DNA of 64,000 nt, from NCBI GenBank assembly GCA_965205945.1, contig CBDBIB010000003.1:162192-226191 (forward strand). The letters are read 5' to 3'. A program made the position numbers and the translations under genes. Source of the stretch: Bdellovibrionales bacterium (GTDB lineage Bacteria > Bdellovibrionota > Bdellovibrionia > Bdellovibrionales > UBA1609). Positions 1-64,000 of the stretch are shown here, one piece after another (position 1 is the first letter of the stretch; each line of letters starts with the position of its first letter). The notes under the pieces were generated by a model, which did no database searches, had not been told where the DNA came from, and saw only the letters and a program-made list of their open reading frames with translations.

Positions 1-182
1 GATTTTTTTAAAATTATGAGAGAAAAATATTTTATAGAAAACCCTACCTTTAAGTTAAGGAAGATATATTTTTATTAGAATAGGTCGTTAGGTGTATTAA
101 AACATGGAAGAGGACTAAGGTTTTAGGGTGCGTTGATAAAATGTATAAATTTGTAAAGGGTTATAGTCGATAAAGAGGTTTT

Positions 183-827
183 GTGGATTTAGAAAGTGTT
201 AAGTATATAGATATTTCTCCTGAGATCAGTAGTGAGTTGAGTGTTTTTCCGGGGGATAAGAAATTTAAAAGAGATGTGGCTTATGATATGCAAAAGGGTG
301 ATCATATGACTTTGTCATCAATGGAGACGACTCTTCATATTGGGGCTCATGCAGATGGACCGTGTCATTATCAAAAAGATGGGGAAGGAATAGGGCAAAG
401 GTCTTTAGATTATTATATGGGATCTTGTCAGGTAATAGATTTAAGTCGTGCTGTAAGACATGGGGGAGTCGTTATAGTAGAAGATTTTAATAATTTTCTT
501 ATAGAAACTACAAGAATTTTAATTAAAACGAATACATATAATCATAATGTTTGGAGTTCTGATTTTGTAACTTTATCAAAAATACTTTTAAAGTTTTTAG
601 CTAAGAACGGGGTTAAACTTGTTGGGATAGATACGCCTTCAATTGATTCTGCTGATTCTAAGGATTTAGATTGTCATCAATTTATAGCCGATAAGAATAT
701 GGCTATTTTAGAAGGTCTTGATTTAGCTTGTGTAGAGCAAGGAAAATATCAACTTATAGCTCTTCCTTTAAAAATTAAGAATGCAGACGCTTCACCTGTA
801 AGAGCCGTGTTGCTACCATATAATTAA
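183..827 (+). CDS. kynB: kynurenine formamidase (cyclase family)
   Basis: 214-aa ORF with GTG start. Carries the cyclase-family metal motif HIGAHADGPCH (HxGxHxDxPxH pattern). kynA lies nearby. Confidence 0.8.
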   Translation: MDLESVKYIDISPEISSELSVFPGDKKFKRDVAYDMQKGDHMTLSSMETTLHIGAHADGPCHYQKDGEGIGQRSLDYYMGSCQVIDLSRAVRHGGVVIVEDFNNFLIETTRILIKTNTYNHNVWSSDFVTLSKILLKFLAKNGVKLVGIDTPSIDSADSKDLDCHQFIADKNMAILEGLDLACVEQGKYQLIALPLKIKNADASPVRAVLLPYN

Positions 828-828
828 A

Positions 829-1458
829 ATGAAAAGATTAAATCTAGAATTAAATCATAAGCTTTATGAGAAATTTACATGGCTGTATGAATGGATGTTT
901 AAGCCTTTTTTTATTGGTGCAATAAAGAAATCTATGAAAACAATTGATAAATTTTCTCCTGAAAACATCGTAGAAGTTGGTGTCGGAACAGGGTACTCGT
1001 TAGAGCACTATCCTAAGAACACTAATATCATAGGATTAGATATTTCAGATAAAATGGTGCAAGTATCTAGACGGCGTGCGATGAAAATAAAGAACAGGAA
1101 TATTAAAATTTATAATATCAAAAATTTTCCTAAAGGCAGTATAGAAAACTATGCCTCAATGGTAGTTTCATTTTCTGTGATCACAGTTGTTTCAAATCCT
1201 CAAAAACATATTAATGATCTAGAGTTGTATTGTAAACCGGGAGGGCACATTATAATAATTATGCACTCTAGAGGAAAGGGTTTAAGTGGGGTGTTTGATA
1301 GATTAATGGATTTTCCAATAAAACTCCTATTTGGATTTACATTGTTAAGAAATATCTTTGATTACGATTTAGAGAGGTTTGAGGTCATTGATATTTCTCC
1401 AGTTAGCTTTTTTTTATTTTATCCGTATAGTCATTTAATTTTACTTAAAAAGAAATAA
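829..1458 (+). CDS. class I SAM-dependent methyltransferase
   Basis: 209 aa. SAM-binding motif I VEVGVGTGYSLE followed by IIGLDISDKM. Starts 2 nt after the kynB stop. Confidence 0.7.
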   Translation: MKRLNLELNHKLYEKFTWLYEWMFKPFFIGAIKKSMKTIDKFSPENIVEVGVGTGYSLEHYPKNTNIIGLDISDKMVQVSRRRAMKIKNRNIKIYNIKNFPKGSIENYASMVVSFSVITVVSNPQKHINDLELYCKPGGHIIIIMHSRGKGLSGVFDRLMDFPIKLLFGFTLLRNIFDYDLERFEVIDISPVSFFLFYPYSHLILLKKK

Positions 1459-1538
1459 TCGTAGTGAAATAGCCTAAGATTATAACCAAAAAATATTCTT
1501 ATTTTTAGCTTTAAGGAAGGGTAAGAGGTATAGGTAAA

Positions 1539-2591
1539 TTATTTTAATTCAGGGGGTTTTAAAAGTTTACTTTCGTCAATAAAATATGTAGTGAGTTTAA
1601 AAAAGTCATTAAAAATTTTATGATTTCTTGCAGCCGATCTTAGATACTCTTCCCCTGAAGAGCCACCTGTGCCAACTTTATGGCCAAGCATTCGAAGTGC
1701 CATTTGTGCATGACGGTTTCGCCACTGGGTCATGTTTTCATCTAAATCTATAAGTTGCTCAATAAGTCTGTTAGCAGATTGAAGTTTTAGTTCATGTCGA
1801 TAAAGCTGGATAAATAAAGCAGCTTGAAGAGCTTCAAAAGATAAAGACCAGTCAGTATTTTTTGAAAACTTATCTTTATCCATGAATTGTCTAAAAGATT
1901 CTTTTGTCTCTTGAATACTTTTAAAACTTTTTTGCTTTTCATTTTCTAAAAGAGTAGAGTTATTTTTAATCAACCTTTCTTCTTGAAGAAACATTTTTTC
2001 TACGCTAGATTGGTATTCAAACCAAAAGTTATATCCTTTAGTTTTTAAGTAAGGTGTTCTTTCAAGCCATGCACCAACGCTTTTTAAAACGCAAGAGTTT
2101 GTTTCAGAGGCTATAACAGCAGGTTTTTCTTCTTCGTTTAAAAACGCATGATAAGGGCAGCCTCCATGAATTTTTCTTTGAGATTTACTAAGCCCAAGTT
2201 TGTTTTCTAAAAGTCTGAATTGAGCAGATTGAAATCCTGATGCAGGGTAGAGGTAGTTTCTAAACTCTAAAAATTCCATTGGAGTCATGGTTTCAAGAAT
2301 AGTTATTTGTGAAATAAGAACTTTAAAGATTTCATTTACTCTTCTCATTCTATGAACGGCCTTAGAAAGATTTTGATCACTAATAAGGTCTTTTTTAAAG
2401 ATTGTTAAAAAAGAATCAACTTCCCAGAGAATTTGTTTAAACCAAAGTTCATAGGTTTGATGAGTGATTATAAACAGCATTTCTTCATGTGCTGGTTTGT
2501 CTTGAAATTTTGTACTTTCAAGGTGTTGAGAGTTAAGAAGTGATTTTAGTCCTAAGTAATTGCTGTATTCTATAGGTTTTGTATTTTTCAT
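1539..2591 (-). CDS. kynA: tryptophan 2,3-dioxygenase
   Basis: 350 aa. TDO-family motifs ITHQTYELWFKQILWE and GHKVGTGGSSG. Confidence 0.85.
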   Translation of the reverse strand: MKNTKPIEYSNYLGLKSLLNSQHLESTKFQDKPAHEEMLFIITHQTYELWFKQILWEVDSFLTIFKKDLISDQNLSKAVHRMRRVNEIFKVLISQITILETMTPMEFLEFRNYLYPASGFQSAQFRLLENKLGLSKSQRKIHGGCPYHAFLNEEEKPAVIASETNSCVLKSVGAWLERTPYLKTKGYNFWFEYQSSVEKMFLQEERLIKNNSTLLENEKQKSFKSIQETKESFRQFMDKDKFSKNTDWSLSFEALQAALFIQLYRHELKLQSANRLIEQLIDLDENMTQWRNRHAQMALRMLGHKVGTGGSSGEEYLRSAARNHKIFNDFFKLTTYFIDESKLLKPPELK

Positions 2592-3613
2592 GAAGAGTCC
2601 TTATTTGTTAGATCTGTTAGTTTCTTTACAAAAGTATCGATTTCTTTTTTAGTGGTGTTAAAGTTTGTCATAAGGCGTACCTCAAAGGTGTGTTCATCCC
2701 AGACATAAAAGAACATGATCTTTCTAAGCTCTTTTATATAATTTTTTTTTAAGTTTATAAAAACAGAGTTTGATTCAACAGGATAGTTGGGTTTTAGATT
2801 TGTTTTAAGTTGAATCTGTTCTTTAAGATACTTTGCCATAGAACAAGATTTTTCTGCGATTTTTAAATATAGGTTATCTTTAAAGAATTCAATAAATTGA
2901 GCTGCTAAAAATCTGGTTTTAGAGGGAAGCTGCATAGATTGTTTTCGAATGAATTTAAAATTTTGACAAAGATTTTTTTTGATCAAAACAAGTTCTGAAC
3001 CCAAAAGACCATTTTTTGTTCCCCCAAAACTAACAGCATCAACATCTTTCATGATTTTTTTAAAGGGTATGTTTAATGAAAAAGATGCGTTTGAAAATCT
3101 TGCACCATCAATATGAAGAAATAAATTATTTTTTTTACAAAATAACTTAATATTTTCTAATTCTTTTTTTGAATAACAGGTACCAAGTTCTGTGGGCTGA
3201 GTGATGGAAAGGGCCTTTATTTGGCTATAGTGTTGATCTCCTAAACGGATTATCTTTTTAGCAGCATCTAGAAGACAGATTTTTCCATCATTGTGCTTTG
3301 TAAGGATAAGCTTTGCACCAATTTGAAATTCTGGAGAACCACATTCGTCAAGATTTAGATGAGAAATTTGAGAGCATAAGATTGAATTGTGACTTTGTAC
3401 TAAGGTCTTTAAGGATAAAACATTAGCTGCAGTGCCATTAAAACAATGAAACCAGTTCCACTCATCACCAAAAATTTTTTTAATAGTGGAGTCAAGCTCT
3501 TTACTCAAAGAGTCTGCTCCATAAGCGGCTTCATGACCTTTATTTACACGGACAATAGCATTCATGATTTGTGGATGAACTCCTGCGTGGTTATCACTGC
3601 CTAGACTTTTCAT
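2588..3613 (-). CDS. PLP-dependent threonine aldolase family protein
   Basis: 341 aa. Motifs SDNHAGVHP, FNGTAANV, LHIDGARFSNA and the PLP-lysine motif SFGGTKNG. 4-nt overlap with the kynA start. Confidence 0.75.
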   Translation of the reverse strand: MKSLGSDNHAGVHPQIMNAIVRVNKGHEAAYGADSLSKELDSTIKKIFGDEWNWFHCFNGTAANVLSLKTLVQSHNSILCSQISHLNLDECGSPEFQIGAKLILTKHNDGKICLLDAAKKIIRLGDQHYSQIKALSITQPTELGTCYSKKELENIKLFCKKNNLFLHIDGARFSNASFSLNIPFKKIMKDVDAVSFGGTKNGLLGSELVLIKKNLCQNFKFIRKQSMQLPSKTRFLAAQFIEFFKDNLYLKIAEKSCSMAKYLKEQIQLKTNLKPNYPVESNSVFINLKKNYIKELRKIMFFYVWDEHTFEVRLMTNFNTTKKEIDTFVKKLTDLTNKDSS

Positions 3614-4536
3614 GCTTTTAACTCTAAGAATCTATAAGTGATGAGTGCAGCTAGGCGAGAGGTGAGCTCAGTATGGTCAAGAGGTGGGGAAACTTCATAA
3701 ATTCCAAGAAGTTTAACGTTAAAGTTAATAATTAAGTAATTAAACATTTTAAAAAAACTATTTATATCAAAACCTGTGGGCCAAGATTGACTGCAACCAG
3801 GTGCAAAAGCAGATGAAAAACCGTCGATATCAACAGAGATATAACAATCTTTTTTTTCTTTTGGGAGAGAGTTTTTAAAATATGAAAAATTAAAAGAGTG
3901 ATCAGGGTAAAGATCATTATAGTGTAGAGTTTTTATGTTTTCTTTAGAATCGGCGAAATCAAATAGATTTTTAGAGTTACACTGTTTTTGAATACCGACC
4001 TCATAAAGATCAAAGGAGCTGCCAAACTCTTTAAGAAGTCTAAAAAAAGGTGTTCCACTTGAAATGCCCCTGTCTAAATTTCTTAAATCAAAATGTGCAT
4101 CAAAGTTAACAATCAACGGCTTAGGAGAGTTAGAGTTTTTTAAAAAAGCTGAGCCGTCAGCATAGGCATAGTCATGACCTCCTCCAAAAGAGATACAGGT
4201 TTTATTGTTTAAGAGCTCTTTTTCAACCTTTCTTAAAGCATAAATATGCCGTTGTTTAAGGCTTGAGCTTTTAAAAGAAAGGTTTCCAAAATCTTTAATT
4301 GATATTTTATTTATTTTTTTTGATGGAGTCATTTTGTATAAAGAAGCTCTGATAGAGTCGGGTCCAAGGGCAGCCCCAACTTTTCCTCCATTATTTAAAA
4401 TCCCTTCATCATCAGGGTAGCCAAAAATAGAAAAGTTGTGATCCTCATTTTTTTTAATAAGAGATTGTAAAGTAAGATCATCTTTTAAGTTTTGATTAAA
4501 AGAGTAAGGAATAAATGAGCAACTAGACATGATCAA
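3610..4536 (-). CDS. arginase/ureohydrolase family protein, formimidoylglutamase-like
   Basis: 308 aa. Mn-site motifs GGGHDYAYA, NFDAHFDLR and SVDIDGFSSAFAPG. 4-nt overlap with the downstream aldolase gene. Confidence 0.7.
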   Translation of the reverse strand: MIMSSCSFIPYSFNQNLKDDLTLQSLIKKNEDHNFSIFGYPDDEGILNNGGKVGAALGPDSIRASLYKMTPSKKINKISIKDFGNLSFKSSSLKQRHIYALRKVEKELLNNKTCISFGGGHDYAYADGSAFLKNSNSPKPLIVNFDAHFDLRNLDRGISSGTPFFRLLKEFGSSFDLYEVGIQKQCNSKNLFDFADSKENIKTLHYNDLYPDHSFNFSYFKNSLPKEKKDCYISVDIDGFSSAFAPGCSQSWPTGFDINSFFKMFNYLIINFNVKLLGIYEVSPPLDHTELTSRLAALITYRFLELKA

Positions 4537-4780
4537 ACTTTTTAAATTTCTTAGTGATAGTTGTAGTGAGGTAATTTGCTATCTTATAATGTAGTGGAGG
4601 AGCAAATAAAGCACTTATAGTATTCCCTATTTTTTTAGCAATCATAAAAACAGCTATAAAATCTGTATTAGTTAATGCTATAGGGCCGTTTTGTTTAGTG
4701 GAGTCTACGGGAATAATTAGGGTTTGCTTAGTTTTTAAATATTTTTTGATTTTAATCCAAGTAGTTTTTGCTAACTTCAT
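4523..4780 (-). pseudogene. creatininase-family N-terminal remnant (truncated, catalytic residues lost)
   Basis: 85 aa. TLIIPVDSTKQNGPIALTNTDFIA aligns by eye to the creatininase pattern vilPvGstEQHGpHLPlgtD, but with E to K and H to N changes. The ORF is about one third of family length. Confidence 0.4.
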
Positions 4781-4862
4781 ACATTATAGCCTTTCTTAAT
4801 TGGGTTTCATCTGTTAGTTTCTTTTTTAAATAAGGTTATAAATTTATTATCAGGAGGTTTCA

Positions 4863-5444
4863 ATGGCTTTTCAATTACCAGAATTACCATATTCAAAAGA
4901 CGCTTTAGCGCCGCATATTTCAGCAGAAACTTTAGAGTATCATTACGGCAAACATCATGCTGGTTATGTTGCTAAGCTTAATGCCGCTGTTCAGGGAACT
5001 GGCTATGCTGAAATGACTTTAGAAGAAGTGATTAAAAAATCTTCAGGAGGGCTTTTTAACAATGCAGCTCAGGTTTGGAATCATACTTTTTACTGGAATT
5101 CACTTTCTCCAAATGGTGGAGGTGAGCCTACAGGTGAGCTTGCTCAAACTATTACTGATGCTTTTGGAAGTTTTAACGAGTTTAAAGAGAAGTTTTCTAC
5201 TGCCGCTGCAGGTCAATTTGGTTCTGGTTGGGCTTGGCTTGTTAAAAGTGAGGCTGGAGGGTTTGAGGTTATGACTTTTAAAGATGCTCAAACTCCCTTA
5301 ACAAAAAATGTTACCCCTCTTTTTACTTGCGATGTGTGGGAGCATGCTTATTATATTGACTATAGGAATGCTCGCCCCAAATATATTGAGAGTTTTTGGA
5401 ATCTAGTAAATTGGGATTTTGTTGAAGCTAATCTTAAAAAGTAG
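4863..5444 (+). CDS. sodB: Fe/Mn superoxide dismutase
   Basis: 193 aa. MAFQLPELPYSKDALAPHISAETLEYHYGKHH and DVWEHAYYIDY. AGGAGG RBS upstream. Confidence 0.92.
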   Translation: MAFQLPELPYSKDALAPHISAETLEYHYGKHHAGYVAKLNAAVQGTGYAEMTLEEVIKKSSGGLFNNAAQVWNHTFYWNSLSPNGGGEPTGELAQTITDAFGSFNEFKEKFSTAAAGQFGSGWAWLVKSEAGGFEVMTFKDAQTPLTKNVTPLFTCDVWEHAYYIDYRNARPKYIESFWNLVNWDFVEANLKK

Positions 5445-5456
5445 TTAAGGGTTTAA

Positions 5457-6389
5457 ATGACTACATTTAAAATTATAATTATTAGTGTTGCGCTTGTTTT
5501 TGTAAGCGCATTTTTTTTATTGATCACATTTTTATTTAAAAAACTTAATAATCAAGACCAAAGACTTCTTAAACTCTTAGACAATACACAGCCTGTGGGT
5601 TCTTCTTTAATGCTTTTTTCTAAAGAACTTGGAGAGATAAAAGAAGCTACAAGAAATGTTGAAATTTTAAAAGAAAATATTTTTAAATCTTTTAAAGAGC
5701 AGGATACACGTTTAAAACCTATTGATGAAGGAATGACTCATCTTCTAGATTATTTTGGGACATTAAAGAAAAATGCTGGAAAAGTTGGGGAATTAACGTT
5801 TGATCTTTTAGTGGAACAACTTCCTCCAGGAAAACTTTTAAAAGATATAACTTTTAACAATCAAGCACGGCTTGAATTTTTAATTGAAGCGGGTGGAGAG
5901 TGGGTACCTGTAGATTCCAAATTTTCTAAAAATCCAAAGATATATTTTAAAAAAGCAGTTGAAGATGTTTCTTCAAAATATTTAGGAAAAAGAATTTTAG
6001 GAATTAAGGAGAATCCTTCAGCTATTGAAACTTCTAATATTGAGTCAGCAAGTTTTGGATTGGTGTTTTTCCCATCTGATGAAGCTTTATTTGAGGTGTA
6101 TAGGTCAGATGAACTTAGGCAGCTTATGATTGATAAAAGAGTATGGGCTGTTTCACCTTCAAATTTTTACTGGCAGCTTTTTTATTTTAAATGGATGGAG
6201 GGGCAGGCAAATACTGCTCAAAATTCTTCAGCTATACTTAGATCAATGAACATGGGTTTAATGGAAGTGAATAAGGCTGTGGAAGCTTTAGATTTAGTAG
6301 AAAAACAACTTAGACAGAGTCTTATTAATTTTGAAAAATCTAAGAAAGCATTGTCTAAAGTAAATGAATTTTTTAGTAAAGATTTGTAA
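5457..6389 (+). CDS. rmuC: DNA recombination protein RmuC-like
   Basis: 310 aa. N-terminal TM helix and coiled coil. GKVGELTFDLLVEQL and VPVDSKFS resemble the RmuC nuclease core (GxWGE...IDSK). Shorter than typical RmuC. Confidence 0.6.
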   Translation: MTTFKIIIISVALVFVSAFFLLITFLFKKLNNQDQRLLKLLDNTQPVGSSLMLFSKELGEIKEATRNVEILKENIFKSFKEQDTRLKPIDEGMTHLLDYFGTLKKNAGKVGELTFDLLVEQLPPGKLLKDITFNNQARLEFLIEAGGEWVPVDSKFSKNPKIYFKKAVEDVSSKYLGKRILGIKENPSAIETSNIESASFGLVFFPSDEALFEVYRSDELRQLMIDKRVWAVSPSNFYWQLFYFKWMEGQANTAQNSSAILRSMNMGLMEVNKAVEALDLVEKQLRQSLINFEKSKKALSKVNEFFSKDL

Positions 6390-6587
6390 AATAGAAAATA
6401 TCTAAGATTAATAATTAAAAAAATAAATTTAAAAAATCTTCTAGTTTAACTTTTTTAAGTTAAATTTTATCGAATAATAAAGAAGGTAAAATTTCAGTGT
6501 TGTTGCACATGAGAGCTTAACCTAAGATTAAAGATTTAAAAAAACACTCCCTACCCATTCTAAAATAAATGTAAGCGCCCTAAACTG

Positions 6588-6606
6588 CTGACTTTTACCC
6601 ACAAAT
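6588..6606. repeat. IS left terminal inverted repeat
   Basis: CTGACTTTTACCCACAAAT. Exact reverse complement at 8064-8082. Confidence 0.9.
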
Positions 6607-8015
6607 CATAAGTTATTACCTGTTTTAATATCATTAAATTTTATCATCGCCCTCCACAGAACTTGTTGGCCTGGAGGTGGGCCAGAGTTCCTTGCTAAAT
6701 AACCTCCTAGTCTTGCAAACGATTTTACAAATTTTGCCAAGCTATCATTTGCTCCTAATAACCTGCCTGACTGCTCTTCTAATTTTGATAACAAAACTTG
6801 TTCCTCTTTTGTAAAACAGTGATCTGCATTTACTTCGCAATCAACTCTAGAAATCCTTGAAATCCAAAATATTCGCCAAGCTAAAACACTCCTAAACGCT
6901 ACATACTTTTTGATCCTCTCTAAACTCCTTAAACGACTTTTCTCTACACTAAAACCTGATTTTAACGCCTTAAAATACACTTTTATATTCCAACGAAGTT
7001 TATACCAGTTCACTTTCTCTATAGCCTCTTCAAAATTTGTTATTGGGATATTTGTTAAGAGTTTCTAATCAACTTGATCCTCTCGCTTAGGGCCATCTTC
7101 TTTTGCAGATACAACATAGACCTCAACGGGGGGATAATCTTTACTCCTATGTGGAGAAGGCAGGACTGTAACTTTATAGAAGCGAATCTTTACTTTCGCA
7201 GTTCTTGCCTCTCTTTTATGAGTCTTAGGCAGATTGAGATTGTAACTGCCTACAGGAGCTGTTTTCGGGATATTATCATAAATCTTTATTTTCTTCCTTG
7301 ATGTACACCTATCATAAACTCCACGAATTAAAAAGTTTGTACCAAAACTGATACAATTAAAAAATAACTCATACATATCCCCGCACCTCGGTCACAAATG
7401 TGCACTTGCTTTTCAGCTTGAAATTCAGCAACAACTAAGTTCACCCCCCTCAATCCAACTAAAACTTTCTTTTTCTTGAACAGGGACTCTGGTAAAGTTC
7501 TTTCCAGCTTTTCTTATTTTTCTTCTGTTTTTAGAATCACGAGACCACATTTTTTGATTCACTAAACCTAAAGGAACTCCCGTTTTACTTAATAGAGCAA
7601 GAGATGAATGTATCATTAAACCTGGTGTATCGTACTCTTTACCATTTCGATGATCTATGTAGGACCCTAAGTATCCTGCGTTGCCTTAAAAGACTTTATT
7701 TTTTGAGAAAGTTATTTCACTTAAGTCATGTAAAATTAAAGACATATCATTTTCATCTAGAGCATTCATTCTGTTGAGCGTTTGTTTTATGTGAGGTTTG
7801 AGAATTTCTTCAGCCTGAAAGTTGTCATTATCAAAGAATCTATAAGCCGCCTTAGAAGATTTCCAATCTTGGCATGAAAAAGAGATAGACTCACCATTAT
7901 TTTTACTCAAAGCCTCAGCAAGGTATTCAAGTCTGTGGTTAAGTCGTTTATCACCAAGTTGAGCATTTTTAAATTCATTTTTAATATTCACAAAAACTCC
8001 AATTCTTAAAATCAA
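6606..8015 (-). pseudogene. IS4-family transposase, multiple frameshifts
   Basis: Four consecutive minus-strand ORFs (7686-8015, 7425-7616, 7065-7376, 6606-7013) in different frames. The N-terminal piece LGDKRLNHRLEYLAEAL...AAYRFFDN resembles the Tn5 Tnp N-terminal domain (LGDPRRTARLVNVAAQL...GAYRFIRN). Confidence 0.8.
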
Positions 8016-8063
8016 TTTGGAGTTTAATATTATTTTGATTTTAAAATTATAAAACCTAGACCT

Positions 8064-8082
8064 ATTTGTGGGTAAAAGTCAG
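8064..8082. repeat. IS right terminal inverted repeat
   Basis: ATTTGTGGGTAAAAGTCAG. Exact reverse complement of 6588-6606. Confidence 0.9.
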
Positions 8083-8090
8083 GGTTTTAG

Positions 8091-8234
8091 ATCGCTTACA
8101 TCAGTATGAGCTTAAGTGCTGACGGCAACACTTTGGCTGTGGGGGCATTTTATGAAGGCAGTAATGAAACAGGTATTGGTGGTGATCAAAGTAATGATTT
8201 AGTCTCTGAGTCAGGTGCGGTTTATTTGTATTAA
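8091..8234 (+). pseudogene. orphan 3' fragment of a repeat-containing surface protein gene
   Basis: Open frame with no start codon, reading ISMSLSADGNTLAVGAFYEGSNETGIGGDQSNDLVSESGAVYLY then stop. The SADGNTLAVGA...SGAVYLY unit is typical of FG-GAP-like beta-propeller repeats. It begins at the IS boundary. Confidence 0.45.
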
Positions 8235-8320
8235 CCGAGCCTGTAAAAGCTCCCCTAATTAAAGTAAAACTCTCATATGAATTACCACATACAAGAGGGA
8301 GCCTGCAAAGAGTCTGTAAT

Positions 8321-9733
8321 TTATTTTACAGGCTCTAGAAATGGAGCCCAATTTCTTGGAGGTTTATCTAGATTTTCATCTTCATAAGCTTCTATCGGAG
8401 GTTCTGGGCCAAGACTTGAGGTTGAATTGTTTAAGAACCTACCTGTGTGTGGATCCCATCTAAGTTTTACGGTTCCTATTGGACCGTTTCGTTGTTTTCC
8501 TACAATAATTTCTGCAGTCCCTGTGGGGTTTTCTTTTTCATAGTAGTCTTCACGATAGATCATCATAATGACATCAGCATCTTGCTCAATTGATCCAGAC
8601 TCACGTAAGTCAGAAAGCATGGGTCGTCTATCAGACCTGCCTTCAACACCACGGTTAAGCTGTGCTAGAGCAAGTACAGGGACATTTAATTCTTTTGCTA
8701 AGGCTTTTAGACCTTTTGAGATTTCAGCCACTTCACGTTCACGAGAATCAAACCTTTGTTTCATGCCCATTAACTGAAGGTAATCAATCATGATTAAATC
8801 TAGTCCGCCTTTTGCTTTAAGTTTTCGAGCTTTAGATCTAATTTCAAAAGGGCTAATTCCAGTTGTGTCATCAATATATAAATTAGAGTCTGCAATTTTT
8901 GCAGCAGTATTAATAATTGCAGGCCAAGTTTTTTCATTTAGCCTGCCTGTTCGGATATTAGATAAACTTACTTTAGACTCAATACCTAAAATTCTCATCA
9001 TTAAAATTTCTTTAGGCATTTCTATAGAGAAATATGCAATAGATTTTTTTTCAACAAAAGCTGCATGACATGCAATATTTAAAGATAATGCAGTTTTACC
9101 CATGGAGGGACGAGCTGCTAGAATTGACATCTCTCCGGGCTGTAGGCCTGAAAGCATTTCATCTAAATCAACAAACCCTGTTGGTATGCCTGTTATGGTG
9201 CCTGGGTTTGCATAGAGTTTTTCAAGTCGCTCTAGACTTAGTTTTACTAGATCAGAAGAGGCCATTAAATTACTATCAGGTGTTTTTAAATTTGAAAGAG
9301 TGAAAACATTAGACTCAGCTTTTTCAAAAAAAGTTTCAACATCCTTAAAATCTCCAGTATAACCAGTTTCTACAATTTCCATTGCAGACTTAATCATCAT
9401 TCGAACAAGAGATTTTTCTTTAATAATATTTGCATATTCTTTTATATGTGTAATCGAGGGTGTGCTATCAATGATTTCAGTAAGGTACTGAATTCCTCCA
9501 ATGGAGTTTATTTCATTTGTAGTTTTTAATTGGTTTGACACCACAATTAGATCTGTTGATTGACCTTTTTTTGTAAGTTCTCTGAGTGTTGAAAATATTT
9601 TTTTATGAGCAGGTTTATAAAAATCGCTGTCCACTATTTGGTCAGCGATTTCATCCCAAGCTTCAGGTGAGAGCATGAGTCCACCTAAAACTGCTTGTTC
9701 TGCTTCTAAGCTATGAGGAGGTATTTTTTCCAT
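8321..9733 (-). CDS. dnaB: replicative DNA helicase DnaB
   Basis: 470 aa. PPHSLEAEQAVLGG, Walker A ARPSMGKT, IMIDYLQLM and SGSIEQDADV. Confidence 0.95.
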   Translation of the reverse strand: MEKIPPHSLEAEQAVLGGLMLSPEAWDEIADQIVDSDFYKPAHKKIFSTLRELTKKGQSTDLIVVSNQLKTTNEINSIGGIQYLTEIIDSTPSITHIKEYANIIKEKSLVRMMIKSAMEIVETGYTGDFKDVETFFEKAESNVFTLSNLKTPDSNLMASSDLVKLSLERLEKLYANPGTITGIPTGFVDLDEMLSGLQPGEMSILAARPSMGKTALSLNIACHAAFVEKKSIAYFSIEMPKEILMMRILGIESKVSLSNIRTGRLNEKTWPAIINTAAKIADSNLYIDDTTGISPFEIRSKARKLKAKGGLDLIMIDYLQLMGMKQRFDSREREVAEISKGLKALAKELNVPVLALAQLNRGVEGRSDRRPMLSDLRESGSIEQDADVIMMIYREDYYEKENPTGTAEIIVGKQRNGPIGTVKLRWDPHTGRFLNNSTSSLGPEPPIEAYEDENLDKPPRNWAPFLEPVK

Positions 9734-9763
9734 TAATTTCTTAGAAGAGTATTTAAAATATTT

Positions 9764-10108
9764 TTAGTTAAGTCTAAGACGACGAGGCTTAATGTTGTAG
9801 TTATCAATTTTCTTTTTAAGAGTGTTTCTATTGATGCCAAGCATTTGCGCAGTTCTTACTTGGTTACCATTGTATGCTTTTAAAGAGAGTTCAATAAGTG
9901 GCTTTTCAACCTGTTCCATTACTAAACCGTATAAGCCGTTAAGCTCAACCCTAGTTTCTTTTTGCTGACGAAAAAGGATTTTTAATTTGCTTCTTACTAA
10001 CTCTTCAAGACTTATCTGAGTTAAGTTTGCAACAAGCATATCACCAGTATTTGATTGTTGAGTTTGTTGTTGTTGACCAGTAGTAAATGTTTCGTTTGTT
10101 GTTTGCAC
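9764..10108 (-). CDS. Fis-family DNA-binding protein
   Basis: 114 aa. C-terminal HTH NGNQVRTAQMLGINRNTLKKKI. Q-rich N-terminus. Confidence 0.7.
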   Translation of the reverse strand: MQTTNETFTTGQQQQTQQSNTGDMLVANLTQISLEELVRSKLKILFRQQKETRVELNGLYGLVMEQVEKPLIELSLKAYNGNQVRTAQMLGINRNTLKKKIDNYNIKPRRLRLN

Positions 10109-10117
10109 GGTTTCTCC

Positions 10118-10759
10118 TCATGTCCCTTTTGTTGTTGTGGCCCAAATTACTTTATGGAGCTGAATTTGCAACCTTATTTTTTGCCCAGACATTAAAATCT
10201 TTTCAGCAAGCCATTTTGTTGAAATTTGTCCATAACAAGGACTAAATAGTATTTTGGTATTTTGGAACATGTGATGTTTTGCGGCAAAGTTAATTGACCA
10301 ATTAAAATCTGCTTCAGAACAGATTACGAACTTGAATTCTGTATTGTTATCACCTAAAAAATGTAAATTTTTTATGCAAAAAGCATTAGATTCACCAGAA
10401 TCAGGAGTTTTAATATCTATGATTTTAAGGACCTTAGAAGGAATTAAAGCGCAATCCAGATCTCCAGAGGTTTCAATAGAGCAATTATAGTCTTTAGCAA
10501 GGAGTTTTTTTATTAATGATATGATGTTTTTTTGCAACAAGGGTTCGCCTCCAGTAAGACAAACTCTTTTACATGGATATTGGGAGATTTTTTTTAAAAT
10601 TTCTTCATCACCCATACGAATTCCATCATGATAAGCATAAGTTGTGTCACAATAACTACATCTAAGATGACATCCTGAGGTACGAATGAATATTGTTGGC
10701 AGACCTGTAAGGCTTGATTCTCCTTGAATAGAGTAAAAAATCTCATTTATTTTAATCAT
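10118..10759 (-). CDS. queE: 7-carboxy-7-deazaguanine synthase (radical SAM)
   Basis: 213 aa. IFYSIQGES and radical-SAM cluster motif CHLRCSYCDT. Confidence 0.85.
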   Translation of the reverse strand: MIKINEIFYSIQGESSLTGLPTIFIRTSGCHLRCSYCDTTYAYHDGIRMGDEEILKKISQYPCKRVCLTGGEPLLQKNIISLIKKLLAKDYNCSIETSGDLDCALIPSKVLKIIDIKTPDSGESNAFCIKNLHFLGDNNTEFKFVICSEADFNWSINFAAKHHMFQNTKILFSPCYGQISTKWLAEKILMSGQKIRLQIQLHKVIWATTTKGT

Positions 10760-10947
10760 TTGGCTTAAAATAGTAGATAGGCCTATTTAAGTGAAGAAAA
10801 ATCTTATAAATATCATAAAATGCCATAAATAAACTCCCATAAGACAGGTGGAGCCACTATTTACTTAGGTGTAAGTAGGAAAGAAAAGCCCCTAGGTTAC
10901 TTAAATATTATGAAATACCTTTTTTAAGGGCTAGAAAAAAGATAGTT

Positions 10948-13236
10948 TTGTTAACAAAAAAAGCTAGAATAGTTACAATTAAAACTGTGAAAGAAAATAC
11001 ATATAAAGCTAAAATTAAAACAGAACTTTTATCTATAAGCTATTTAGCTGCTAGCGGGCTTACAGCGCTATCGTTATTTTCCTATAGTCCTAGTGATTTA
11101 TCTTTTCATTCAAAATCATATAATTGGTCAGAACCAACAAATAATATTTGTGGTTTTTTAGGGTCGTTTTTATCAGATATTTTATATCAATTTTTAGGCT
11201 TAGGAGCATGGGGTGTTGTTTTATTTTTTTTCTGGATGTTTTGGTCAAGAATTAAGGAGATTAAGCCAAGTTCTGAAAAGATTATTTTTTATTTTGTGGG
11301 TTTGTTTAGCTTTTGCCTAGCGTTTGGTTTTTATAAAGATTTTTATCTTTATAACAATTTGATTTTTTCTGGTGGAATGTTGGGAAAAGGGACGTTTCAA
11401 GCAATGTATCCTTTTGTTAGTAGAGGTGGAATTTTTATTTTTATTGGGATTACTATTTTTCTAACAGCCTTGGTTTTTATTGAAAAAACCTTAGTAGAAA
11501 TTTTATGTTCAGATTTTTTTAAGTTTAAATTTAAAAAGAAAGAATTCAGTAGCGAAAGTGAAAATGATTATTTAGAAAAAGCTTTCAAAGATGAATCAAC
11601 TATAGAAGAAAATTTTTTAGAATCAATGAAAGAAAGTGATGGCCCTTCATCGTTTAAAATACCTAAGATTAAACGTCTTTCTCATAAAACAGATGTAAAT
11701 ATACTAAAGGTGCAATCTAATTTAAAGGAAGATCATTGGGAACTTCCTGATTTAGAGTTGTTAGCAAAAGTTCCTAAGGATGAATCATCACAGATAAAAG
11801 ATGAAGAGATTCAAGAAAAAGCAAAATTATTAGTAGCTAAATTAGAGCAGTTTAATGTAAAGGGAAAAATAACAGGTATACACACAGGCCCTACAGTTAC
11901 GCTTTTTGAATTCAAACCAAATGTGAACGTTAAAATTTCTAAAATTACAGAGCTTGCAGATGATTTATCATTAGCTTTAGCAAGTGAATCTGTTCGTATT
12001 ATTGCACCTATTCCAGGAAGAGATGTTGTTGGAATTGAATCATCAAATGCAACAAGAGGAATAGTTTATTTAAAAGAAATCTTAAGTTCACAAGATTTTT
12101 GGGACGAAAGCTTTAAAATCCCTATGGCTTTAGGAAAGAGAGCTGATGGTCACCCCATGGTTGTAGATTTAAGAAAAATGCCTCATTTATTGGTTGCAGG
12201 TTCTACAGGTTCGGGAAAATCTGTTTTTGTTGTTTCAACGATCACAAGTTTATTAATGCGTTATTCTCCTAAAGAGTTAAGACTAATGATGGTGGATCCA
12301 AAACAAGTTGATTTAGCCGCTTTTGAAGGTTTACCACATCTAATCTTGCCTATAATAAAAGACCCTAAAAAAGCAATTTCTTCTCTTCGTTGGGCAATTA
12401 GGGAAATGGATAAAAGATATAGGTCCATGGCACAATTTGGAGCAAGAAATTTAGAAGATTTTAATGGAATTGTTGTAGATCTAGAAGATGAAGAATATCA
12501 AGAGTGTGAGGAAGAAAATAAAAAATTTGAAGAAAAAAGGCAGAAAACAAAAACATATTATTTTAAAAAACTTCCTTATATAGTTATAATTGTTGAAGAG
12601 TTTGGTGATGTGATGGCTGTGGATAAGAATAATGTTGAAACCGCTGTTGTTAGACTTGCTCAAATGGCTAGAGCATGTGGAATACACTTGATTCTTGCCA
12701 TGCAATCACCAAGAAAAGATGTTGTAACAGGCTTAATAAAAACAAATATTCCGGGTAGGATAAGTTTTAAAGTTGCAAGTAAAACAGATTCAAGAATTAT
12801 TTTAGATGAATCTGGTGGAGAAAGACTCCTTGCAAGAGGGGATATGTTATTTTTAGTCCCAGGCATGTTAAAGCCTCTTAGAGCCCATGGTTCTTGGGTT
12901 CCAGAGAATGATGTTTCTAATATAGTTGATCATTGGAAAGAACAAGGAGAGCCGGAATATTTGGTTGAGTTGGAAGATGAAGAGTCTGAGGGCTTAGGGT
13001 ATGGAGAAGGCTTGGATATAGAAGAGCGGTTAGATGATAGGTACGATGAGATTTTAAACTTTGTATCGACTCAAAAAACAGTAAGCGCATCATTATTACA
13101 GAGACGTTTTAGGCTAGGTTATCCGCGCGCAGCACGTTTAATTGAGGATATGGAGTCTCAAGGCGTTGTGGGCTCGACTCAAGGTGGCAAGCCAAGAAAG
13201 GTTCTTATAGAACCATTCTCAGATACAGGTGTATAA
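10948..13236 (+). CDS. ftsK: DNA translocase FtsK
   Basis: 762 aa. N-terminal TM helices, Walker A AGSTGSGKS, GIHLILAMQSP and a C-terminal gamma winged helix (LLQRRFRLGYPRAARLIEDME). Confidence 0.95.
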   Translation: MLTKKARIVTIKTVKENTYKAKIKTELLSISYLAASGLTALSLFSYSPSDLSFHSKSYNWSEPTNNICGFLGSFLSDILYQFLGLGAWGVVLFFFWMFWSRIKEIKPSSEKIIFYFVGLFSFCLAFGFYKDFYLYNNLIFSGGMLGKGTFQAMYPFVSRGGIFIFIGITIFLTALVFIEKTLVEILCSDFFKFKFKKKEFSSESENDYLEKAFKDESTIEENFLESMKESDGPSSFKIPKIKRLSHKTDVNILKVQSNLKEDHWELPDLELLAKVPKDESSQIKDEEIQEKAKLLVAKLEQFNVKGKITGIHTGPTVTLFEFKPNVNVKISKITELADDLSLALASESVRIIAPIPGRDVVGIESSNATRGIVYLKEILSSQDFWDESFKIPMALGKRADGHPMVVDLRKMPHLLVAGSTGSGKSVFVVSTITSLLMRYSPKELRLMMVDPKQVDLAAFEGLPHLILPIIKDPKKAISSLRWAIREMDKRYRSMAQFGARNLEDFNGIVVDLEDEEYQECEEENKKFEEKRQKTKTYYFKKLPYIVIIVEEFGDVMAVDKNNVETAVVRLAQMARACGIHLILAMQSPRKDVVTGLIKTNIPGRISFKVASKTDSRIILDESGGERLLARGDMLFLVPGMLKPLRAHGSWVPENDVSNIVDHWKEQGEPEYLVELEDEESEGLGYGEGLDIEERLDDRYDEILNFVSTQKTVSASLLQRRFRLGYPRAARLIEDMESQGVVGSTQGGKPRKVLIEPFSDTGV

Positions 13237-13284
13237 AATAGAAACTCTTGACCAGAAGGGTGTTTAGGATGTTTTTATAAGAAC

Positions 13285-13458
13285 ATGAAATATATATTAA
13301 TATGTATCGTAGTAGTTTATTTTTTTGGTTGTGGTGTTAAAGGAGCTCCTATGCCAAGAAAAGATAAGGTGTTTATTAAGCCTTCAGAAGTTAAAAAGAC
13401 TTTAATAAAAATTAAAGATGTAAAACAAGAACCTATTAAAAAGAAAGAAAAAAAGTAA
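13285..13458 (+). CDS. small lipoprotein, LptM/YifL-like (not in supplied ORF track)
   Basis: 57-aa ORF MKYILICIVVVYFFGCGVKGAPMP... The GCGxKG lipobox pattern matches the LptM-type lipoprotein attachment motif. Its TAATG stop overlaps the dapA start. Confidence 0.5.
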   Translation: MKYILICIVVVYFFGCGVKGAPMPRKDKVFIKPSEVKKTLIKIKDVKQEPIKKKEKK

Positions 13459-14321
13459 TGGCGGTAACTGGTGGAATGATTACAGCACTAATCACACCAT
13501 TTAATGATGATAATCAAGTTGATTTTACATCATTAAAAAAACTTGTTAGAAAACAAGTTAAAGATGGTGTTGATGGATTTGTTGTTTCTGGAACAACAGC
13601 TGAAAGCCCTAATTTATCTGAAAAAGAAGTGGAATCAATTTTTAAGGTTGTTAAAGAAAACAGTCCAAAAGGATTTCAAATTATTTTAGGAGTCGGGACA
13701 AACTCTACTAAAGAGACTGTGGATAAGATAAAAGCCTTTAAGCACCTAGATCCGTCAGGCTATTTAATTGTAGTGCCGTATTATAATAAGCCAAGCCAAG
13801 AAGGAATGATTGAGCATTTTAAGGTTGTTGCAAAAGCTACAACAAAAGATATAGTTTTATATGATATTCCTGCAAGGTCGGTTGTAGAATTAGAGATTCA
13901 AACTATTCAAGAGCTTTCAAAAGTTTCAAATATTATTGGTATTAAGGATGCTACGGGAAAAATTTCAAAGCTAAGAGATTTAAAGGCTTCAGGAAAAATT
14001 TTAAAAGATTTTATTTTTATGTCTGGAGACGATGGTTCAACTTGTGAGTTTATTAAAGAAGGTGGACAGGGTGTTATATCAGTTTTATCTCATGTAATTC
14101 CAAAAGAGTTTAAGAAATGTATGATGGGAAAGGATGATTTTTCTAAATATGCAAATTTGTGTAATCTTTTATTCATAGAACCGAACCCAACACCAGTGAA
14201 ATTTGCGTTAAAAGAGTTAGGTGTAATTGCTCATGATGGTCTTAGGCTGCCGCTTTTACGGATTACTAATGAAACTGCATTTAAAGTCCAAGTTGAACTT
14301 AAAGCTTTAGGGGTTTTGTAA
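13458..14321 (+). CDS. dapA: 4-hydroxy-tetrahydrodipicolinate synthase
   Basis: 287 aa. ITALITPF, VVSGTTAESP, VVPYYNKP and IIGIKDATG. Confidence 0.9.
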   Translation: MAVTGGMITALITPFNDDNQVDFTSLKKLVRKQVKDGVDGFVVSGTTAESPNLSEKEVESIFKVVKENSPKGFQIILGVGTNSTKETVDKIKAFKHLDPSGYLIVVPYYNKPSQEGMIEHFKVVAKATTKDIVLYDIPARSVVELEIQTIQELSKVSNIIGIKDATGKISKLRDLKASGKILKDFIFMSGDDGSTCEFIKEGGQGVISVLSHVIPKEFKKCMMGKDDFSKYANLCNLLFIEPNPTPVKFALKELGVIAHDGLRLPLLRITNETAFKVQVELKALGVL

Positions 14322-15007
14322 TGTTAAGAGTAGGGGTTTGCGGTTCAAGTGGTCGTATGGGAATGGCTGTTAAAGAACAGATTATAAAAGAGAGTGATAG
14401 ATTTGATTACGTTTTAGGGTTTGCGAGCAAAAAATCTGATGAAAAAACATTGCTCAGTTTAAACGACTGGTCGCCAGATTTAATTGATGCTGTCATAGAT
14501 TTTTCCCTACCAGATTCATTTAAAAAAGTTTTTAAATGGTGCTCAAAATATGAGAAACCACTAGTTAGCGGAACTACAGGTTTTGATTTAAAGGAGTATA
14601 AGAAAAGAGCAAATTTTTTATTTATGCATTCTGGTAACTACAGTCTTGGTGTTGCAGGGCTTATTAAAAGCATTGAGAGTTTTAAAAATATAAGTCCAAA
14701 TGCTCAGATCTGGGTTGAGGATTATCATCATTTAAACAAGTTAGATTCACCAAGTGGGACTGCTATTAAAATAAAGAGTAAGATTCAAAAGTCTTTTAGT
14801 AGACAAGATGTTGAAATAAATACGGTAAGAGCAGGTTTGATTTTTGGGATTCATAGTATTCATATTGTTACAGACCAGGAGTGGGTAACGTTAACTCACA
14901 AGGCTTTAAATAGGGAAGTTTTTGCACAGGGTGCTTTAAATGCGTTAGAATGGCTTGTTAGACAAAAAACGGGGGTTTATACCTTTAAAGATTTTTTAGG
15001 GTTTTAA
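14321..15007 (+). CDS. dapB: 4-hydroxy-tetrahydrodipicolinate reductase
   Basis: 228 aa. Rossmann start VGVCGSSGRMG, then EDYHHLNKLDSPSGTA. 1-nt overlap with dapA. Confidence 0.85.
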   Translation: MLRVGVCGSSGRMGMAVKEQIIKESDRFDYVLGFASKKSDEKTLLSLNDWSPDLIDAVIDFSLPDSFKKVFKWCSKYEKPLVSGTTGFDLKEYKKRANFLFMHSGNYSLGVAGLIKSIESFKNISPNAQIWVEDYHHLNKLDSPSGTAIKIKSKIQKSFSRQDVEINTVRAGLIFGIHSIHIVTDQEWVTLTHKALNREVFAQGALNALEWLVRQKTGVYTFKDFLGF

Positions 15008-15026
15008 TTTAATATAAAGGAAGGGT

Positions 15027-15671
15027 ATGAAATTTTTTATTGATACAAGCAACATTAGAGAGATTAAAGAAGCGGCAACTTATGGCTGGGTTGATGGTGT
15101 GACTACAAATCCAAGTTTAGTTGCTCAATCTGGAAAAGACTTTAAAACTTTAATTGCTGAAATCTGTGACCTTATTAAAGGGCCGGTTTCAGCAGAGGTT
15201 TTAGCAACAGATTTAAAGGGAATGATTAAAGAGGGGGAGGAGCTTTCAAAAATTGCAAAAAATGTTGTTATTAAACTTCCTTTAACTTTAGAAGGGCTTA
15301 AGGCAACAAGGCATTTTGCTGAAAAAGGAATTCAAACAAATATAACTTTGTGCTTTCAGCCTGTGCAAGCTTTGTTAGCCGCTAAAGCTGGAGCAACAAT
15401 GGTTTCTCCATTTATAGGAAGACTTGATGATATTGGAGTATCAGGGTTAGGGGTGGTCAGTGAAATCAGGCAGATTTTTGATAATTATGGGTATGAAACA
15501 AAAATTCTTGCAGCAAGTATTAGACACCCCATGCATGTTTTAGAGGCCGCTTTAACTGCTGCAGACATAGTAACATTGCCATTTAAAACAATTGCTCAAT
15601 TGGTTAGGCATCCATTAACAGACTTAGGCCTTAAGCAGTTTATTAAGGATGGGGCGATGTTAAAAATATGA
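15027..15671 (+). CDS. tal: transaldolase / fructose-6-phosphate aldolase (short type 3B)
   Basis: 214 aa. [20 protein letters not shown] and [10 protein letters not shown]. Confidence 0.85.
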
Positions 15672-16130
15672 TTATCCAGGTATTTAAAATAACAACGCTG
15701 CTTTTAATGTTAGGCTTTAATTCGTGTATAAGTACAATGACGAGTAGGTTAATAGATCTTGACTACTCAGTTATTTCTATTCAAAAAGGAATTAAGGCAG
15801 CCTTTCCCATAGGCTTTAAAACAGTATCTGTTAATGGTAGGGTCTTTGAAAGCTATCCATTTATACGAGATGGAAGAAAGTTTAAAGAATGCATCTGTTG
15901 AACGAGAAAGAGGTCGAGCTATTATTGATATTCGTGGAGTAGCTAGACCTTATACTGTTGAAGTTACAGTTAGAATAGAAGCAGCAGCAAATCCAAATTC
16001 TATTCAAAAAGATTTTATAGTTGTTGGCTACGATGATGTGATAGCTAAAATATTTTTGGCTAGGCTTAAGGCTTATCTCCAGAAGTCTAAGAAAAATAGT
16101 AATGTTATTGACGACTTTAGGGTGTATTAA
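15668..16130 (+). pseudogene. putative lipoprotein gene split by a +1 frame change
   Basis: Two overlapping ORFs (15668-15901 and 15834-16130) sit in frames one apart, and the second frame is open from 15813. The first starts with a signal/lipobox-like LLMLGFNSC and overlaps the tal stop by 4 nt. Confidence 0.4.
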
Positions 16131-16144
16131 GCTAGAATATCCAC

Positions 16145-18098
16145 ATGAATGGATATCTATTTTTTGTGATTTCAATATTTTTTCTGGTAGTTATTTCTCC
16201 ACGTCAAGGCACAAATGTTCGAAGATTATTTTTATCAACAGATAAAATAGCTGCAGATAGAACTTCACCGGCATTTTCTGCAATAGAAGATGCCTTTATA
16301 ATTAAAGAACTTTTAGATCATCAAGCGCCAAAAAAAGAAAAAAAAATGGATTTAAAAGGAATAAAGCTTTCATTAAATCAAAAACCTTTTAACTTAGAAA
16401 AAGTAGATTTAAGAGGTGAACTTATAGAAGTTGCTCATTTTACGAATAAATTTATTGCTAATAAAATTGTTAATAAAAATATAGAGCTAGCTTTAAATGG
16501 TTTAGCAACTAAAAATATTTTTGTCGGGAAAAAATCTAGAATAATACCTTCCCAGGTAAAGGCTTATAGCTTAGCAAACTCAATGAGTAATACGGTAAAG
16601 CTTTTTCCTGATAAAGTTAAGGTTTTAAAAGATGAACAGGTTATTTTAAGTAAAGCTGTCTTGGCAGATTATACAGCGAATATAATAACTGGAAGTATTT
16701 TTTTAGAAGGTGAGGGGAATTTTTTTGGTGATGATTTTTATTATTATATAAATAGAAATTTAGATGGTAGAATTTATGAAAGTGGTGTTGTTGATGCTGA
16801 GCAAAATGTATTTAAAATGGAAATTGGCGCAGTTAAGGGAATTTTATCTGTGGAGTTAAGGTCAGAAAAAGGGGATGTGCTTGCCTATGGTGAGCATATT
16901 TTAAATGATGTAGAACAAGATCTAGAAAACTTAAATATTCAAATTTTTCCTTCAAAAAACCTTTTTAACAGGTAGGGTTTTAAGCTTATCTGAATCTGTA
17001 GAGGGAAAAGAACAAGCTGTACGGATATCTGAAAAAAAAGTAGAGGGAGTTTTAGGTAGTTTAAAAGTAGGCGAAGAAGGTTATTTTAACAAAGAGATTT
17101 TTGAAAAAGGGTCTTCTTTTATAGTAGAAACAAAATCTAAAAATTATTGGTCGGATTTAAATTTTGGTGTTGCTGGAAGACCGTTATACCCAAGGCTTAT
17201 TAAAAAAGGGATTTTTAAAAACTTTGCTAAAACACTAGATCCTTTTGGAGAAGATATAAAAATTCACTCAGCAATTGTTGGAAGTGTTACACAAAAAGGC
17301 CTTGCACAGGAAAATATTAAGATAATACTTTTTAAGAATGAATATCAAAAGCCAATTTACTTTAATCCTAATGGATCGGCTAATCCAAGCTTAGTAAAGA
17401 CAACTAAAAATGGTGGATTTATCTTTACAAATATTCCTAAGGGGGCTTACTTGGTGCAAGCCATTAGAGGTTCTAAGGTGGTAGCTCAAAAATGGTATCT
17501 TGTAAGAGAGGGACGAATTTCACAGGGACAGCTTAATATTAAACCCAATCCTGTGTTAATAGCTTCGGGTGAAAGTTTTCCTAGAAATAAAAATGAGGAA
17601 AATTTTATGCTATATGAAATTGGTATAGATAAAGATTTTACTTTAAAATCTAATAATGAGATTCAAGTAAAAACATTTACAAATCCAGAACTATTATCAT
17701 TGAGCATAGAAAAATCAGAACAGCATGCTGATCATATATATTTAACATCTGCTAAAACTAGAAAGAAAAGATTTAAAGTTGTTAAAAATGAATGGCTAAA
17801 TAAATTCTTAAATAATAGGCGATCTAATGCAAACAGAGCAATGGGCTTTGTGATTGGATTTATTGAGCAAAATAATTTTAAGGTTGTTAAAGAAACAACG
17901 ACTGCGTTGTCGTTAGAATCACAAATTTTTTATTTTGATAAATATGGCAACGCCACACAAAGTGGTCTTATTGGTGGCGGTTTTATTATTACAGAGGCTT
18001 TAAAAGGGTTTAAATCTGTGGTGGTTTCTATAAAAGGAAGAGATACATTTTTAAACAAAGTTGTCATGTCTAAGCCATACTCAATAGCAATATTTTAA
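16145..18098 (+). pseudogene. large secreted/envelope protein gene split by a +1 frame change near 16935-16975
   Basis: The ORF 16145-16975 ends at TAG. The +1 frame is open from 16935 through 18098 with no start codon until a TTG at 17451. That region encodes a carboxypeptidase-regulatory-like beta-sandwich motif NGGFIFTNIPKGAYLVQA. Homopolymers A6 and T5 lie in the overlap. Confidence 0.5.
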
Positions 18099-18505
18099 TT
18101 GTTTAAAATATATTTTTTAGCTTTGTTAATTTGATCTTGTTCACCAATTTTATAGGTTCCAACATTAGAGATAGTGTGTCCATTTTCGTCAATGCCCTTA
18201 ATGATAGCTACAAGATAAGTGTAGAGTTCAGGGTTTTCTGGTGCTAAAAAGCTTAAAGATCCTGAATTATTTATGTCTTTTAAAAAAAGTTTAGTTTTTT
18301 CTTTTTTATGATTAACAGCAAGAACTTTAATACGAACATTGGTATGCTTAAGGGGATCGATTTTAAAATCAATTTTATTAATGTCTTTAAAAGAAATAAA
18401 AATAGCTTTTTGAAGTTTCATAGTGTAATGAGTTTTTAAAGATTCTTTTTTTATAGAGCAAGAGGTGAGAAAAAAGATACTTAAGAATAAAAATTCATAC
18501 TTCAT
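18095..18505 (-). CDS. lipoprotein, unknown function
   Basis: 136 aa. Signal peptide plus lipobox FFLTSCS. Immediately follows the 18506-20302 gene with a zero-nt gap. Confidence 0.55.
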   Translation of the reverse strand: MKYEFLFLSIFFLTSCSIKKESLKTHYTMKLQKAIFISFKDINKIDFKIDPLKHTNVRIKVLAVNHKKEKTKLFLKDINNSGSLSFLAPENPELYTYLVAIIKGIDENGHTISNVGTYKIGEQDQINKAKKYILNN

Positions 18506-20302
18506 TTAAAAATTCTCCTTTTCAAAACCTGGAAATTCATAATTTATAGAAAGTGTATTTAAAGAGGGATCTTCTTCTGGAAGAGTTGAGATTACAACAG
18601 CAATCATATAAGTTGTTCCATTAGGGCCACCATTTAAATCTAAAGTGGTATCTTCGCTTATAGGGCCAAAAATAGATTCTGTTAAATCCTGATAAGTATT
18701 TTTAAAAACATGGAATTTAACATGACCTTCTTTTCCCGGCATGTGACCTGTGGTTGTAGAGGTGATAGAAATAGTTTCAACATTTAATGCAGCAACAGTT
18801 AGAGTGTAGTAATCAATTGAGAGAAGAGGGTGATTATCTGGTAAGTAAGGGTATACTTGAGAAGTATAAGGCTTTTTGAAACTAAAACTTGCAGTAGTAT
18901 TTCCTCGGCGTAGACCTTGTCCATACTGGGCGCGAAAAGTGCCTACAGGCGTGCTAATGGGTTGGGTCATAAAACTATGGGTAAGAAGCCTATTCCAGTT
19001 GCTATCATCTCTAATGGGGGTTAGAGAATCAATACTTTCTAAAAGTAAACCTAAAGAGGCTAAGTGAGCCTTACTATTATTAAAACCTATTTGTGATCCT
19101 GTGCTGCTAAAGGCCTGCCAAAATTCTGGAAAGTAACCACTAACATTGTCAAAATCTTCTTCTGAAGCAGCTTCATTAAATTCAGTGTCATGCATATCCC
19201 AGAGTAATCTTGCAACAGCAAACTCTCGAAATTCACCCTCTCCTTTATGAATAGGGGAGTCAGAACCTTCATTTTCAACAGAAAGTTTAAGACGAAAACC
19301 TGTAGAGCCATCAGAGTTTCCTCGAGTATCAAGCACTGTAGGAATATTTGTTATAAAAGCTTGGTAAAATTGTGCTGCTCCTTCTGACCATGCAGATCTA
19401 GGGTCTAGAATTTGATTTCCGTTATGTGGACCTCCAGGGCTATGATTAACGGAAATGGCAGATTCTAAAAAATGGAAATATTCATGAAGAATAATAGAAT
19501 TGTCAAAGTGATCTGTATCTGTAAAATCGACATCTCCGTTTGAGCCACCAAGTATAAAAATCTTCATTTGAGGTCTTGATAGAAAAGATAACCTTGAGGA
19601 ACTCCCAATATAAATGCTAGGGTTAAAGCCTTTTTCCCAATAAATATCAACTTTTGGAATATCTAAAGGATCAGTTCCCTGTCCAGTAAGACTTGCTTTT
19701 AAGGTATCAAAAGAATTGTGAATTTGATCTAAAATATTAAAAGCTCCACCAATAAGGCTTTTGTCACCCTCAGCTACAAGATTAATATTGGATTGGTTGT
19801 TATTGGAAGTAAAAAAATATTGAATTTTATGGAGCTCATTAGTTTCTGGTGCAATAAAGACACTTGCTTTATTATGCGAATTATTAGAGCGAGCATAAAT
19901 ATTTAAAGATAAGGCTTTGCGGCTTTGTGGAACTTTAAAAGAAAAGTTACCATTACCATCAGTTTCACCACATTGTAAGATCTTACCACTTACATCCATT
20001 ACGTCATATTGAGCATGTCTAATTGGACGGGTATCTTCTGCAATATCTAAAAGTCCTTCATTAGAAGGATCGGTTCCAATAGGTCTATATTCATATGTGG
20101 CTTGTCCAGAGATAAGGTAGCTTGAGTTATGAACGATAGTATTATTGCAGTAAGTTTTTTCTAAAGGGCTTTGCTTCCCTGGTGTCCATGTTCTATTTAT
20201 GATATTATTAGCAACATCAGAGTATTTCTTAGAACCACAGCCCATTAAAGAAAGTACACTTAGAGTTGTTAAAGCACCATTGAGAATAAAGAACTTAACC
20301 AT
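18506..20302 (-). CDS. lipoprotein with HExxH zinc-metalloprotease motif
   Basis: 598 aa. Lipobox LSLMGCGS, an Ig-like motif TDGNGNFSFKVP, and HEYFH followed by SEGAAQF (gluzincin-like third ligand). Confidence 0.55.
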   Translation of the reverse strand: MVKFFILNGALTTLSVLSLMGCGSKKYSDVANNIINRTWTPGKQSPLEKTYCNNTIVHNSSYLISGQATYEYRPIGTDPSNEGLLDIAEDTRPIRHAQYDVMDVSGKILQCGETDGNGNFSFKVPQSRKALSLNIYARSNNSHNKASVFIAPETNELHKIQYFFTSNNNQSNINLVAEGDKSLIGGAFNILDQIHNSFDTLKASLTGQGTDPLDIPKVDIYWEKGFNPSIYIGSSSRLSFLSRPQMKIFILGGSNGDVDFTDTDHFDNSIILHEYFHFLESAISVNHSPGGPHNGNQILDPRSAWSEGAAQFYQAFITNIPTVLDTRGNSDGSTGFRLKLSVENEGSDSPIHKGEGEFREFAVARLLWDMHDTEFNEAASEEDFDNVSGYFPEFWQAFSSTGSQIGFNNSKAHLASLGLLLESIDSLTPIRDDSNWNRLLTHSFMTQPISTPVGTFRAQYGQGLRRGNTTASFSFKKPYTSQVYPYLPDNHPLLSIDYYTLTVAALNVETISITSTTTGHMPGKEGHVKFHVFKNTYQDLTESIFGPISEDTTLDLNGGPNGTTYMIAVVISTLPEEDPSLNTLSINYEFPGFEKENF

Positions 20303-20374
20303 ATAATAACCTCGGTTAAATGTAGGGTTGTCATTAATGAGTTTGGCGTATTAATATGAGACAAAGGGAGGGTT

Positions 20375-20608
20375 ATGGGTTTAAAAGGGAGAAATTCTGA
20401 AATTCTTCATAATGAGGAGCGTTATCATATACAGACTGAAAGCTGGGTTCCTGCTGAAAAGGTTTTAGTGGCACAGGTTTTTAAGGGTGGACAGCTTGTT
20501 TTTAAAAAGAAAGTTACTCTTCAAGAGGTGGGAGGTAATTTTAATGATGCCATTGTTTTAAAAGTACATGAAGATATAATTAAAGAGCTTAAAGAATTGT
20601 TAATTTAA
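20375..20608 (+). CDS. hypothetical protein
   Basis: 77 aa. Strong RBS GGGAGGG upstream. 12 nt before ctpA. Confidence 0.45.
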   Translation: MGLKGRNSEILHNEERYHIQTESWVPAEKVLVAQVFKGGQLVFKKKVTLQEVGGNFNDAIVLKVHEDIIKELKELLI

Positions 20609-20620
20609 TAAAGAGAGATT

Positions 20621-21760
20621 ATGAAATACCTTTTTGTTTTTATATTAGGTGCTGGAGTGAGTTATTTAGTCTTTGGTGTTTCTTTGGGGCACTCAGGAGG
20701 AAGATATGATAAGCTTCGTATTTATACTCAGGTTTTTAATTTAGTAGAAGAGCATTATGTTGAAAAATTAAATATTGAAGAGCTTGTGATATCATCTATT
20801 AGAGGTATTTTAGGAAAACTTGATTCATATTCAGGTTATTTAAATAAGCAAAGGTTTAAGAAATTTAAAAATGAAACTGATGGAGGTTTTAGTGGAATAG
20901 GCTTTGAGCTAGCATTTAAAAAAAGAAATTTAGTGGTAATTAGTGTTGTTGAAGATTCTCCTGCATGGAATGCAGGAATCTTACCAAAAGATCAAATTAT
21001 AAAAATAAATGGTATGAAACTAAATGCTCTAGATTTTATAGAGGCTTCAGGGTTGTTTCCTAAGAAAAATAATAAGAAAGTTAAATTGACAATAATACGT
21101 TCTGGAAAAGATGAACCCTTAGAAGTGATTGTTAGAAAACAAAAGATTAAGATTAATCCGGTTAGAAAGGTATTTAATAAAAAAGGGTTATTGGTTGTTA
21201 GAATCACTAGTTTTTCAACTAATACAAAAAAAGAAATGCAGGCTCTTTTAAAGCAAGAAAAATTTGACAGATTGTTAATTGATCTTAGAAATAATCCGGG
21301 AGGACTTTTAGGTGAAGCCATTGAGGTGGTGGATCTTTTTGTAGAAGAAGGTGTTATTGTAATTACTAAATCACGAAGTCCAAATGATGAAGTAAACTTA
21401 GCAAGAAAAGACAATACGCTTTATCCAACGGTTCCTTTGTATGTGTTAATTGATGATGCTAGTGCTAGTGCTAGTGAAATTGTAGCAAGTTCGTTAAAGG
21501 ATTTAAAAAGAGCTAAGCTTTTTGGGAAAAAAACCTATGGTAAAGGGTCTGTACAAACGGTGATTTCACTTCCTAGAGATCAGGGGGGAATTAAGCTTAC
21601 AATAGCAAGGTATTTTACAACTTTAGGTAAAATGATTGATAAAAAAGGTGTAGAACCGGATTATATTTATCCGAATAAAAAAGAGGATATCTATCCTGTT
21701 AAGAACTTTAAAGAGGATAAAGGTCTTCAATGGGCTATAAAAGAAATTAATAAGCTTTAG
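20621..21760 (+). CDS. ctpA: C-terminal processing peptidase (S41) with PDZ domain
   Basis: 379 aa. N-terminal TM helix, GIGFEL, PDZ SPAWNAGILPKDQIIKING, DLRNNPGGLL, SASASEI and TYGKGSVQ. Confidence 0.85.
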   Translation: MKYLFVFILGAGVSYLVFGVSLGHSGGRYDKLRIYTQVFNLVEEHYVEKLNIEELVISSIRGILGKLDSYSGYLNKQRFKKFKNETDGGFSGIGFELAFKKRNLVVISVVEDSPAWNAGILPKDQIIKINGMKLNALDFIEASGLFPKKNNKKVKLTIIRSGKDEPLEVIVRKQKIKINPVRKVFNKKGLLVVRITSFSTNTKKEMQALLKQEKFDRLLIDLRNNPGGLLGEAIEVVDLFVEEGVIVITKSRSPNDEVNLARKDNTLYPTVPLYVLIDDASASASEIVASSLKDLKRAKLFGKKTYGKGSVQTVISLPRDQGGIKLTIARYFTTLGKMIDKKGVEPDYIYPNKKEDIYPVKNFKEDKGLQWAIKEINKL

Positions 21761-22247
21761 TAGAATTTTTGCACAGTAAACGTTAAGGTGAGATTAAAAA
21801 ATTGATTTTAAGGTGTCGTTGTTAAGCTTAAAATCTTTTTATATGTAATAAAATAGTATTTTTAGTGAAAATCTATTTTTATAAATCTTTTGCATGAAAA
21901 CTGTTAAATAATTAATTTTTTTATAATAAAAAATCAATAAAAGTAAGAATTTTAGAGTTTTTTGTGGCTTAGAAGAGCTAAAAATGAGCGGTTTAAAAGT
22001 AAGGCTCTTTTTAAACCCTTTATAAGAATAAGGCAATTTTATAATAAAGATAACTAATGGTAAGCTAAAAAACATTTTTTAAACAGGTGGGTTTAAATGT
22101 TATTGTTTTTTTAGAAGGAAAAAATTTAGTGTAGAAGATTTTAAATGTCTTTAAGTTTAGAATATAAAACTTGTAATTATGGCTTTGCATAGTGATCAGC
22201 ATATGGTTGAATAATAAGATATTTGAAGATGGGGGAAGTCATTATTT

Positions 22248-22922
22248 ATGATAGATGAGGCAGCATATTTACTTACAGGAACTCCAGTTGATTTAATAAT
22301 GAGATTTTTGTTAGCTTTTGTAGTGGGATCTTCAATAGCAATCTTATATGTTGGAACTTTTCAAGGCTTGTCATTTTCCAAAAACTTTGTGCACTCATTA
22401 GTGTTGAGTCCAATTGTTACAGCTATTGCAATGATGGCAATTGATGGAAGTCTTGCTCGTGGTATTGGTATGATGGGGGCATTCTCTATTTTAAGATTTA
22501 GATCAAATATTAGAGATCCTAGAGATATGTTTTTTCTTTTTGCAAGCTTAGCTTTAGGGATTTCTTGTGGTGTTGGAGCAATAGAGGTTTCTGTTATAGG
22601 ATCGATCGCTTTCATTGGTGCTATTTTAGTTTTATCAAAAGTTCCGTTTTCTCAGACAGCAAGGTTTGATGGAGTGTTAAAATTTTCTATTCAAAGTTAT
22701 TCAGAAAACAAGAGTTTAGTGAATTCTAGTATGGAGAAAATTTGTAAGAGGTATTCTTTGGTTTCTATGAAACAAACCTCACAAGGTGAAATTCTTAATT
22801 ATGTGTATCATATTAGGCTTAAAAAAGGTTTTGCTCAGGATGATCTTGTAAATGAGCTTAAAGCAATTTCAGGATTAGATGGGATTTCTGTATTAGTCAG
22901 AGATCAAGAGGTAGAAATGTAA
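22248..22922 (+). CDS. DUF4956-like membrane protein
   Basis: 224 aa with several TM helices. FSILRFRSNIRDPRDMFFLFASLALGISCG matches the DUF4956 signature as I recall it. Confidence 0.55.
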   Translation: MIDEAAYLLTGTPVDLIMRFLLAFVVGSSIAILYVGTFQGLSFSKNFVHSLVLSPIVTAIAMMAIDGSLARGIGMMGAFSILRFRSNIRDPRDMFFLFASLALGISCGVGAIEVSVIGSIAFIGAILVLSKVPFSQTARFDGVLKFSIQSYSENKSLVNSSMEKICKRYSLVSMKQTSQGEILNYVYHIRLKKGFAQDDLVNELKAISGLDGISVLVRDQEVEM

Positions 22923-23767
22923 TGAATTGGGTTAAAAATAGACAACAAGCTAATAGGGAAGAGGTGTTTTTAATTTCGTTTACAAAATATAATGTTTTTC
23001 TTACTTTGTCTTGGTGTTTTTGTACTGTGCTTTTATTATATTATTTTTTAGCCAAACAATCTGGATACAGATTTATGGGTGTTACGCAGGCCTATCAATA
23101 TAGAGTACAGTTTAAAGAAGCTGTTGTTATAGATGAAATATTAGCTACTTCAGGTCAAGAGGTTAAAAAAGGGGAAACAATATTAAAATTATCTAGCTCA
23201 AAACTCTTATATGATTTAGCAGCGGTTAATATGAAGCTTTATGAAAAATTTTCTAAATATAGACTCTATAATAATATAAAAGATTTAGATAAGTTTGTTA
23301 AAGAGCTTAGGTATAAAAAAGAAAAAACTTTGCTCGAATTAGAAATATTTTCATCGATTAACATTAAAAATATTATTGAAAAACAGATTGAAAAATTAGA
23401 GGTAAAGGCGCCTTTTGATGGTTATCTTGGGAATCTTAATTTTGCCTTAGATGAAATTGTCCCAAGTTTTAATCCTGTTACATTCGTAACAGGAAAAAAT
23501 GCTACAATTATTAAATCATATGTGCTTGAGGATGATCCTGCTGCGGTGAAAGTAAGTATTGGTCAAGAGGTTAATATTTTTAGAGCAGATGGATCTAGAG
23601 GTGGAAAAGGAAAAGTTTTTCAAATAGGAGCTGAAGTTAGAGAGCTTCCAGCAAGATTTCAAAAGACTGGGTATGACAGGATTTATGGACGAGAAATTTT
23701 TGTAAAAATAATAAATGAAGCAGCTTTTATAACAGGTGAAAGGATATTAATTGAGTTTAGTAAATAG
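22922..23767 (+). CDS. HlyD-type periplasmic adaptor (membrane fusion protein)-like
   Basis: 281 aa. N-terminal TM helix, lipoyl-like GQEVKKGETILKL, coiled coil, VKAPFDGYLG and VSIGQEVNIF. TAATG overlap with the upstream gene. Confidence 0.55.
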   Translation: MNWVKNRQQANREEVFLISFTKYNVFLTLSWCFCTVLLLYYFLAKQSGYRFMGVTQAYQYRVQFKEAVVIDEILATSGQEVKKGETILKLSSSKLLYDLAAVNMKLYEKFSKYRLYNNIKDLDKFVKELRYKKEKTLLELEIFSSINIKNIIEKQIEKLEVKAPFDGYLGNLNFALDEIVPSFNPVTFVTGKNATIIKSYVLEDDPAAVKVSIGQEVNIFRADGSRGGKGKVFQIGAEVRELPARFQKTGYDRIYGREIFVKIINEAAFITGERILIEFSK

Positions 23768-24755
23768 GGTTCTTTTTTTAATATTAATTTCACAAGAAGG
23801 TTTTTCGATTTCAAAGGGAACTGTTATGAATAATTTAATTAAAAATATTGAACTAAGAACTCAGTATAATTTTGAGAACGAAGAGTATAATAATACCCTT
23901 AGGTTTAAGCTTGGATCTTTAAAGGTTAGTGCTAAGAATAAAATATTAACTTTAAATGAAAATGAAGAGAGATCACAATTTTTATATATTAAAGCAGAAA
24001 AAAGAATTTCACAGATCCACTCATGGAATAAAATTCAAGTATCAAAAGAATGGAGAGCGGATTTAATAAATGCGTATGATGCATATAAAGAATATTTAAA
24101 ATCTAATCCTGCCGCAATAAGAATTTCTATAGATATTGATGTTAATGAAGTCTTATTTTGGTCTGAAAATCTAACGAATTTAGAAGTTAAAGATAGTTTA
24201 AAAAATGTTTTAACTAAAGACATAGATAAGAAAGCGATTCTAAAAAGTTTGAAAGAAAGGGGTTTTAAAAAACTTTTGTGGATTAAGGATATTTATAAAG
24301 CTGATAATACTTTAATAAAATTTTTAGAGCTAGGAGTTAAGGGAAGTTATAAAAATTCTAGTAAGAATGATTCAGTTGCAAGACTTGGGCTTACTCTTCC
24401 TTTAGGATTTGTGGGTGAAAAGATTGAATCTAGAAATAAAATGATTGTTGATCAGTATAGGATTAAAAGAGAACAGGTCCAAAGAGAATGGGAATTAAAT
24501 AAGGCCTATGAAGAGTTTATATTTAAGAAAGAAATGTATCAACGAGTTGAATCTAATTTTGTTTCAAAGTTGAAAATTAAAAAAATAACTTCTTCAACAT
24601 CTATAAGTGTTGAAGAAAAAATTAAAATTTACTTAGATGCAATAAAAGCATCTTATAAACTTATGGAGTTAAAAGCTGAGGCAGCTGTTTTATACAATAA
24701 GGTTATGCTTCTTGATATGAATATTGATAAAAACAAATTTATTGGTTTGGAGTGA
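23751..24755 (+). CDS. coiled-coil protein of unknown function (possible outer-membrane-factor-like)
   Basis: 334 aa. The TTG start overlaps the upstream gene by 17 nt, with an alternative ATG at 23826. Weak N-terminal hydrophobic stretch. No diagnostic motif recognised. Confidence 0.35.
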   Translation: MSLVNRVLFLILISQEGFSISKGTVMNNLIKNIELRTQYNFENEEYNNTLRFKLGSLKVSAKNKILTLNENEERSQFLYIKAEKRISQIHSWNKIQVSKEWRADLINAYDAYKEYLKSNPAAIRISIDIDVNEVLFWSENLTNLEVKDSLKNVLTKDIDKKAILKSLKERGFKKLLWIKDIYKADNTLIKFLELGVKGSYKNSSKNDSVARLGLTLPLGFVGEKIESRNKMIVDQYRIKREQVQREWELNKAYEEFIFKKEMYQRVESNFVSKLKIKKITSSTSISVEEKIKIYLDAIKASYKLMELKAEAAVLYNKVMLLDMNIDKNKFIGLE

Positions 24756-24759
24756 TTTT

Positions 24760-25554
24760 ATGGATAGTGGTGGCCTAGATAGGAATAAAATTTCTAGATA
24801 CGAGCTTAAATATATTCTTCCTAAAAGTATGGTTTCACAAATTGGAGATTATATTGAAATTTGTTGTCAAAAAGATAACCATTCTTTAAATGTGTGCGAT
24901 GGCTATTATACTGTAAATACGCTTTATCTTGATTCTCCTAATTTTTTACTTTTAGACCACAAGCGTTCAAATATGAGTAAAAGATTTACACTTAGAATTA
25001 GAAGTTATGCAGATGGAGAATCTCCACCATATTTTTTTGAAGTGAAAAAGAAAGCTGGAATGCTAATTAATAAAATTAGAGCATGTGTGAAAGAAAAAGA
25101 TTTATATGAAGTGTTTAAGCATCCAGATGGGGCATTGGGTTTGTCCTTAGAAGATAAGAAGAATTTAAAATATTTTATTCGAAAATCTGAAGAGCTTCAT
25201 GCTCGGCCAAAAATATTTACACAGTATAAAAGACTCGCATATTTTTCGGTTCTTGATGAGTACGTGAGAATCACATTTGATAGAGATCTTAAATTTTGTA
25301 AATCAAAAGTCTTTAATGTTATTCCAGGGCATTATGATACTCAGAATTATGATTATGATATTTTTTTAAAGGGAATGCCGGCAAACAGTGTTGTTTTAGA
25401 AATAAAAACACTGACTTCAGTACCAAAATGGGTGATTGAGTTGATTCAATATTTTGGTTTAGAAAGGGGTTCGTTCTCTAAATTTGAAAGTAGTTTGGAT
25501 GAAGCTTCTGGTATTCAAGATGAAGAGCTCTTTTCATTAAGTTCAGTGAATTAA
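24760..25554 (+). CDS. VTC-domain (polyphosphate polymerase-like, CYTH superfamily) protein
   Basis: RYELKYILP, NTLYLDSP, LRIRSY, YFFEVKKK and VRITFDRDL. Start placed at the ATG at 24760 (track ORF starts at 24724). Confidence 0.6.
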   Translation: MDSGGLDRNKISRYELKYILPKSMVSQIGDYIEICCQKDNHSLNVCDGYYTVNTLYLDSPNFLLLDHKRSNMSKRFTLRIRSYADGESPPYFFEVKKKAGMLINKIRACVKEKDLYEVFKHPDGALGLSLEDKKNLKYFIRKSEELHARPKIFTQYKRLAYFSVLDEYVRITFDRDLKFCKSKVFNVIPGHYDTQNYDYDIFLKGMPANSVVLEIKTLTSVPKWVIELIQYFGLERGSFSKFESSLDEASGIQDEELFSLSSVN

Positions 25555-25629
25555 GTAAATATTCAACTTGCTCAAGGCTTAAAGAAGAATTATTATTATT
25601 TAAATGATTAGCACTAAGGAGAATACTAG

Positions 25630-27252
25630 ATGCCTTTAAAGGCTCCGATTATAGTCACTTCAGGGCTTCCATATGCTAATAACTCACTACACTTAGGCCA
25701 CATGGTTGAATATTTGCAAACAGATTTTTGGGTCAGATATCAAAAATTAAAAGGTGAGAATTGTATTTATATTTGTGGTGATGACACTCATGGAACTCCA
25801 ATCATGATTAGTGCAAGAGATCAAAAAATCACACCAGAAGAGTTAATTAAAAATTGTTTAAAGGAGCATTTAAAAGATTTTAATGATTTTGGCATAGAGT
25901 TTGATCATTACTCATCTACAAATAGTCCTGAGAATAAGAAGTTAGTTTCTCAGATTTATCTGTCATTAAAAGATAAAGGGCACATTACAACCAAAAAAAT
26001 ACAACAGCTTTTTTGTGAGCATGATAAAATGTTTTTACCAGATCGTTTTGTTAGAGGAACTTGTCCTTCTTGTAAATCAAAAGATCAGTATGGAGACTCT
26101 TGTGATGAATGTGGGGCGACGTATGGAACAAATGAAGTTATAGAGCCTAAATGTTCAATATGCCGTAACATACCTATTTTAAAAGAGAGTGAGCATGTAT
26201 TTATAAAACTTTCTAATTTTCAGGGCTTTTTAAAAGAATGGGCCCCTAGGCACACTTCAAAAGAAGTCTTTAATAAGTTAAAAGAATGGCTTAAGGGGGA
26301 GCTTAGGGATTGGGATATTTCTAGAGATGATCCATATTTTGGTTTTCAGATTCCAGGTTATGAAAATAGGTATTTTTACGTATGGATGGATGCACCGGTG
26401 GGTTATATAGCCGGAACAAAAGAGTGGTGTGATAAAAATGGTAAGAATTTAGATGATTATTGGAAAAATCCAGATTCTAAAATTTATCATTTTATTGGAA
26501 AAGATATTATTTATTTTCATTCATTGTTTTGGCCATCTATATTAAGTTCTACAGAATATACGTTGCCATCAGGAATATTTGTCCATGGTTTTTTAAAAGT
26601 AAAGGGTGAAAAGATGAGTAAATCAAAAGGTACTTTTATAAAAGCAAGAAAGTATCTTAATAGTATAGATCCTTTATATTTAAGATATTATTTTGCTTGT
26701 AAACTTAATTCAGGCTTAGGCGATATAGATTTAAATCCAGAAAATTTTGTTCAAAGAGTTAATTCTGATCTCATAGGGAAAATTACTAATCTTGGTTCAA
26801 GAGGAGCTCAAATGCTTGGAAAAAAGTTTCATGGGGTCATGGGTGAATTAGATGATGAGGCAAGAAGAGTAGTTGATTTTTCAAAATCTAGAGCAGATAT
26901 TATTTCAAATCATTATCAAAATAGAGATTTTGCACGTGCCATGGAAGAGATTAGATTTATTGCTGATAAAGCTAATAGATATTTTGATGAAAAACAGCCA
27001 TGGAATATTATTAAAGATGATGCTAAAGGGGCTCAAACTTGTCTTACAGGGATTTTAAATATTTTTAGAGATATAGCAATTTATTTAAGTCCAGTGATAC
27101 CAGAGTACTCTAAAAAGGTTTCGTTATTATTTAGAGAAGAAAAATATCAATGGTCTGATTTAGATAAAATTTTAGAAAAATATCATATTAATAAATATAA
27201 ACACCTAGCAACTCGCTTAAATATAGATGAGGTTAAAAATATTCTATCATAG
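25630..27252 (+). CDS. metG: methionine--tRNA ligase
   Basis: 540 aa. HIGH-type motif LHLGH, zinc knuckles CPSC...CDEC, and KMSKS. Confidence 0.95.
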   Translation: MPLKAPIIVTSGLPYANNSLHLGHMVEYLQTDFWVRYQKLKGENCIYICGDDTHGTPIMISARDQKITPEELIKNCLKEHLKDFNDFGIEFDHYSSTNSPENKKLVSQIYLSLKDKGHITTKKIQQLFCEHDKMFLPDRFVRGTCPSCKSKDQYGDSCDECGATYGTNEVIEPKCSICRNIPILKESEHVFIKLSNFQGFLKEWAPRHTSKEVFNKLKEWLKGELRDWDISRDDPYFGFQIPGYENRYFYVWMDAPVGYIAGTKEWCDKNGKNLDDYWKNPDSKIYHFIGKDIIYFHSLFWPSILSSTEYTLPSGIFVHGFLKVKGEKMSKSKGTFIKARKYLNSIDPLYLRYYFACKLNSGLGDIDLNPENFVQRVNSDLIGKITNLGSRGAQMLGKKFHGVMGELDDEARRVVDFSKSRADIISNHYQNRDFARAMEEIRFIADKANRYFDEKQPWNIIKDDAKGAQTCLTGILNIFRDIAIYLSPVIPEYSKKVSLLFREEKYQWSDLDKILEKYHINKYKHLATRLNIDEVKNILS

Positions 27253-27351
27253 GATAGAATGCAGTTAAGGGGGCATTAAAGGTTTAATCTTTTTAAGTGT
27301 AGTAATGTTATTATTAAGGCATGTAAATTGTGCTTATTTTATAAAAGAAAA

Positions 27352-28644
27352 CTATTTAATTGTTGCCTTGCTTTTTAAAAAAGTAATAACGTTTTCTTCC
27401 ATTATTTTAAATTCAAGTTCTTGTGTTTTTTCAGGTGATTTATAATAAGATTGAATTTTCTCAAAATCAATTCCAGTTTTTTTTGAAAGATTAGAGAAAT
27501 AAGCTGTAATATCTTTTTCTTTAGGGAATAAACCTTCTTTTTTTGCAAGAGCCTCAATTAGAAAAGAAATTTTAATACTCTTTAAAGCATTGTCTTCATA
27601 GGAGCTCTCCCATTTTTTGTGATATTCATTTATATTGGTTTCACTCATACCTTGTTGCGTGAGGTTTTGTGTAGTTGCTTTTTTTAAGCTTTTAATTTGT
27701 TCATTGACTATACTAGTAGGGACTTTGATTTCATGCATTCTTTCAAGAGCAGATAAAAGATCATTAGCAAGCTTTTGTTTGATGGATTGTTCTTGTTTTT
27801 TTGTTAGATCATTAATGATTTGTTTTTTAAAGTCTTTTAAAGAATCTAGGTTGGAAATTTCTTTAGCAAGGGCATCGTTTATTTCAGGAAGTTTTTTAGT
27901 ATTTATAGAGTTTAAGGTAACTTTAAAATCAACACAAGCTCCTGCATACTCATTTTGAGGGTAGTTTTTAGGGAATTTAAGAGAAAGAACTTTTTCTTCT
28001 CCCTTACTCATACCAACAATCCCATCCTCAAAGCCGTTAATTAAACTTTTACTGCCAAGCTGTAGTAAGAAGTTTTTTGAAGAGCCATTTTTAACAGGAG
28101 TGTTTGTAGTGGAAAGAGTTCCTTGAAAATCAATTTTTACCCAATCGTTTATTTGTGCAGGCCTATTTAATTCAATGGGTATGACTTTAGCTTTTGATTC
28201 TACAGCTTTTTGTAAAACCTCGTTTATTTGTGTATCAGTTACGTTAATTTTTTCTTTTACAACAGAGATTTTAGTAAGGTCTTTTAGTCTGATTTCAGGT
28301 TTTACTTCAAATTCTGCAGTAAAAGAGAAACCATGACCATTTTTTTCATTAAGATTTGGGGCAACATCAATTTTAGGCGCAGCCATAGGAGTTAATTTGT
28401 GTTTGTTTAATGCATTAAGGTAGTTTTTTTTAACAAGATCTTCTAAAACATTTTCAGAAACTTTAGCACTATAAAAAGCTTTAACTTGGTTCATGGGGAC
28501 TTTGCCTTTTCTAAAGCCTTTAAGTTGGGCTGTTTTTTGAATCTTTTTAAACTCTTTTTCTAGAGCTGCTGTAACTTCAATTTTATCAAGCTCAACTTTG
28601 ATGACGCGTTTTAATCCAGTATTTTGAATAATTTGTGATTTCAT
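27352..28644 (-). CDS. tig: trigger factor
   Basis: 430 aa. GFRKGKVP ribosome-binding motif. FKBP-type middle domain. Confidence 0.9.
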   Translation of the reverse strand: MKSQIIQNTGLKRVIKVELDKIEVTAALEKEFKKIQKTAQLKGFRKGKVPMNQVKAFYSAKVSENVLEDLVKKNYLNALNKHKLTPMAAPKIDVAPNLNEKNGHGFSFTAEFEVKPEIRLKDLTKISVVKEKINVTDTQINEVLQKAVESKAKVIPIELNRPAQINDWVKIDFQGTLSTTNTPVKNGSSKNFLLQLGSKSLINGFEDGIVGMSKGEEKVLSLKFPKNYPQNEYAGACVDFKVTLNSINTKKLPEINDALAKEISNLDSLKDFKKQIINDLTKKQEQSIKQKLANDLLSALERMHEIKVPTSIVNEQIKSLKKATTQNLTQQGMSETNINEYHKKWESSYEDNALKSIKISFLIEALAKKEGLFPKEKDITAYFSNLSKKTGIDFEKIQSYYKSPEKTQELEFKIMEENVITFLKSKATIK

Positions 28645-28765
28645 ATCGATCTATTCCTTTATCTATATAAGGGGTATAGGAAAAAATTTACTTTCATGCA
28701 ACCAATTAGAGCATAAAAAATTCTTATGTTTTTCTTTTCCTTTAGATTAAGGTAGTTTAAAGCTT

Positions 28766-29500
28766 ATGGGGCTTTATTTTTTTTCAGGTAAGGGTGGTGT
28801 TGGAAAAACGCATCTATCAACAAGCTTTGCTTTTCATAGGGTAGGGCTTAGAAGAAGAGTTTTGCTCATAGAATTTTCACAACTTGCTCAATACTCAGGG
28901 TATTTTCAGTTAGAAGTTGGTTTTAAACCTAAAGAGCTTAAAAAAGATTTATTTTTGTCTACTTGGACGGGTATAGATTGTTTGAAAGAATATGGAGTAA
29001 AAGTTTTAAAATCTCAAAGAGCTTTAGAGCTTTTTATGAAGATACCATTAATGGGAAAGCTAATCAATATTGCTCCAGGCTTAAAAGAAATTTCTGTTTT
29101 AGGAAAACTTACCTCAGACTACCGGAATATAAATTTTACTACAGGTTTTGATGATATTATTTTTGACGCTCCAGCATCAGGACATTTTGTATCTTTATTA
29201 CAAGCACCTCAAGGTCTTCAGGGAATTGTGGGTGTAGGTGCTATAAAGAAGCAAAGTGTGGATATTTTAAACTGCCTTAAGAAAAGTAAGAATGTTTTTA
29301 TTGGTTTAGTTGGGGACGGTTCAAAGTTTTCATATAAAGAAAGACTAGAGACTAAGAGTAAAATTAAGAAGATTTTAGGAGATAAAAAAATTGTGGATCT
29401 TAATAATTTTTCAAAAGAATTTCCTAGAATTCGTACAGGTGATTGGATTAAGAGCGCAAAAGCGATTTCACCATATTGGCAACATTTTTTATGGAGTTAG
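28766..29500 (+). CDS. ArsA/Get3-family ATPase, half-size
   Basis: 244 aa. Deviant Walker A GKGGVGKT and switch II FDAPASGH (DTAPTGH pattern). Confidence 0.6.
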   Translation: MGLYFFSGKGGVGKTHLSTSFAFHRVGLRRRVLLIEFSQLAQYSGYFQLEVGFKPKELKKDLFLSTWTGIDCLKEYGVKVLKSQRALELFMKIPLMGKLINIAPGLKEISVLGKLTSDYRNINFTTGFDDIIFDAPASGHFVSLLQAPQGLQGIVGVGAIKKQSVDILNCLKKSKNVFIGLVGDGSKFSYKERLETKSKIKKILGDKKIVDLNNFSKEFPRIRTGDWIKSAKAISPYWQHFLWS

Positions 29501-30447
29501 AGAAAAAAACTAAAATTTTTTTAGGAACAGGAGGAATTGGTAAAACAACGCTTTCAACAGTGTACGCAATTAAAATGGCAAAAAAATTTTCAGATAAAAC
29601 GATAAAGCTTGTAACCATAGATCCATCAAAAAGAATAAAAGATTATTTTAACATGACTTTTAATGAAAGTGAAAAGAAAATTGATAATCTAGTGGTGTCA
29701 GTAAATAACCGTGAAGATTTAATGAGAGCTTTTATATCTGAAGTTTATCAAGACAATGAAAAAGAAATTAAAAAAATTTATGACAATAAGATTTTTCAAA
29801 ATCTTATTACAGGACTTATAGTTTCTCAGGAATTTACATCGTTATATGAACTTTATAAAAATAATCAAGATGAAATAGATTTAGTAATAATAGATACTCC
29901 GCCTTTACAAAATGTAGGTTTGTTTTTAAATGGAGCAAGTGAGCTGGAGTTATTTTTCTCTTTTTCCTTGGCTCAGTTTTTTATTTCTAAAGAAAATTTA
30001 AATTTTTTTCAGAAATTTTTCTTTAAAGTAAAGAAAAAAGCTTTAATGACACTGTCAAGTTTAACAGGAGAAAGTTTTGTTAATGAACTTGTTCAATTTT
30101 TTATTGCTATTGAAAAACTAAGACCTCGACTTTTAGAAGTACTTAGGTTTTCTAAGGAAATCTTAAATACAAAGACAGAAATAATATACGTATGCGGTTA
30201 TAACGAGCTTTCACTTTCTGGTCTGCGGGTTTCTCTTCAAGATCTTAAGAAACAGGGGTTAAGCATTGATAAGTGTTTTGTGAATAAATATGATAAGAAA
30301 ATTAAATATGAAAATTTTGTTAAAATGAAAATGAAGCAAGTAAAAGAGGAAAATAAGGAGCTTAACTTTCATATGATTGAAAAATTTTCTTTTGAACTTT
30401 TAAATTATAAAGATTTAAGGGAAGCCGGAGACTATGTTAAAATCTAG
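29491..30447 (+). CDS. ArsA/Get3-family ATPase paralogue, degenerate switch II
   Basis: P-loop GTGGIGKTT is present, but the DTAPTGH position reads IDTPPLQN. Start placed at the ATG at 29491 (track uses a TTG at 29476). Overlaps the upstream gene by 10 nt. Confidence 0.55.
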   Translation: MELEKKTKIFLGTGGIGKTTLSTVYAIKMAKKFSDKTIKLVTIDPSKRIKDYFNMTFNESEKKIDNLVVSVNNREDLMRAFISEVYQDNEKEIKKIYDNKIFQNLITGLIVSQEFTSLYELYKNNQDEIDLVIIDTPPLQNVGLFLNGASELELFFSFSLAQFFISKENLNFFQKFFFKVKKKALMTLSSLTGESFVNELVQFFIAIEKLRPRLLEVLRFSKEILNTKTEIIYVCGYNELSLSGLRVSLQDLKKQGLSIDKCFVNKYDKKIKYENFVKMKMKQVKEENKELNFHMIEKFSFELLNYKDLREAGDYVKI

Positions 30448-31207
30448 ACAAGCTATACTTTTAAAAAAACCACAAACTTTTATAAGAGGTATGATGATAC
30501 TGGTTTTAGGATTTAGGCATGCTCTTTTAAATAAAAATTTATTAGTGTTGGCACTTATACCTGTTTTAGTAGCGGCTATAGGTTTATTTTTTGGGTTTAA
30601 GCCTTTATTTAGAATTTATTTATCCGAAAGTGCTGGGATTTTTCTTGATAAGGAGATTTTTGATTTTTGGGGAGGAGCTATATTTTTATGGATAGGCAAA
30701 TTTATACTTAAAATTTTTATAGTTTTTTTAACTTTTCTAACTTTTTATATTCTTTTACAGGTTATTTATATTCCAATTTGTTCTTTATTAGCTGAAAAAG
30801 TGTTATTAAGAAAAGGCATTATTAGGTGTCAATCCATTAAAGAAGCATTAGGTTTTAATTTAAGAATGTTTAAAATGAGTTTAATAAAATCTGGAGTTCT
30901 AATTTTTGCTGGATTTTTTTTCTTTATAGGTTCATTTGTTCCAGGTTTAGGTTTTGTATCAGTTTATTTTACCTTAATAGTCTTAGCCTATGACAGTTTT
31001 GATTATGGTTTAGAGCTCTACGGTTTAAACCTTAAAGATCGAATACTATTTATAAAAAAAAATTTTATGCTCATTAATGGACATGTAGGAGCCTTGCTTT
31101 TATTTAGTTTTATTCCAGGTTTAATATTACTAATATTTCCATTCTCAGTAATAGGTGCTAGTTTATTTATAGGAGAATTTAATGGATTTAAAAAAAAAAT
31201 TACATAA
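30434..31207 (+). CDS. EI24/CysZ-family membrane protein-like
   Basis: 257 aa polytopic protein. N-terminal pattern GFRHALLNKNLLVLALIPVLV resembles the CysZ/EI24 family. GGAG RBS. 14-nt overlap with the upstream gene. Confidence 0.45.
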   Translation: MLKSRQAILLKKPQTFIRGMMILVLGFRHALLNKNLLVLALIPVLVAAIGLFFGFKPLFRIYLSESAGIFLDKEIFDFWGGAIFLWIGKFILKIFIVFLTFLTFYILLQVIYIPICSLLAEKVLLRKGIIRCQSIKEALGFNLRMFKMSLIKSGVLIFAGFFFFIGSFVPGLGFVSVYFTLIVLAYDSFDYGLELYGLNLKDRILFIKKNFMLINGHVGALLLFSFIPGLILLIFPFSVIGASLFIGEFNGFKKKIT

Positions 31208-32399
31208 TATCTTTTTAAATAAAGAAATTAAAATTCAAGAGTGGTTTTTAAGAAAAATAGAGTCTAAAGACTTCCCTTTTTATTGTAGCTTTGATATTCG
31301 TGAATCTAATAATAAATTAGCACCGGTAGATGCAAATTTATTTCCCGCAGGGTTTAATAATATTTGTCAAGATGATCGTAGTACAATGGGTGATTTATTA
31401 AAAAAATGTACAGAATTTAAAAAATTAAATTTTAAGAATGTAGCTATTTTTTGTGAAGAACATACAAGCAATCTATATTATTGGGATAATGTGGGAGCTT
31501 TAATCACTCTTTTTAAAAGAGAAGGAATTACTCCTTTTGTGGTGCTGCCTAGTTTAAACTTAAAAATTAAAACTATTGAATCTGCATCGGGGATGCAAAT
31601 TAAGATAAATAAAGTGGAGATTAAAGAAGGAGGAGTCCTTTTCGTAGATGGGGTTAAAATAGATTTTCTTGTAAGCAACAATGATTTTTCTACAGCATTT
31701 GATTCTTGGATTAAAGATGTAAAAATACCGCAAGTTCCTCCGCTTAAAATGGGTTGGCATAAAAGAAGAAAGCATACTTTTTTTAAAATTTATAATGAAT
31801 TGGTAGAGGATTTTTCAAAAATTATAGGGCTAAATTCCTTTCATTTAAGAGTTGAAACTTATAACTATGATAAATTTGATATAGAAAACAAAGAGTCTTT
31901 AGTAAAGCTTTCAGATGAGATTGTAGGCTTTAAGGATAAACTTAATAAAAAATATAGAGAGCATAATGTTAAAGAAGAACCGTACTTTTTTATAAAAAAT
32001 TCTTTTGGAACTTATGGTATAGGTGTTATTGAAGTGAAATCTCCTAAAGATATTTTAAATTGGAATTATAAAGCTAGAAAAAAAATGAAAGCCACAAAAG
32101 GTGGTGGACGCTTTAATTCAGTGATTATTCAAGAAGGTATACCGACAACACTAAAAATAAATGAGGAGTCAGCAGAAGCAGTGATTTATTTACTTGGTTG
32201 TGGACTGGCTGGTGGGTTTTTAAGAACCCATGGGAGAAAAGGGGGGAGAGACAGTTTAAATACTCCAGGTGCTGTGTTTCAAAGAATGTGTTTTTCTGAT
32301 TACGAATTTCAAAAAGAAAGCAAAATGCTTGAAAATGTTTATGGCACCGTTGCAAGGCTTGGTGCTTTAGCTTTGAGTATGGAGATTGAGCAAGGTTAA
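31182..32399 (+). CDS. gshA: glutamate--cysteine ligase, rare GshA (T. ferrooxidans-type) family
   Basis: 405 aa. FPFYCSFDIRESNNKLAPVDANLFPAGFNNI matches my recollection of this GshA family. AGGAG RBS. 26-nt overlap with the upstream gene. Confidence 0.5.
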   Translation: MDLKKKLHNIFLNKEIKIQEWFLRKIESKDFPFYCSFDIRESNNKLAPVDANLFPAGFNNICQDDRSTMGDLLKKCTEFKKLNFKNVAIFCEEHTSNLYYWDNVGALITLFKREGITPFVVLPSLNLKIKTIESASGMQIKINKVEIKEGGVLFVDGVKIDFLVSNNDFSTAFDSWIKDVKIPQVPPLKMGWHKRRKHTFFKIYNELVEDFSKIIGLNSFHLRVETYNYDKFDIENKESLVKLSDEIVGFKDKLNKKYREHNVKEEPYFFIKNSFGTYGIGVIEVKSPKDILNWNYKARKKMKATKGGGRFNSVIIQEGIPTTLKINEESAEAVIYLLGCGLAGGFLRTHGRKGGRDSLNTPGAVFQRMCFSDYEFQKESKMLENVYGTVARLGALALSMEIEQG

Positions 32400-32800
32400 A
32401 TAGTTATAAAAATAAAGGTTTTTTTCCCATTAATACTAAGGTGTGTCCTTAAAAGTTACCCCTAAAGTCAAGGTGTTGCTATTATCACTTAAGTTAAGCC
32501 TATTATTTTCATGCTATTACGGACTTTAAAATAACCAACACTACTTACTAAGTTAGCAGCGCAAATGCTGGCTGAATTACTTTAAATACAATTACTAGTT
32601 ATTGGGTGAAAAAATTAAATGGTTCGAGCATAAGTAGTTGTTTTTAAATCAATTTAAACTAATCCTAATTAAGGCTTTTAAGCTTGAGATTAAAAATCTT
32701 TCTTAGGCTAATGGACAGCTTCTTTTCTTTTAAAGAATACACCGCTAAAAATTTGAAAAATAAGGTTACAAATAATGATCCAGCCTTATTAAGGATACGC

Positions 32801-32833
32801 CTAGTATTAAGCTTTGCTTAATACTAGTTTTTT
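32801..32833 (+). terminator. rho-independent terminator-like hairpin
   Basis: CTAGTATTAAGC-TTT-GCTTAATACTAG, a 12-bp perfect stem, followed by TTTTTT. Confidence 0.5.
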
Positions 32834-32878
32834 AGAGTATTTTTAGTAGTGTTAGAGACTTTATGAGATAATTTTTTT

Positions 32879-33457
32879 ATGAAACGACTTAGATATTTTT
32901 TTATATTGATTTTTTTATTAGGAGGAGCTTTTTATTTAGAAACTAAATTTAATATACCATTATATGGTTTCTTTTTTTCAAAAATTGATAGCCGAAATCC
33001 TGCAAGTCCTCAAACTCAGTTACAAAAAGCTTTTTTTATTGCAGGTTTAAAAAATGAAAAGAATGTTGCTTCTTTAGTTACTGGTGCTCAGAATGTATCT
33101 TTATGCAGTGCTGTAGAGAATATTTATAAATACACAGCTTTACTAAGAGTTGAGGGGGTTAGTGTAAGTGGGGAGCCTGTTATGCTATTATTTAGTGGAG
33201 ACTGTGCTCGAGATGAATTGGTTGTTTTTGATAAATCTCTTTGTAGTATGGAACCAGAGCAACTAAGAGCAGGCAGTACTTTGTTAAGTGGGTATTTTAT
33301 TCAAGCAACAAATTTATTGATGCCCCTAGATGGATTAGCTTTTTTTCTATCTAATTTAGAAGTTACATATCGTAATGGAGCTTGGGAAAGAGTTTCTTGG
33401 CCTCATGAGGAGTCAAAAATATCTTTTTTCTGTCCGAACTTTAAGCAAAAGCTTTAA
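32879..33457 (+). CDS. hypothetical secreted/membrane-anchored protein
   Basis: 192 aa with an N-terminal hydrophobic helix. No recognisable motif. Confidence 0.4.
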   Translation: MKRLRYFFILIFLLGGAFYLETKFNIPLYGFFFSKIDSRNPASPQTQLQKAFFIAGLKNEKNVASLVTGAQNVSLCSAVENIYKYTALLRVEGVSVSGEPVMLLFSGDCARDELVVFDKSLCSMEPEQLRAGSTLLSGYFIQATNLLMPLDGLAFFLSNLEVTYRNGAWERVSWPHEESKISFFCPNFKQKL

Positions 33458-34907
33458 TAAACTCATAAAATGTTCTAACTAAAACACCTGTTGCACCTTT
33501 TGGATCATTATATGCAATTCTATTTCCACTACCCCATGCGGTTCCTGCAATATCTAAATGTAGAAAGGGAATGTTTTTATCACAGAAGTGTTCTAAGAAA
33601 GCTGCAGCAGTGGCAGACCCAGCGCCTTTGTTTAAAGATATATTGGAAAGATCAGCAAAATGTCCCCTCATGTCATTAGTATGATGATCATTAAGAGGCA
33701 TTCTCCATAAACTCTCACCTGAAGCATCGGCAGCAGTATAGATATTGTTTGCTAGCTCATTATTTCGTGTGAAAAAACCTGTATGAATATTTCCTAAAGC
33801 TACAACCATTGAACCAGTCAGAGTTGCTGTGTTTAAGATTTGTTTTGGTTTTAGTGTATTTGCATAAGAAAGGGCATCTGCAAGGATGAGTCTTCCTTCA
33901 GCATCGGTATTTAAAACTTCAACTGTTTTTTTATTCATTGCAGTTAAGATATCTCCAGGCTTACATGCTGCAGCGCCTAAAAGATTTTCTGTAGAAGGAA
34001 CAAGGCCGATTACATGAACAGGTAAATTCATTTCACAGATTAACTTCATTGTACCAATAACAGCTGCTCCGCCACACATATCATAGCGCATTTCATCCAT
34101 TTTAGATGAGGGTTTAATGGAAATTCCACCGGCATCAAAAGTAAGCCCCTTTCCAACTAGTACAGTTGGCTGATTTTTTGGTGCTTTTGCATGTTTGTGT
34201 TCCATGATGATAAAACGTGGCTCTTCAGCACTTCCTGCGTTTACACCTAAGAGACAACCCATACTTTCTTTTTTAATTTTTCTCTTATCCCAAATAGTAA
34301 CCTTAAGGCCAGATTTTTTTAAAGCATTAGCCTTGTTTGCTAAGATGGTTGGAGTCATCATATTTCCTGGAAGGTCACCAAGCATTCTTGCAAAATGAAC
34401 AGCATTAACTGTTAGAGTAGCTTCTTTTAAAGAGGTTTTAAGAGCCTGAATCTCTTTTGTTGATGCACTTTTATGATAAATTTCAAAAGAAATTTTCTTA
34501 GATTTTTTAGGATTACTTTTTCCTTCTTCCATGGAGTAATCTGCTAAAAGAGCACCTTGAATAAAACCTGTTAAAAACTTAGAGGCGTTGTTTTTAAAAA
34601 GATTTTTAAAGTCAGCAAAAGAAACAGCAAAGTTTAAGGCCTTAGATTTTTTAGCTTTTTTTATGAACTTTCCGCCAAGATTTCGTAGTGATTCAACATT
34701 CTGATCATGTATTTTTATATTCATTAAAACAACATGAGTATTTTTAAGTTTAGACTGAGAAATAAGCAAAAGAGATTCATTTTGTTCTAATTTGGGACAT
34801 TTTCCTAGTTTTTTTTCAAGAGTAGATTTTTTTTTACCATCAGACAAAAGGGCCATGCATATTTTTTCACCACCTTTAAAATCTACATTTTTATACATAA
34901 TACTCAT
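33441..34907 (-). CDS. pepA: leucyl aminopeptidase (M17)
   Basis: 488 aa. VGKGLTFDAGG and NTDAEGRLILADAL. Confidence 0.9.
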   Translation of the reverse strand: MSIMYKNVDFKGGEKICMALLSDGKKKSTLEKKLGKCPKLEQNESLLLISQSKLKNTHVVLMNIKIHDQNVESLRNLGGKFIKKAKKSKALNFAVSFADFKNLFKNNASKFLTGFIQGALLADYSMEEGKSNPKKSKKISFEIYHKSASTKEIQALKTSLKEATLTVNAVHFARMLGDLPGNMMTPTILANKANALKKSGLKVTIWDKRKIKKESMGCLLGVNAGSAEEPRFIIMEHKHAKAPKNQPTVLVGKGLTFDAGGISIKPSSKMDEMRYDMCGGAAVIGTMKLICEMNLPVHVIGLVPSTENLLGAAACKPGDILTAMNKKTVEVLNTDAEGRLILADALSYANTLKPKQILNTATLTGSMVVALGNIHTGFFTRNNELANNIYTAADASGESLWRMPLNDHHTNDMRGHFADLSNISLNKGAGSATAAAFLEHFCDKNIPFLHLDIAGTAWGSGNRIAYNDPKGATGVLVRTFYEFIKAFA

Positions 34908-35134
34908 TATAAGCTCCCTTTTATATTATTATTTTAAATAAACTGTTTCAATATGAGAAAAAAAGGACTGACTATGCCTTTTTAATATCGAGTAACATAC
35001 TTGTTTAGAAAAAAACAACTATTATAAAGTCAAATTTTCTAATTTTTTTGTCGATAGTTATTTGACGGCAAATTTAAATGTAAATAGGCAGGTTTTTATA
35101 GAATTTAATAAAACCTATAGTAAAGGTGGTGTGT

Positions 35135-35752
35135 ATGGCTCTGATTCCAATGGTAATTGAACAAACTCCTAAGGGAGAAAGAAGTTATGACATCTACTCA
35201 CGCTTGTTAAAAGATAGAATTATAATGTTAGGTAGTCCTGTATCAGATGATTCGGCAAACAGTATAATAGCACAAATGTTTTTTCTAGAGATGGAGAATC
35301 CGGAAAAAGATATTCATATTTATATTAATTCTCCTGGAGGGAGTGTAACTGCAGGGCTTGCGATTTATGATATTATGCAATTTGTAAGGTGTGATGTTAG
35401 AACATATTGTATGGGTCAAGCCGCTAGTATGGGATCATTACTTTTAGCGGCAGGGACTGCTGGAAAAAGGTGTATTCTTCCACATTCAAGAGTTATGGTG
35501 CATCAGCCTTTAATTGGAGGTAATGGTATTTCTGGTCAGGCTAGCGATATTGCTATTCATGCTAAAGAGATGCTTTATATTAAGAAAAAATTAACAAAAA
35601 TTTATGTAGAGCATACGGGTAAGTCATATGAAGAACTGGAAAAAAATATGGATAGGGATAATTTTATGAGTGCTGAGCAAGCTAAAATTTTTGGGCTTGT
35701 GGATCATGTGGTTAAAACTCGTAAGAAAATTGATAAAAAACAACCAATATAA
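35135..35752 (+). CDS. clpP: ATP-dependent Clp protease proteolytic subunit
   Basis: [25 protein letters not shown], active-site GQAASMGS and HQPL. Start moved to the ATG at 35135, behind an AAAGGTGG RBS. Confidence 0.95.
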
Positions 35753-35798
35753 ATTATAATGAGTTTTTGAATTCACAATTTTTTAGAGGAAGTAGTAA

Positions 35799-37115
35799 AT
35801 GAGTAAAAATGAAAAAATAGGATCATTAAACTGTAGTTTTTGTGGTAAGACTCAAAAAGAGGTTAAAAAATTAATTGCAGGCCCCGGGGTTTATATTTGC
35901 GATGAGTGTATTGGATTGTGCATGGATATCATTACAGAAGAACAGGCAAAAACAATTAAGGGGACTGAGCAACTTAAGGTTCCTAAACCTCAAGAAATTA
36001 TGGATAGGCTTAATGAATATATAATTGATCAAGTACAAGCAAAAAAAGCTTTATCTGTTGCGGTTCACAATCATTATAAGCGAATCAATTCAACTATAGA
36101 TGTGGGCGATGTTGAAATTTCAAAGAGTAATATTTTACTTGTTGGGCCTACAGGTTCGGGTAAAACACTTTTGGCTCAAACAATTGCAAAGGTTTTAAAT
36201 GTTCCTTTTGCAATGGCGGATGCAACTTCTTTAACAGAAGCCGGTTATGTTGGTGAAGATGTTGAGAATATTATTTTAAATCTTTTAAGCTCAGCCGACT
36301 ATAATGTAGAGAGAGCTCAAAAAGGTATAATTTATATTGATGAAATTGATAAAATAACTAGAAAATCTGAAAACCCGTCTATTACTAGAGATGTTAGTGG
36401 CGAGGGTGTTCAACAAGCTTTACTTAAAATTTTAGAGGGCACTATTGCAAGTCTTCCTCCTAAAGGTGGTAGAAAACACCCTCAAGAGGAGTTTATTCAG
36501 GTAGATACAACAAATATCTTATTTATTGTTGGCGGAGCATTTGTTGGTTTGGATAAAATTATTGAAAATAGACAAACAAGCAAGTCTTTAGGTATTGCTG
36601 CAGAAATTAAAACAGCTGAAGAAAAGTGGGAGGCAGGGGATTTATCTCTTAAAAAACTTGAACCAAGAGATTTGGCTCAATATGGGTTAATCCCAGAATT
36701 TATTGGAAGACTTCCAGTTATTGCGACTTTAGACCCGCTAGATGAAAAAACTTTAATCAGTATTCTAACTGAACCTAAAAACGCTCTTTCTAAGCAGTAT
36801 AAGAAATTGTTTGAATATGAGGATATTGACTTAACTTTTACAGATGATGCACTTAGAGCCATTGCTAAAGAGGCGATTATGCGTAATACAGGGGCTAGAG
36901 GTCTAAGAGGTGTTATAGAATCAGCCATGTTAGATATTATGTACGAAACTCCTTCCAACTCGAACATAAAAGCTGTTATAATAGATGAAGGAGTTATTAC
37001 AAAAGGGGAGGCTCCAAAGTTAGCGTATAGATCTTCAAATCTGGAAACTAGTAAAGGTTTAAGAAAGAAATACGTAAAAGATTCGGATAATGTTGATTCC
37101 GTAGAAAGTGCATAA
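35799..37115 (+). CDS. clpX: ATP-dependent Clp protease ATP-binding subunit ClpX
   Basis: 438 aa. Zinc finger CSFCGK...CDEC, Walker A GPTGSGKT and IYIDEIDK. Confidence 0.95.
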
Positions 37116-37181
37116 AATAAAATCACTGTAAAAACCTCCTCTTTTTAAGATTACTGAGTGATCTAATAAGGGGAAAGGTAT

Positions 37182-39629
37182 ATGTCAAAAAATAATAAAA
37201 CACTATTAAAGCAGGTAACGCTTCCATTATTACCGTTAAGAGATTTAATAATTTTTCCACATATGATGATGCCTTTATTTGTTGGAAGAGACAGAAGTAT
37301 TAGAGCTTTAGAAGAAGCCATGACTAATCAAACTGATATCATTTTGATTGCTCAAAGAGATGCTAAAACAAATAGTCCTGAACCTAAGGATATTTATAGC
37401 ATAGGAACGTTAGGAGCTATTATTCAGCTTTTAAGATTACCTGATGGAACAGTAAAGGTTCTTGTTGAGGGAAAAGGGCGTGTTAGAATAGATGAATATT
37501 CTGAGCAAGAAAAATTCTACATTGTAAAGGCTATTGTTTTAGAAGAAATTGAAATTGCTCCATTAGAGACTCAAGCGCTTGTAAGATCTGTTAAAACAAC
37601 TTTTGAAAACTATGTAAAATTAAATAAAAGGATTCCTCCTGAAATTTTAATGCGAGTTTCTTCAATAGAAGACGCATCTGAGCTTGCGGATATTGTTGTT
37701 GCTCAATTGAATTTAAAGATTGAAGACAAGCAAAAACTTTTAGAGGTGATTGATCCAGGTTCAAGGCTTGAAGAACTTTTAAATATAATGACTGGCGAGA
37801 TTGAGATTCTTGAAGTTGAAAAAAGAATTCGTTCTAGAGTTAAGAAACAAATGGAGCAATCACAAAAAGAATACTATTTAAACGAACAAATGCAGGCTAT
37901 TCAAAAAGAACTTGGTGATAAGGATGATTTTCAAACTGAGCTTGATGAATTAGTAAAGCAGGCGGCTTTAAAAAAGATGAGTGAGGAGGCTAGAAAAAAG
38001 TTAGAAAAAGAGCTTAAAAAACTTCGTATAATGTCTCCTATGAGTGCAGAAGCCGCTGTGATTAGAAACTATATTGATTGGTTGATTGCGCTTCCTTGGG
38101 GTTTTTATAATAATGAAACTTTAGACCTTATAAAAGCTCAAAAAATTTTAGATGAAGACCACTGGGGGTTAGACAAAGTAAAAGAAAGAATTATTGAACA
38201 CTTAGCGGTTCAAACTTTAGCAAAAGATAACACGGGGCCAATTATTTGTTTAGTAGGACCTCCAGGAGTGGGTAAGACTTCTTTAGGAAGATCCGTTGCA
38301 AGGGCCTTAAACAGAGAGTTTAATCGGATTTCTTTAGGTGGTGTAAGAGATGAGGCTGAAATTAGAGGACATAGAAGAACTTATGTTGGAGCTCTTCCAG
38401 GAAGAATTATTCAAACGTTAAGAAAAGGTAAAACAAACAATCCTTTAATTTTATTAGATGAAATTGATAAAATGAGTAACGACTTTAGAGGGGACCCGTC
38501 AGCAGCCATGCTTGAGGTATTAGACCCTAATCAGAATAGTACTTTTGCAGATCATTTTTTAGAAGTCGATTATGACTTATCAAAAGTATTATTTTTTACT
38601 ACTGCAAACTCCCTTCATTCTGTTCCTAACGCGTTATTAGATAGGATGGAGATTATTCAGTTAGAGGGTTATATTCCAAGAGAAAAGTTAGAGATTGCAA
38701 AAGCTTATTTAGTTCCAAAACAAATTAAATCTCATGGCTTAATTGATCATGGTATTGAATTTACGGATGCAGCATTAATGTCAATTATTGAAGAGTATAC
38801 ACGTGAAGCAGGTGTAAGAACTTTAGAAAGAACAATTGCAAAGGTTTGTAGAAAAACTGCTAGAAAGATTGTTGAAGCAGAGTTAAGTCTTAAGAAGAAA
38901 ACTCAAAGTAAAAAATCTTATAAAATTGGGACTAAAAAAGTTGTAGCTTTGTTAGGTCCTTCAAAAATAAGGCATGGGAAAATCGAGAAAATTCATGAAA
39001 TTGGTTTAACTAATGGGATGGCGTGGACGCAAGTTGGTGGAGATTTATTAGTCGTTGAAGCCTCTCTTATTCCTGGGCGAGGAAAGTTTACAATTACAGG
39101 CCAGCTTGGGGATGTGATGAAAGAATCATGTGTAGCCGCTCTTTCTTATGTGCGCTCTCGTGGTCTGTTATTTGGTTTTGATAAAGAGTATTATGCAAGT
39201 CATGATGTTCATATTCATGTTCCTGAAGGATCTATTCCTAAGGATGGTCCATCTGCAGGAATAGCAATTACTACAAGTATTGTTTCAGCAATGATGAAAA
39301 TTCCAGTGACAAGAACAGTTGCTATGACTGGAGAGGTGACTCTTCGTGGACGAGTGCTTCCAATTGGTGGATTAAAATCAAAAATTATTGCAGCGTATCG
39401 AGGTGGAATTAAAAAAATAATTATTCCAAAAGGAAATGAGACTGATTTAGAAGATATTCCAAAAGAAGTACTTGGAGATATAATAGTTATTTTAGTAGAT
39501 CATGTTGATCAAGTTCTTGTAAATGCACTTGAGGTTAAAGATGCTAAGGAGATTTTTAGGAATAGAGCTGAACCAGGGACGGGTATAAAGGCCCAGTACT
39601 CAGGGCATTCAAGACAAATAGCCCATTAA
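37182..39629 (+). CDS. lon: Lon protease
   Basis: 815 aa. [17 protein letters not shown] and catalytic PKDGPSAG. Confidence 0.95.
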
Positions 39630-39791
39630 AAGTATGTTTAAATCAAATACTAAGTGGAATAAAGCTTTAGATTGTATTTTTTTAAAAAAGAGCTTGTAAG
39701 TTAGGAGCAAAATTATTTTTGCTTGACCGTAGTTTTAAAATCTGACAGAAGGTGAAAAGTAGAAAGCTTCTATTATACATATGGGGGACGG

Positions 39792-40904
39792 GTGATCACA
39801 GAGACACATACGTTTGACAGTTTATTAGATTTAGGAACATTGTATTTTGAAAAAGGAGAGTTTTCAAATTCTATTGCATATTTATTAGAGGCTAAAGAGA
39901 GGGCTTTAGCCAATAAAAAAGCAAGAAGATATTTTAACATTTTATATATGTTATTAAGAATTCGTCTTGAAATGGGTATGATGAAAGAAGTAGAAAGCAT
40001 TAAAAATGATCTTCAACAATTTGTTATTGAAGAAGATATTGAGATGTCTTCAAGATTATATTACACACTAGGTATATGTGCATATTTAGAGAAAAAAAGT
40101 GAAAGTGCTCTAACATTCTTTAATCAAGCGTTTAACGTGGCTCTTTCAGAAAGTAATAAAGAGGATATGTGTTATGCTCTTTGTGGGAAAGCTATTTGGT
40201 TTCAACAGCAAAAAGATTATAAAAAAGTATTTTCAATTATTGAGAACCTTAGATTGTTTTTTGAAAGCGTGAGTGTTCCTGAGGTTGAGGCCTCAATAGG
40301 AATATGTGAGGCTCAGATATTCTCAGAACTTGGAAAATATGATGATGCGGTAAAAAGTTTATGGAGGGCATTTAATGTTGCAAAAAAATCTAAATCTGTA
40401 CAGTTTATGAATGCCTACATTTTTGTTCAATTTGGGAGAACACATCTTAAAATGAACAAGCTTGATATGGCTGAAAACTATTTTGATCTAGCCGAGGGCT
40501 TAATCAATCCGTTTGAACATGTAAGAACTAAGTCTATTTTAACGGATTCTCGCAAAGAGTTTGAAGCAAAAAAGACTCTTCATCCTGATATTAAAATTGA
40601 TCTAAAAGAAAATATTATTGAAGAAGCCTCTAAAGGTAAGCTTGAATTAAATAACAAATTTATTCTTTTAGAGCTTTTAGTAGAGCTTGTTAAAAGGAAG
40701 GGTGATATTCTTACAAAATCGGATTTGGCTGAAATGTTATGGAATCAGGACTACGACCCTTCGCAACATGATAATAAAATTTATGTAACTATTAGAAGAC
40801 TTAGAAAGCTTTTAGAACCTAATCCAAAGAAACCTTATTATATTTTAAGAACAAAATGTGGATATCAGTTAAATCCGGCAACAATTGTACAAATGCCTTC
40901 TTAG
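39792..40904 (+). CDS. transcriptional regulator, N-terminal TPR-like repeats plus C-terminal OmpR/PhoB-type winged helix
   Basis: 370 aa with GTG start. C-terminus LAEMLWNQDYDPSQHDNKIYVTIRRLRKLLE...GYQL matches the Trans_reg_C pattern. No receiver domain. Confidence 0.6.
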   Translation: MITETHTFDSLLDLGTLYFEKGEFSNSIAYLLEAKERALANKKARRYFNILYMLLRIRLEMGMMKEVESIKNDLQQFVIEEDIEMSSRLYYTLGICAYLEKKSESALTFFNQAFNVALSESNKEDMCYALCGKAIWFQQQKDYKKVFSIIENLRLFFESVSVPEVEASIGICEAQIFSELGKYDDAVKSLWRAFNVAKKSKSVQFMNAYIFVQFGRTHLKMNKLDMAENYFDLAEGLINPFEHVRTKSILTDSRKEFEAKKTLHPDIKIDLKENIIEEASKGKLELNNKFILLELLVELVKRKGDILTKSDLAEMLWNQDYDPSQHDNKIYVTIRRLRKLLEPNPKKPYYILRTKCGYQLNPATIVQMPS

Positions 40905-40914
40905 GGGAAATATT

Positions 40915-41382
40915 ATGAAATATTTTATACTACCGTTAGTACTACTATTTTCAACATTGACATATTCAATTATAGAACATGATTTTAAAAATATTGATTT
41001 TGCGCCATTTCCTTTAAATACAGAAAGGATCTCTTTATTTGAAGGAGTTTGGCAAGGAAAGATAATTGATATTCATGTAAAAAATTCTGGCCATGTTTTT
41101 AATAGAAAACCTATTTTAAGGGTTAAGGTTATAAACCATTATTTTAAAGATATAATAAAAGAGGGGCTGATGTATTATAGTAGCAGTCTTAATCAATATA
41201 AGCTATATCTGTTTACTGCAGAGAGAAGCTTTCCAATTGAGTTGGGTGTTTTTGTGTTCTCAAGTTCTTATGCAAGTGAGTTTAATTTAAAGTGTAAATC
41301 TGGTGGAACTTTATTAAAAATTGAGTTTAAAATAGACGGTGTTTTGGAAAAATTTTTCGCTATAAAAGAAAATTGTTTTTAA
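40915..41382 (+). CDS. hypothetical secreted protein
   Basis: Signal peptide MKYFILPLVLLFSTLTYS. Start placed at the ATG at 40915. Confidence 0.4.
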   Translation: MKYFILPLVLLFSTLTYSIIEHDFKNIDFAPFPLNTERISLFEGVWQGKIIDIHVKNSGHVFNRKPILRVKVINHYFKDIIKEGLMYYSSSLNQYKLYLFTAERSFPIELGVFVFSSSYASEFNLKCKSGGTLLKIEFKIDGVLEKFFAIKENCF

Positions 41383-41497
41383 AAATCTTTTTAAAAGGTA
41401 GGGACTGCCTGAGTAAGGAGAAGAGAGATTTTTTTTAATTGTTTGTTTCTCCCATGGTAAAAAGATATAAATAGTTTAGAATACAAGTTTTTATTGT

Positions 41498-41573
41498 GGG
41501 CCGTTAGCTCAGCTGGTAGAGCGCTACCCTTACAAGGTAGATGTCGGCGGTTCGATCCCGTCACGGCCCACCA
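41498..41573 (+). tRNA. tRNA-Val (anticodon UAC), CCA encoded
   Basis: Cloverleaf read by hand. Acceptor stem GGGCCGT/ACGGCCC, D stem GCTC/GAGC, anticodon stem CTACC/GGTAG with loop CTTACAA, T arm GGCGG-TTCGATC-CCGTC. Confidence 0.95.
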
Positions 41574-42343
41574 ATTGTCAAGCTGTTCGAACCATTTTTC
41601 GAAGAGTTTTTGGTAAAGGGTTTTTTAGACGAGAGATTAGACAAAAAAATGGCAGGGCCACCCAGATGGGTAGGCCCTTTTTTTATGTGATCTTTTCCAA
41701 TATAAAAATGTATTTTTACTGTGTCCTTAAAAACATCCACTCTGTGAACTAAGGCTCTGATAGCTCTTGTTCTCTGCTTCTCATCTGCATTTTCAATAAA
41801 TTGACTGACTCCTTTTAAAAACTTCTGAAAGTCTTCTAGCTCCGTAATCTCTTGTTTTACTTTTGCCCCTTTCTGGTTAAGTTCTTGAGCAAGCTCCTCC
41901 ACCTTTCTTTTTTCCTCTTCGACCTTTTCCATGTGTTTGTAGATAGAAGCTGCTGAAAGCTCTTTAGGCAATTCTGAGAGTCTTTCTGTAAGTGCTTCTT
42001 GTTGTCTATCTAACCCTGCTATTTTCTCTGTAAGTCTGTCTAGCTCCCTTTGGTGAGGGTTCTTATTCTGAACACTTCTTACCTTTTCTAAGAGGCTTTG
42101 TGCTAGTTTATCACCGTTAAGTAGCTCTTTGATTTTTTCAATGACGAGTGGCTCAAGTTTTTTAGCTCCTATTCTCTTGTAATTCCCGCAATCAAAAACT
42201 TTTTTCGTAAGCCCTGATTCTTTTCTAACCGCCCATCCATGTTCATAATAACCAATCTTTCCTCCATTACCATGGGCAGATTTTCCACAAAGGACATCAC
42301 CGCAGTGACCGCAATACACAAGACCTGAGAGTAGGTAAGGCAT
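41561..42343 (-). pseudogene. large serine recombinase, C-terminal half only
   Basis: 260 aa. Starts at the zinc beta-ribbon LLSGLVYCGHCG, followed by a long coiled coil and IRALVHRVDV. The N-terminal resolvase catalytic and recombinase domains are absent. The last codons overlap the 3' end of tRNA-Val. Confidence 0.7.
41567..41578. repeat. direct repeat, copy 1 (candidate att core at the tRNA-Val 3' end)
   Basis: CCCACCAATTGT spans the tRNA CCA end. Identical 12-mer at 43584-43595. Confidence 0.55.
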
Positions 42344-42788
42344 ATATTGAAAAGGAGCTAGGAGAATTACATAAGACTTCTTATGCTCGTGTTGAATACC
42401 TTTTAGAAGGTCTGATGGAAAATGTAGAGTCCTACGAGGATATTGACGTGTTTTAGTTTTTGGTAGAATTAATTAAGCTTACGGACAAAATTCCCATGAC
42501 TTGTATTTTGGACTTACTAGCTCTAGTTAATGATAAAAACATCCATGAGCTTGAGAAGCAAACTATAGCCAATAGTGTTCATCTCATCAGAGAAAGCTTC
42601 CAAAAGTGACAAAATGCCCAGGCAAATTGTAATTTTGCTATGACTTAGCATAAAATCACAAATTTGTGTTTTCTTCCTTTATAATCATCATCACATAAAG
42701 ATTATGAACAAACGTGGTTTTAAAACCATTGCAAAAGTGAGCAACTAACTATTCACTTAATATTTCAACCTCAGTAAGGCTTTTCCTT

Positions 42789-43511
42789 TTATCTATCAAT
42801 TCTTGTCTTCATATCGAAAAATTGAGAACTCATACAATACACAGTAGGTTCGTCACCTAATTGATCCTCTTGACAAACTTTTTGAATATCATCATACAAA
42901 TTCTCAATCAATTTCTCAATTACAAACGCCGTATTCTTGCCCACTAAAAAAAAATCCCAATTCAACAAATTCATTTGTGTTGCCAGAGGATTCGATTTTT
43001 CCAAACGCGTTCCTTTCTTTTTTGCAGGTCGTAATGAAGACGCTCCTGTCCCTGATAAAAATAAAGACGAATTAATAAAAGAAGTGCGAATATCATCCAT
43101 AGCTAATTCATACTCTCTTCCCCTAAATAAAAAGCGATTATAAAGTTTGTTGATAGCTTCATTAATTTCAATAAGTTCGAAATCTTCAAGAGTCTTTAAA
43201 ATCTCACTTACTCTCTTTACTCCGAGTCGAGACTCATCACCTATAAATTCAATGGTTCTCTCTACGTCCATTTTTATATCTTGAGGTACTAAGTCTATAA
43301 TATAAAAGACGTAAGTGTATTCCCACGAAGAAATAGGAAGAAACTCTGTTCCTCCCAAGTATTTCACCGTTTTATTTTTTTCCTCTCCGAGAATTCTTTT
43401 AATACGTTCTTTAATTTCAATATTTTTTTTCTGTAATTCTAGATATTTTATGAGAATACTTTTTTTCTCATCTTTGCTCAGTTTTAACTTCATCAGGATT
43501 TTTTCAGCCAT
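42789..43511 (-). CDS. hypothetical protein carried on the tRNA-Val element
   Basis: 240-aa intact ORF. Loose resemblance to the DUF4423/TIGR02147-type architecture (a central segment that could be a winged helix). This is a weak impression only. Confidence 0.35.
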   Translation of the reverse strand: MAEKILMKLKLSKDEKKSILIKYLELQKKNIEIKERIKRILGEEKNKTVKYLGGTEFLPISSWEYTYVFYIIDLVPQDIKMDVERTIEFIGDESRLGVKRVSEILKTLEDFELIEINEAINKLYNRFLFRGREYELAMDDIRTSFINSSLFLSGTGASSLRPAKKKGTRLEKSNPLATQMNLLNWDFFLVGKNTAFVIEKLIENLYDDIQKVCQEDQLGDEPTVYCMSSQFFDMKTRIDR

Positions 43512-43583
43512 CTGATAATAAACCCTGTTTTCTCCATTAAAAATTTTTGATAAAAAAGTTGGTTCAACCAGCTTAGTTAATGC

Positions 43584-43595
43584 CCCACCAATTGT
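43584..43595. repeat. direct repeat, copy 2 (candidate distal att core)
   Basis: CCCACCAATTGT. A GGTTC (43561-43565), the first bases of the tRNA T arm, lies 23 nt upstream, compared with 18 nt in the tRNA. Confidence 0.55.
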
Positions 43596-43631
43596 TTTGA
43601 TTTACGCTGTTTTAAAAGTACCCTTGATTTG

Positions 43632-44006
43632 CTATCTTCCAGCAAATCTTTTTTTAAGGCTTTCTCTGATTTCAGCACCTTCTATACTAAGCCGTGTCCA
43701 TGGAATTGCTCTAAGTCTTTCCGTTTCTATGGGCTCTTCAGTTTCTTCACAAAGACCAAATGATCCAACTTCGATTCTCATAAGAGCATACTCCACTTCA
43801 AGAAGCTGCTTTCTTAAACGATCATGCATTCCAAGCATTTCTGATTCAGCAAGAGCTCGAACTGTTTGATCTCCTTCGTCTCCACCTTTTTCAACCGCTA
43901 TATTGAGGTTTTCTTTTGTACTTCGCACTCTATTAAGAATATTTTGCTTTGCGTCTAAAAGTAAATTTCGACACTCTTTTACAAATCTTTTGTTTACTCC
44001 ACTCAT
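43632..44006 (-). CDS. DksA/TraR-family regulator, single-Cys variant
   Basis: 124 aa. Coiled-coil N-terminus with acidic tip (GGDEGD). The C-terminal region GLCEETEEPIETERLRAIPWTRLSIEGAE keeps only one of the four zinc-finger cysteines. AGGAGG RBS. Confidence 0.65.
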   Translation of the reverse strand: MSGVNKRFVKECRNLLLDAKQNILNRVRSTKENLNIAVEKGGDEGDQTVRALAESEMLGMHDRLRKQLLEVEYALMRIEVGSFGLCEETEEPIETERLRAIPWTRLSIEGAEIRESLKKRFAGR

Positions 44007-44273
44007 TTTAATTTCCTCCTAAGTGGTTAGCCTTATTTTTCTTAAATCCCTTCCCTCACTTAAGGTTTGTAGTGTCTTTGGTGGTCCATTCATGGTGCCA
44101 CTTTGGGACTGTAATAATTTCCCATGGATTGTTGTTAAAAAGCAACCAAAATCCATGTAATATGTTCAAAATTTTTTTTTAATTATTATAAAAAATATTT
44201 ATAAAGCTGGTTTTTTATTACTGATGCTTAATTGGGCTGGTATTTGAGGTTTTTTTTAACTAATTTTAAACTT

Positions 44274-45215
44274 ATGAATTCTTCACTTATATCATGTATT
44301 TTTTTATTTTTAGGCTTTACGTTTATGATTGTTGGAGCTGACCGCCTTATTAAAGGTGCTGTTGAAATTGCTGAAAAATTTAATCTCTCAAAGGTGTTAA
44401 TTGGTGCAGTTCTTATAGGTTTTGGAACTTCAGCACCTGAGTTTTTTACAAGTTTGTGTAGTGCTTCTGCTGGAGAAGGAGTTCTTGCTGCAGGAAACGT
44501 AATTGGCTCAAATATTTTTAATTCAAGCCTTGTCATGGGAACATGCTTGATTTTTCCATTTAAACTTTCTCCTTCTGAAAAATCTTGGCAAAATATTATT
44601 TTTCTTATTCTTCCAAGCGTATTAATTTTGTTTTTTGCCAGTGACCTTTTTTTTTCAAGATTCGAAGGTTTTTTATTTCTTATACCTCTTCCCGTTTTCT
44701 TATATTTTATGGTTAAGCAAAAAGATAAAAAAAGTAGCAATGATTTTTTTAATGCTCCTAAAAACACTAATTTAATACTTAGTTTGTTCTGGGTTTTTAT
44801 TGGTGGTGCAGCTCTTTACCTTGGCTCTAACATAACAATAAAAGCAAGCCTAGAGCTTGTGTCTATCTTTGGTCTTTCAAAAGGCTTTGCTGGAGCTATC
44901 ATTCTTGCTGCAGGCACAGGGCTTCCAGAACTAGTCACAACCATTGTTGCTGGACTTAGAAAAGAAATTTCTTTAGCTTTTGCAAATATTGTAGGCTCAA
45001 ACGCTTTAAATGCCTTTCTAGCTCTTGGAGTAGCCTCAGTATTTTTTCCATTTCAAATATCAAAAAGTATGGCCTACTTTAGTGCTCCTATTTTATTTGG
45101 AGTAACTTTACTTAGCCTAGTACCTTTAATGTTTTTTTCGAATAGATGTTTTATTAAAATTTGGGCGGTTATTTTGTTTATATCTTATTTTAGTTTTATA
45201 TATATATGCTTTTAA
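44274..45215 (+). CDS. Ca2+/Na+ antiporter (CaCA/YrbG family)
   Basis: Alpha-repeat motifs GFGTSAPEFFTS and AAGTGLPELVTT. Start placed at MNSSLIS (track ORF starts at 44232). Confidence 0.8.
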   Translation: MNSSLISCIFLFLGFTFMIVGADRLIKGAVEIAEKFNLSKVLIGAVLIGFGTSAPEFFTSLCSASAGEGVLAAGNVIGSNIFNSSLVMGTCLIFPFKLSPSEKSWQNIIFLILPSVLILFFASDLFFSRFEGFLFLIPLPVFLYFMVKQKDKKSSNDFFNAPKNTNLILSLFWVFIGGAALYLGSNITIKASLELVSIFGLSKGFAGAIILAAGTGLPELVTTIVAGLRKEISLAFANIVGSNALNAFLALGVASVFFPFQISKSMAYFSAPILFGVTLLSLVPLMFFSNRCFIKIWAVILFISYFSFIYICF

Positions 45216-45230
45216 AAATACTAATTTATT

Positions 45231-46016
45231 TTATTCATCTTTAAAATCAAACTCAACCATTAGTGGGCAATGATCGGAGCCTTCTTGTTCATCTAAATGT
45301 TTAATTTGCTTAACATAGGGAATCAATCCTTTTGTTACGCAAACGTAATCAATTCTCCAGCCACGATTGTTGTTTCTTGCCCGTTGTCGGTAAGACCACC
45401 AGGTGTACTTGTTTTTTTTCTCAGGATAAAAGTATCTAAATAAATCCACAAACCCAGTGGGTAAAAAGCTTTCATTAAACCATTTTTTTTCTTCTGGTAA
45501 AAAACCACTTGTTTCCTTTAGTCGTACGGGATCATGAACGTCAAACTCTAAACGAGCGATATTATAATCTCCAACTAAAATAATCTCTTCCCCTAATTTG
45601 ATTTGTTTTTTTAAATGATTTGTAAATTTTTTTAAAAAACTTTGTTTAAAATCATGCCTGACTTTATTCATTGCGCCATTTGGAAAGTAAACATTATAAA
45701 GTGTAAACTCTGGATGTTGGGTCACTACAAAACGCCCCTCTTCATCAAATTCTTTAATACCGATTCCGTATTCAATAGCCAAGGGATCATCTACGTTTAA
45801 AAATGTACATGTTCCGGAATAACCTTTTTTAATCTTAGATGATGACCAGAATCTATGCTTAAAAAGATCTTCAAATTTTTCAGGACCTAATTGTTCAGGA
45901 TGAGCCTTGGTTTCTTGAACACAAAAAATATCAGGTTTTTGTGTTAGCAAGAATTCTCTTAGACCATGCTTAAAACATGCTCTTATTCCGTTTACATTCC
46001 AGGAAATTAGTTTCAT
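45231..46016 (-). CDS. xthA: exodeoxyribonuclease III
   Basis: MKLISWNVNGIRA, QETK and a C-terminal SDHCP. Start placed at MKLISWN. Confidence 0.9.
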   Translation of the reverse strand: MKLISWNVNGIRACFKHGLREFLLTQKPDIFCVQETKAHPEQLGPEKFEDLFKHRFWSSSKIKKGYSGTCTFLNVDDPLAIEYGIGIKEFDEEGRFVVTQHPEFTLYNVYFPNGAMNKVRHDFKQSFLKKFTNHLKKQIKLGEEIILVGDYNIARLEFDVHDPVRLKETSGFLPEEKKWFNESFLPTGFVDLFRYFYPEKKNKYTWWSYRQRARNNNRGWRIDYVCVTKGLIPYVKQIKHLDEQEGSDHCPLMVEFDFKDE

Positions 46017-46058
46017 ATTAAAGATAGTTAACAAACTAAGGATGAAAAGGAAAGTTTT

Positions 46059-46559
46059 ATGAATTTAATCAGCCACATGGCACCTTTATTTGATTCTCCT
46101 GCCTTTACGCTAGACAAAAAGCACTCGACTATAAGTTTAGAGGCACTTCGTGGGAAGTGGATACTGCTTTTTTTCTATCCTTTAGACTTTACATTTATAT
46201 GTTTAACAGAAATAAAAGCACTTCAAGCTTCTATTATGGAGTTTAAAAATAGAAATTGTGAGTTGTTAACTATTAGCGTTGATAGCATCTACTCACACGA
46301 AGCTTGGTTAAAAACTGAGTTAGTAAGTGTTGATTTTACAATGGTTTCTGATATTACAAAAAGAATCTCAAGAGATTATGGCGTTTTAGATGAAAACTTA
46401 GGGGTTTCTTTAAGAGGAACTTTTCTTATTGATCCGGAAGGACGAGTTCAGTATAGTCTTTGTCATAATCTTAGTACAGGAAGAAGTATCTCTGAGATTT
46501 TAAGAACTTTAGATGCCCTTAAAACTGGTGAACTTTGTTTTGCAAACTGGACGAAATGA
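46059..46559 (+). CDS. 2-Cys peroxiredoxin (AhpC/TSA family), variant active-site context
   Basis: 166 aa. FYPLDFTFICLTE (canonical FVCPTE) and a C-terminal GELCFANW (canonical GEVCPANW). Confidence 0.85.
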   Translation: MNLISHMAPLFDSPAFTLDKKHSTISLEALRGKWILLFFYPLDFTFICLTEIKALQASIMEFKNRNCELLTISVDSIYSHEAWLKTELVSVDFTMVSDITKRISRDYGVLDENLGVSLRGTFLIDPEGRVQYSLCHNLSTGRSISEILRTLDALKTGELCFANWTK

Positions 46560-47574
46560 TATTTTAAACCTTTATCCCTCTTTAAATGAGGCCATTCTTT
46601 TAACTATAAAGAATGCGCTATGTCCATTTATAGTAAATCTTCCTAAGAAACTTGAAAAAGAAATTCATCAGGTTACAGAATATTTTATGGCATATAAAAA
46701 AGAAACAGCATCAAAACCTTGGGATGATTCTGTCTTAAATAGTTTAGACTTTCATTATTCCTCAAATACTTTAAAAATTATTGAAGCTAATACTAATGCC
46801 TCAGGGTTTTTACTCTCAAATTTACTATTAGACGATCAAGAAGAAGTAAAGGTATTTGAAGACGACATCTTAAAATCATTTAAGACTATTTTTAAAAATG
46901 ATTCCTTTAAACATGTTTTTATTGTAGATAAATTTCCTGAAACAGAGAAAATGTTTGCTGAATTTTTAATGTTTCAGGATTTTTTTAAACGAAATGGTAC
47001 CAACGCTGAGATTATTAAAACATCAAAAGTTTATATAAAACACGATCCTCTCTATATATATAATAGGGATACTGATTTTTATTTGGAAGAGAATCCAGTT
47101 CTTAGATTTTTATGGGAAACTAAAAAAATTCATCTTTCTACATCACCATTTTCATATGAAAATTTAGCTAATAAAAAATTTAACTCTGAACAAAACAATC
47201 TTTTAATTAGTAAGAAATTTAATTTGCTAAAAAAAGCGACTCTTCAAACTTTAAATATTACTGATGAAAATAAAGAAGATCTTTGGGTAAGACGAAAGAA
47301 GCTTTTTTTTAAGCCTTTTTCTTCATTTGGTAGTAAAGGAGTGTATTCAGGAAAATCTGTTAGTCGTAAGAAATTTGATGTTTTTAATAACGAGTATCTT
47401 GCACAAGAGTTTCATCCCCCGGGCAAAATTAAAAATAATCAGTGGAAGTTTGATATTAGAGCATTTTTTTCTGAAAACGGTGTGCAAAAGATTATAGCTC
47501 GCGTTTATCAGGGGCAACTTACAAATTTTTTTAATTTGGGTGGTGGATTTGCGCTTATTAAATGGGTAGACTAG
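46513..47574 (+). CDS. ATP-grasp-like protein of unknown specificity
   Basis: 353 aa. FFKPFSSFGSKGVY, LAQEF, FDIRAFF and NLGGGFA resemble ATP-grasp C-terminal motifs. Overlaps the prx 3' end and the kdsA start. Confidence 0.35.
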   Translation: MPLKLVNFVLQTGRNDILNLYPSLNEAILLTIKNALCPFIVNLPKKLEKEIHQVTEYFMAYKKETASKPWDDSVLNSLDFHYSSNTLKIIEANTNASGFLLSNLLLDDQEEVKVFEDDILKSFKTIFKNDSFKHVFIVDKFPETEKMFAEFLMFQDFFKRNGTNAEIIKTSKVYIKHDPLYIYNRDTDFYLEENPVLRFLWETKKIHLSTSPFSYENLANKKFNSEQNNLLISKKFNLLKKATLQTLNITDENKEDLWVRRKKLFFKPFSSFGSKGVYSGKSVSRKKFDVFNNEYLAQEFHPPGKIKNNQWKFDIRAFFSENGVQKIIARVYQGQLTNFFNLGGGFALIKWVD

Positions 47575-48425
47575 AGTACTTTTTAAAAGGATGGCTTACA
47601 GTGGAAACTATTGAAATTGATGGATTTAATATTACATTCTCATATCATAAGCCTTGTGTTGTTATTGGTGGAATAAATGTTTTAGAAAGTAAAGATCTTG
47701 CGTTTAAAGCTTGTGAAATTTTTAAAAAATCATGTGAAAAAAATAAACTTCCCTATATTTTTAAAGCCTCTTTTGATAAAGCAAATCGTTCTTCTGTTCA
47801 CTCATTTAGAGGTCCTGGCTTAGAAGAAGGACTTAAAATTTTTAAAGAGATTAAAGATTTTTTTAATGTTCCTATAATTACGGATTATCATGAACCTGAA
47901 CAAGCCGCTCCTTTGAGTGAAGTTGTTGATATTTTACAAGTTCCAGCATTTTTATCTCGACAAACTGATCTTGTGTCTGCGGGAGCTAAGACTGGGAAAA
48001 TACTTCATATTAAAAAAGCTCAGTTTTTATCACCTTGGGAAATGAAGAATATTAAGAAAAAATGTGAAGAAGAGGGAAACTCTAAGGTTCTTTTTTGTGA
48101 AAGAGGAAGCTCTTTTGGTTATAACAATTTAATTGTTGATATGTTAGGAATACTTGAAATGAAAAAAGATAATCTTTTAGTAACTTTTGATGTAACACAT
48201 TCCTTACAAATTCCTGGAGGTCAGGGTGATGCTGCAGGTGGAAGAAGTGAGTTCTCCATTCCTTTTGCAAGATCTGGGGTGGCTTTAGGTCTTGCTGGTA
48301 TTTTTGTTGAAGCTCACTTTAATCCGAATGAAGCAAGGTGTGATGGCCCTTGTGCCTTAGCATTTTCAAAGATTGATGAGTTTATATCAAACGTTTCTCA
48401 AGTAGACCATCTAGTTAAAGGCTGA
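47562..48425 (+). CDS. kdsA: 3-deoxy-8-phosphooctulonate synthase
   Basis: 287 aa. GGINVLES, FKASFDKANRSS, FRGPG and VTHSLQ. The true start may be the GTG a few codons downstream. Confidence 0.9.
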   Translation: MGRLEYFLKGWLTVETIEIDGFNITFSYHKPCVVIGGINVLESKDLAFKACEIFKKSCEKNKLPYIFKASFDKANRSSVHSFRGPGLEEGLKIFKEIKDFFNVPIITDYHEPEQAAPLSEVVDILQVPAFLSRQTDLVSAGAKTGKILHIKKAQFLSPWEMKNIKKKCEEEGNSKVLFCERGSSFGYNNLIVDMLGILEMKKDNLLVTFDVTHSLQIPGGQGDAAGGRSEFSIPFARSGVALGLAGIFVEAHFNPNEARCDGPCALAFSKIDEFISNVSQVDHLVKG

Positions 48426-48542
48426 TTTTTTCATTAATTTTCTTTACGATAATATCCATATATTTATGATCTCCAGTAATATAGCCTTCAAGTTTTCGGA
48501 AAATTTTTGGATAGTTGGGACCTGAAGGGAAATTTAATTCAG

Positions 48543-49628
48543 TTAAACCACATTCTTCATAACAACTACTTTTTCACTTGGCAAACAATTTAAATACACC
48601 ACATTCTCTCGCTCCCAATTCCTAATTCCTCTGCCACTCCAGCGCTCTGGCTTTAACCTTCTTGCTGCTTCATAAACTTCCTTACGCTTTTCTAATATCT
48701 CTTTATCTTTTCCTAAATGGCGCTCTGATGGCGTCACAAACTTTATTCCACTGTGACGATGCTCTTCATTGTACCAATTAACAAAATTATCAACCCAGTC
48801 TCTTGCATCACCTATGCTTTTAAAAAACTCTGGATAATCCGGCACATACTTTAACGTCTTAAATAAACTTTCTGAATAGGCATTGTCATTACTTACACTC
48901 GGCCTACTAAATGAACTTGAAACTCCCAACCAATCAAGTGTTGCTAGCATCGTTGCTCCCTTCATTGAGCCGCCATTATCTGAATGTAATACTAGCTCAT
49001 CTCTTTTTATTTTTTCTCTCTCACAAATCTCTTTAATTAACTCTGATGATAAATCCATACTTTCTCTAACGTGTACTTTATAACCTACAATCTTTCTACT
49101 AAACACATCCATAAACATATATAAATAATAAAACCGACCCCGCACCAAAGTTTTTAAATAAGTAATATCCCAAGAATAAACTTGATTCACTTCCGTTGCA
49201 GTCATTCCTTTTGGCTTTTGTTTAGTTTTTGGTTTTGTTCTTCCTCTATGAACTAAAAGTTTATTCTCTTTTAAAACTTTATAAAAACTTGATTCACTTG
49301 CTAAATAAACTCCATCATCTGCAAGTTTTGAAACTATCACATGAGGAGAGTCATCAACATACTTTTTTAAAGTACAGGTGTTAATGATCTCATCTTTTTC
49401 TTTATCACTTAATTTATTTTTTGGAGGCGATAAGGGTCCTTTTCTTTTATCAGTTAAAGAAAGTTTCCAGCGGTTGAAAGTTTTAATATCAATTTCTAAA
49501 TCGCTGCAGGCAAGTTTAAGTCTACAGCCATTTTTAGAAGAGGTGTTAATTAATTCAAGACAAACTTCTTTGTCATCAGGACTTAATCTTCGTCCTCTTT
49601 GACCCCCCAGATCTCGTGGCTTTTTTTT
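48543..49628 (-). CDS. IS3-family transposase OrfB (DDE integrase core), expressed as OrfAB by -1 frameshift
   Basis: The frame is open from the A8 run with no ATG. DDE core WDITYL...HSDNGGSM...NAYSESLFKTLK. Confidence 0.8.
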   Translation of the reverse strand, partial: KKKPRDLGGQRGRRLSPDDKEVCLELINTSSKNGCRLKLACSDLEIDIKTFNRWKLSLTDKRKGPLSPPKNKLSDKEKDEIINTCTLKKYVDDSPHVIVSKLADDGVYLASESSFYKVLKENKLLVHRGRTKPKTKQKPKGMTATEVNQVYSWDITYLKTLVRGRFYYLYMFMDVFSRKIVGYKVHVRESMDLSSELIKEICEREKIKRDELVLHSDNGGSMKGATMLATLDWLGVSSSFSRPSVSNDNAYSESLFKTLKYVPDYPEFFKSIGDARDWVDNFVNWYNEEHRHSGIKFVTPSERHLGKDKEILEKRKEVYEAARRLKPERWSGRGIRNWERENVVYLNCLPSEKVVVMKNVV

Positions 49629-50083
49629 AACAAGATGATTCTAGCAGACTGTTCAGCTAGAGCTTTTTCAGCTCGATTTAAAGATCTTTCTAAGTTTATT
49701 TTATCTTTCCTTAAAGTTTTAATTTCAGGATCAAGTGAAGGTCTTCCAACAGGATTTTGTCCAAGTAATTCTTTTTCAAAATTAATAAGGTCTGAAGAGT
49801 TAAGTCCATTTTCTCTAAGAAATTTTCCAAGTTCGTTTTCATTTAAAGATTGAGTTTTTTTAATAAAGTTAAGTTTGTCTTCAAGAGAGAGTTTTTTATT
49901 GCTGTTGCTGTGGGTCATAGAATTTAAATTAGCATATTTTTTCTTCCATCCATAGAGGGTTGAAGAGGCAATGTTAAGTTTACTAGCGGTGTAAGTGAGT
50001 CCTTTTTTGTCAGCGAGTAATTTTTTCACAGCGTTGAGTTTAAAGTTTTCATTATAAGTTTTATTGAGGTTATTGTTTTTCAT
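49583..50083 (-). CDS. IS3-family transposase OrfA (HTH)
   Basis: 166 aa. HTH KLNIASSTLYGWKKKY plus a leucine-zipper-like C-terminus. Confidence 0.85.
   Translation of the reverse strand: MKNNNLNKTYNENFKLNAVKKLLADKKGLTYTASKLNIASSTLYGWKKKYANLNSMTHSNSNKKLSLEDKLNFIKKTQSLNENELGKFLRENGLNSSDLINFEKELLGQNPVGRPSLDPEIKTLRKDKINLERSLNRAEKALAEQSARIILLKKSHEIWGVKEDED
49621..49628 (-). other. programmed -1 ribosomal frameshift site (A AAA AAA)
   Basis: T8 on the plus strand, A8 on the coding strand, 36 nt before the orfA stop. Slipping into the -1 frame gives KKKPRDLGGQRGRRL, continuous with orfB. Confidence 0.7.
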
Positions 50084-50201
50084 ATGTTTTCCTTTTTAAG
50101 CCCCTGATATTGTTTAAATAAAGTGGATTTCAAAAGTTAAACTGAATTTTAAATAATTAAATTTCCCTTCAGGTCCCAACTATCCAAAAATTTTCCGTCT
50201 T

Positions 50202-50918
50202 TTAGTTTTCATTTTCAACCTGCTCGTTCTTTTCGGTTCCTCTTAATTCAAGGAAGACAGTGTCTGAGTCGTGCATAGATTTTTCTTCAGCCTTTTTCTC
50301 TTCTTGCTTCTTTTTAAGTTCCTCTTCCTCTTTTAACATTGATTTTTTTTCCGCATACACACTCCCATGAGAGCATTTGGCTATCGTACTGATTGCCCTA
50401 TACGTTAATCCTGCCCGTAATAATTTGCGGATTAATTCTGAATCTCTTTCTTTTTTTCTGCCAATTAATTTTCCCTTCGCACGAGCGTTCGCTAATCCAA
50501 TTTTCACCCGATCTGCTATAAGGTCTCTTTCTAGTTGAGAAATACTGGCCAAAATTGAAAAAATTGCCACTCCAACGGCGGAATTTGTATCAATTTTTTC
50601 AGTTAGACTAACAAAATGTACTTCTTTCTTTTTGAAAATTTGAAGTGCATTAAGCAAGTGGGTTGTACTTCGAGCAAAACGTGAAAAGGAATAAACAACA
50701 ACTGATGAGATTTCATCGTTATCGACGGCAGCCATCAATCGACCTAATGCTGGTCTGTTGGACTTTGTGCCGCTAATTCCTTCATCAGTAAAAAATTCTA
50801 CGTCAGAAATATTATTTTGCTCGCAGTATTGCTTGAGAACTCTGACTTGAGATTCCATGCCCGTTGCTTGGTCTACGGTACTCACCCTTGCGTAGCAGGC
50901 TACTCTTTTTTTATTCAT
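50202..50918 (-). CDS. small serine recombinase (resolvase/invertase family)
   Basis: 238 aa. Catalytic motif VACYARVSTVDQ, then SRFARS and C-terminal HTH GLTYRAISTIAK. Lys/Glu-rich tail. The stop lies 5 bp from the IS3 end. Confidence 0.85.
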   Translation of the reverse strand: MNKKRVACYARVSTVDQATGMESQVRVLKQYCEQNNISDVEFFTDEGISGTKSNRPALGRLMAAVDNDEISSVVVYSFSRFARSTTHLLNALQIFKKKEVHFVSLTEKIDTNSAVGVAIFSILASISQLERDLIADRVKIGLANARAKGKLIGRKKERDSELIRKLLRAGLTYRAISTIAKCSHGSVYAEKKSMLKEEEELKKKQEEKKAEEKSMHDSDTVFLELRGTEKNEQVENEN

Positions 50919-51054
50919 ACGCTCCCCCTTATTGTGAATTAAAAGAAGGTTTAGCGCTCAATTACGGGTATTTTACCTCTATTTTTGAACCCTAGACTCT
51001 CTTAGAAAGAATGATTTCATCAATAAAGCTGGAGAAGTCCCAATAACACTGGGC

Positions 51055-51390
51055 TTAATCACGCGTCATAAATATGATTTCGTCATTTTCTTGCTCTTGA
51101 TAAGCTAAAAGTCTTTTTTGTATAAACAGTGGAGCATTACTGGGCGGGCATCTGTAAAATCCAATTTTAGAATAAAATCCCTCTAACTTTTTCCAAGGAA
51201 TACAGCAAACACCGGCTATCTTATTTTCGTCTAAATGCCCTTCAAATACATTCAAAAGAAGCTTTCCTATTCCTTTTTTACGGTATTGAGGGATAACAAG
51301 CATACTCCTTAACAAAGGGGTTGAGTTTTCTACGCAAAACCTTACGATACCAATAATTTCGTTTTGAGCCTCAGCAATGGCTAGAAACAC
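51055..51390 (-). CDS. GNAT-family N-acetyltransferase (short, possibly N-terminally truncated)
   Basis: 111 aa with GTG start. Acetyl-CoA motif VIPQYRKKGIGKLLL and FYSKIGF. Confidence 0.6.
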   Translation of the reverse strand: MFLAIAEAQNEIIGIVRFCVENSTPLLRSMLVIPQYRKKGIGKLLLNVFEGHLDENKIAGVCCIPWKKLEGFYSKIGFYRCPPSNAPLFIQKRLLAYQEQENDEIIFMTRD

Positions 51391-51602
51391 CTAGATTGCT
51401 CCTCAGAAGCAATCTGCTACATAAAGGGAGTTTTATGACTTTTGGAGTATTTTTAGCCTCCTAAAAGCCAATAAAATCAATGCCATCAGGACTGATAAAA
51501 GGATTGGGTTTTAAGAAGAAATTTTTACAGACCAGCTTGAAATAAATGATATTTCGTGCCATAAAGCTCTGAATAATCAAATTAATTTCTGAGGTAAATG
51601 TA

Positions 51603-52115
51603 ATGAAACTTTTTATTTTTGCAATCGGCATTTTTTCGAGCGTATCAGTGTTTGCAAATTATAAGTATGATTGCAGTAGAAAAATGATTGCATTAGGACT
51701 TTCCCATCCAAAACAGATTGATTGGGTGTGTAGAAATTCCACACGATATACAGTTGAAGTTATCAACTATGCGATATCAGCGAATTTGAATAGAGTAGAT
51801 TCTCTTGCTTTTGTTGCTGGAGGAAAAGCCACAGGATGGACCAAGTATTGCTTGAACTTACTTATCCACCACAGTGGATACACAAGGGTGGACAGCTTGG
51901 GGATGCTATGCAGAGATGTTTCACGAGACTCCTATTCTTCAATTTATAGGTATATACAAAATGGTATGAATCCCGACTATTTGTCTGTTGAGCTTGCGTA
52001 TATTTACTCCAAAGATTCATTACGTTCGTTTTTACAAACTTTTCGAGAGTTGAAAGAACGTGATTTTTGCTCAGTTGCTAATTGTCCCCCTGAACTAGAT
52101 TTAGAAAATCTTTAA
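51603..52115 (+). CDS. hypothetical secreted Cys-containing protein
   Basis: 170 aa. Signal peptide MKLFIFAIGIFSSVSVFA. Confidence 0.4.
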   Translation: MKLFIFAIGIFSSVSVFANYKYDCSRKMIALGLSHPKQIDWVCRNSTRYTVEVINYAISANLNRVDSLAFVAGGKATGWTKYCLNLLIHHSGYTRVDSLGMLCRDVSRDSYSSIYRYIQNGMNPDYLSVELAYIYSKDSLRSFLQTFRELKERDFCSVANCPPELDLENL

Positions 52116-52142
52116 AGATTCATTGATCATAATTCACTTCAT

Positions 52143-52349
52143 TTAATGGATAGGAAGAATAAAGCACCTTTTAGAAGCGCGAGAGAGCAAAAATCGGGGG
52201 ATTCTGCCGTGCTCAATATGATTAATGCTATACCCTGTGCGGTTTATGTATTTTCCTGCATCACGCATAGACAGTCCAGCCTTCTCACGCAAGTAAGCTA
52301 GAGTTTTAGTTTTCATTGTTATTCGTCTTTCAGCACTTCTTTTACTCAT
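52143..52349 (-). CDS. XRE-family HTH protein (short, possibly damaged C-terminus)
   Basis: 68 aa. LAYLREKAGLSMRDAGKYINRTGYSINHIEHGR resembles the HTH_3 pattern. Confidence 0.4.
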   Translation of the reverse strand: MSKRSAERRITMKTKTLAYLREKAGLSMRDAGKYINRTGYSINHIEHGRIPRFLLSRASKRCFILPIH

Positions 52350-52456
52350 TTTATTTTCCTTTCAATGTTAAAAAGTGCTCTTTGACCCAAGTGGTGTATA
52401 AAAAACCACCCGTCTACACAGGTAGATAAAAATGCTCTCTATTAAAAACTAAGAGC

Positions 52457-52474
52457 AAACTACACATGTAGTTT
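52457..52474. promoter_or_regulatory. 18-bp palindrome, candidate operator
   Basis: AAACTACA-CA-TGTAGTTT, about 110 bp upstream of the XRE-like gene. Confidence 0.3.
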
Positions 52475-52665
52475 TTGATCTGATTTCAACGAAAAATTTT
52501 TTCACCAAAATTTATTTTGCTAAGAGTTTGCTAGCCCTAGTTAATTGCAGTGACGTAGTGTGGTTTCTTGTGACGTTTGCAAAGTGAACTCGAACGTATC
52601 TAATGAACAGCTCTTGAATGATTACTAATAGTTATGTGAAGCCAATCAAATTGGGGGGAGTATTA

Positions 52666-53015
52666 TGGTGGAGGCGGGGGGAATTGAACCCCCGTCCGTA
52701 AATGATTCACATTAAGGCGCTACACGCTTAGTCTGTAATTTATGACGGAGGCGAGGCGAATACAGACACTCTCAACGCAACCCTTTCTTGCTTTATTTAA
52801 ACTAAACATTGCAAGTAAAAATGTTTAGTCGAGGCCGCTAAAGTGGCGACAAATACTGACCTCGCAGCCGCAGGAAAGCTTGTCGGCTACCTTATATTAG
52901 GCAGCTAGTTGTAGATCGTTGCCGATTACGGTTTTGCATGTTTTTATCGAGGACCTCATGCTCCCCGGCGTGCTCCTTAAGTTGCAGCATCCACGTCGAA
53001 ACCAAATGCGCCCCC
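52666..53015 (-). ncRNA. ssrA: tmRNA (SsrA)
   Basis: 5' GGGGGCGCATTTGGTTTCGACG and 3' GGACGGGGGTTCAATTCCCCCCGCCTCCACCA, with a G3:U pair in the acceptor stem. Tag reading frame GGC AAC GAT CTA CAA CTA GCT GCC TAA gives (A)GNDLQLAA. Confidence 0.95.
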
Positions 53016-53264
53016 AGTTATTTACTTAACCTAACATGTTATAGCGTTTTTATCTAGTGCTATTTTTAAAAGCAACATTTTAGGTTTATAGATTTAGTAA
53101 AAAACTGCGGTTTTTTACTATTAGCTTTTAGAAAACTTAAATACTTAGGCTGTCGATTGATAGGGTATTTTCTAGGATTAGAAAAGTATTGGTGTTTTCA
53201 AAAGGTCTTAGAATACCAACTCACTAAGACTAGATTAATTATTTTTTTCATTTAATAAGGATGT

Positions 53265-54017
53265 ATGGATTTTAAAGCTCCCCTTAAAAAAGGTATTTTA
53301 CTTAAACGTTATAAACGGTTCTTTGTAGATATTAAATTTAAAGATGAGATAATAACAGCTCATCTTCCTAATACTGGAAGTATGAAAACAATACCTCTTA
53401 CTAACGTTCCCTGTTATTTTTCAACATCAAATGATCCAAAAAGAAAACTAAAATATACTTTAGAGTTTGTAGAAACTCCTACAGGGCTTGCAGGTGTAAA
53501 TACAAGAACTCCAAATACTATTACACACGAAGCTTTACTTAAAGGTTTAAATAAGAAGTTTGCTCATGTGCAAGCTGAAGTAAAAGTTACAGGTGAAACT
53601 AGAATTGATTTTGTATTGTGGACATGGACTGGAGATAAAATAAAAGAACCTAAGAAATTACGGTATCCAGATTATTTATCTGATAAAAATCTAAGATTGC
53701 ACTTTATAGAAGTTAAGAACATAAGTATGGCAGAAGGAAGTATTGCAAGTTTTCCTGATAGTGTTACTTTTAGAGGGACTAAGCATTTAAATGAATTGAT
53801 TTTTTTACAAAAATCTGGACATACTACGCAAATTCTTTTTGTAGTACAAAGAGAAAATATTAAAACCTTTACCCCAGCCTTAAAGATTGACCCAGTTTAT
53901 ACGAGCACTTTAAAACTCGCTAAGAAAGAAAATGTTATTATCTCTGCGTTTCCAGCTGAAATGACAAATAAAAAAGTCCGCCTTAACTGGACGAACCCTA
54001 TTAAAATTAGTTTATGA
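53265..54017 (+). CDS. sfsA: sugar fermentation stimulation protein SfsA
   Basis: 250 aa. KRYKRFFVDI and HLPNTGSM. Confidence 0.85.
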   Translation: MDFKAPLKKGILLKRYKRFFVDIKFKDEIITAHLPNTGSMKTIPLTNVPCYFSTSNDPKRKLKYTLEFVETPTGLAGVNTRTPNTITHEALLKGLNKKFAHVQAEVKVTGETRIDFVLWTWTGDKIKEPKKLRYPDYLSDKNLRLHFIEVKNISMAEGSIASFPDSVTFRGTKHLNELIFLQKSGHTTQILFVVQRENIKTFTPALKIDPVYTSTLKLAKKENVIISAFPAEMTNKKVRLNWTNPIKISL

Positions 54018-54023
54018 TGTTAC

Positions 54024-54806
54024 TTATTTTTTAGCGCTTAAATGTCTATCTATAATTTCTTTAAATTTTTCAACAGGATATGCTCCTTTTAAGAAAACAC
54101 CATTTACAACAAATGCTGGTGTTCCAGTAATTTTATATTTTTCAGCTTCTTTTCTATCAGCCGCAAGCCTTGCTTGAACTTCGTCATTTTTAGTATTTGC
54201 AAAAACTTTTGCAGCATCTTTACCCATTATATCCTTAACTATTTTTTTAAGATAGTCAGGGCCACCATTTCTTAAAGCTCCTTGATCCTCAAAAACTTTA
54301 TCGTGAAAAGTATATGCTTTGTGTTTATCTATCATAGCAATGGCCTCAAAAACTTCTGCAGCAGGAAGTGACATTGGAGCACCCGTTACAAGTAAATGTT
54401 TGTACATAAATCTAATTTTATTTTTATACTCTTTTTCCATGAGTTTTTTAAGAGTGTTAAAGCCTCTTCCGCAGTATCCACATTGAAAATCAGAATATTC
54501 AACAATAGTAATTGGAGCTTTTGCAGGGCCACTTAGAGCTCTTTTTTCATCAATTTCAGGTTTTACTGGATTGGTAAATTGGTTTTCCATTTCTGTTTGT
54601 GCATTTTTTTCTTCATTAGAGCGTCTTTGTTCTTGAGCAGCTCTTGAGACTTCTTTTAAGGCCTCCATAAACTTAGTTGGGTTTTTTTTCATCATTTCAG
54701 TTAAAATGTCAGGATTTTTTTGAATTGTGTCTTCAATGATTTTTGAACATCCAAATAGTCCTAAAATAGATAAAGTTAGTATTGTTTTTAAAATAAATTT
54801 TTCCAT
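54024..54806 (-). CDS. DsbA-family thiol:disulfide oxidoreductase lipoprotein
   Basis: 260 aa. Lipobox LGLFGCS and thioredoxin active site FQCGYCGR. Confidence 0.75.
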   Translation of the reverse strand: MEKFILKTILTLSILGLFGCSKIIEDTIQKNPDILTEMMKKNPTKFMEALKEVSRAAQEQRRSNEEKNAQTEMENQFTNPVKPEIDEKRALSGPAKAPITIVEYSDFQCGYCGRGFNTLKKLMEKEYKNKIRFMYKHLLVTGAPMSLPAAEVFEAIAMIDKHKAYTFHDKVFEDQGALRNGGPDYLKKIVKDIMGKDAAKVFANTKNDEVQARLAADRKEAEKYKITGTPAFVVNGVFLKGAYPVEKFKEIIDRHLSAKK

Positions 54807-54867
54807 TATGATTGTCTCCTCTGTGTATGATTAAAGCTTATTTCAAATAATAAGTATGGAGTTTCTC

Positions 54868-54881
54868 TTTTTTTTTTTTTT
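54868..54881. repeat. T14 homopolymer in a divergent promoter region
   Basis: Fourteen consecutive T between the divergent starts at 54806 (minus strand) and 54931 (plus strand). Confidence 0.9.
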
Positions 54882-54930
54882 CTGTCTACTTACTTGACTC
54901 ATCGGTGCCATATTTAGGAAAATCATTCTT

Positions 54931-55575
54931 ATGAATAAGATAATTAGACAGTTTTTAATAGTTTTTCTTTTATTTTTATACTCAACCTCGACTTTAGCCG
55001 TAAGTTATAATTATACAACGCTTATTTTTAAGGATTACCCTGATCTAAAACCCTTAGTGAATAACGCCCTTAGTGAAAGTCGGCGCTTTAGGTACCCTCA
55101 AGATGGGTTAAGAGCTGTTTCTCCTTTAAAAAAATCTTTACGAATGCTTCTTTCTAGACCTGATGGGGATAATCTAATTTCAAAGCTTAGCTCTGAACTT
55201 ATTAGGGATCTTGAATCAATGGGTGTTTTTCATGCTACAGTTGATGAGCTTATTTCTCAGGGAAAGGAAGATGTCTTTAATAAGGCTTTAAGTTCTAAGG
55301 TTCGAACCACGTCGCTAATTATGCTAAACAATTTATTATTTTTAATACGACCACGAACACTTAAAAGCCTTCCACTAGCTAAAAGTGTTTGTAAACTTGC
55401 TGACGAAAATTTAAAAATCCCACGAAAAATTCTACACACTGCTGAGCTTACAACAATGTTTAAGGAAGTTTCTCCGACTAATTTGGCTAAAAAAATTATG
55501 TATTGGTATGCAAAACAAAAGAATAAGAAAGTTCAATCTTTGAAAAAAGGCTGTCCTTTTTCAAAAAGAACTTAG
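54931..55575 (+). CDS. hypothetical secreted protein
   Basis: 214 aa with an N-terminal signal peptide (FLLFLYSTSTLAVS). Confidence 0.4.
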   Translation: MNKIIRQFLIVFLLFLYSTSTLAVSYNYTTLIFKDYPDLKPLVNNALSESRRFRYPQDGLRAVSPLKKSLRMLLSRPDGDNLISKLSSELIRDLESMGVFHATVDELISQGKEDVFNKALSSKVRTTSLIMLNNLLFLIRPRTLKSLPLAKSVCKLADENLKIPRKILHTAELTTMFKEVSPTNLAKKIMYWYAKQKNKKVQSLKKGCPFSKRT

Positions 55576-55585
55576 AATAAAAGAG

Positions 55586-56080
55586 CTACCAAATTAGTCC
55601 TCTTTGTCGTTTATAAAAAAAGTAGTCTAAACCTCCAACCCGCCCTGATCCAAAGACTAAAAGAGATGAGAGAATTATCATGAGTGGGAATATTTGAACC
55701 TGCTCAACAGGTCCTGATATAAACGAAATGATATATAAATAAAGTATAGCAATAATTGCTCCTGGACGATTTAAAAATCCTATTAAAAAAATAAATCCAA
55801 GAAGCCATTCAATTTTTACAATAACACTTGCTGAAAACGCCCAGTTTTCTTGCATATAATCAATAAAGAAAGTTTGCACCCACACAGGAGGATCTAAAGA
55901 GTATAAAAATTCATCAATAAGTGCTGATATTTTTGGTTTATTTAAAAACCCCTCATTTAATTTCTCTGCATATCTGGAAAAAAAGAAATAACTTACGTAA
56001 AGCCTTAAAATCAGTATAGGCCATAAATGATTTATATACCGTAAGCTTTCTACTTGATCTTTAATTAATTTCACCCACAC
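55586..56080 (-). CDS. DoxX-like membrane protein
   Basis: 164 aa with four hydrophobic segments. The C-terminal GSGRVGGLDYF resembles the DoxX GAGRxSLD motif. Confidence 0.4.
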   Translation of the reverse strand: MWVKLIKDQVESLRYINHLWPILILRLYVSYFFFSRYAEKLNEGFLNKPKISALIDEFLYSLDPPVWVQTFFIDYMQENWAFSASVIVKIEWLLGFIFLIGFLNRPGAIIAILYLYIISFISGPVEQVQIFPLMIILSSLLVFGSGRVGGLDYFFYKRQRGLIW

Positions 56081-56082
56081 CT

Positions 56083-56802
56083 CTAGTTTAATGAATTATA
56101 ATAATAACATTTTTTCTTAAAGCTACAGTTTATGCAATGGGGATTCACTGCTCTACAGACTTTTCGCCCATGAAATATCATCCAGTGTGCAAACTTTACC
56201 CAGTACTTTTTATGGAGTATTGCCATAAGTTCTCGTTCAATAATGACAGGGTTTTCACTTTTAGTAAGTCCAAGTCTTTTTGAAAGCCTTTTAACATGAG
56301 TATCTACAACAATTCCTTCAGGTTTATTAAAAATTTCACCCAACACAACATTTGCTGTTTTTCGACCAACACCAGGAAGCTTTATAAGGCTATTAAGTTT
56401 ATCTGGTACTTTACTTGAATACTCATTCACCAATTTTTGACAAAGACCTTTTATATTCTTAGCCTTACTTTTATATAATCCAATTGATTTTATTTCTTCT
56501 TGGATATCTTGGCTACTAAGTTTTGCAACTTCTTCAGGAAATTTATATTTTTTAAAAAAATTCTTGGTTACTTTATTTACTGTAACGTCCATACATTGAG
56601 CACTTAATACTGTTGCTACTAGTAGCTCTATGGGGCTTGAGTACACCAATTGGCAGTAGGCATCTGGATATAGATGTTTTAATTTAGTGGTTACATATTT
56701 AGTTTGTTGTTTTAATTTTTCATCATTCACAATTAATAAAATAGTAACACTTTTATTAGACAAATCACTCTTGTGCGCGTTATTTTCTTTTAAAACATAC
56801 AA
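56083..56802 (-). CDS. nth: endonuclease III
   Basis: 239 aa. HhH-GPD LPGVGRKTANVVL and a 4Fe-4S cluster CRAVNPHCINCSFKKKC. The start may be further downstream. Confidence 0.9.
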   Translation of the reverse strand: MYVLKENNAHKSDLSNKSVTILLIVNDEKLKQQTKYVTTKLKHLYPDAYCQLVYSSPIELLVATVLSAQCMDVTVNKVTKNFFKKYKFPEEVAKLSSQDIQEEIKSIGLYKSKAKNIKGLCQKLVNEYSSKVPDKLNSLIKLPGVGRKTANVVLGEIFNKPEGIVVDTHVKRLSKRLGLTKSENPVIIERELMAILHKKYWVKFAHWMIFHGRKVCRAVNPHCINCSFKKKCYYYNSLN

Positions 56803-56819
56803 TAGTGAGGGTTTATTAT

Positions 56820-57476
56820 ATGAAAAAGATTGCTGTTATTTTATCTGGTTGTGGATATTTAGATGGTTCAGAAATTACTGAATCCGTATCTTTCTTTATA
56901 GAATTGAGTAAAAATAATATTCTTTATGATATCTATGCACCTAATCAAAGTTTTTATCCTGCTCCTCACTTAGATGGAGATCTTCTTAAGCCTTCACCAA
57001 GAAATGTTATGGAGGAATCTGCGCGCATCACACGAGGCAATATTCGTGATTTAGAAGAGTTAAACCCTTTAGAATACGACGGTCTTTCACTTCCAGGTGG
57101 CTATGGTGTTGCAAAAAATCTTTCAACTTGGATGCAGGATGGGCATAGGTGTTTAGTAAATAAAAACCTTAAAGATGTAGTTTTAAACTTTTTTTCCAAT
57201 TCAAAGCCAATTTTAGCGATTTGTGTTGCGCCTATTATTGTGGCAAAAATATTGTGCAGCCAAATTCGCCCTACTATTACCATTGGAGATGATTTAGACA
57301 CCATTTCTGAAATTGAGAAGATGAATATAGATCATATTAAATGCAATGTAATTGATTTTGTTACTGATAGAGAGTCTAAAATTATTTCAACTCCAGCATA
57401 TATGTGTAAAGCAAAAGCGCACGAAGTATTTAAAGGCATTCAAAAAGCCACTTCTGAATTTTTAGCAATGTGTTAA
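56820..57476 (+). CDS. elbB: ElbB-type DJ-1/PfpI-family glyoxalase
   Basis: MKKIAVILSGCGYLDGSEI, EESARITRG and PGGYGVAKNLS. Start placed at the ATG at 56820. Confidence 0.8.
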   Translation: MKKIAVILSGCGYLDGSEITESVSFFIELSKNNILYDIYAPNQSFYPAPHLDGDLLKPSPRNVMEESARITRGNIRDLEELNPLEYDGLSLPGGYGVAKNLSTWMQDGHRCLVNKNLKDVVLNFFSNSKPILAICVAPIIVAKILCSQIRPTITIGDDLDTISEIEKMNIDHIKCNVIDFVTDRESKIISTPAYMCKAKAHEVFKGIQKATSEFLAMC

Positions 57477-57534
57477 AATTGCTTTCTTTAAAAAAAAAGA
57501 ATTTTAAATACCACTTAACAGTGGAGTGGTAAAT

Positions 57535-58656
57535 CTAAGACCAAGTTTGATTTCCTTTTCCAGTCCATTTTCCTCTTGGGCGGTAAATTCTATTGTTGGC
57601 ATATTGTTCAAAAGTATGTGCAAGCCAGCCAGAAGTTCTTGAAACTACAAAAATTGGAGTAAACAAATCCATAGGAAAACCCATAGAATAATAAACTGTA
57701 GCAGAGTAAAAATCTACGTTTGGTAAAAGTCCTTTTTGAGAAATCACTGTTTTTTCAATAATATCAGAAATCTTATACCACTTAGAGTTTTGTGTATTCT
57801 GAGAAAGGTTTTCACTCATATTTTTTAAGATAGGAGCTCTTGGGTCACCATTTTTATAAACTCTATGGCCAAAACCCATTATTTTAATTTTCTTTTTAAG
57901 AGCTTTTTTAACCCATAGGGCGGCTTCTTTAACTTCGTTGATTTCAAAAAGCATATGCATCACTTGCTCATTAGCACCACCATGGAGAGGGCCTTTTAAA
58001 GAACCAATACCTGATGTTATTGCAGAGTATATATCACTTAAAGAAGATGCTGTAACTCTAGTAGAAAAAGTAGAGCAGTTAAGTTCATGATCTGCATGTA
58101 AAATTAAACATGTATCCATAATCTTAACTGTTTTTGTAGAGGGCTTTTTGCCTTCCATCATATAAAGAAAATTCCAAGCTATTGTTTTTCCCTTAATAGG
58201 TTGAATAAACTCTTTGCCCTCTCTTTTTCTATGAAAAAATGAAACTAATGTAGACATTTTAGACATTAATTTAATGCCTACTCTTCTTTGGTTTTTCTCA
58301 GAAAGATCCTGGGATTCAGGGTCCCAAAGGCTTAAAGCCGAAACTGCTGATCTTAACCATGCCATTGGGTGAACATCTTTTACGGGTAAAGTATTTAAAA
58401 AAGAAATAGTTTGTTCACTTAATTGAGCATTATTAGAAAGTTCATTTAAAAAAAAAGTTATTTCAGGTGCTGTTGGTCGCTTATCATTCCACAAAAGCCA
58501 TATAACTTCTTCAAAACTAGCGTTTTCAGCCAGCGACTCTATTGTATGCCCTCTATAACATAAAACCGCATCAATAATTGATGAGATAGATGTTGTACAA
58601 GCTACAACTCCTTCTAAACCCTTATCTAAAGCACCTTCATATACTTTTATAGGCAC
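57535..58656 (-). CDS. gltA: citrate synthase
   Basis: 373 aa. LHADHELN, GPLHGGAN and GFGHRVYKNGDPRA. Confidence 0.9.
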   Translation of the reverse strand: MPIKVYEGALDKGLEGVVACTTSISSIIDAVLCYRGHTIESLAENASFEEVIWLLWNDKRPTAPEITFFLNELSNNAQLSEQTISFLNTLPVKDVHPMAWLRSAVSALSLWDPESQDLSEKNQRRVGIKLMSKMSTLVSFFHRKREGKEFIQPIKGKTIAWNFLYMMEGKKPSTKTVKIMDTCLILHADHELNCSTFSTRVTASSLSDIYSAITSGIGSLKGPLHGGANEQVMHMLFEINEVKEAALWVKKALKKKIKIMGFGHRVYKNGDPRAPILKNMSENLSQNTQNSKWYKISDIIEKTVISQKGLLPNVDFYSATVYYSMGFPMDLFTPIFVVSRTSGWLAHTFEQYANNRIYRPRGKWTGKGNQTWS

Positions 58657-58670
58657 ACTAAAACTCTCCT

Positions 58671-59534
58671 TTAAACTAATTTTATGATATTATTTCCTAC
58701 TGAGACTACAATAAGGGAAACATCTTGCATAGGCTTACGGCTATCTAAATGCTGGTCTAATTTATAAAAAATATCATTTCTTAAGTCATGAACTGATTGT
58801 TTTAAGGGTATTTTTGATAAAGCTTTTAAAATTGGCATGGACGTAAAAGCAGCCCCTTTAGAGTTGGACATTGTTATTAGCCCTGGGGAGGCGATAACAA
58901 TTCTATCATAGGGTTTTAATTTAATGATTTTTTTATCATCAAATTCTTTAAAGTCCACAGTCTTTCCTGTTTCTCCATCTTGAAAAAAACAAGAAACGGC
59001 TCCATGTATTTTATACGTAAGTTCATAGGTTTTTTTATCAATAAGCATACAGGCAATTTGTATGTCTTTAGTGCTTTCTTTTTTTGTTTTAATTTCCTCT
59101 AAAACTTTATTGATAAAATATACCGGCGATGGGGTTGTGCCACCATCTAAACTTCTCCCATGTTTTAATAAAAAGGCTATTAATAAAGCTGTTAAAGACG
59201 GCCCTGTAGAAGAAGACAGAATTAGATTAAATTTAAACCTTTCTTTTTGTTCAAAAATATCTAAATAATCTCCATTAAAATGTATTCCTGATAAAAATTT
59301 CGTACTAAAGTGAAAGCCTGAGATGTGAGGAAATTGCGTGGGAACAAGATACTTAAAAATACTTTGAACCAAGTTTAAATCATCGCTTAAGCCTAGTAAA
59401 ATTTTTGACACCTTCATATTTAAACGTTTAACTTCAATTTTATATGTGCTTAAATCTTGTTCTCGTTCTAAGAGCTGTTCCTTAACTTTTCTTAACTTTT
59501 GTTCTAAAGCCTCTATTTTAGGATCAAATTCCAT
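58671..59534 (-). CDS. SpoIIE/PP2C-fold protein with substituted metal-binding residues
   Basis: N-terminal coiled coil. GDYLDIF matches the GGDxYD motif, but ILSSSTGPSLTALL replaces aDVsGHGvpAAll, IASPGLI replaces lyTDGl, and QDVSLIVV replaces DDitllvv. Start placed at MEFDPK, behind a GAGG RBS. Confidence 0.5.
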   Translation of the reverse strand: MEFDPKIEALEQKLRKVKEQLLEREQDLSTYKIEVKRLNMKVSKILLGLSDDLNLVQSIFKYLVPTQFPHISGFHFSTKFLSGIHFNGDYLDIFEQKERFKFNLILSSSTGPSLTALLIAFLLKHGRSLDGGTTPSPVYFINKVLEEIKTKKESTKDIQIACMLIDKKTYELTYKIHGAVSCFFQDGETGKTVDFKEFDDKKIIKLKPYDRIVIASPGLITMSNSKGAAFTSMPILKALSKIPLKQSVHDLRNDIFYKLDQHLDSRKPMQDVSLIVVSVGNNIIKLV

Positions 59535-59689
59535 ATTTACCTCTAAATTACTTTGAATAATCAGTATACTCTTAATTGTAGAGTCAACAAACATATTGTA
59601 TCAATATAACTAAAGAAAATATTTTTATATCTAAAGGGTGGGAGGCAAAGATTAGAAACATTAATGAGCTTGCTAAAGATCCAATACTC

Positions 59690-60406
59690 TTGTTTAAAGA
59701 ATCTTTTGTGCCCGATGAGCTTAGAATACCTCCTTTATGGGAACAAGAGTTTAAAAGAATTATTTCTTTTTGTAATGAGAAAGGTTTTTCATCAGGAGTT
59801 GAACTTTTAGACTTAATAGAAGTTGCTTCAAAAGCTATATTTCTTTCAAATAACAATCACTTTATATTTACACTGTCTAATAAAAAACCTATTTGTTCCG
59901 AACTTTTAGGAAGTTTACTTATGTATCTTATTTGGTTTGACACGAAAAAGACTTTTCCGAAAATAATTTCATCATCAGAGCTGTATTTTTTCTCAACACC
60001 TGATAACGATATTACACAAATTAATTCTAACGAAAAAAATGCTTTGCCTGATTCAAAAAAATTTGATCTTTTTAATTCTGGAAGAGCTTTACAACTTAGT
60101 TTTATAGATTTAGTGAAGCACTATTTTGAAGAGCTTTGCTCTAAATACATTGAAAACCAGAACTATCAATCCTTACAAAAGGCTCAAACTTATATGATCT
60201 TTTTTGATCCTAAGGAAATTAAATGGTATGCAAGAAGAGGTCTTTTGCGTAAAAGACTTGGTGATTTTTCAGGAGCATTATCCGACCTTAAAAGGTTTCT
60301 TTCTTTTTGCAGTTATGAAGAAACACCTATAGCTGTTAAAAATGCTCTCATTGAATTAGAAGGGCTTAATGCTACTAATAATTTTAGTGAGTACTCTATT
60401 CATTAA
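59690..60406 (+). CDS. SirB1/UPF0162-like TPR protein
   Basis: 238 aa with TTG start. C-terminal TPR-like WYARRGLLRKRLGDFSGALSDLKRFLSF resembles the YchA/SirB1 C-terminus. Confidence 0.4.
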   Translation: MFKESFVPDELRIPPLWEQEFKRIISFCNEKGFSSGVELLDLIEVASKAIFLSNNNHFIFTLSNKKPICSELLGSLLMYLIWFDTKKTFPKIISSSELYFFSTPDNDITQINSNEKNALPDSKKFDLFNSGRALQLSFIDLVKHYFEELCSKYIENQNYQSLQKAQTYMIFFDPKEIKWYARRGLLRKRLGDFSGALSDLKRFLSFCSYEETPIAVKNALIELEGLNATNNFSEYSIH

Positions 60407-60555
60407 GAGCACCACCATATAAAGAACAATTAATTTTTCTATAAAATTATTTAAAAAGCTTATTTTTTTGCATTCTAAGATGTGAGGATTTTTTTAAAAA
60501 GTTTTTTTGTCTCAGTGTTTAAGTTCTTGTTCTAAGAGTACGAAGATGAACTTTA

Positions 60556-62862
60556 TTACTTTTTCTTTTTACCTTTTTTTCCAAAGGAAAGACTTCTGGC
60601 TGAAGAGGAGGGTGAAAACATTAAGGTCGCCTTGCTTAAGGTTGTTTTATTTTTTTTAGATTTGCGATTTTTAGCATTATTTTCTCTAGTGTCTTCTTTT
60701 TTATTTTTAAATATTCGTTTTAACGTTTTTTTTCCAACAGTTTGGGTTTTAAGCTTGTCAAAAAGGGGTTTTCTAACAGTACTTTTAAAATGCTTAACTA
60801 ATGAAAAATCAATCTTGCCATCTGAAATATCAACATTTAAAACTTTAACTCTAACCTTATCCCCAACTCTAAATATTTTTCCTGTTCGTTTTCCCTTTAA
60901 GGTCCAAGTGTCTTCATCATAAATAAGATAGTCATTTAAAAGCTCTTCAAGTTTAATTAAGCCATCTAAAGGGAACTTTTTTAATGTCACAAAGGCTCCA
61001 AACTTAACTAAGGAGTTGATATAACCATCAAACTCTTTGCCAACGTGAGATTCAAAAAATCTACATTTTTTAACTGATGTGACCTTGCGTTCACATTTAA
61101 CAGCACGCTGTTCAGCAGCACTTAAAGTGGCTCCCATTAAAGTAACATCTTCTTTAGAGTATGCAGTATATTTTTTATTTAGTAGGCTTTTAATTTGTCT
61201 ATGGGTTACTAAATCTGGATAACGTCTAATTGGAGATGTAAAGTGTGTATAGTGGGTAAAATTTAAACCAAAATGCCCACAATTATTAAAAGAGTATTGA
61301 GCTTGCTTCATTGATCTTAAAATAAAGTTTTGTGCAATAGCTGAAATATTAGAATCTTTAATTTCTTTTATTTTTTCTGAGAGTTTTTGAAAATCAAAGT
61401 TCGTATTAATCTTGTTAATGGATATATTTAAAAATGAGCCTAAGATTATATGAAGCTTTGATAAATCTTTTTTTTCTGGAGGTTCATGAATTCTATACAT
61501 TTGAGGTGTTTTTTTCTGATCTAAAAACTTTGCAGAACAAATATTTGTAATTAGCATTAATTCTTCAATCAATCTATGAGAGAAAATACGTTCTTCTTTA
61601 ATTAGATCCGTAGGTGCTCCCATATCATTTATTAAAACTTTTATAGAAGGGACATTAAAATCAATACTTCCTTCTTTCATTCGTTTTTTGTTTAAAATTT
61701 CAGCTAATTCTGCTGCTATTTTAATGATGTTATAAACTGTTGATGAGTGTTTATTTTGATTTCCTTCTAAAACTTCTTGGGCTTCACCATAAGTAACTCT
61801 TGCATGAGAGTTCATAACTCCTTCAAAAAAAGTATAATCTAACACCTCTCCTGCTAGATTGATGTTTATTTCACAGCAAAAACATAATCTATCTACGTTA
61901 GGTTTTAAAGAACATAGTCCATTACTGAGCTCTTCTGGGAGCATTGGGCAAACATAGTTTGCCAAATAAACACTTGCTCCTTTTTCATAAGCTTCAATAT
62001 CTAAAGAAGATCCTTTAAGAACGTAATGACTTACGTCTGCAATGGCAACTAAAAGCTTATACCCTTTAGAATTTTTAGATACACAAATAGCATCGTCAAA
62101 ATCTTTTGCTGTAACACCATCAATTGTAATTAGGGGTGTACTACGCAAATCCTTACGGTTTATTTTATCACTTTCTTTAACTGAATCACCGTGGTGTCGG
62201 GCATTTTTTAAAGCTTTTTTAGAAAACTCAATGGGCACAGAGTGTTCATATAAAATTCTAATATTGTCTGTGTTTGGATCAAATTCACTGCCAATACTGC
62301 TAATGATTTCTCCTGTAAAAGTGTTTTTAAAATCCTTTTTTTTATTTGAATTTGGTTTTTCACAGGGATTTGGATATTTAGTTACTTTAACTAATACAAG
62401 CTCCCCTTCAGCGGCTTTAATTGGATTTTCGACTAAGAGTTCTTGTCCCCAATTATAAGAGCTATCTTTTAAGAAAAAGTTATTCTCTATACTATTAAAG
62501 TAAAGTCTTCCAATAAATTTTTGACAAGCTCTTTTAACAACTCTAAGTACTTTTCCTCTGCGACCAAATTTATTAATACTATTGTTTACAGTGATTTCAA
62601 CAAGGTCGTTTGAAAATACTCCAAACATCTCTTCCTTTGGGATATAGACATCTTCTAGGGTCTTATCTTCGTAAACAAAGAAACCAAAGCCATCAGGGTT
62701 TCTTTTGACTCTTCCTAAGAAAATTTGTTTAAAGGATTTTTTAGCATTTAAGGTTTTTGTTAAGGATTTTTTTTTACGATCTTTTTTTTTAAAAGAAGCT
62801 TTTTTTAAAAAACTTCGTTCCTCCTTTACTGTAACATTCCTTGTTTTTTTTTTATTACTCAT
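60556..62862 (-). CDS. rnr: ribonuclease R
   Basis: 768 aa. RNB domain ITIDGVTAKDFDDAI and HFGL...YTHFTSPIRRYPD, an S1 domain, and Lys-rich termini. Confidence 0.9.
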   Translation of the reverse strand: MSNKKKTRNVTVKEERSFLKKASFKKKDRKKKSLTKTLNAKKSFKQIFLGRVKRNPDGFGFFVYEDKTLEDVYIPKEEMFGVFSNDLVEITVNNSINKFGRRGKVLRVVKRACQKFIGRLYFNSIENNFFLKDSSYNWGQELLVENPIKAAEGELVLVKVTKYPNPCEKPNSNKKKDFKNTFTGEIISSIGSEFDPNTDNIRILYEHSVPIEFSKKALKNARHHGDSVKESDKINRKDLRSTPLITIDGVTAKDFDDAICVSKNSKGYKLLVAIADVSHYVLKGSSLDIEAYEKGASVYLANYVCPMLPEELSNGLCSLKPNVDRLCFCCEININLAGEVLDYTFFEGVMNSHARVTYGEAQEVLEGNQNKHSSTVYNIIKIAAELAEILNKKRMKEGSIDFNVPSIKVLINDMGAPTDLIKEERIFSHRLIEELMLITNICSAKFLDQKKTPQMYRIHEPPEKKDLSKLHIILGSFLNISINKINTNFDFQKLSEKIKEIKDSNISAIAQNFILRSMKQAQYSFNNCGHFGLNFTHYTHFTSPIRRYPDLVTHRQIKSLLNKKYTAYSKEDVTLMGATLSAAEQRAVKCERKVTSVKKCRFFESHVGKEFDGYINSLVKFGAFVTLKKFPLDGLIKLEELLNDYLIYDEDTWTLKGKRTGKIFRVGDKVRVKVLNVDISDGKIDFSLVKHFKSTVRKPLFDKLKTQTVGKKTLKRIFKNKKEDTRENNAKNRKSKKNKTTLSKATLMFSPSSSARSLSFGKKGKKKK

Positions 62863-62872
62863 TGTTTCCTTA

Positions 62873-64000
62873 TTAATTATCTAGGCTTAGACGTGATAAA
62901 TGTTTTATTAAAAATTGTTTTTTTTCTTCTAATATCAAAATTTGTTTCTTGTCTTCTTTAATAAGATGTTTAGGAGCATTTTGTAAATATCTTTTGTTTA
63001 AAAGTTTTTCTGAAATTAATGTTAAGTTTATTTTAATTTTTAACATATTTTTTTTAATTCTTTTAATTTCTTCAGCTATATCAACAAGTCCTTTTAATGG
63101 AACTACAACTTCAACTGTGCACTCTGATATTTTAAGAGGTGTGACCGCACAATTTTTTAAAGATGCAGGTTCAACAAAGCTAAGGTTTTTAATTAATGCA
63201 AGTTTCTTAATGATGACTTTGTGAATTTGTAGTGTTTTTTCTGATTTTTTATCTCTAGGAATTAAGAAGACATCAACAGGCTGGCTCACTTTAATTTGAT
63301 TCTCACCCCTAATATTTCTAACTGATGAGATACACTGTCTAATCACATCAGTATTTAAATTTGAATCTTTACAGGTACTAATCATTTTAAAGGTTTGCTT
63401 ATTTGGGTAATTCACTAGTGCTAAACTTTCGTGGTTGTTTGTTGGCAAGCTTGAATAAATTTCTTCAGTTACGAAAGGAATGAAGGGGTGGAGGAGCTTG
63501 ATTATATTGTCTAAGCAAAAAGATAAGACGCTAAGAGCAGTTTCTTTTTTTTTAATATCTTCACCATAAACTCTTATTTTGGAAAATTCTAAATACCAAT
63601 CACAAAAGTCATTCCAAACAAATAAATAAAGACTTTGTGTAGCTTCTGAAAACCTTAATGCTTTGATTTTTTCATTAACATCTTTTGTGGTTACTTTTAA
63701 GGCGTCTAAAATCCAGAAATCAAACGTATTAAAATCTGAGGCTATAAATTTATCTTGATTAAATTTATAGTTATTTTCTTCCACTAAGTTTAAATAAAAA
63801 CGCGTTGCATTCCAGATTTTGTTGATAAAGTTTTTATATCCTTGAAGTCTTTGTTCGGAAAACTTAATATCTTTTCCTGAGGCCATTTGAGATATTAAAG
63901 TAAACCTTAAAGAGTCGGCGCCATAATCTTTAATAAGTTTTATTGGATCAATTGAGTTTCCTAAAGATTTTGACATTTTTCTTCCTTGGGAGTCTCGGAT
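62873..64000 (-). CDS. valS: valine--tRNA ligase, C-terminal part (5' end beyond the window)
   Basis: The frame is open to the window edge (IRDSQGRKMSKSLGN, containing KMSKS). Anticodon-binding domain and C-terminal coiled coil. Confidence 0.9.
   Translation of the reverse strand: MRDSQGRKMSKSLGNSIDPIKLIKDYGADSLRFTLISQMASGKDIKFSEQRLQGYKNFINKIWNATRFYLNLVEENNYKFNQDKFIASDFNTFDFWILDALKVTTKDVNEKIKALRFSEATQSLYLFVWNDFCDWYLEFSKIRVYGEDIKKKETALSVLSFCLDNIIKLLHPFIPFVTEEIYSSLPTNNHESLALVNYPNKQTFKMISTCKDSNLNTDVIRQCISSVRNIRGENQIKVSQPVDVFLIPRDKKSEKTLQIHKVIIKKLALIKNLSFVEPASLKNCAVTPLKISECTVEVVVPLKGLVDIAEEIKRIKKNMLKIKINLTLISEKLLNKRYLQNAPKHLIKEDKKQILILEEKKQFLIKHLSRLSLDN

Follow-up and report, generated by a model that had tools for sequence, protein, structure and literature searches.

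A four-gene operon encoding a VTC-type enzyme, a DUF4956 membrane protein, a periplasmic adaptor and a TolC-like protein: a candidate polyphosphate synthase-exporter

Bacterial polyphosphate (polyP) is currently credited to PPK1 and PPK2, and reviews up to 2025 call VTC a eukaryote-type enzyme. In the eukaryotic VTC complex (yeast Vtc4/Vtc3/Vtc1; PDB 7YTJ, 8I6V) the catalytic tunnel domain is accompanied by an SPX domain and a C-terminal three-helix, channel-forming TM domain (Vtc1/3/4), and the target of the polymer is the vacuole lumen. Here, we describe a bacterial operon whose last product, ORF4, has this catalytic domain, complete with every triphosphate- and Mn-binding residue of the tunnel, but is a soluble protein of 264 aa that lacks both of the other domains. 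The proposed logic would be the same, with the polymerase seated on a membrane partner and synthesis coupled to membrane passage. However, the partner in this case is a DUF4956/MgtC-like protein, which carries an ACT-like domain and in which no similarity to the Vtc1/3/4 TM domain could be detected, and the polymer would travel by way of an adaptor and a TolC-like channel to the outside of the cell.

The same pair, VTC plus DUF4956 (4-5 TM helices and an ACT domain), is found in the CotH-VTC-DUF4956 accessory sets that adjoin Gram-positive pel loci, with the catalytic residues noted as intact (bioRxiv 10.1101/768473; 10.1101/2024.04.20.589940). Neither an adaptor nor an outer-membrane component belongs to these sets, whose polyP was proposed to remain cytoplasmic; they include CotH, whereas no CotH gene is present in the whole of the window, that is, the 64-kb stretch of DNA analysed here.

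The middle two genes of the operon recall EmrAB-TolC, MacAB-TolC and HlyBD-TolC, which likewise combine an anchored lipoyl/beta-barrel adaptor, with a hairpin that is only putative in ORF2, with a TolC-fold factor and have adjacent, translationally coupled genes. Tripartite efflux and type I secretion systems are nonetheless energised by an ABC, MFS or RND pump, and none is encoded in the operon or nearby. Size is a further difference: the adaptor has only 281 aa and the outer-membrane factor only 334 aa (against about 430-490 aa), both unusually short. The latter also fails the Pfam OEP model, and the presumed cargo of the system is a polymer synthesised on site. In the secretion of alginate, cellulose, Pel and PNAG, an inner-membrane polymerase is coupled to periplasmic and outer-membrane export and the polymer is extruded during synthesis. 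By analogy, the concept proposed here would be the same as in these synthase-dependent systems, although the proteins and the chemistry are unrelated. We found no description of the four-gene system in the searchable literature, in agreement with the original prediction, which named it a candidate for an undescribed system, and no bacterial VTC protein with experimental support or an enzyme assay.

Organisation and conservation of the operon

Four ORFs lie on the same (+) strand between 22248 and 25554, and their presence and coordinates were verified in the sequence (Table 1). The junctions given in the original prediction were re-read unchanged. ORF1 and ORF2 share a 1-nt overlap, TAATG, at 22922; ORF3 starts at TTG 23751, 17 nt inside ORF2, with GGTGAAAGG just upstream; and the ORF3 stop, TGA 24755, is followed by 4 nt and then by ATG 24760 of ORF4. 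As homologs of ORF4 also begin with M(N/D)SGGLDRNK, this ATG is its true start, not the upstream TTG 24724. The four ORFs are translationally coupled, and their tight packing is not due to chance, because the same four-gene order is kept in diverged relatives and in a different flanking context. The 487-bp AT-rich, ORF-free leader that had been noted upstream is real, and its equivalent in relatives spans only 110-136 bp. A regulatory RNA or repeat within it was considered and dropped: the best Rfam match of the leader (E 0.063) did not exceed chance, scoring 15.5 bits where the gathering score is 60, and the 487 bp contained neither direct repeats nor any promoter or terminator enrichment.

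Table 1. Coordinates of the leader and the four ORFs, with the basis of each assignment
Feature	Position	Strand	Basis or remark
Leader, AT-rich, ORF-free, presumed promoter/5' UTR	21761..22247	+	GC about 0.23; ends in ribosome-binding site GGGGGAAG
ORF1, 224 aa, DUF4956 (MgtC/YhiD-like) inner-membrane protein	22248..22922	+	Pfam, NCBIfam, AF2, Foldseek
ORF2, 281 aa, minimal membrane-anchored EmrA/HlyD-type periplasmic adaptor	22922..23767	+	Pfam, NCBIfam, PDB profile
ORF3, 334 aa, predicted compact TolC-like outer-membrane factor	23751..24755	+	AF2, Foldseek, HMM of equivalents
ORF4, 264 aa, soluble stand-alone VTC domain, predicted polyphosphate polymerase	24760..25554	+	Pfam, Vtc4 residues

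The neighbourhood of ORF4 relatives was compared in 79 species-level genomes, which were retrieved by two peptide patterns and are hence biased toward ORF4 relatives. DUF4956 is present in 71 of the 79 loci, the adaptor in 50, the TolC-like gene in 41 and the complete set in 36. Since the VTC/DUF4956 relatives in these 36 loci keep both middle genes, a fortuitous insertion, which had been raised together with the original prediction, is not supported. The complete loci span several diderm phyla and include those of Bdellovibrio bacteriovorus, Halobacteriovorax, Desulfonema and Desulfoluna; within the Bdellovibrionota all four genes occur in 18 of 21 loci. In the immediate clade the four genes are found in two different genomic contexts, loci L004 and L005 having the same order but different flanks. 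Relatives with this order have 40-50% identity in ORF3 and 84% in ORF4, and the order is the same at 40% VTC identity in locus L007. Three gene orders occur, DUF4956-MFP-OMF-VTC, MFP-OMF-VTC-DUF4956 and VTC-DUF4956-MFP-OMF, each a rotation of the same cycle. About a third of the sampled loci have VTC/DUF4956 without the adaptor, as do all monoderm examples in the literature, and in most such cases CotH is present; the pair must therefore have a role for which no path across the outer membrane is required. A DUF4956-VTC fusion (Rosetta stone), suggested for L085 and L088 by a six-frame table, was rejected once the ORFs were read, as these showed separate overlapping genes and an out-of-frame artefact in high-GC DNA.

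The VTC domain and its DUF4956 neighbour

When the four proteins were compared with profile HMMs, the families assigned to ORF1, ORF2 and ORF4 in the original prediction (DUF4956, HlyD and VTC, respectively) were recovered, whereas ORF3 missed the OEP model. ORF4, earlier described as VTC/CYTH-like, matches Pfam VTC (PF09359) with an E of 3.4e-35 and 122 bits against a cut-off of 23, over model positions 2-230 of 235; it consists of the VTC domain only, with no TM segment by hydropathy and no SPX domain. Its family profile matches Vtc4 crystal structures (1.5e-22) better than the inactive Vtc2/3. For yeast Vtc4, nine residues have been listed whose mutation lowers polyP (bioRxiv 10.1101/2023.01.27.525886). 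All nine are present in ORF4, where K17, R79, R81, K96, Y156, R158, E214, S240 and K241 equal Vtc4 K200, R264, R266, K281, Y359, R361, E426, S457 and K458. Across 43 bacterial homologs eight of them are invariant and the S457 equivalent is Ser in 36; the K458 equivalent is lysine in every one of the 43, whereas it is I/L in the inactive Vtc2/3. Judged by its sequence, ORF4 is predicted to be a polyphosphate polymerase.

The CYTH/TTM superfamily also includes triphosphatases, thiamine triphosphatase and adenylyl cyclases with the same basic tunnel residues. ORF4 might instead be a triphosphate-tunnel hydrolase, a cyclase or a (poly)phosphate transferase, in a system that exports or modifies a different product, for instance a phosphorylated constituent of the envelope or matrix, and the co-occurrence of the VTC/DUF4956 pair with CotH kinases and polysaccharide (pel) loci would be in keeping with this. 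We consider it unlikely, however, since the match is specific to VTC, the profile favours the catalytic Vtc4 over Vtc2/3, and the lysine that separates active Vtc4 from its inactive paralogs is invariant. Furthermore, in the Myxococcota locus L057 the TolC-like gene is replaced by a phosphate-selective porin (Porin_O_P 4.9e-48), which suggests that what passes the outer membrane is a phosphate-rich anion.

ORF1 was expected to be a polytopic DUF4956-like protein and indeed matches Pfam DUF4956 (PF16316) above the cut-off (E 2.6e-13, 50.5 bits against 30.6). It also weakly matches MgtC (Pfam 0.0015; NCBIfam MgtC/SapB 6.7e-7, below the NCBIfam cut-off). The AF2 model (pLDDT 77) has five helices followed by a C-terminal beta-alpha-beta-beta-alpha-beta domain, which is ACT/ferredoxin-like, predicted to be cytoplasmic and the sole part of the protein matched by Foldseek. 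Neither Foldseek nor a PDB profile search, which likewise matched the ACT-like domain only, found a counterpart of the membrane domain, be it in the Vtc1/3/4 channel or in a solved transporter, and we dropped a kinship of DUF4956 with either. Conservation and hydropathy place an invariant motif, R83-F-R85...D90-P-R-D93, between two amphipathic helices. MgtC proteins, the nearest relatives of DUF4956, are known as regulators rather than channels.

The adaptor and the TolC-like protein

ORF2 was correctly recognised as a membrane-fusion adaptor. It scores 23.3 bits with Pfam HlyD_3 (cut-off 22.2), and its matches to HlyD_D23 (2.3e-4) and TIGR01730 RND_mfp (E 2.9e-11) are significant, if below curated cut-offs. 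Against the PDB, the family profile finds the solved EmrA (E 1.1e-27) and MacA (about 1e-13), as well as HlyD and LipC, and BSH_CzcB is present in ORF2 homologs. The protein combines one TM segment (residues 25-43, by hydropathy) with a beta-barrel domain and a lipoyl/barrel-sandwich domain that carries a putative short hairpin, and lacks a membrane-proximal domain; in the alignment its hairpin region is very short compared with that of 360-380-aa relatives. EmrA-type adaptors have no membrane-proximal domain, and such an adaptor suits a partner without a periplasmic domain. As a side observation, an additional periplasmic domain, beta-propeller-like and with weak phytase-like matches, is found in the long adaptors of Bdellovibrio and Desulfobacterales; searches with this domain returned only sub-threshold Phytase-like, DUF3616, DUF6910 and DUF6929, and nothing in the PDB.

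ORF3 had been noted as a protein of unknown fold and a possible outer partner. It does lack a match in Pfam and NCBIfam and does not reach the threshold of Pfam OEP (PF02321), and word-based and exhaustive profile searches place its homologs in 7 clusters only, but structure prediction now gives it a TolC fold. The AF2 model (pLDDT 76, pTM 0.67) contains two beta-hairpin plus long-helix repeats, and its top 38 Foldseek matches in the PDB are all TolC/OprM/CusC/CmeC/VceC (best E 1.5e-8), with modest TM-scores of 0.35-0.51. ORF3 is also detected, at E 6.7e-5, by an HMM built from 34 positional equivalents, one of which is the Pfam-OEP protein found in locus L066, and hhalign of ORF3 with the cluster of positional equivalents gives a probability of 50% and an E of 1.6e-4. 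In both L009 and L066, Pfam OEP itself recognises the product of the fourth gene (5.8e-17 and 2e-16, respectively). The N-terminus of ORF3 is signal-peptide-like by inspection. Model and profile together argue for a compact TolC-like outer-membrane factor, a closer description of the possible outer partner. The duplication is seen in the predicted structure only; hhalign of the two halves detected no internal repeat, and a sequence repeat was discarded. Basic charge as the signature of a polyanion duct proved uninformative too: the pI of the ORF3 family is about 9.5 against a median of 9.1 in the background proteome of the window, the median drops to 6.4 in the wider TolC-like family, and TolC-like proteins show no consistent basic bulk charge.

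To our knowledge, adaptors in known systems are established only as partners of ABC, MFS or RND pumps, and a transport role for DUF4956 is predicted only. It is conceivable that the adaptor and the TolC-like protein serve such a pump encoded elsewhere, their linkage to VTC/DUF4956 reflecting co-regulation, for example by phosphate or envelope stress; indeed, a large fused ABC transporter or ABC ATPase gene directly follows VTC in L044, L012, L013 and L015. We think this improbable, because an adjacent ABC gene is found in only 4 of the 79 loci, the operon and its surroundings in the window, out to about 10 kb, encode no ABC, RND or MFS pump, and an ABC HMM has no match over the full 64 kb. Moreover, in several phyla the adaptor stays with VTC/DUF4956 through three rotated gene orders, with start and stop codons that overlap.

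A proposed envelope-spanning machine

The idea of an envelope-spanning machine made of VTC, DUF4956, adaptor and outer partner was part of the original prediction, and is supported by the family matches of ORF1, ORF2 and ORF4 and the conservation of the middle genes. What is established here is which families and folds the proteins belong to, that the catalytic residues are intact, that the genes are translationally coupled and that their linkage is conserved across phyla. Beyond these, we propose that the four genes encode a polyphosphate synthase-exporter, for which we infer the complex, the product, the conduit through DUF4956 and the outward direction; we give this reading about an even chance. 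ORF4, a cytoplasmic triphosphate-tunnel enzyme of the VTC type, would polymerise polyphosphate from ATP, like yeast Vtc4, and would act at the inner membrane together with ORF1 as an oligomeric MgtC-like DUF4956 protein. The conserved arginine-rich cytoplasmic loop and the amphipathic helices of ORF1 may accept the polymer as it grows and guide it across the membrane. The EmrA-like ORF2, anchored in the inner membrane, would span the periplasm to ORF3, a short TolC-like and putatively trimeric channel in the outer membrane, and the polymer would emerge on the surface of the cell or in its surroundings, with no build-up in the cytoplasm or periplasm.

Alternatively, VTC and DUF4956 could make or regulate polyP solely inside the cell or the periplasm, DUF4956 being an MgtC-like anchor or regulator, and the adaptor and TolC-like protein a scaffold or an uptake gate in the periplasm or outer membrane. 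The relationship of ORF1 to MgtC fits this, as does the proposal of the S. intermedius pel study that polyP remains cytoplasmic, and the beta-propeller-like domain of the long adaptors might have a phosphate compound of the periplasm as its ligand or substrate. However, a purely cytoplasmic product leaves the linkage to two envelope proteins without a reason, and we know of no characterised adaptor-plus-TolC assembly that is not an outward conduit; we regard an internal role as very unlikely.

Should the synthase-exporter be real, it would constitute a third bacterial route to polyphosphate and the first polyphosphate export pathway, and adaptor/TolC systems would gain an inner-membrane partner of a new class. 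It would also provide a function for DUF4956, a clue to the MgtC family and perhaps a connection to the CotH kinases, which are secreted and enigmatic, and would bear on the origin of the eukaryotic VTC complex. The same gene set occurs in the cultured, genetically tractable Bdellovibrio bacteriovorus and in Desulfonema/Desulfoluna isolates, so that the hypothesis is directly testable. More tentatively, many diderm bacteria, including B. bacteriovorus, might possess a dedicated polyphosphate secretion system, and VTC might be an ancestral bacterial synthase-translocase rather than a eukaryote-only enzyme, with exported polyP possibly serving as a phosphoryl donor or substrate for extracytoplasmic kinases; we see this wider picture as possible but somewhat doubtful. 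The last suggestion, which concerns a compartment where ATP is absent, comes from the frequent co-occurrence of secreted CotH kinases: CotH accompanies many of the diderm VTC/DUF4956 clusters in our sample.

The four-gene operon and its products

ORF calling on the window, which has a G+C content of ~30%, placed four ORFs on one strand as in the original prediction, and reading of the junctions bore out their tight packing: ORF1 and ORF2 overlap by one base through a TAATG at 22922, ORF3 starts within ORF2 by 17 nt at a TTG (23751) preceded by the ribosome-binding site GGTGAAAGG, and 4 nt lie between the ORF3 stop (24755) and the ATG of ORF4 (24760). This ATG, not the upstream TTG at 24724, is the ORF4 start, because all ORF4 homologs begin with M(N/D)SGGLDRNK. 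The 487-bp AT-rich leader is also real, whereas the same position in close relatives holds just 110-136 bp. No Rfam family above chance and no repeats were found in the leader, and promoter- or terminator-like sites were not in excess; its extra ~350 bp is accounted for neither by an RNA family nor by repeats or coding capacity.

ORF4 is a soluble, stand-alone VTC domain (E = 3.4e-35), and a profile of 43 bacterial ORF4 homologs matched the catalytic Vtc4 structures at 1.5e-22, as against 1e-9 to 1e-11 for the inactive Vtc2 and Vtc3. A cryo-EM study of the yeast complex gives K200, R264, R266, K281, Y359, R361, E426, S457 and K458 as needed for polyphosphate (polyP) synthesis and singles out K458 as the sole difference from the inactive paralogs (bioRxiv 10.1101/2023.01.27.525886). 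All nine are present in ORF4 (K17, R79, R81, K96, Y156, R158, E214, S240 and K241), and eight of the nine are invariant among the 43 homologs, the S457 equivalent being Ser in 36.

ORF1 matches Pfam DUF4956 above the cut-off (E = 2.6e-13) and, weakly, MgtC (0.0015 in Pfam; 6.7e-7 for MgtC/SapB in NCBIfam). AlphaFold (pLDDT 77, from an alignment of 40 sequences) modelled it as five helices with a beta-alpha-beta-beta-alpha-beta domain after them. When searched against the PDB with Foldseek, the C-terminal domain alone was matched, to ACT and other ferredoxin-like domains, and the membrane part found no match, the Vtc1/3/4 channel included. Of the five helices, three are strongly hydrophobic and two (69-85 and 91-108) amphipathic, the latter pair bearing the invariant G72/G74, R83-F-R85 and D90-P-R-D93.

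ORF2, with a single N-terminal TM segment, passed the HlyD_3 threshold narrowly, with sub-threshold support from HlyD_D23 and TIGR01730 (2.9e-11). When ORF2 was aligned with 15 short relatives from related loci, the resulting profile matched solved EmrA at 1.1e-27, as well as MacA, LipC, HlyD and MexJ; judged from sequence, the EmrA match argues that ORF2 is a true membrane-fusion adaptor, nearest to the EmrA type. EmrA-type adaptors are without the membrane-proximal domain. Bdellovibrio, Halobacteriovorax and Desulfobacterales have longer adaptors (590-737 aa), which carry an extra conserved C-terminal domain of ~340 aa, absent from ORF2, with sub-threshold matches to beta-propellers (Phytase-like, DUF3616, DUF6910, DUF6929).

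ORF3 matched no Pfam or NCBIfam family, and seven homolog clusters were all that turned up when 1.8 billion representatives were searched exhaustively with a profile. Its AlphaFold model (pLDDT 76, pTM 0.67) shows a signal-peptide-like N-terminus, a hairpin (33-56), a long helix (60-118), helices, a second hairpin (189-215) and long helices (221-321), a predicted topology that corresponds to a duplicated TolC repeat. The best 38 Foldseek matches in the PDB were all outer-membrane factors (TolC, ST50, SilC, CmeC, OprM, CusC, MtrE, VceC and OprN), with E down to 1.5e-8 and modest TM-scores of 0.35-0.51. An HMM of 23 same-position proteins from other genomes found a Pfam-OEP protein at 1.4e-6 in L066 (L numbers denote loci in other genomes with an ORF4 relative), and an enlarged HMM of 34 members, none from the ORF3 family, found seven of seven ORF3-family members colinearly (window ORF3 6.7e-5; best member 2e-10); hhalign to the positional-equivalent cluster gave a probability of 50%. 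Model topology, Foldseek matches and HMM intermediates together argue for ORF3 as a shortened, highly divergent TolC-family protein, so that an ORF originally left without a fold now reads as a predicted TolC-like channel.

Conservation and variation of the gene set

In close relatives (Bdellovibrionales MAGs) the order DUF4956-adaptor-ORF3-VTC is kept between S41 peptidase and MetRS genes. The same cassette lies in a different context, between a CBS-domain gene and dnaJ, in L004 and L005, and L007 has the identical order at 40% VTC identity. When each GTDB species was scanned through a single genome, 79 loci with an ORF4 relative came up; they were annotated with iterated HMMs on six-frame ORFs, counting same-strand features no more than 6 kb away. 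DUF4956 was found in 71, the adaptor in 50, a TolC-like gene in 41 and all four genes in 36, fractions that are not a census because retrieval by two peptide patterns skews the sample to ORF4 relatives. The complete set occurs in 18 of the 21 Bdellovibrionota, among them Halobacteriovorax and the finished genomes of Bdellovibrio bacteriovorus s4 and Pseudobdellovibrio; in six of seven Desulfobacterota (Desulfonema magnum, Desulfoluna limicola, Desulfatirhabdium); and in Fibrobacterota and 'Deltaproteobacteria' MAGs. As their fourth gene, L009 (5.8e-17) and L066 (2e-16) have one for a genuine OEP protein. VTC-DUF4956-adaptor loci were found in Balneolaceae, Hydrogenedentota, Planctomycetota and Myxococcota, and the three gene orders commonly seen are circular permutations of each other. 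Three loci labelled as Sulfitobacter (L016) or Bifidobacterium (L040, L041) MAGs resemble Halobacteriovorax (L017) in layout or have diderm-type adaptor and TolC-like genes; these labels are probably binning errors.

CotH kinase genes accompany VTC/DUF4956 clusters with and without adaptors at 30 of the 79 loci (11 with an adaptor), for example in Desulfonema, Desulfoluna, L066 and L009. Some carry Lamin-tail or DUF2334 domains, and a PPDK_N protein (PEP-utilising, ATP-binding) stands in for CotH upstream of the adaptor in L034 and L035. Adaptor-free loci of Verrucomicrobiota, Chloroflexota and Vibrio combine VTC with CotH or CotH-like genes, mostly with DUF4956, and match the adjoining CotH-'polyphosphate polymerase'-DUF4956 accessory sets of Gram-positive pel loci (bioRxiv 10.1101/768473; 10.1101/2024.04.20.589940). 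Cultured Vibrio hepatarius (L074), V. pectenicida (L079) and V. zhanjiangensis (L080) have, in this order, DUF4956, a CotH-like gene (873 aa, weak match, E = 1.2e-5) and a VTC-like gene, and no adaptor. In L006 and L027 (Desulfosarcina MAG), VTC-DUF4956 is followed by two Cthe_2159 proteins (carbohydrate-binding/beta-helix, E ~1e-97 to 1e-103) that replace the adaptor and TolC-like gene.

Coordinates of the operon, its surroundings and features of related loci
Locus	Position (strand)	Feature
Window	18506-20302 (-)	Predicted lipoprotein, 598 aa
Window	20375-20608 (+)	77-aa ORF
Window	20621-21760	S41/CtpB-like peptidase
Window	21761-22247	Leader
Window	22248-22922	ORF1, DUF4956
Window	22922-23767	ORF2, adaptor
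Window	23751-24755	ORF3, TolC-like
Window	24760-25554	ORF4, VTC
Window	28766-32399 (+)	ArsA-like to GshA-type genes
L022 (B. bacteriovorus s4, NZ_CP168974)	5045-6829	Long adaptor (others also found)
L016	4992-6764	Long adaptor
L019	4526-6721	Long adaptor
L019	2124-4529	CotH kinase (26 loci besides the four listed here)
L025	3183-4592	CotH kinase
L066	7430-10507	CotH kinase
L009	10951-12885	CotH kinase
L057 (Myxococcota MAG JASDVF010000040.1)	5883-9701	VTC-DUF4956-adaptor, then porin
L044	8955-12704	Fused ABC transporter
L015	8838-9710	ABC ATPase
L006	6001-11186	VTC-DUF4956, then two Cthe_2159 genes

A candidate route for polyphosphate

Every comparative test put forward with the original prediction of an envelope-spanning machine for polyP synthesis or translocation came out in its favour, and we are highly confident that the four proteins function together. 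The most economical reading, to which we give about an even chance, is a synthase-coupled polyP exporter. VTC would polymerise polyP at the inner membrane, DUF4956 would offer the polymer a membrane passage, and the EmrA-like adaptor and TolC-like channel would carry it over the periplasm and outer membrane. The data show the family assignments, the preserved catalytic residues and the persistent linkage; we infer that the four form a complex, with polyP as its product, DUF4956 as its conduit and outward transport as its direction. A phosphate-rich anion as cargo is supported by the Myxococcota variant L057, where a tight VTC-DUF4956-adaptor unit is followed, in the TolC-like gene's usual position, by a phosphate-selective porin (484 aa, Porin_O_P E = 4.9e-48). 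DUF4956 as the adaptor's partner is supported by the absence of a conventional pump: no ABC, RND or MFS pump lies within ~10 kb of the operon, and no ABC gene was detectable in the whole 64-kb window. A CotH gene was likewise not detectable anywhere in the window. An ABC transporter, directly 3' of VTC in four of the 79 loci only, is a possible alternative partner of the adaptor in those genomes. All four (L044, L012, L013, L015) belong to one Oligoflexia/Bdellovibrionales subgroup, in which it is a large fused protein (1249 aa, two ABC_membrane and two ABC_tran matches) or, in L015, an ABC ATPase gene followed by a 1203-aa ORF.

Three points count against the exporter reading. MgtC proteins, the nearest relatives of DUF4956, are regulators; no assay of any bacterial VTC was found in the searchable literature; and the VTC/DUF4956 pair clearly works without an outer-membrane route too, in monoderms and CotH-only loci.

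The system shares its catalytic domain and synthesis-translocation logic with the eukaryotic VTC complex but lacks the SPX and TM domains, and it has the adaptor and TolC modules of tripartite pumps without the transporter that energises them. It is an undescribed combination of known modules. Full-text literature searches found no paper tying VTC or DUF4956 to an adaptor/TolC-type system; the sole functional comment, in a pel study, proposed that polyP stays in the cytoplasm, and VTC is still presented as the eukaryote-type enzyme in a review from 2025. The combination is widespread and directly testable in cultured Bdellovibrio.

Neighbouring genes

Encoded on the strand opposite to the operon and two genes upstream of it, the predicted lipoprotein (N-terminus ...SLMGCGS) contains an HExxH-like motif (LHEYFHFLE), belongs to no Pfam family and is conserved in place in L001 and L003. 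A 77-aa gene is also called in both at the position of the window's 77-aa ORF, which matches no family and directly precedes the peptidase gene. Downstream of the operon, two tandem ArsA-like ATPase genes, then CysZ/EI24-like membrane protein and GshA-type glutamate-cysteine ligase genes, apparently form one unit.
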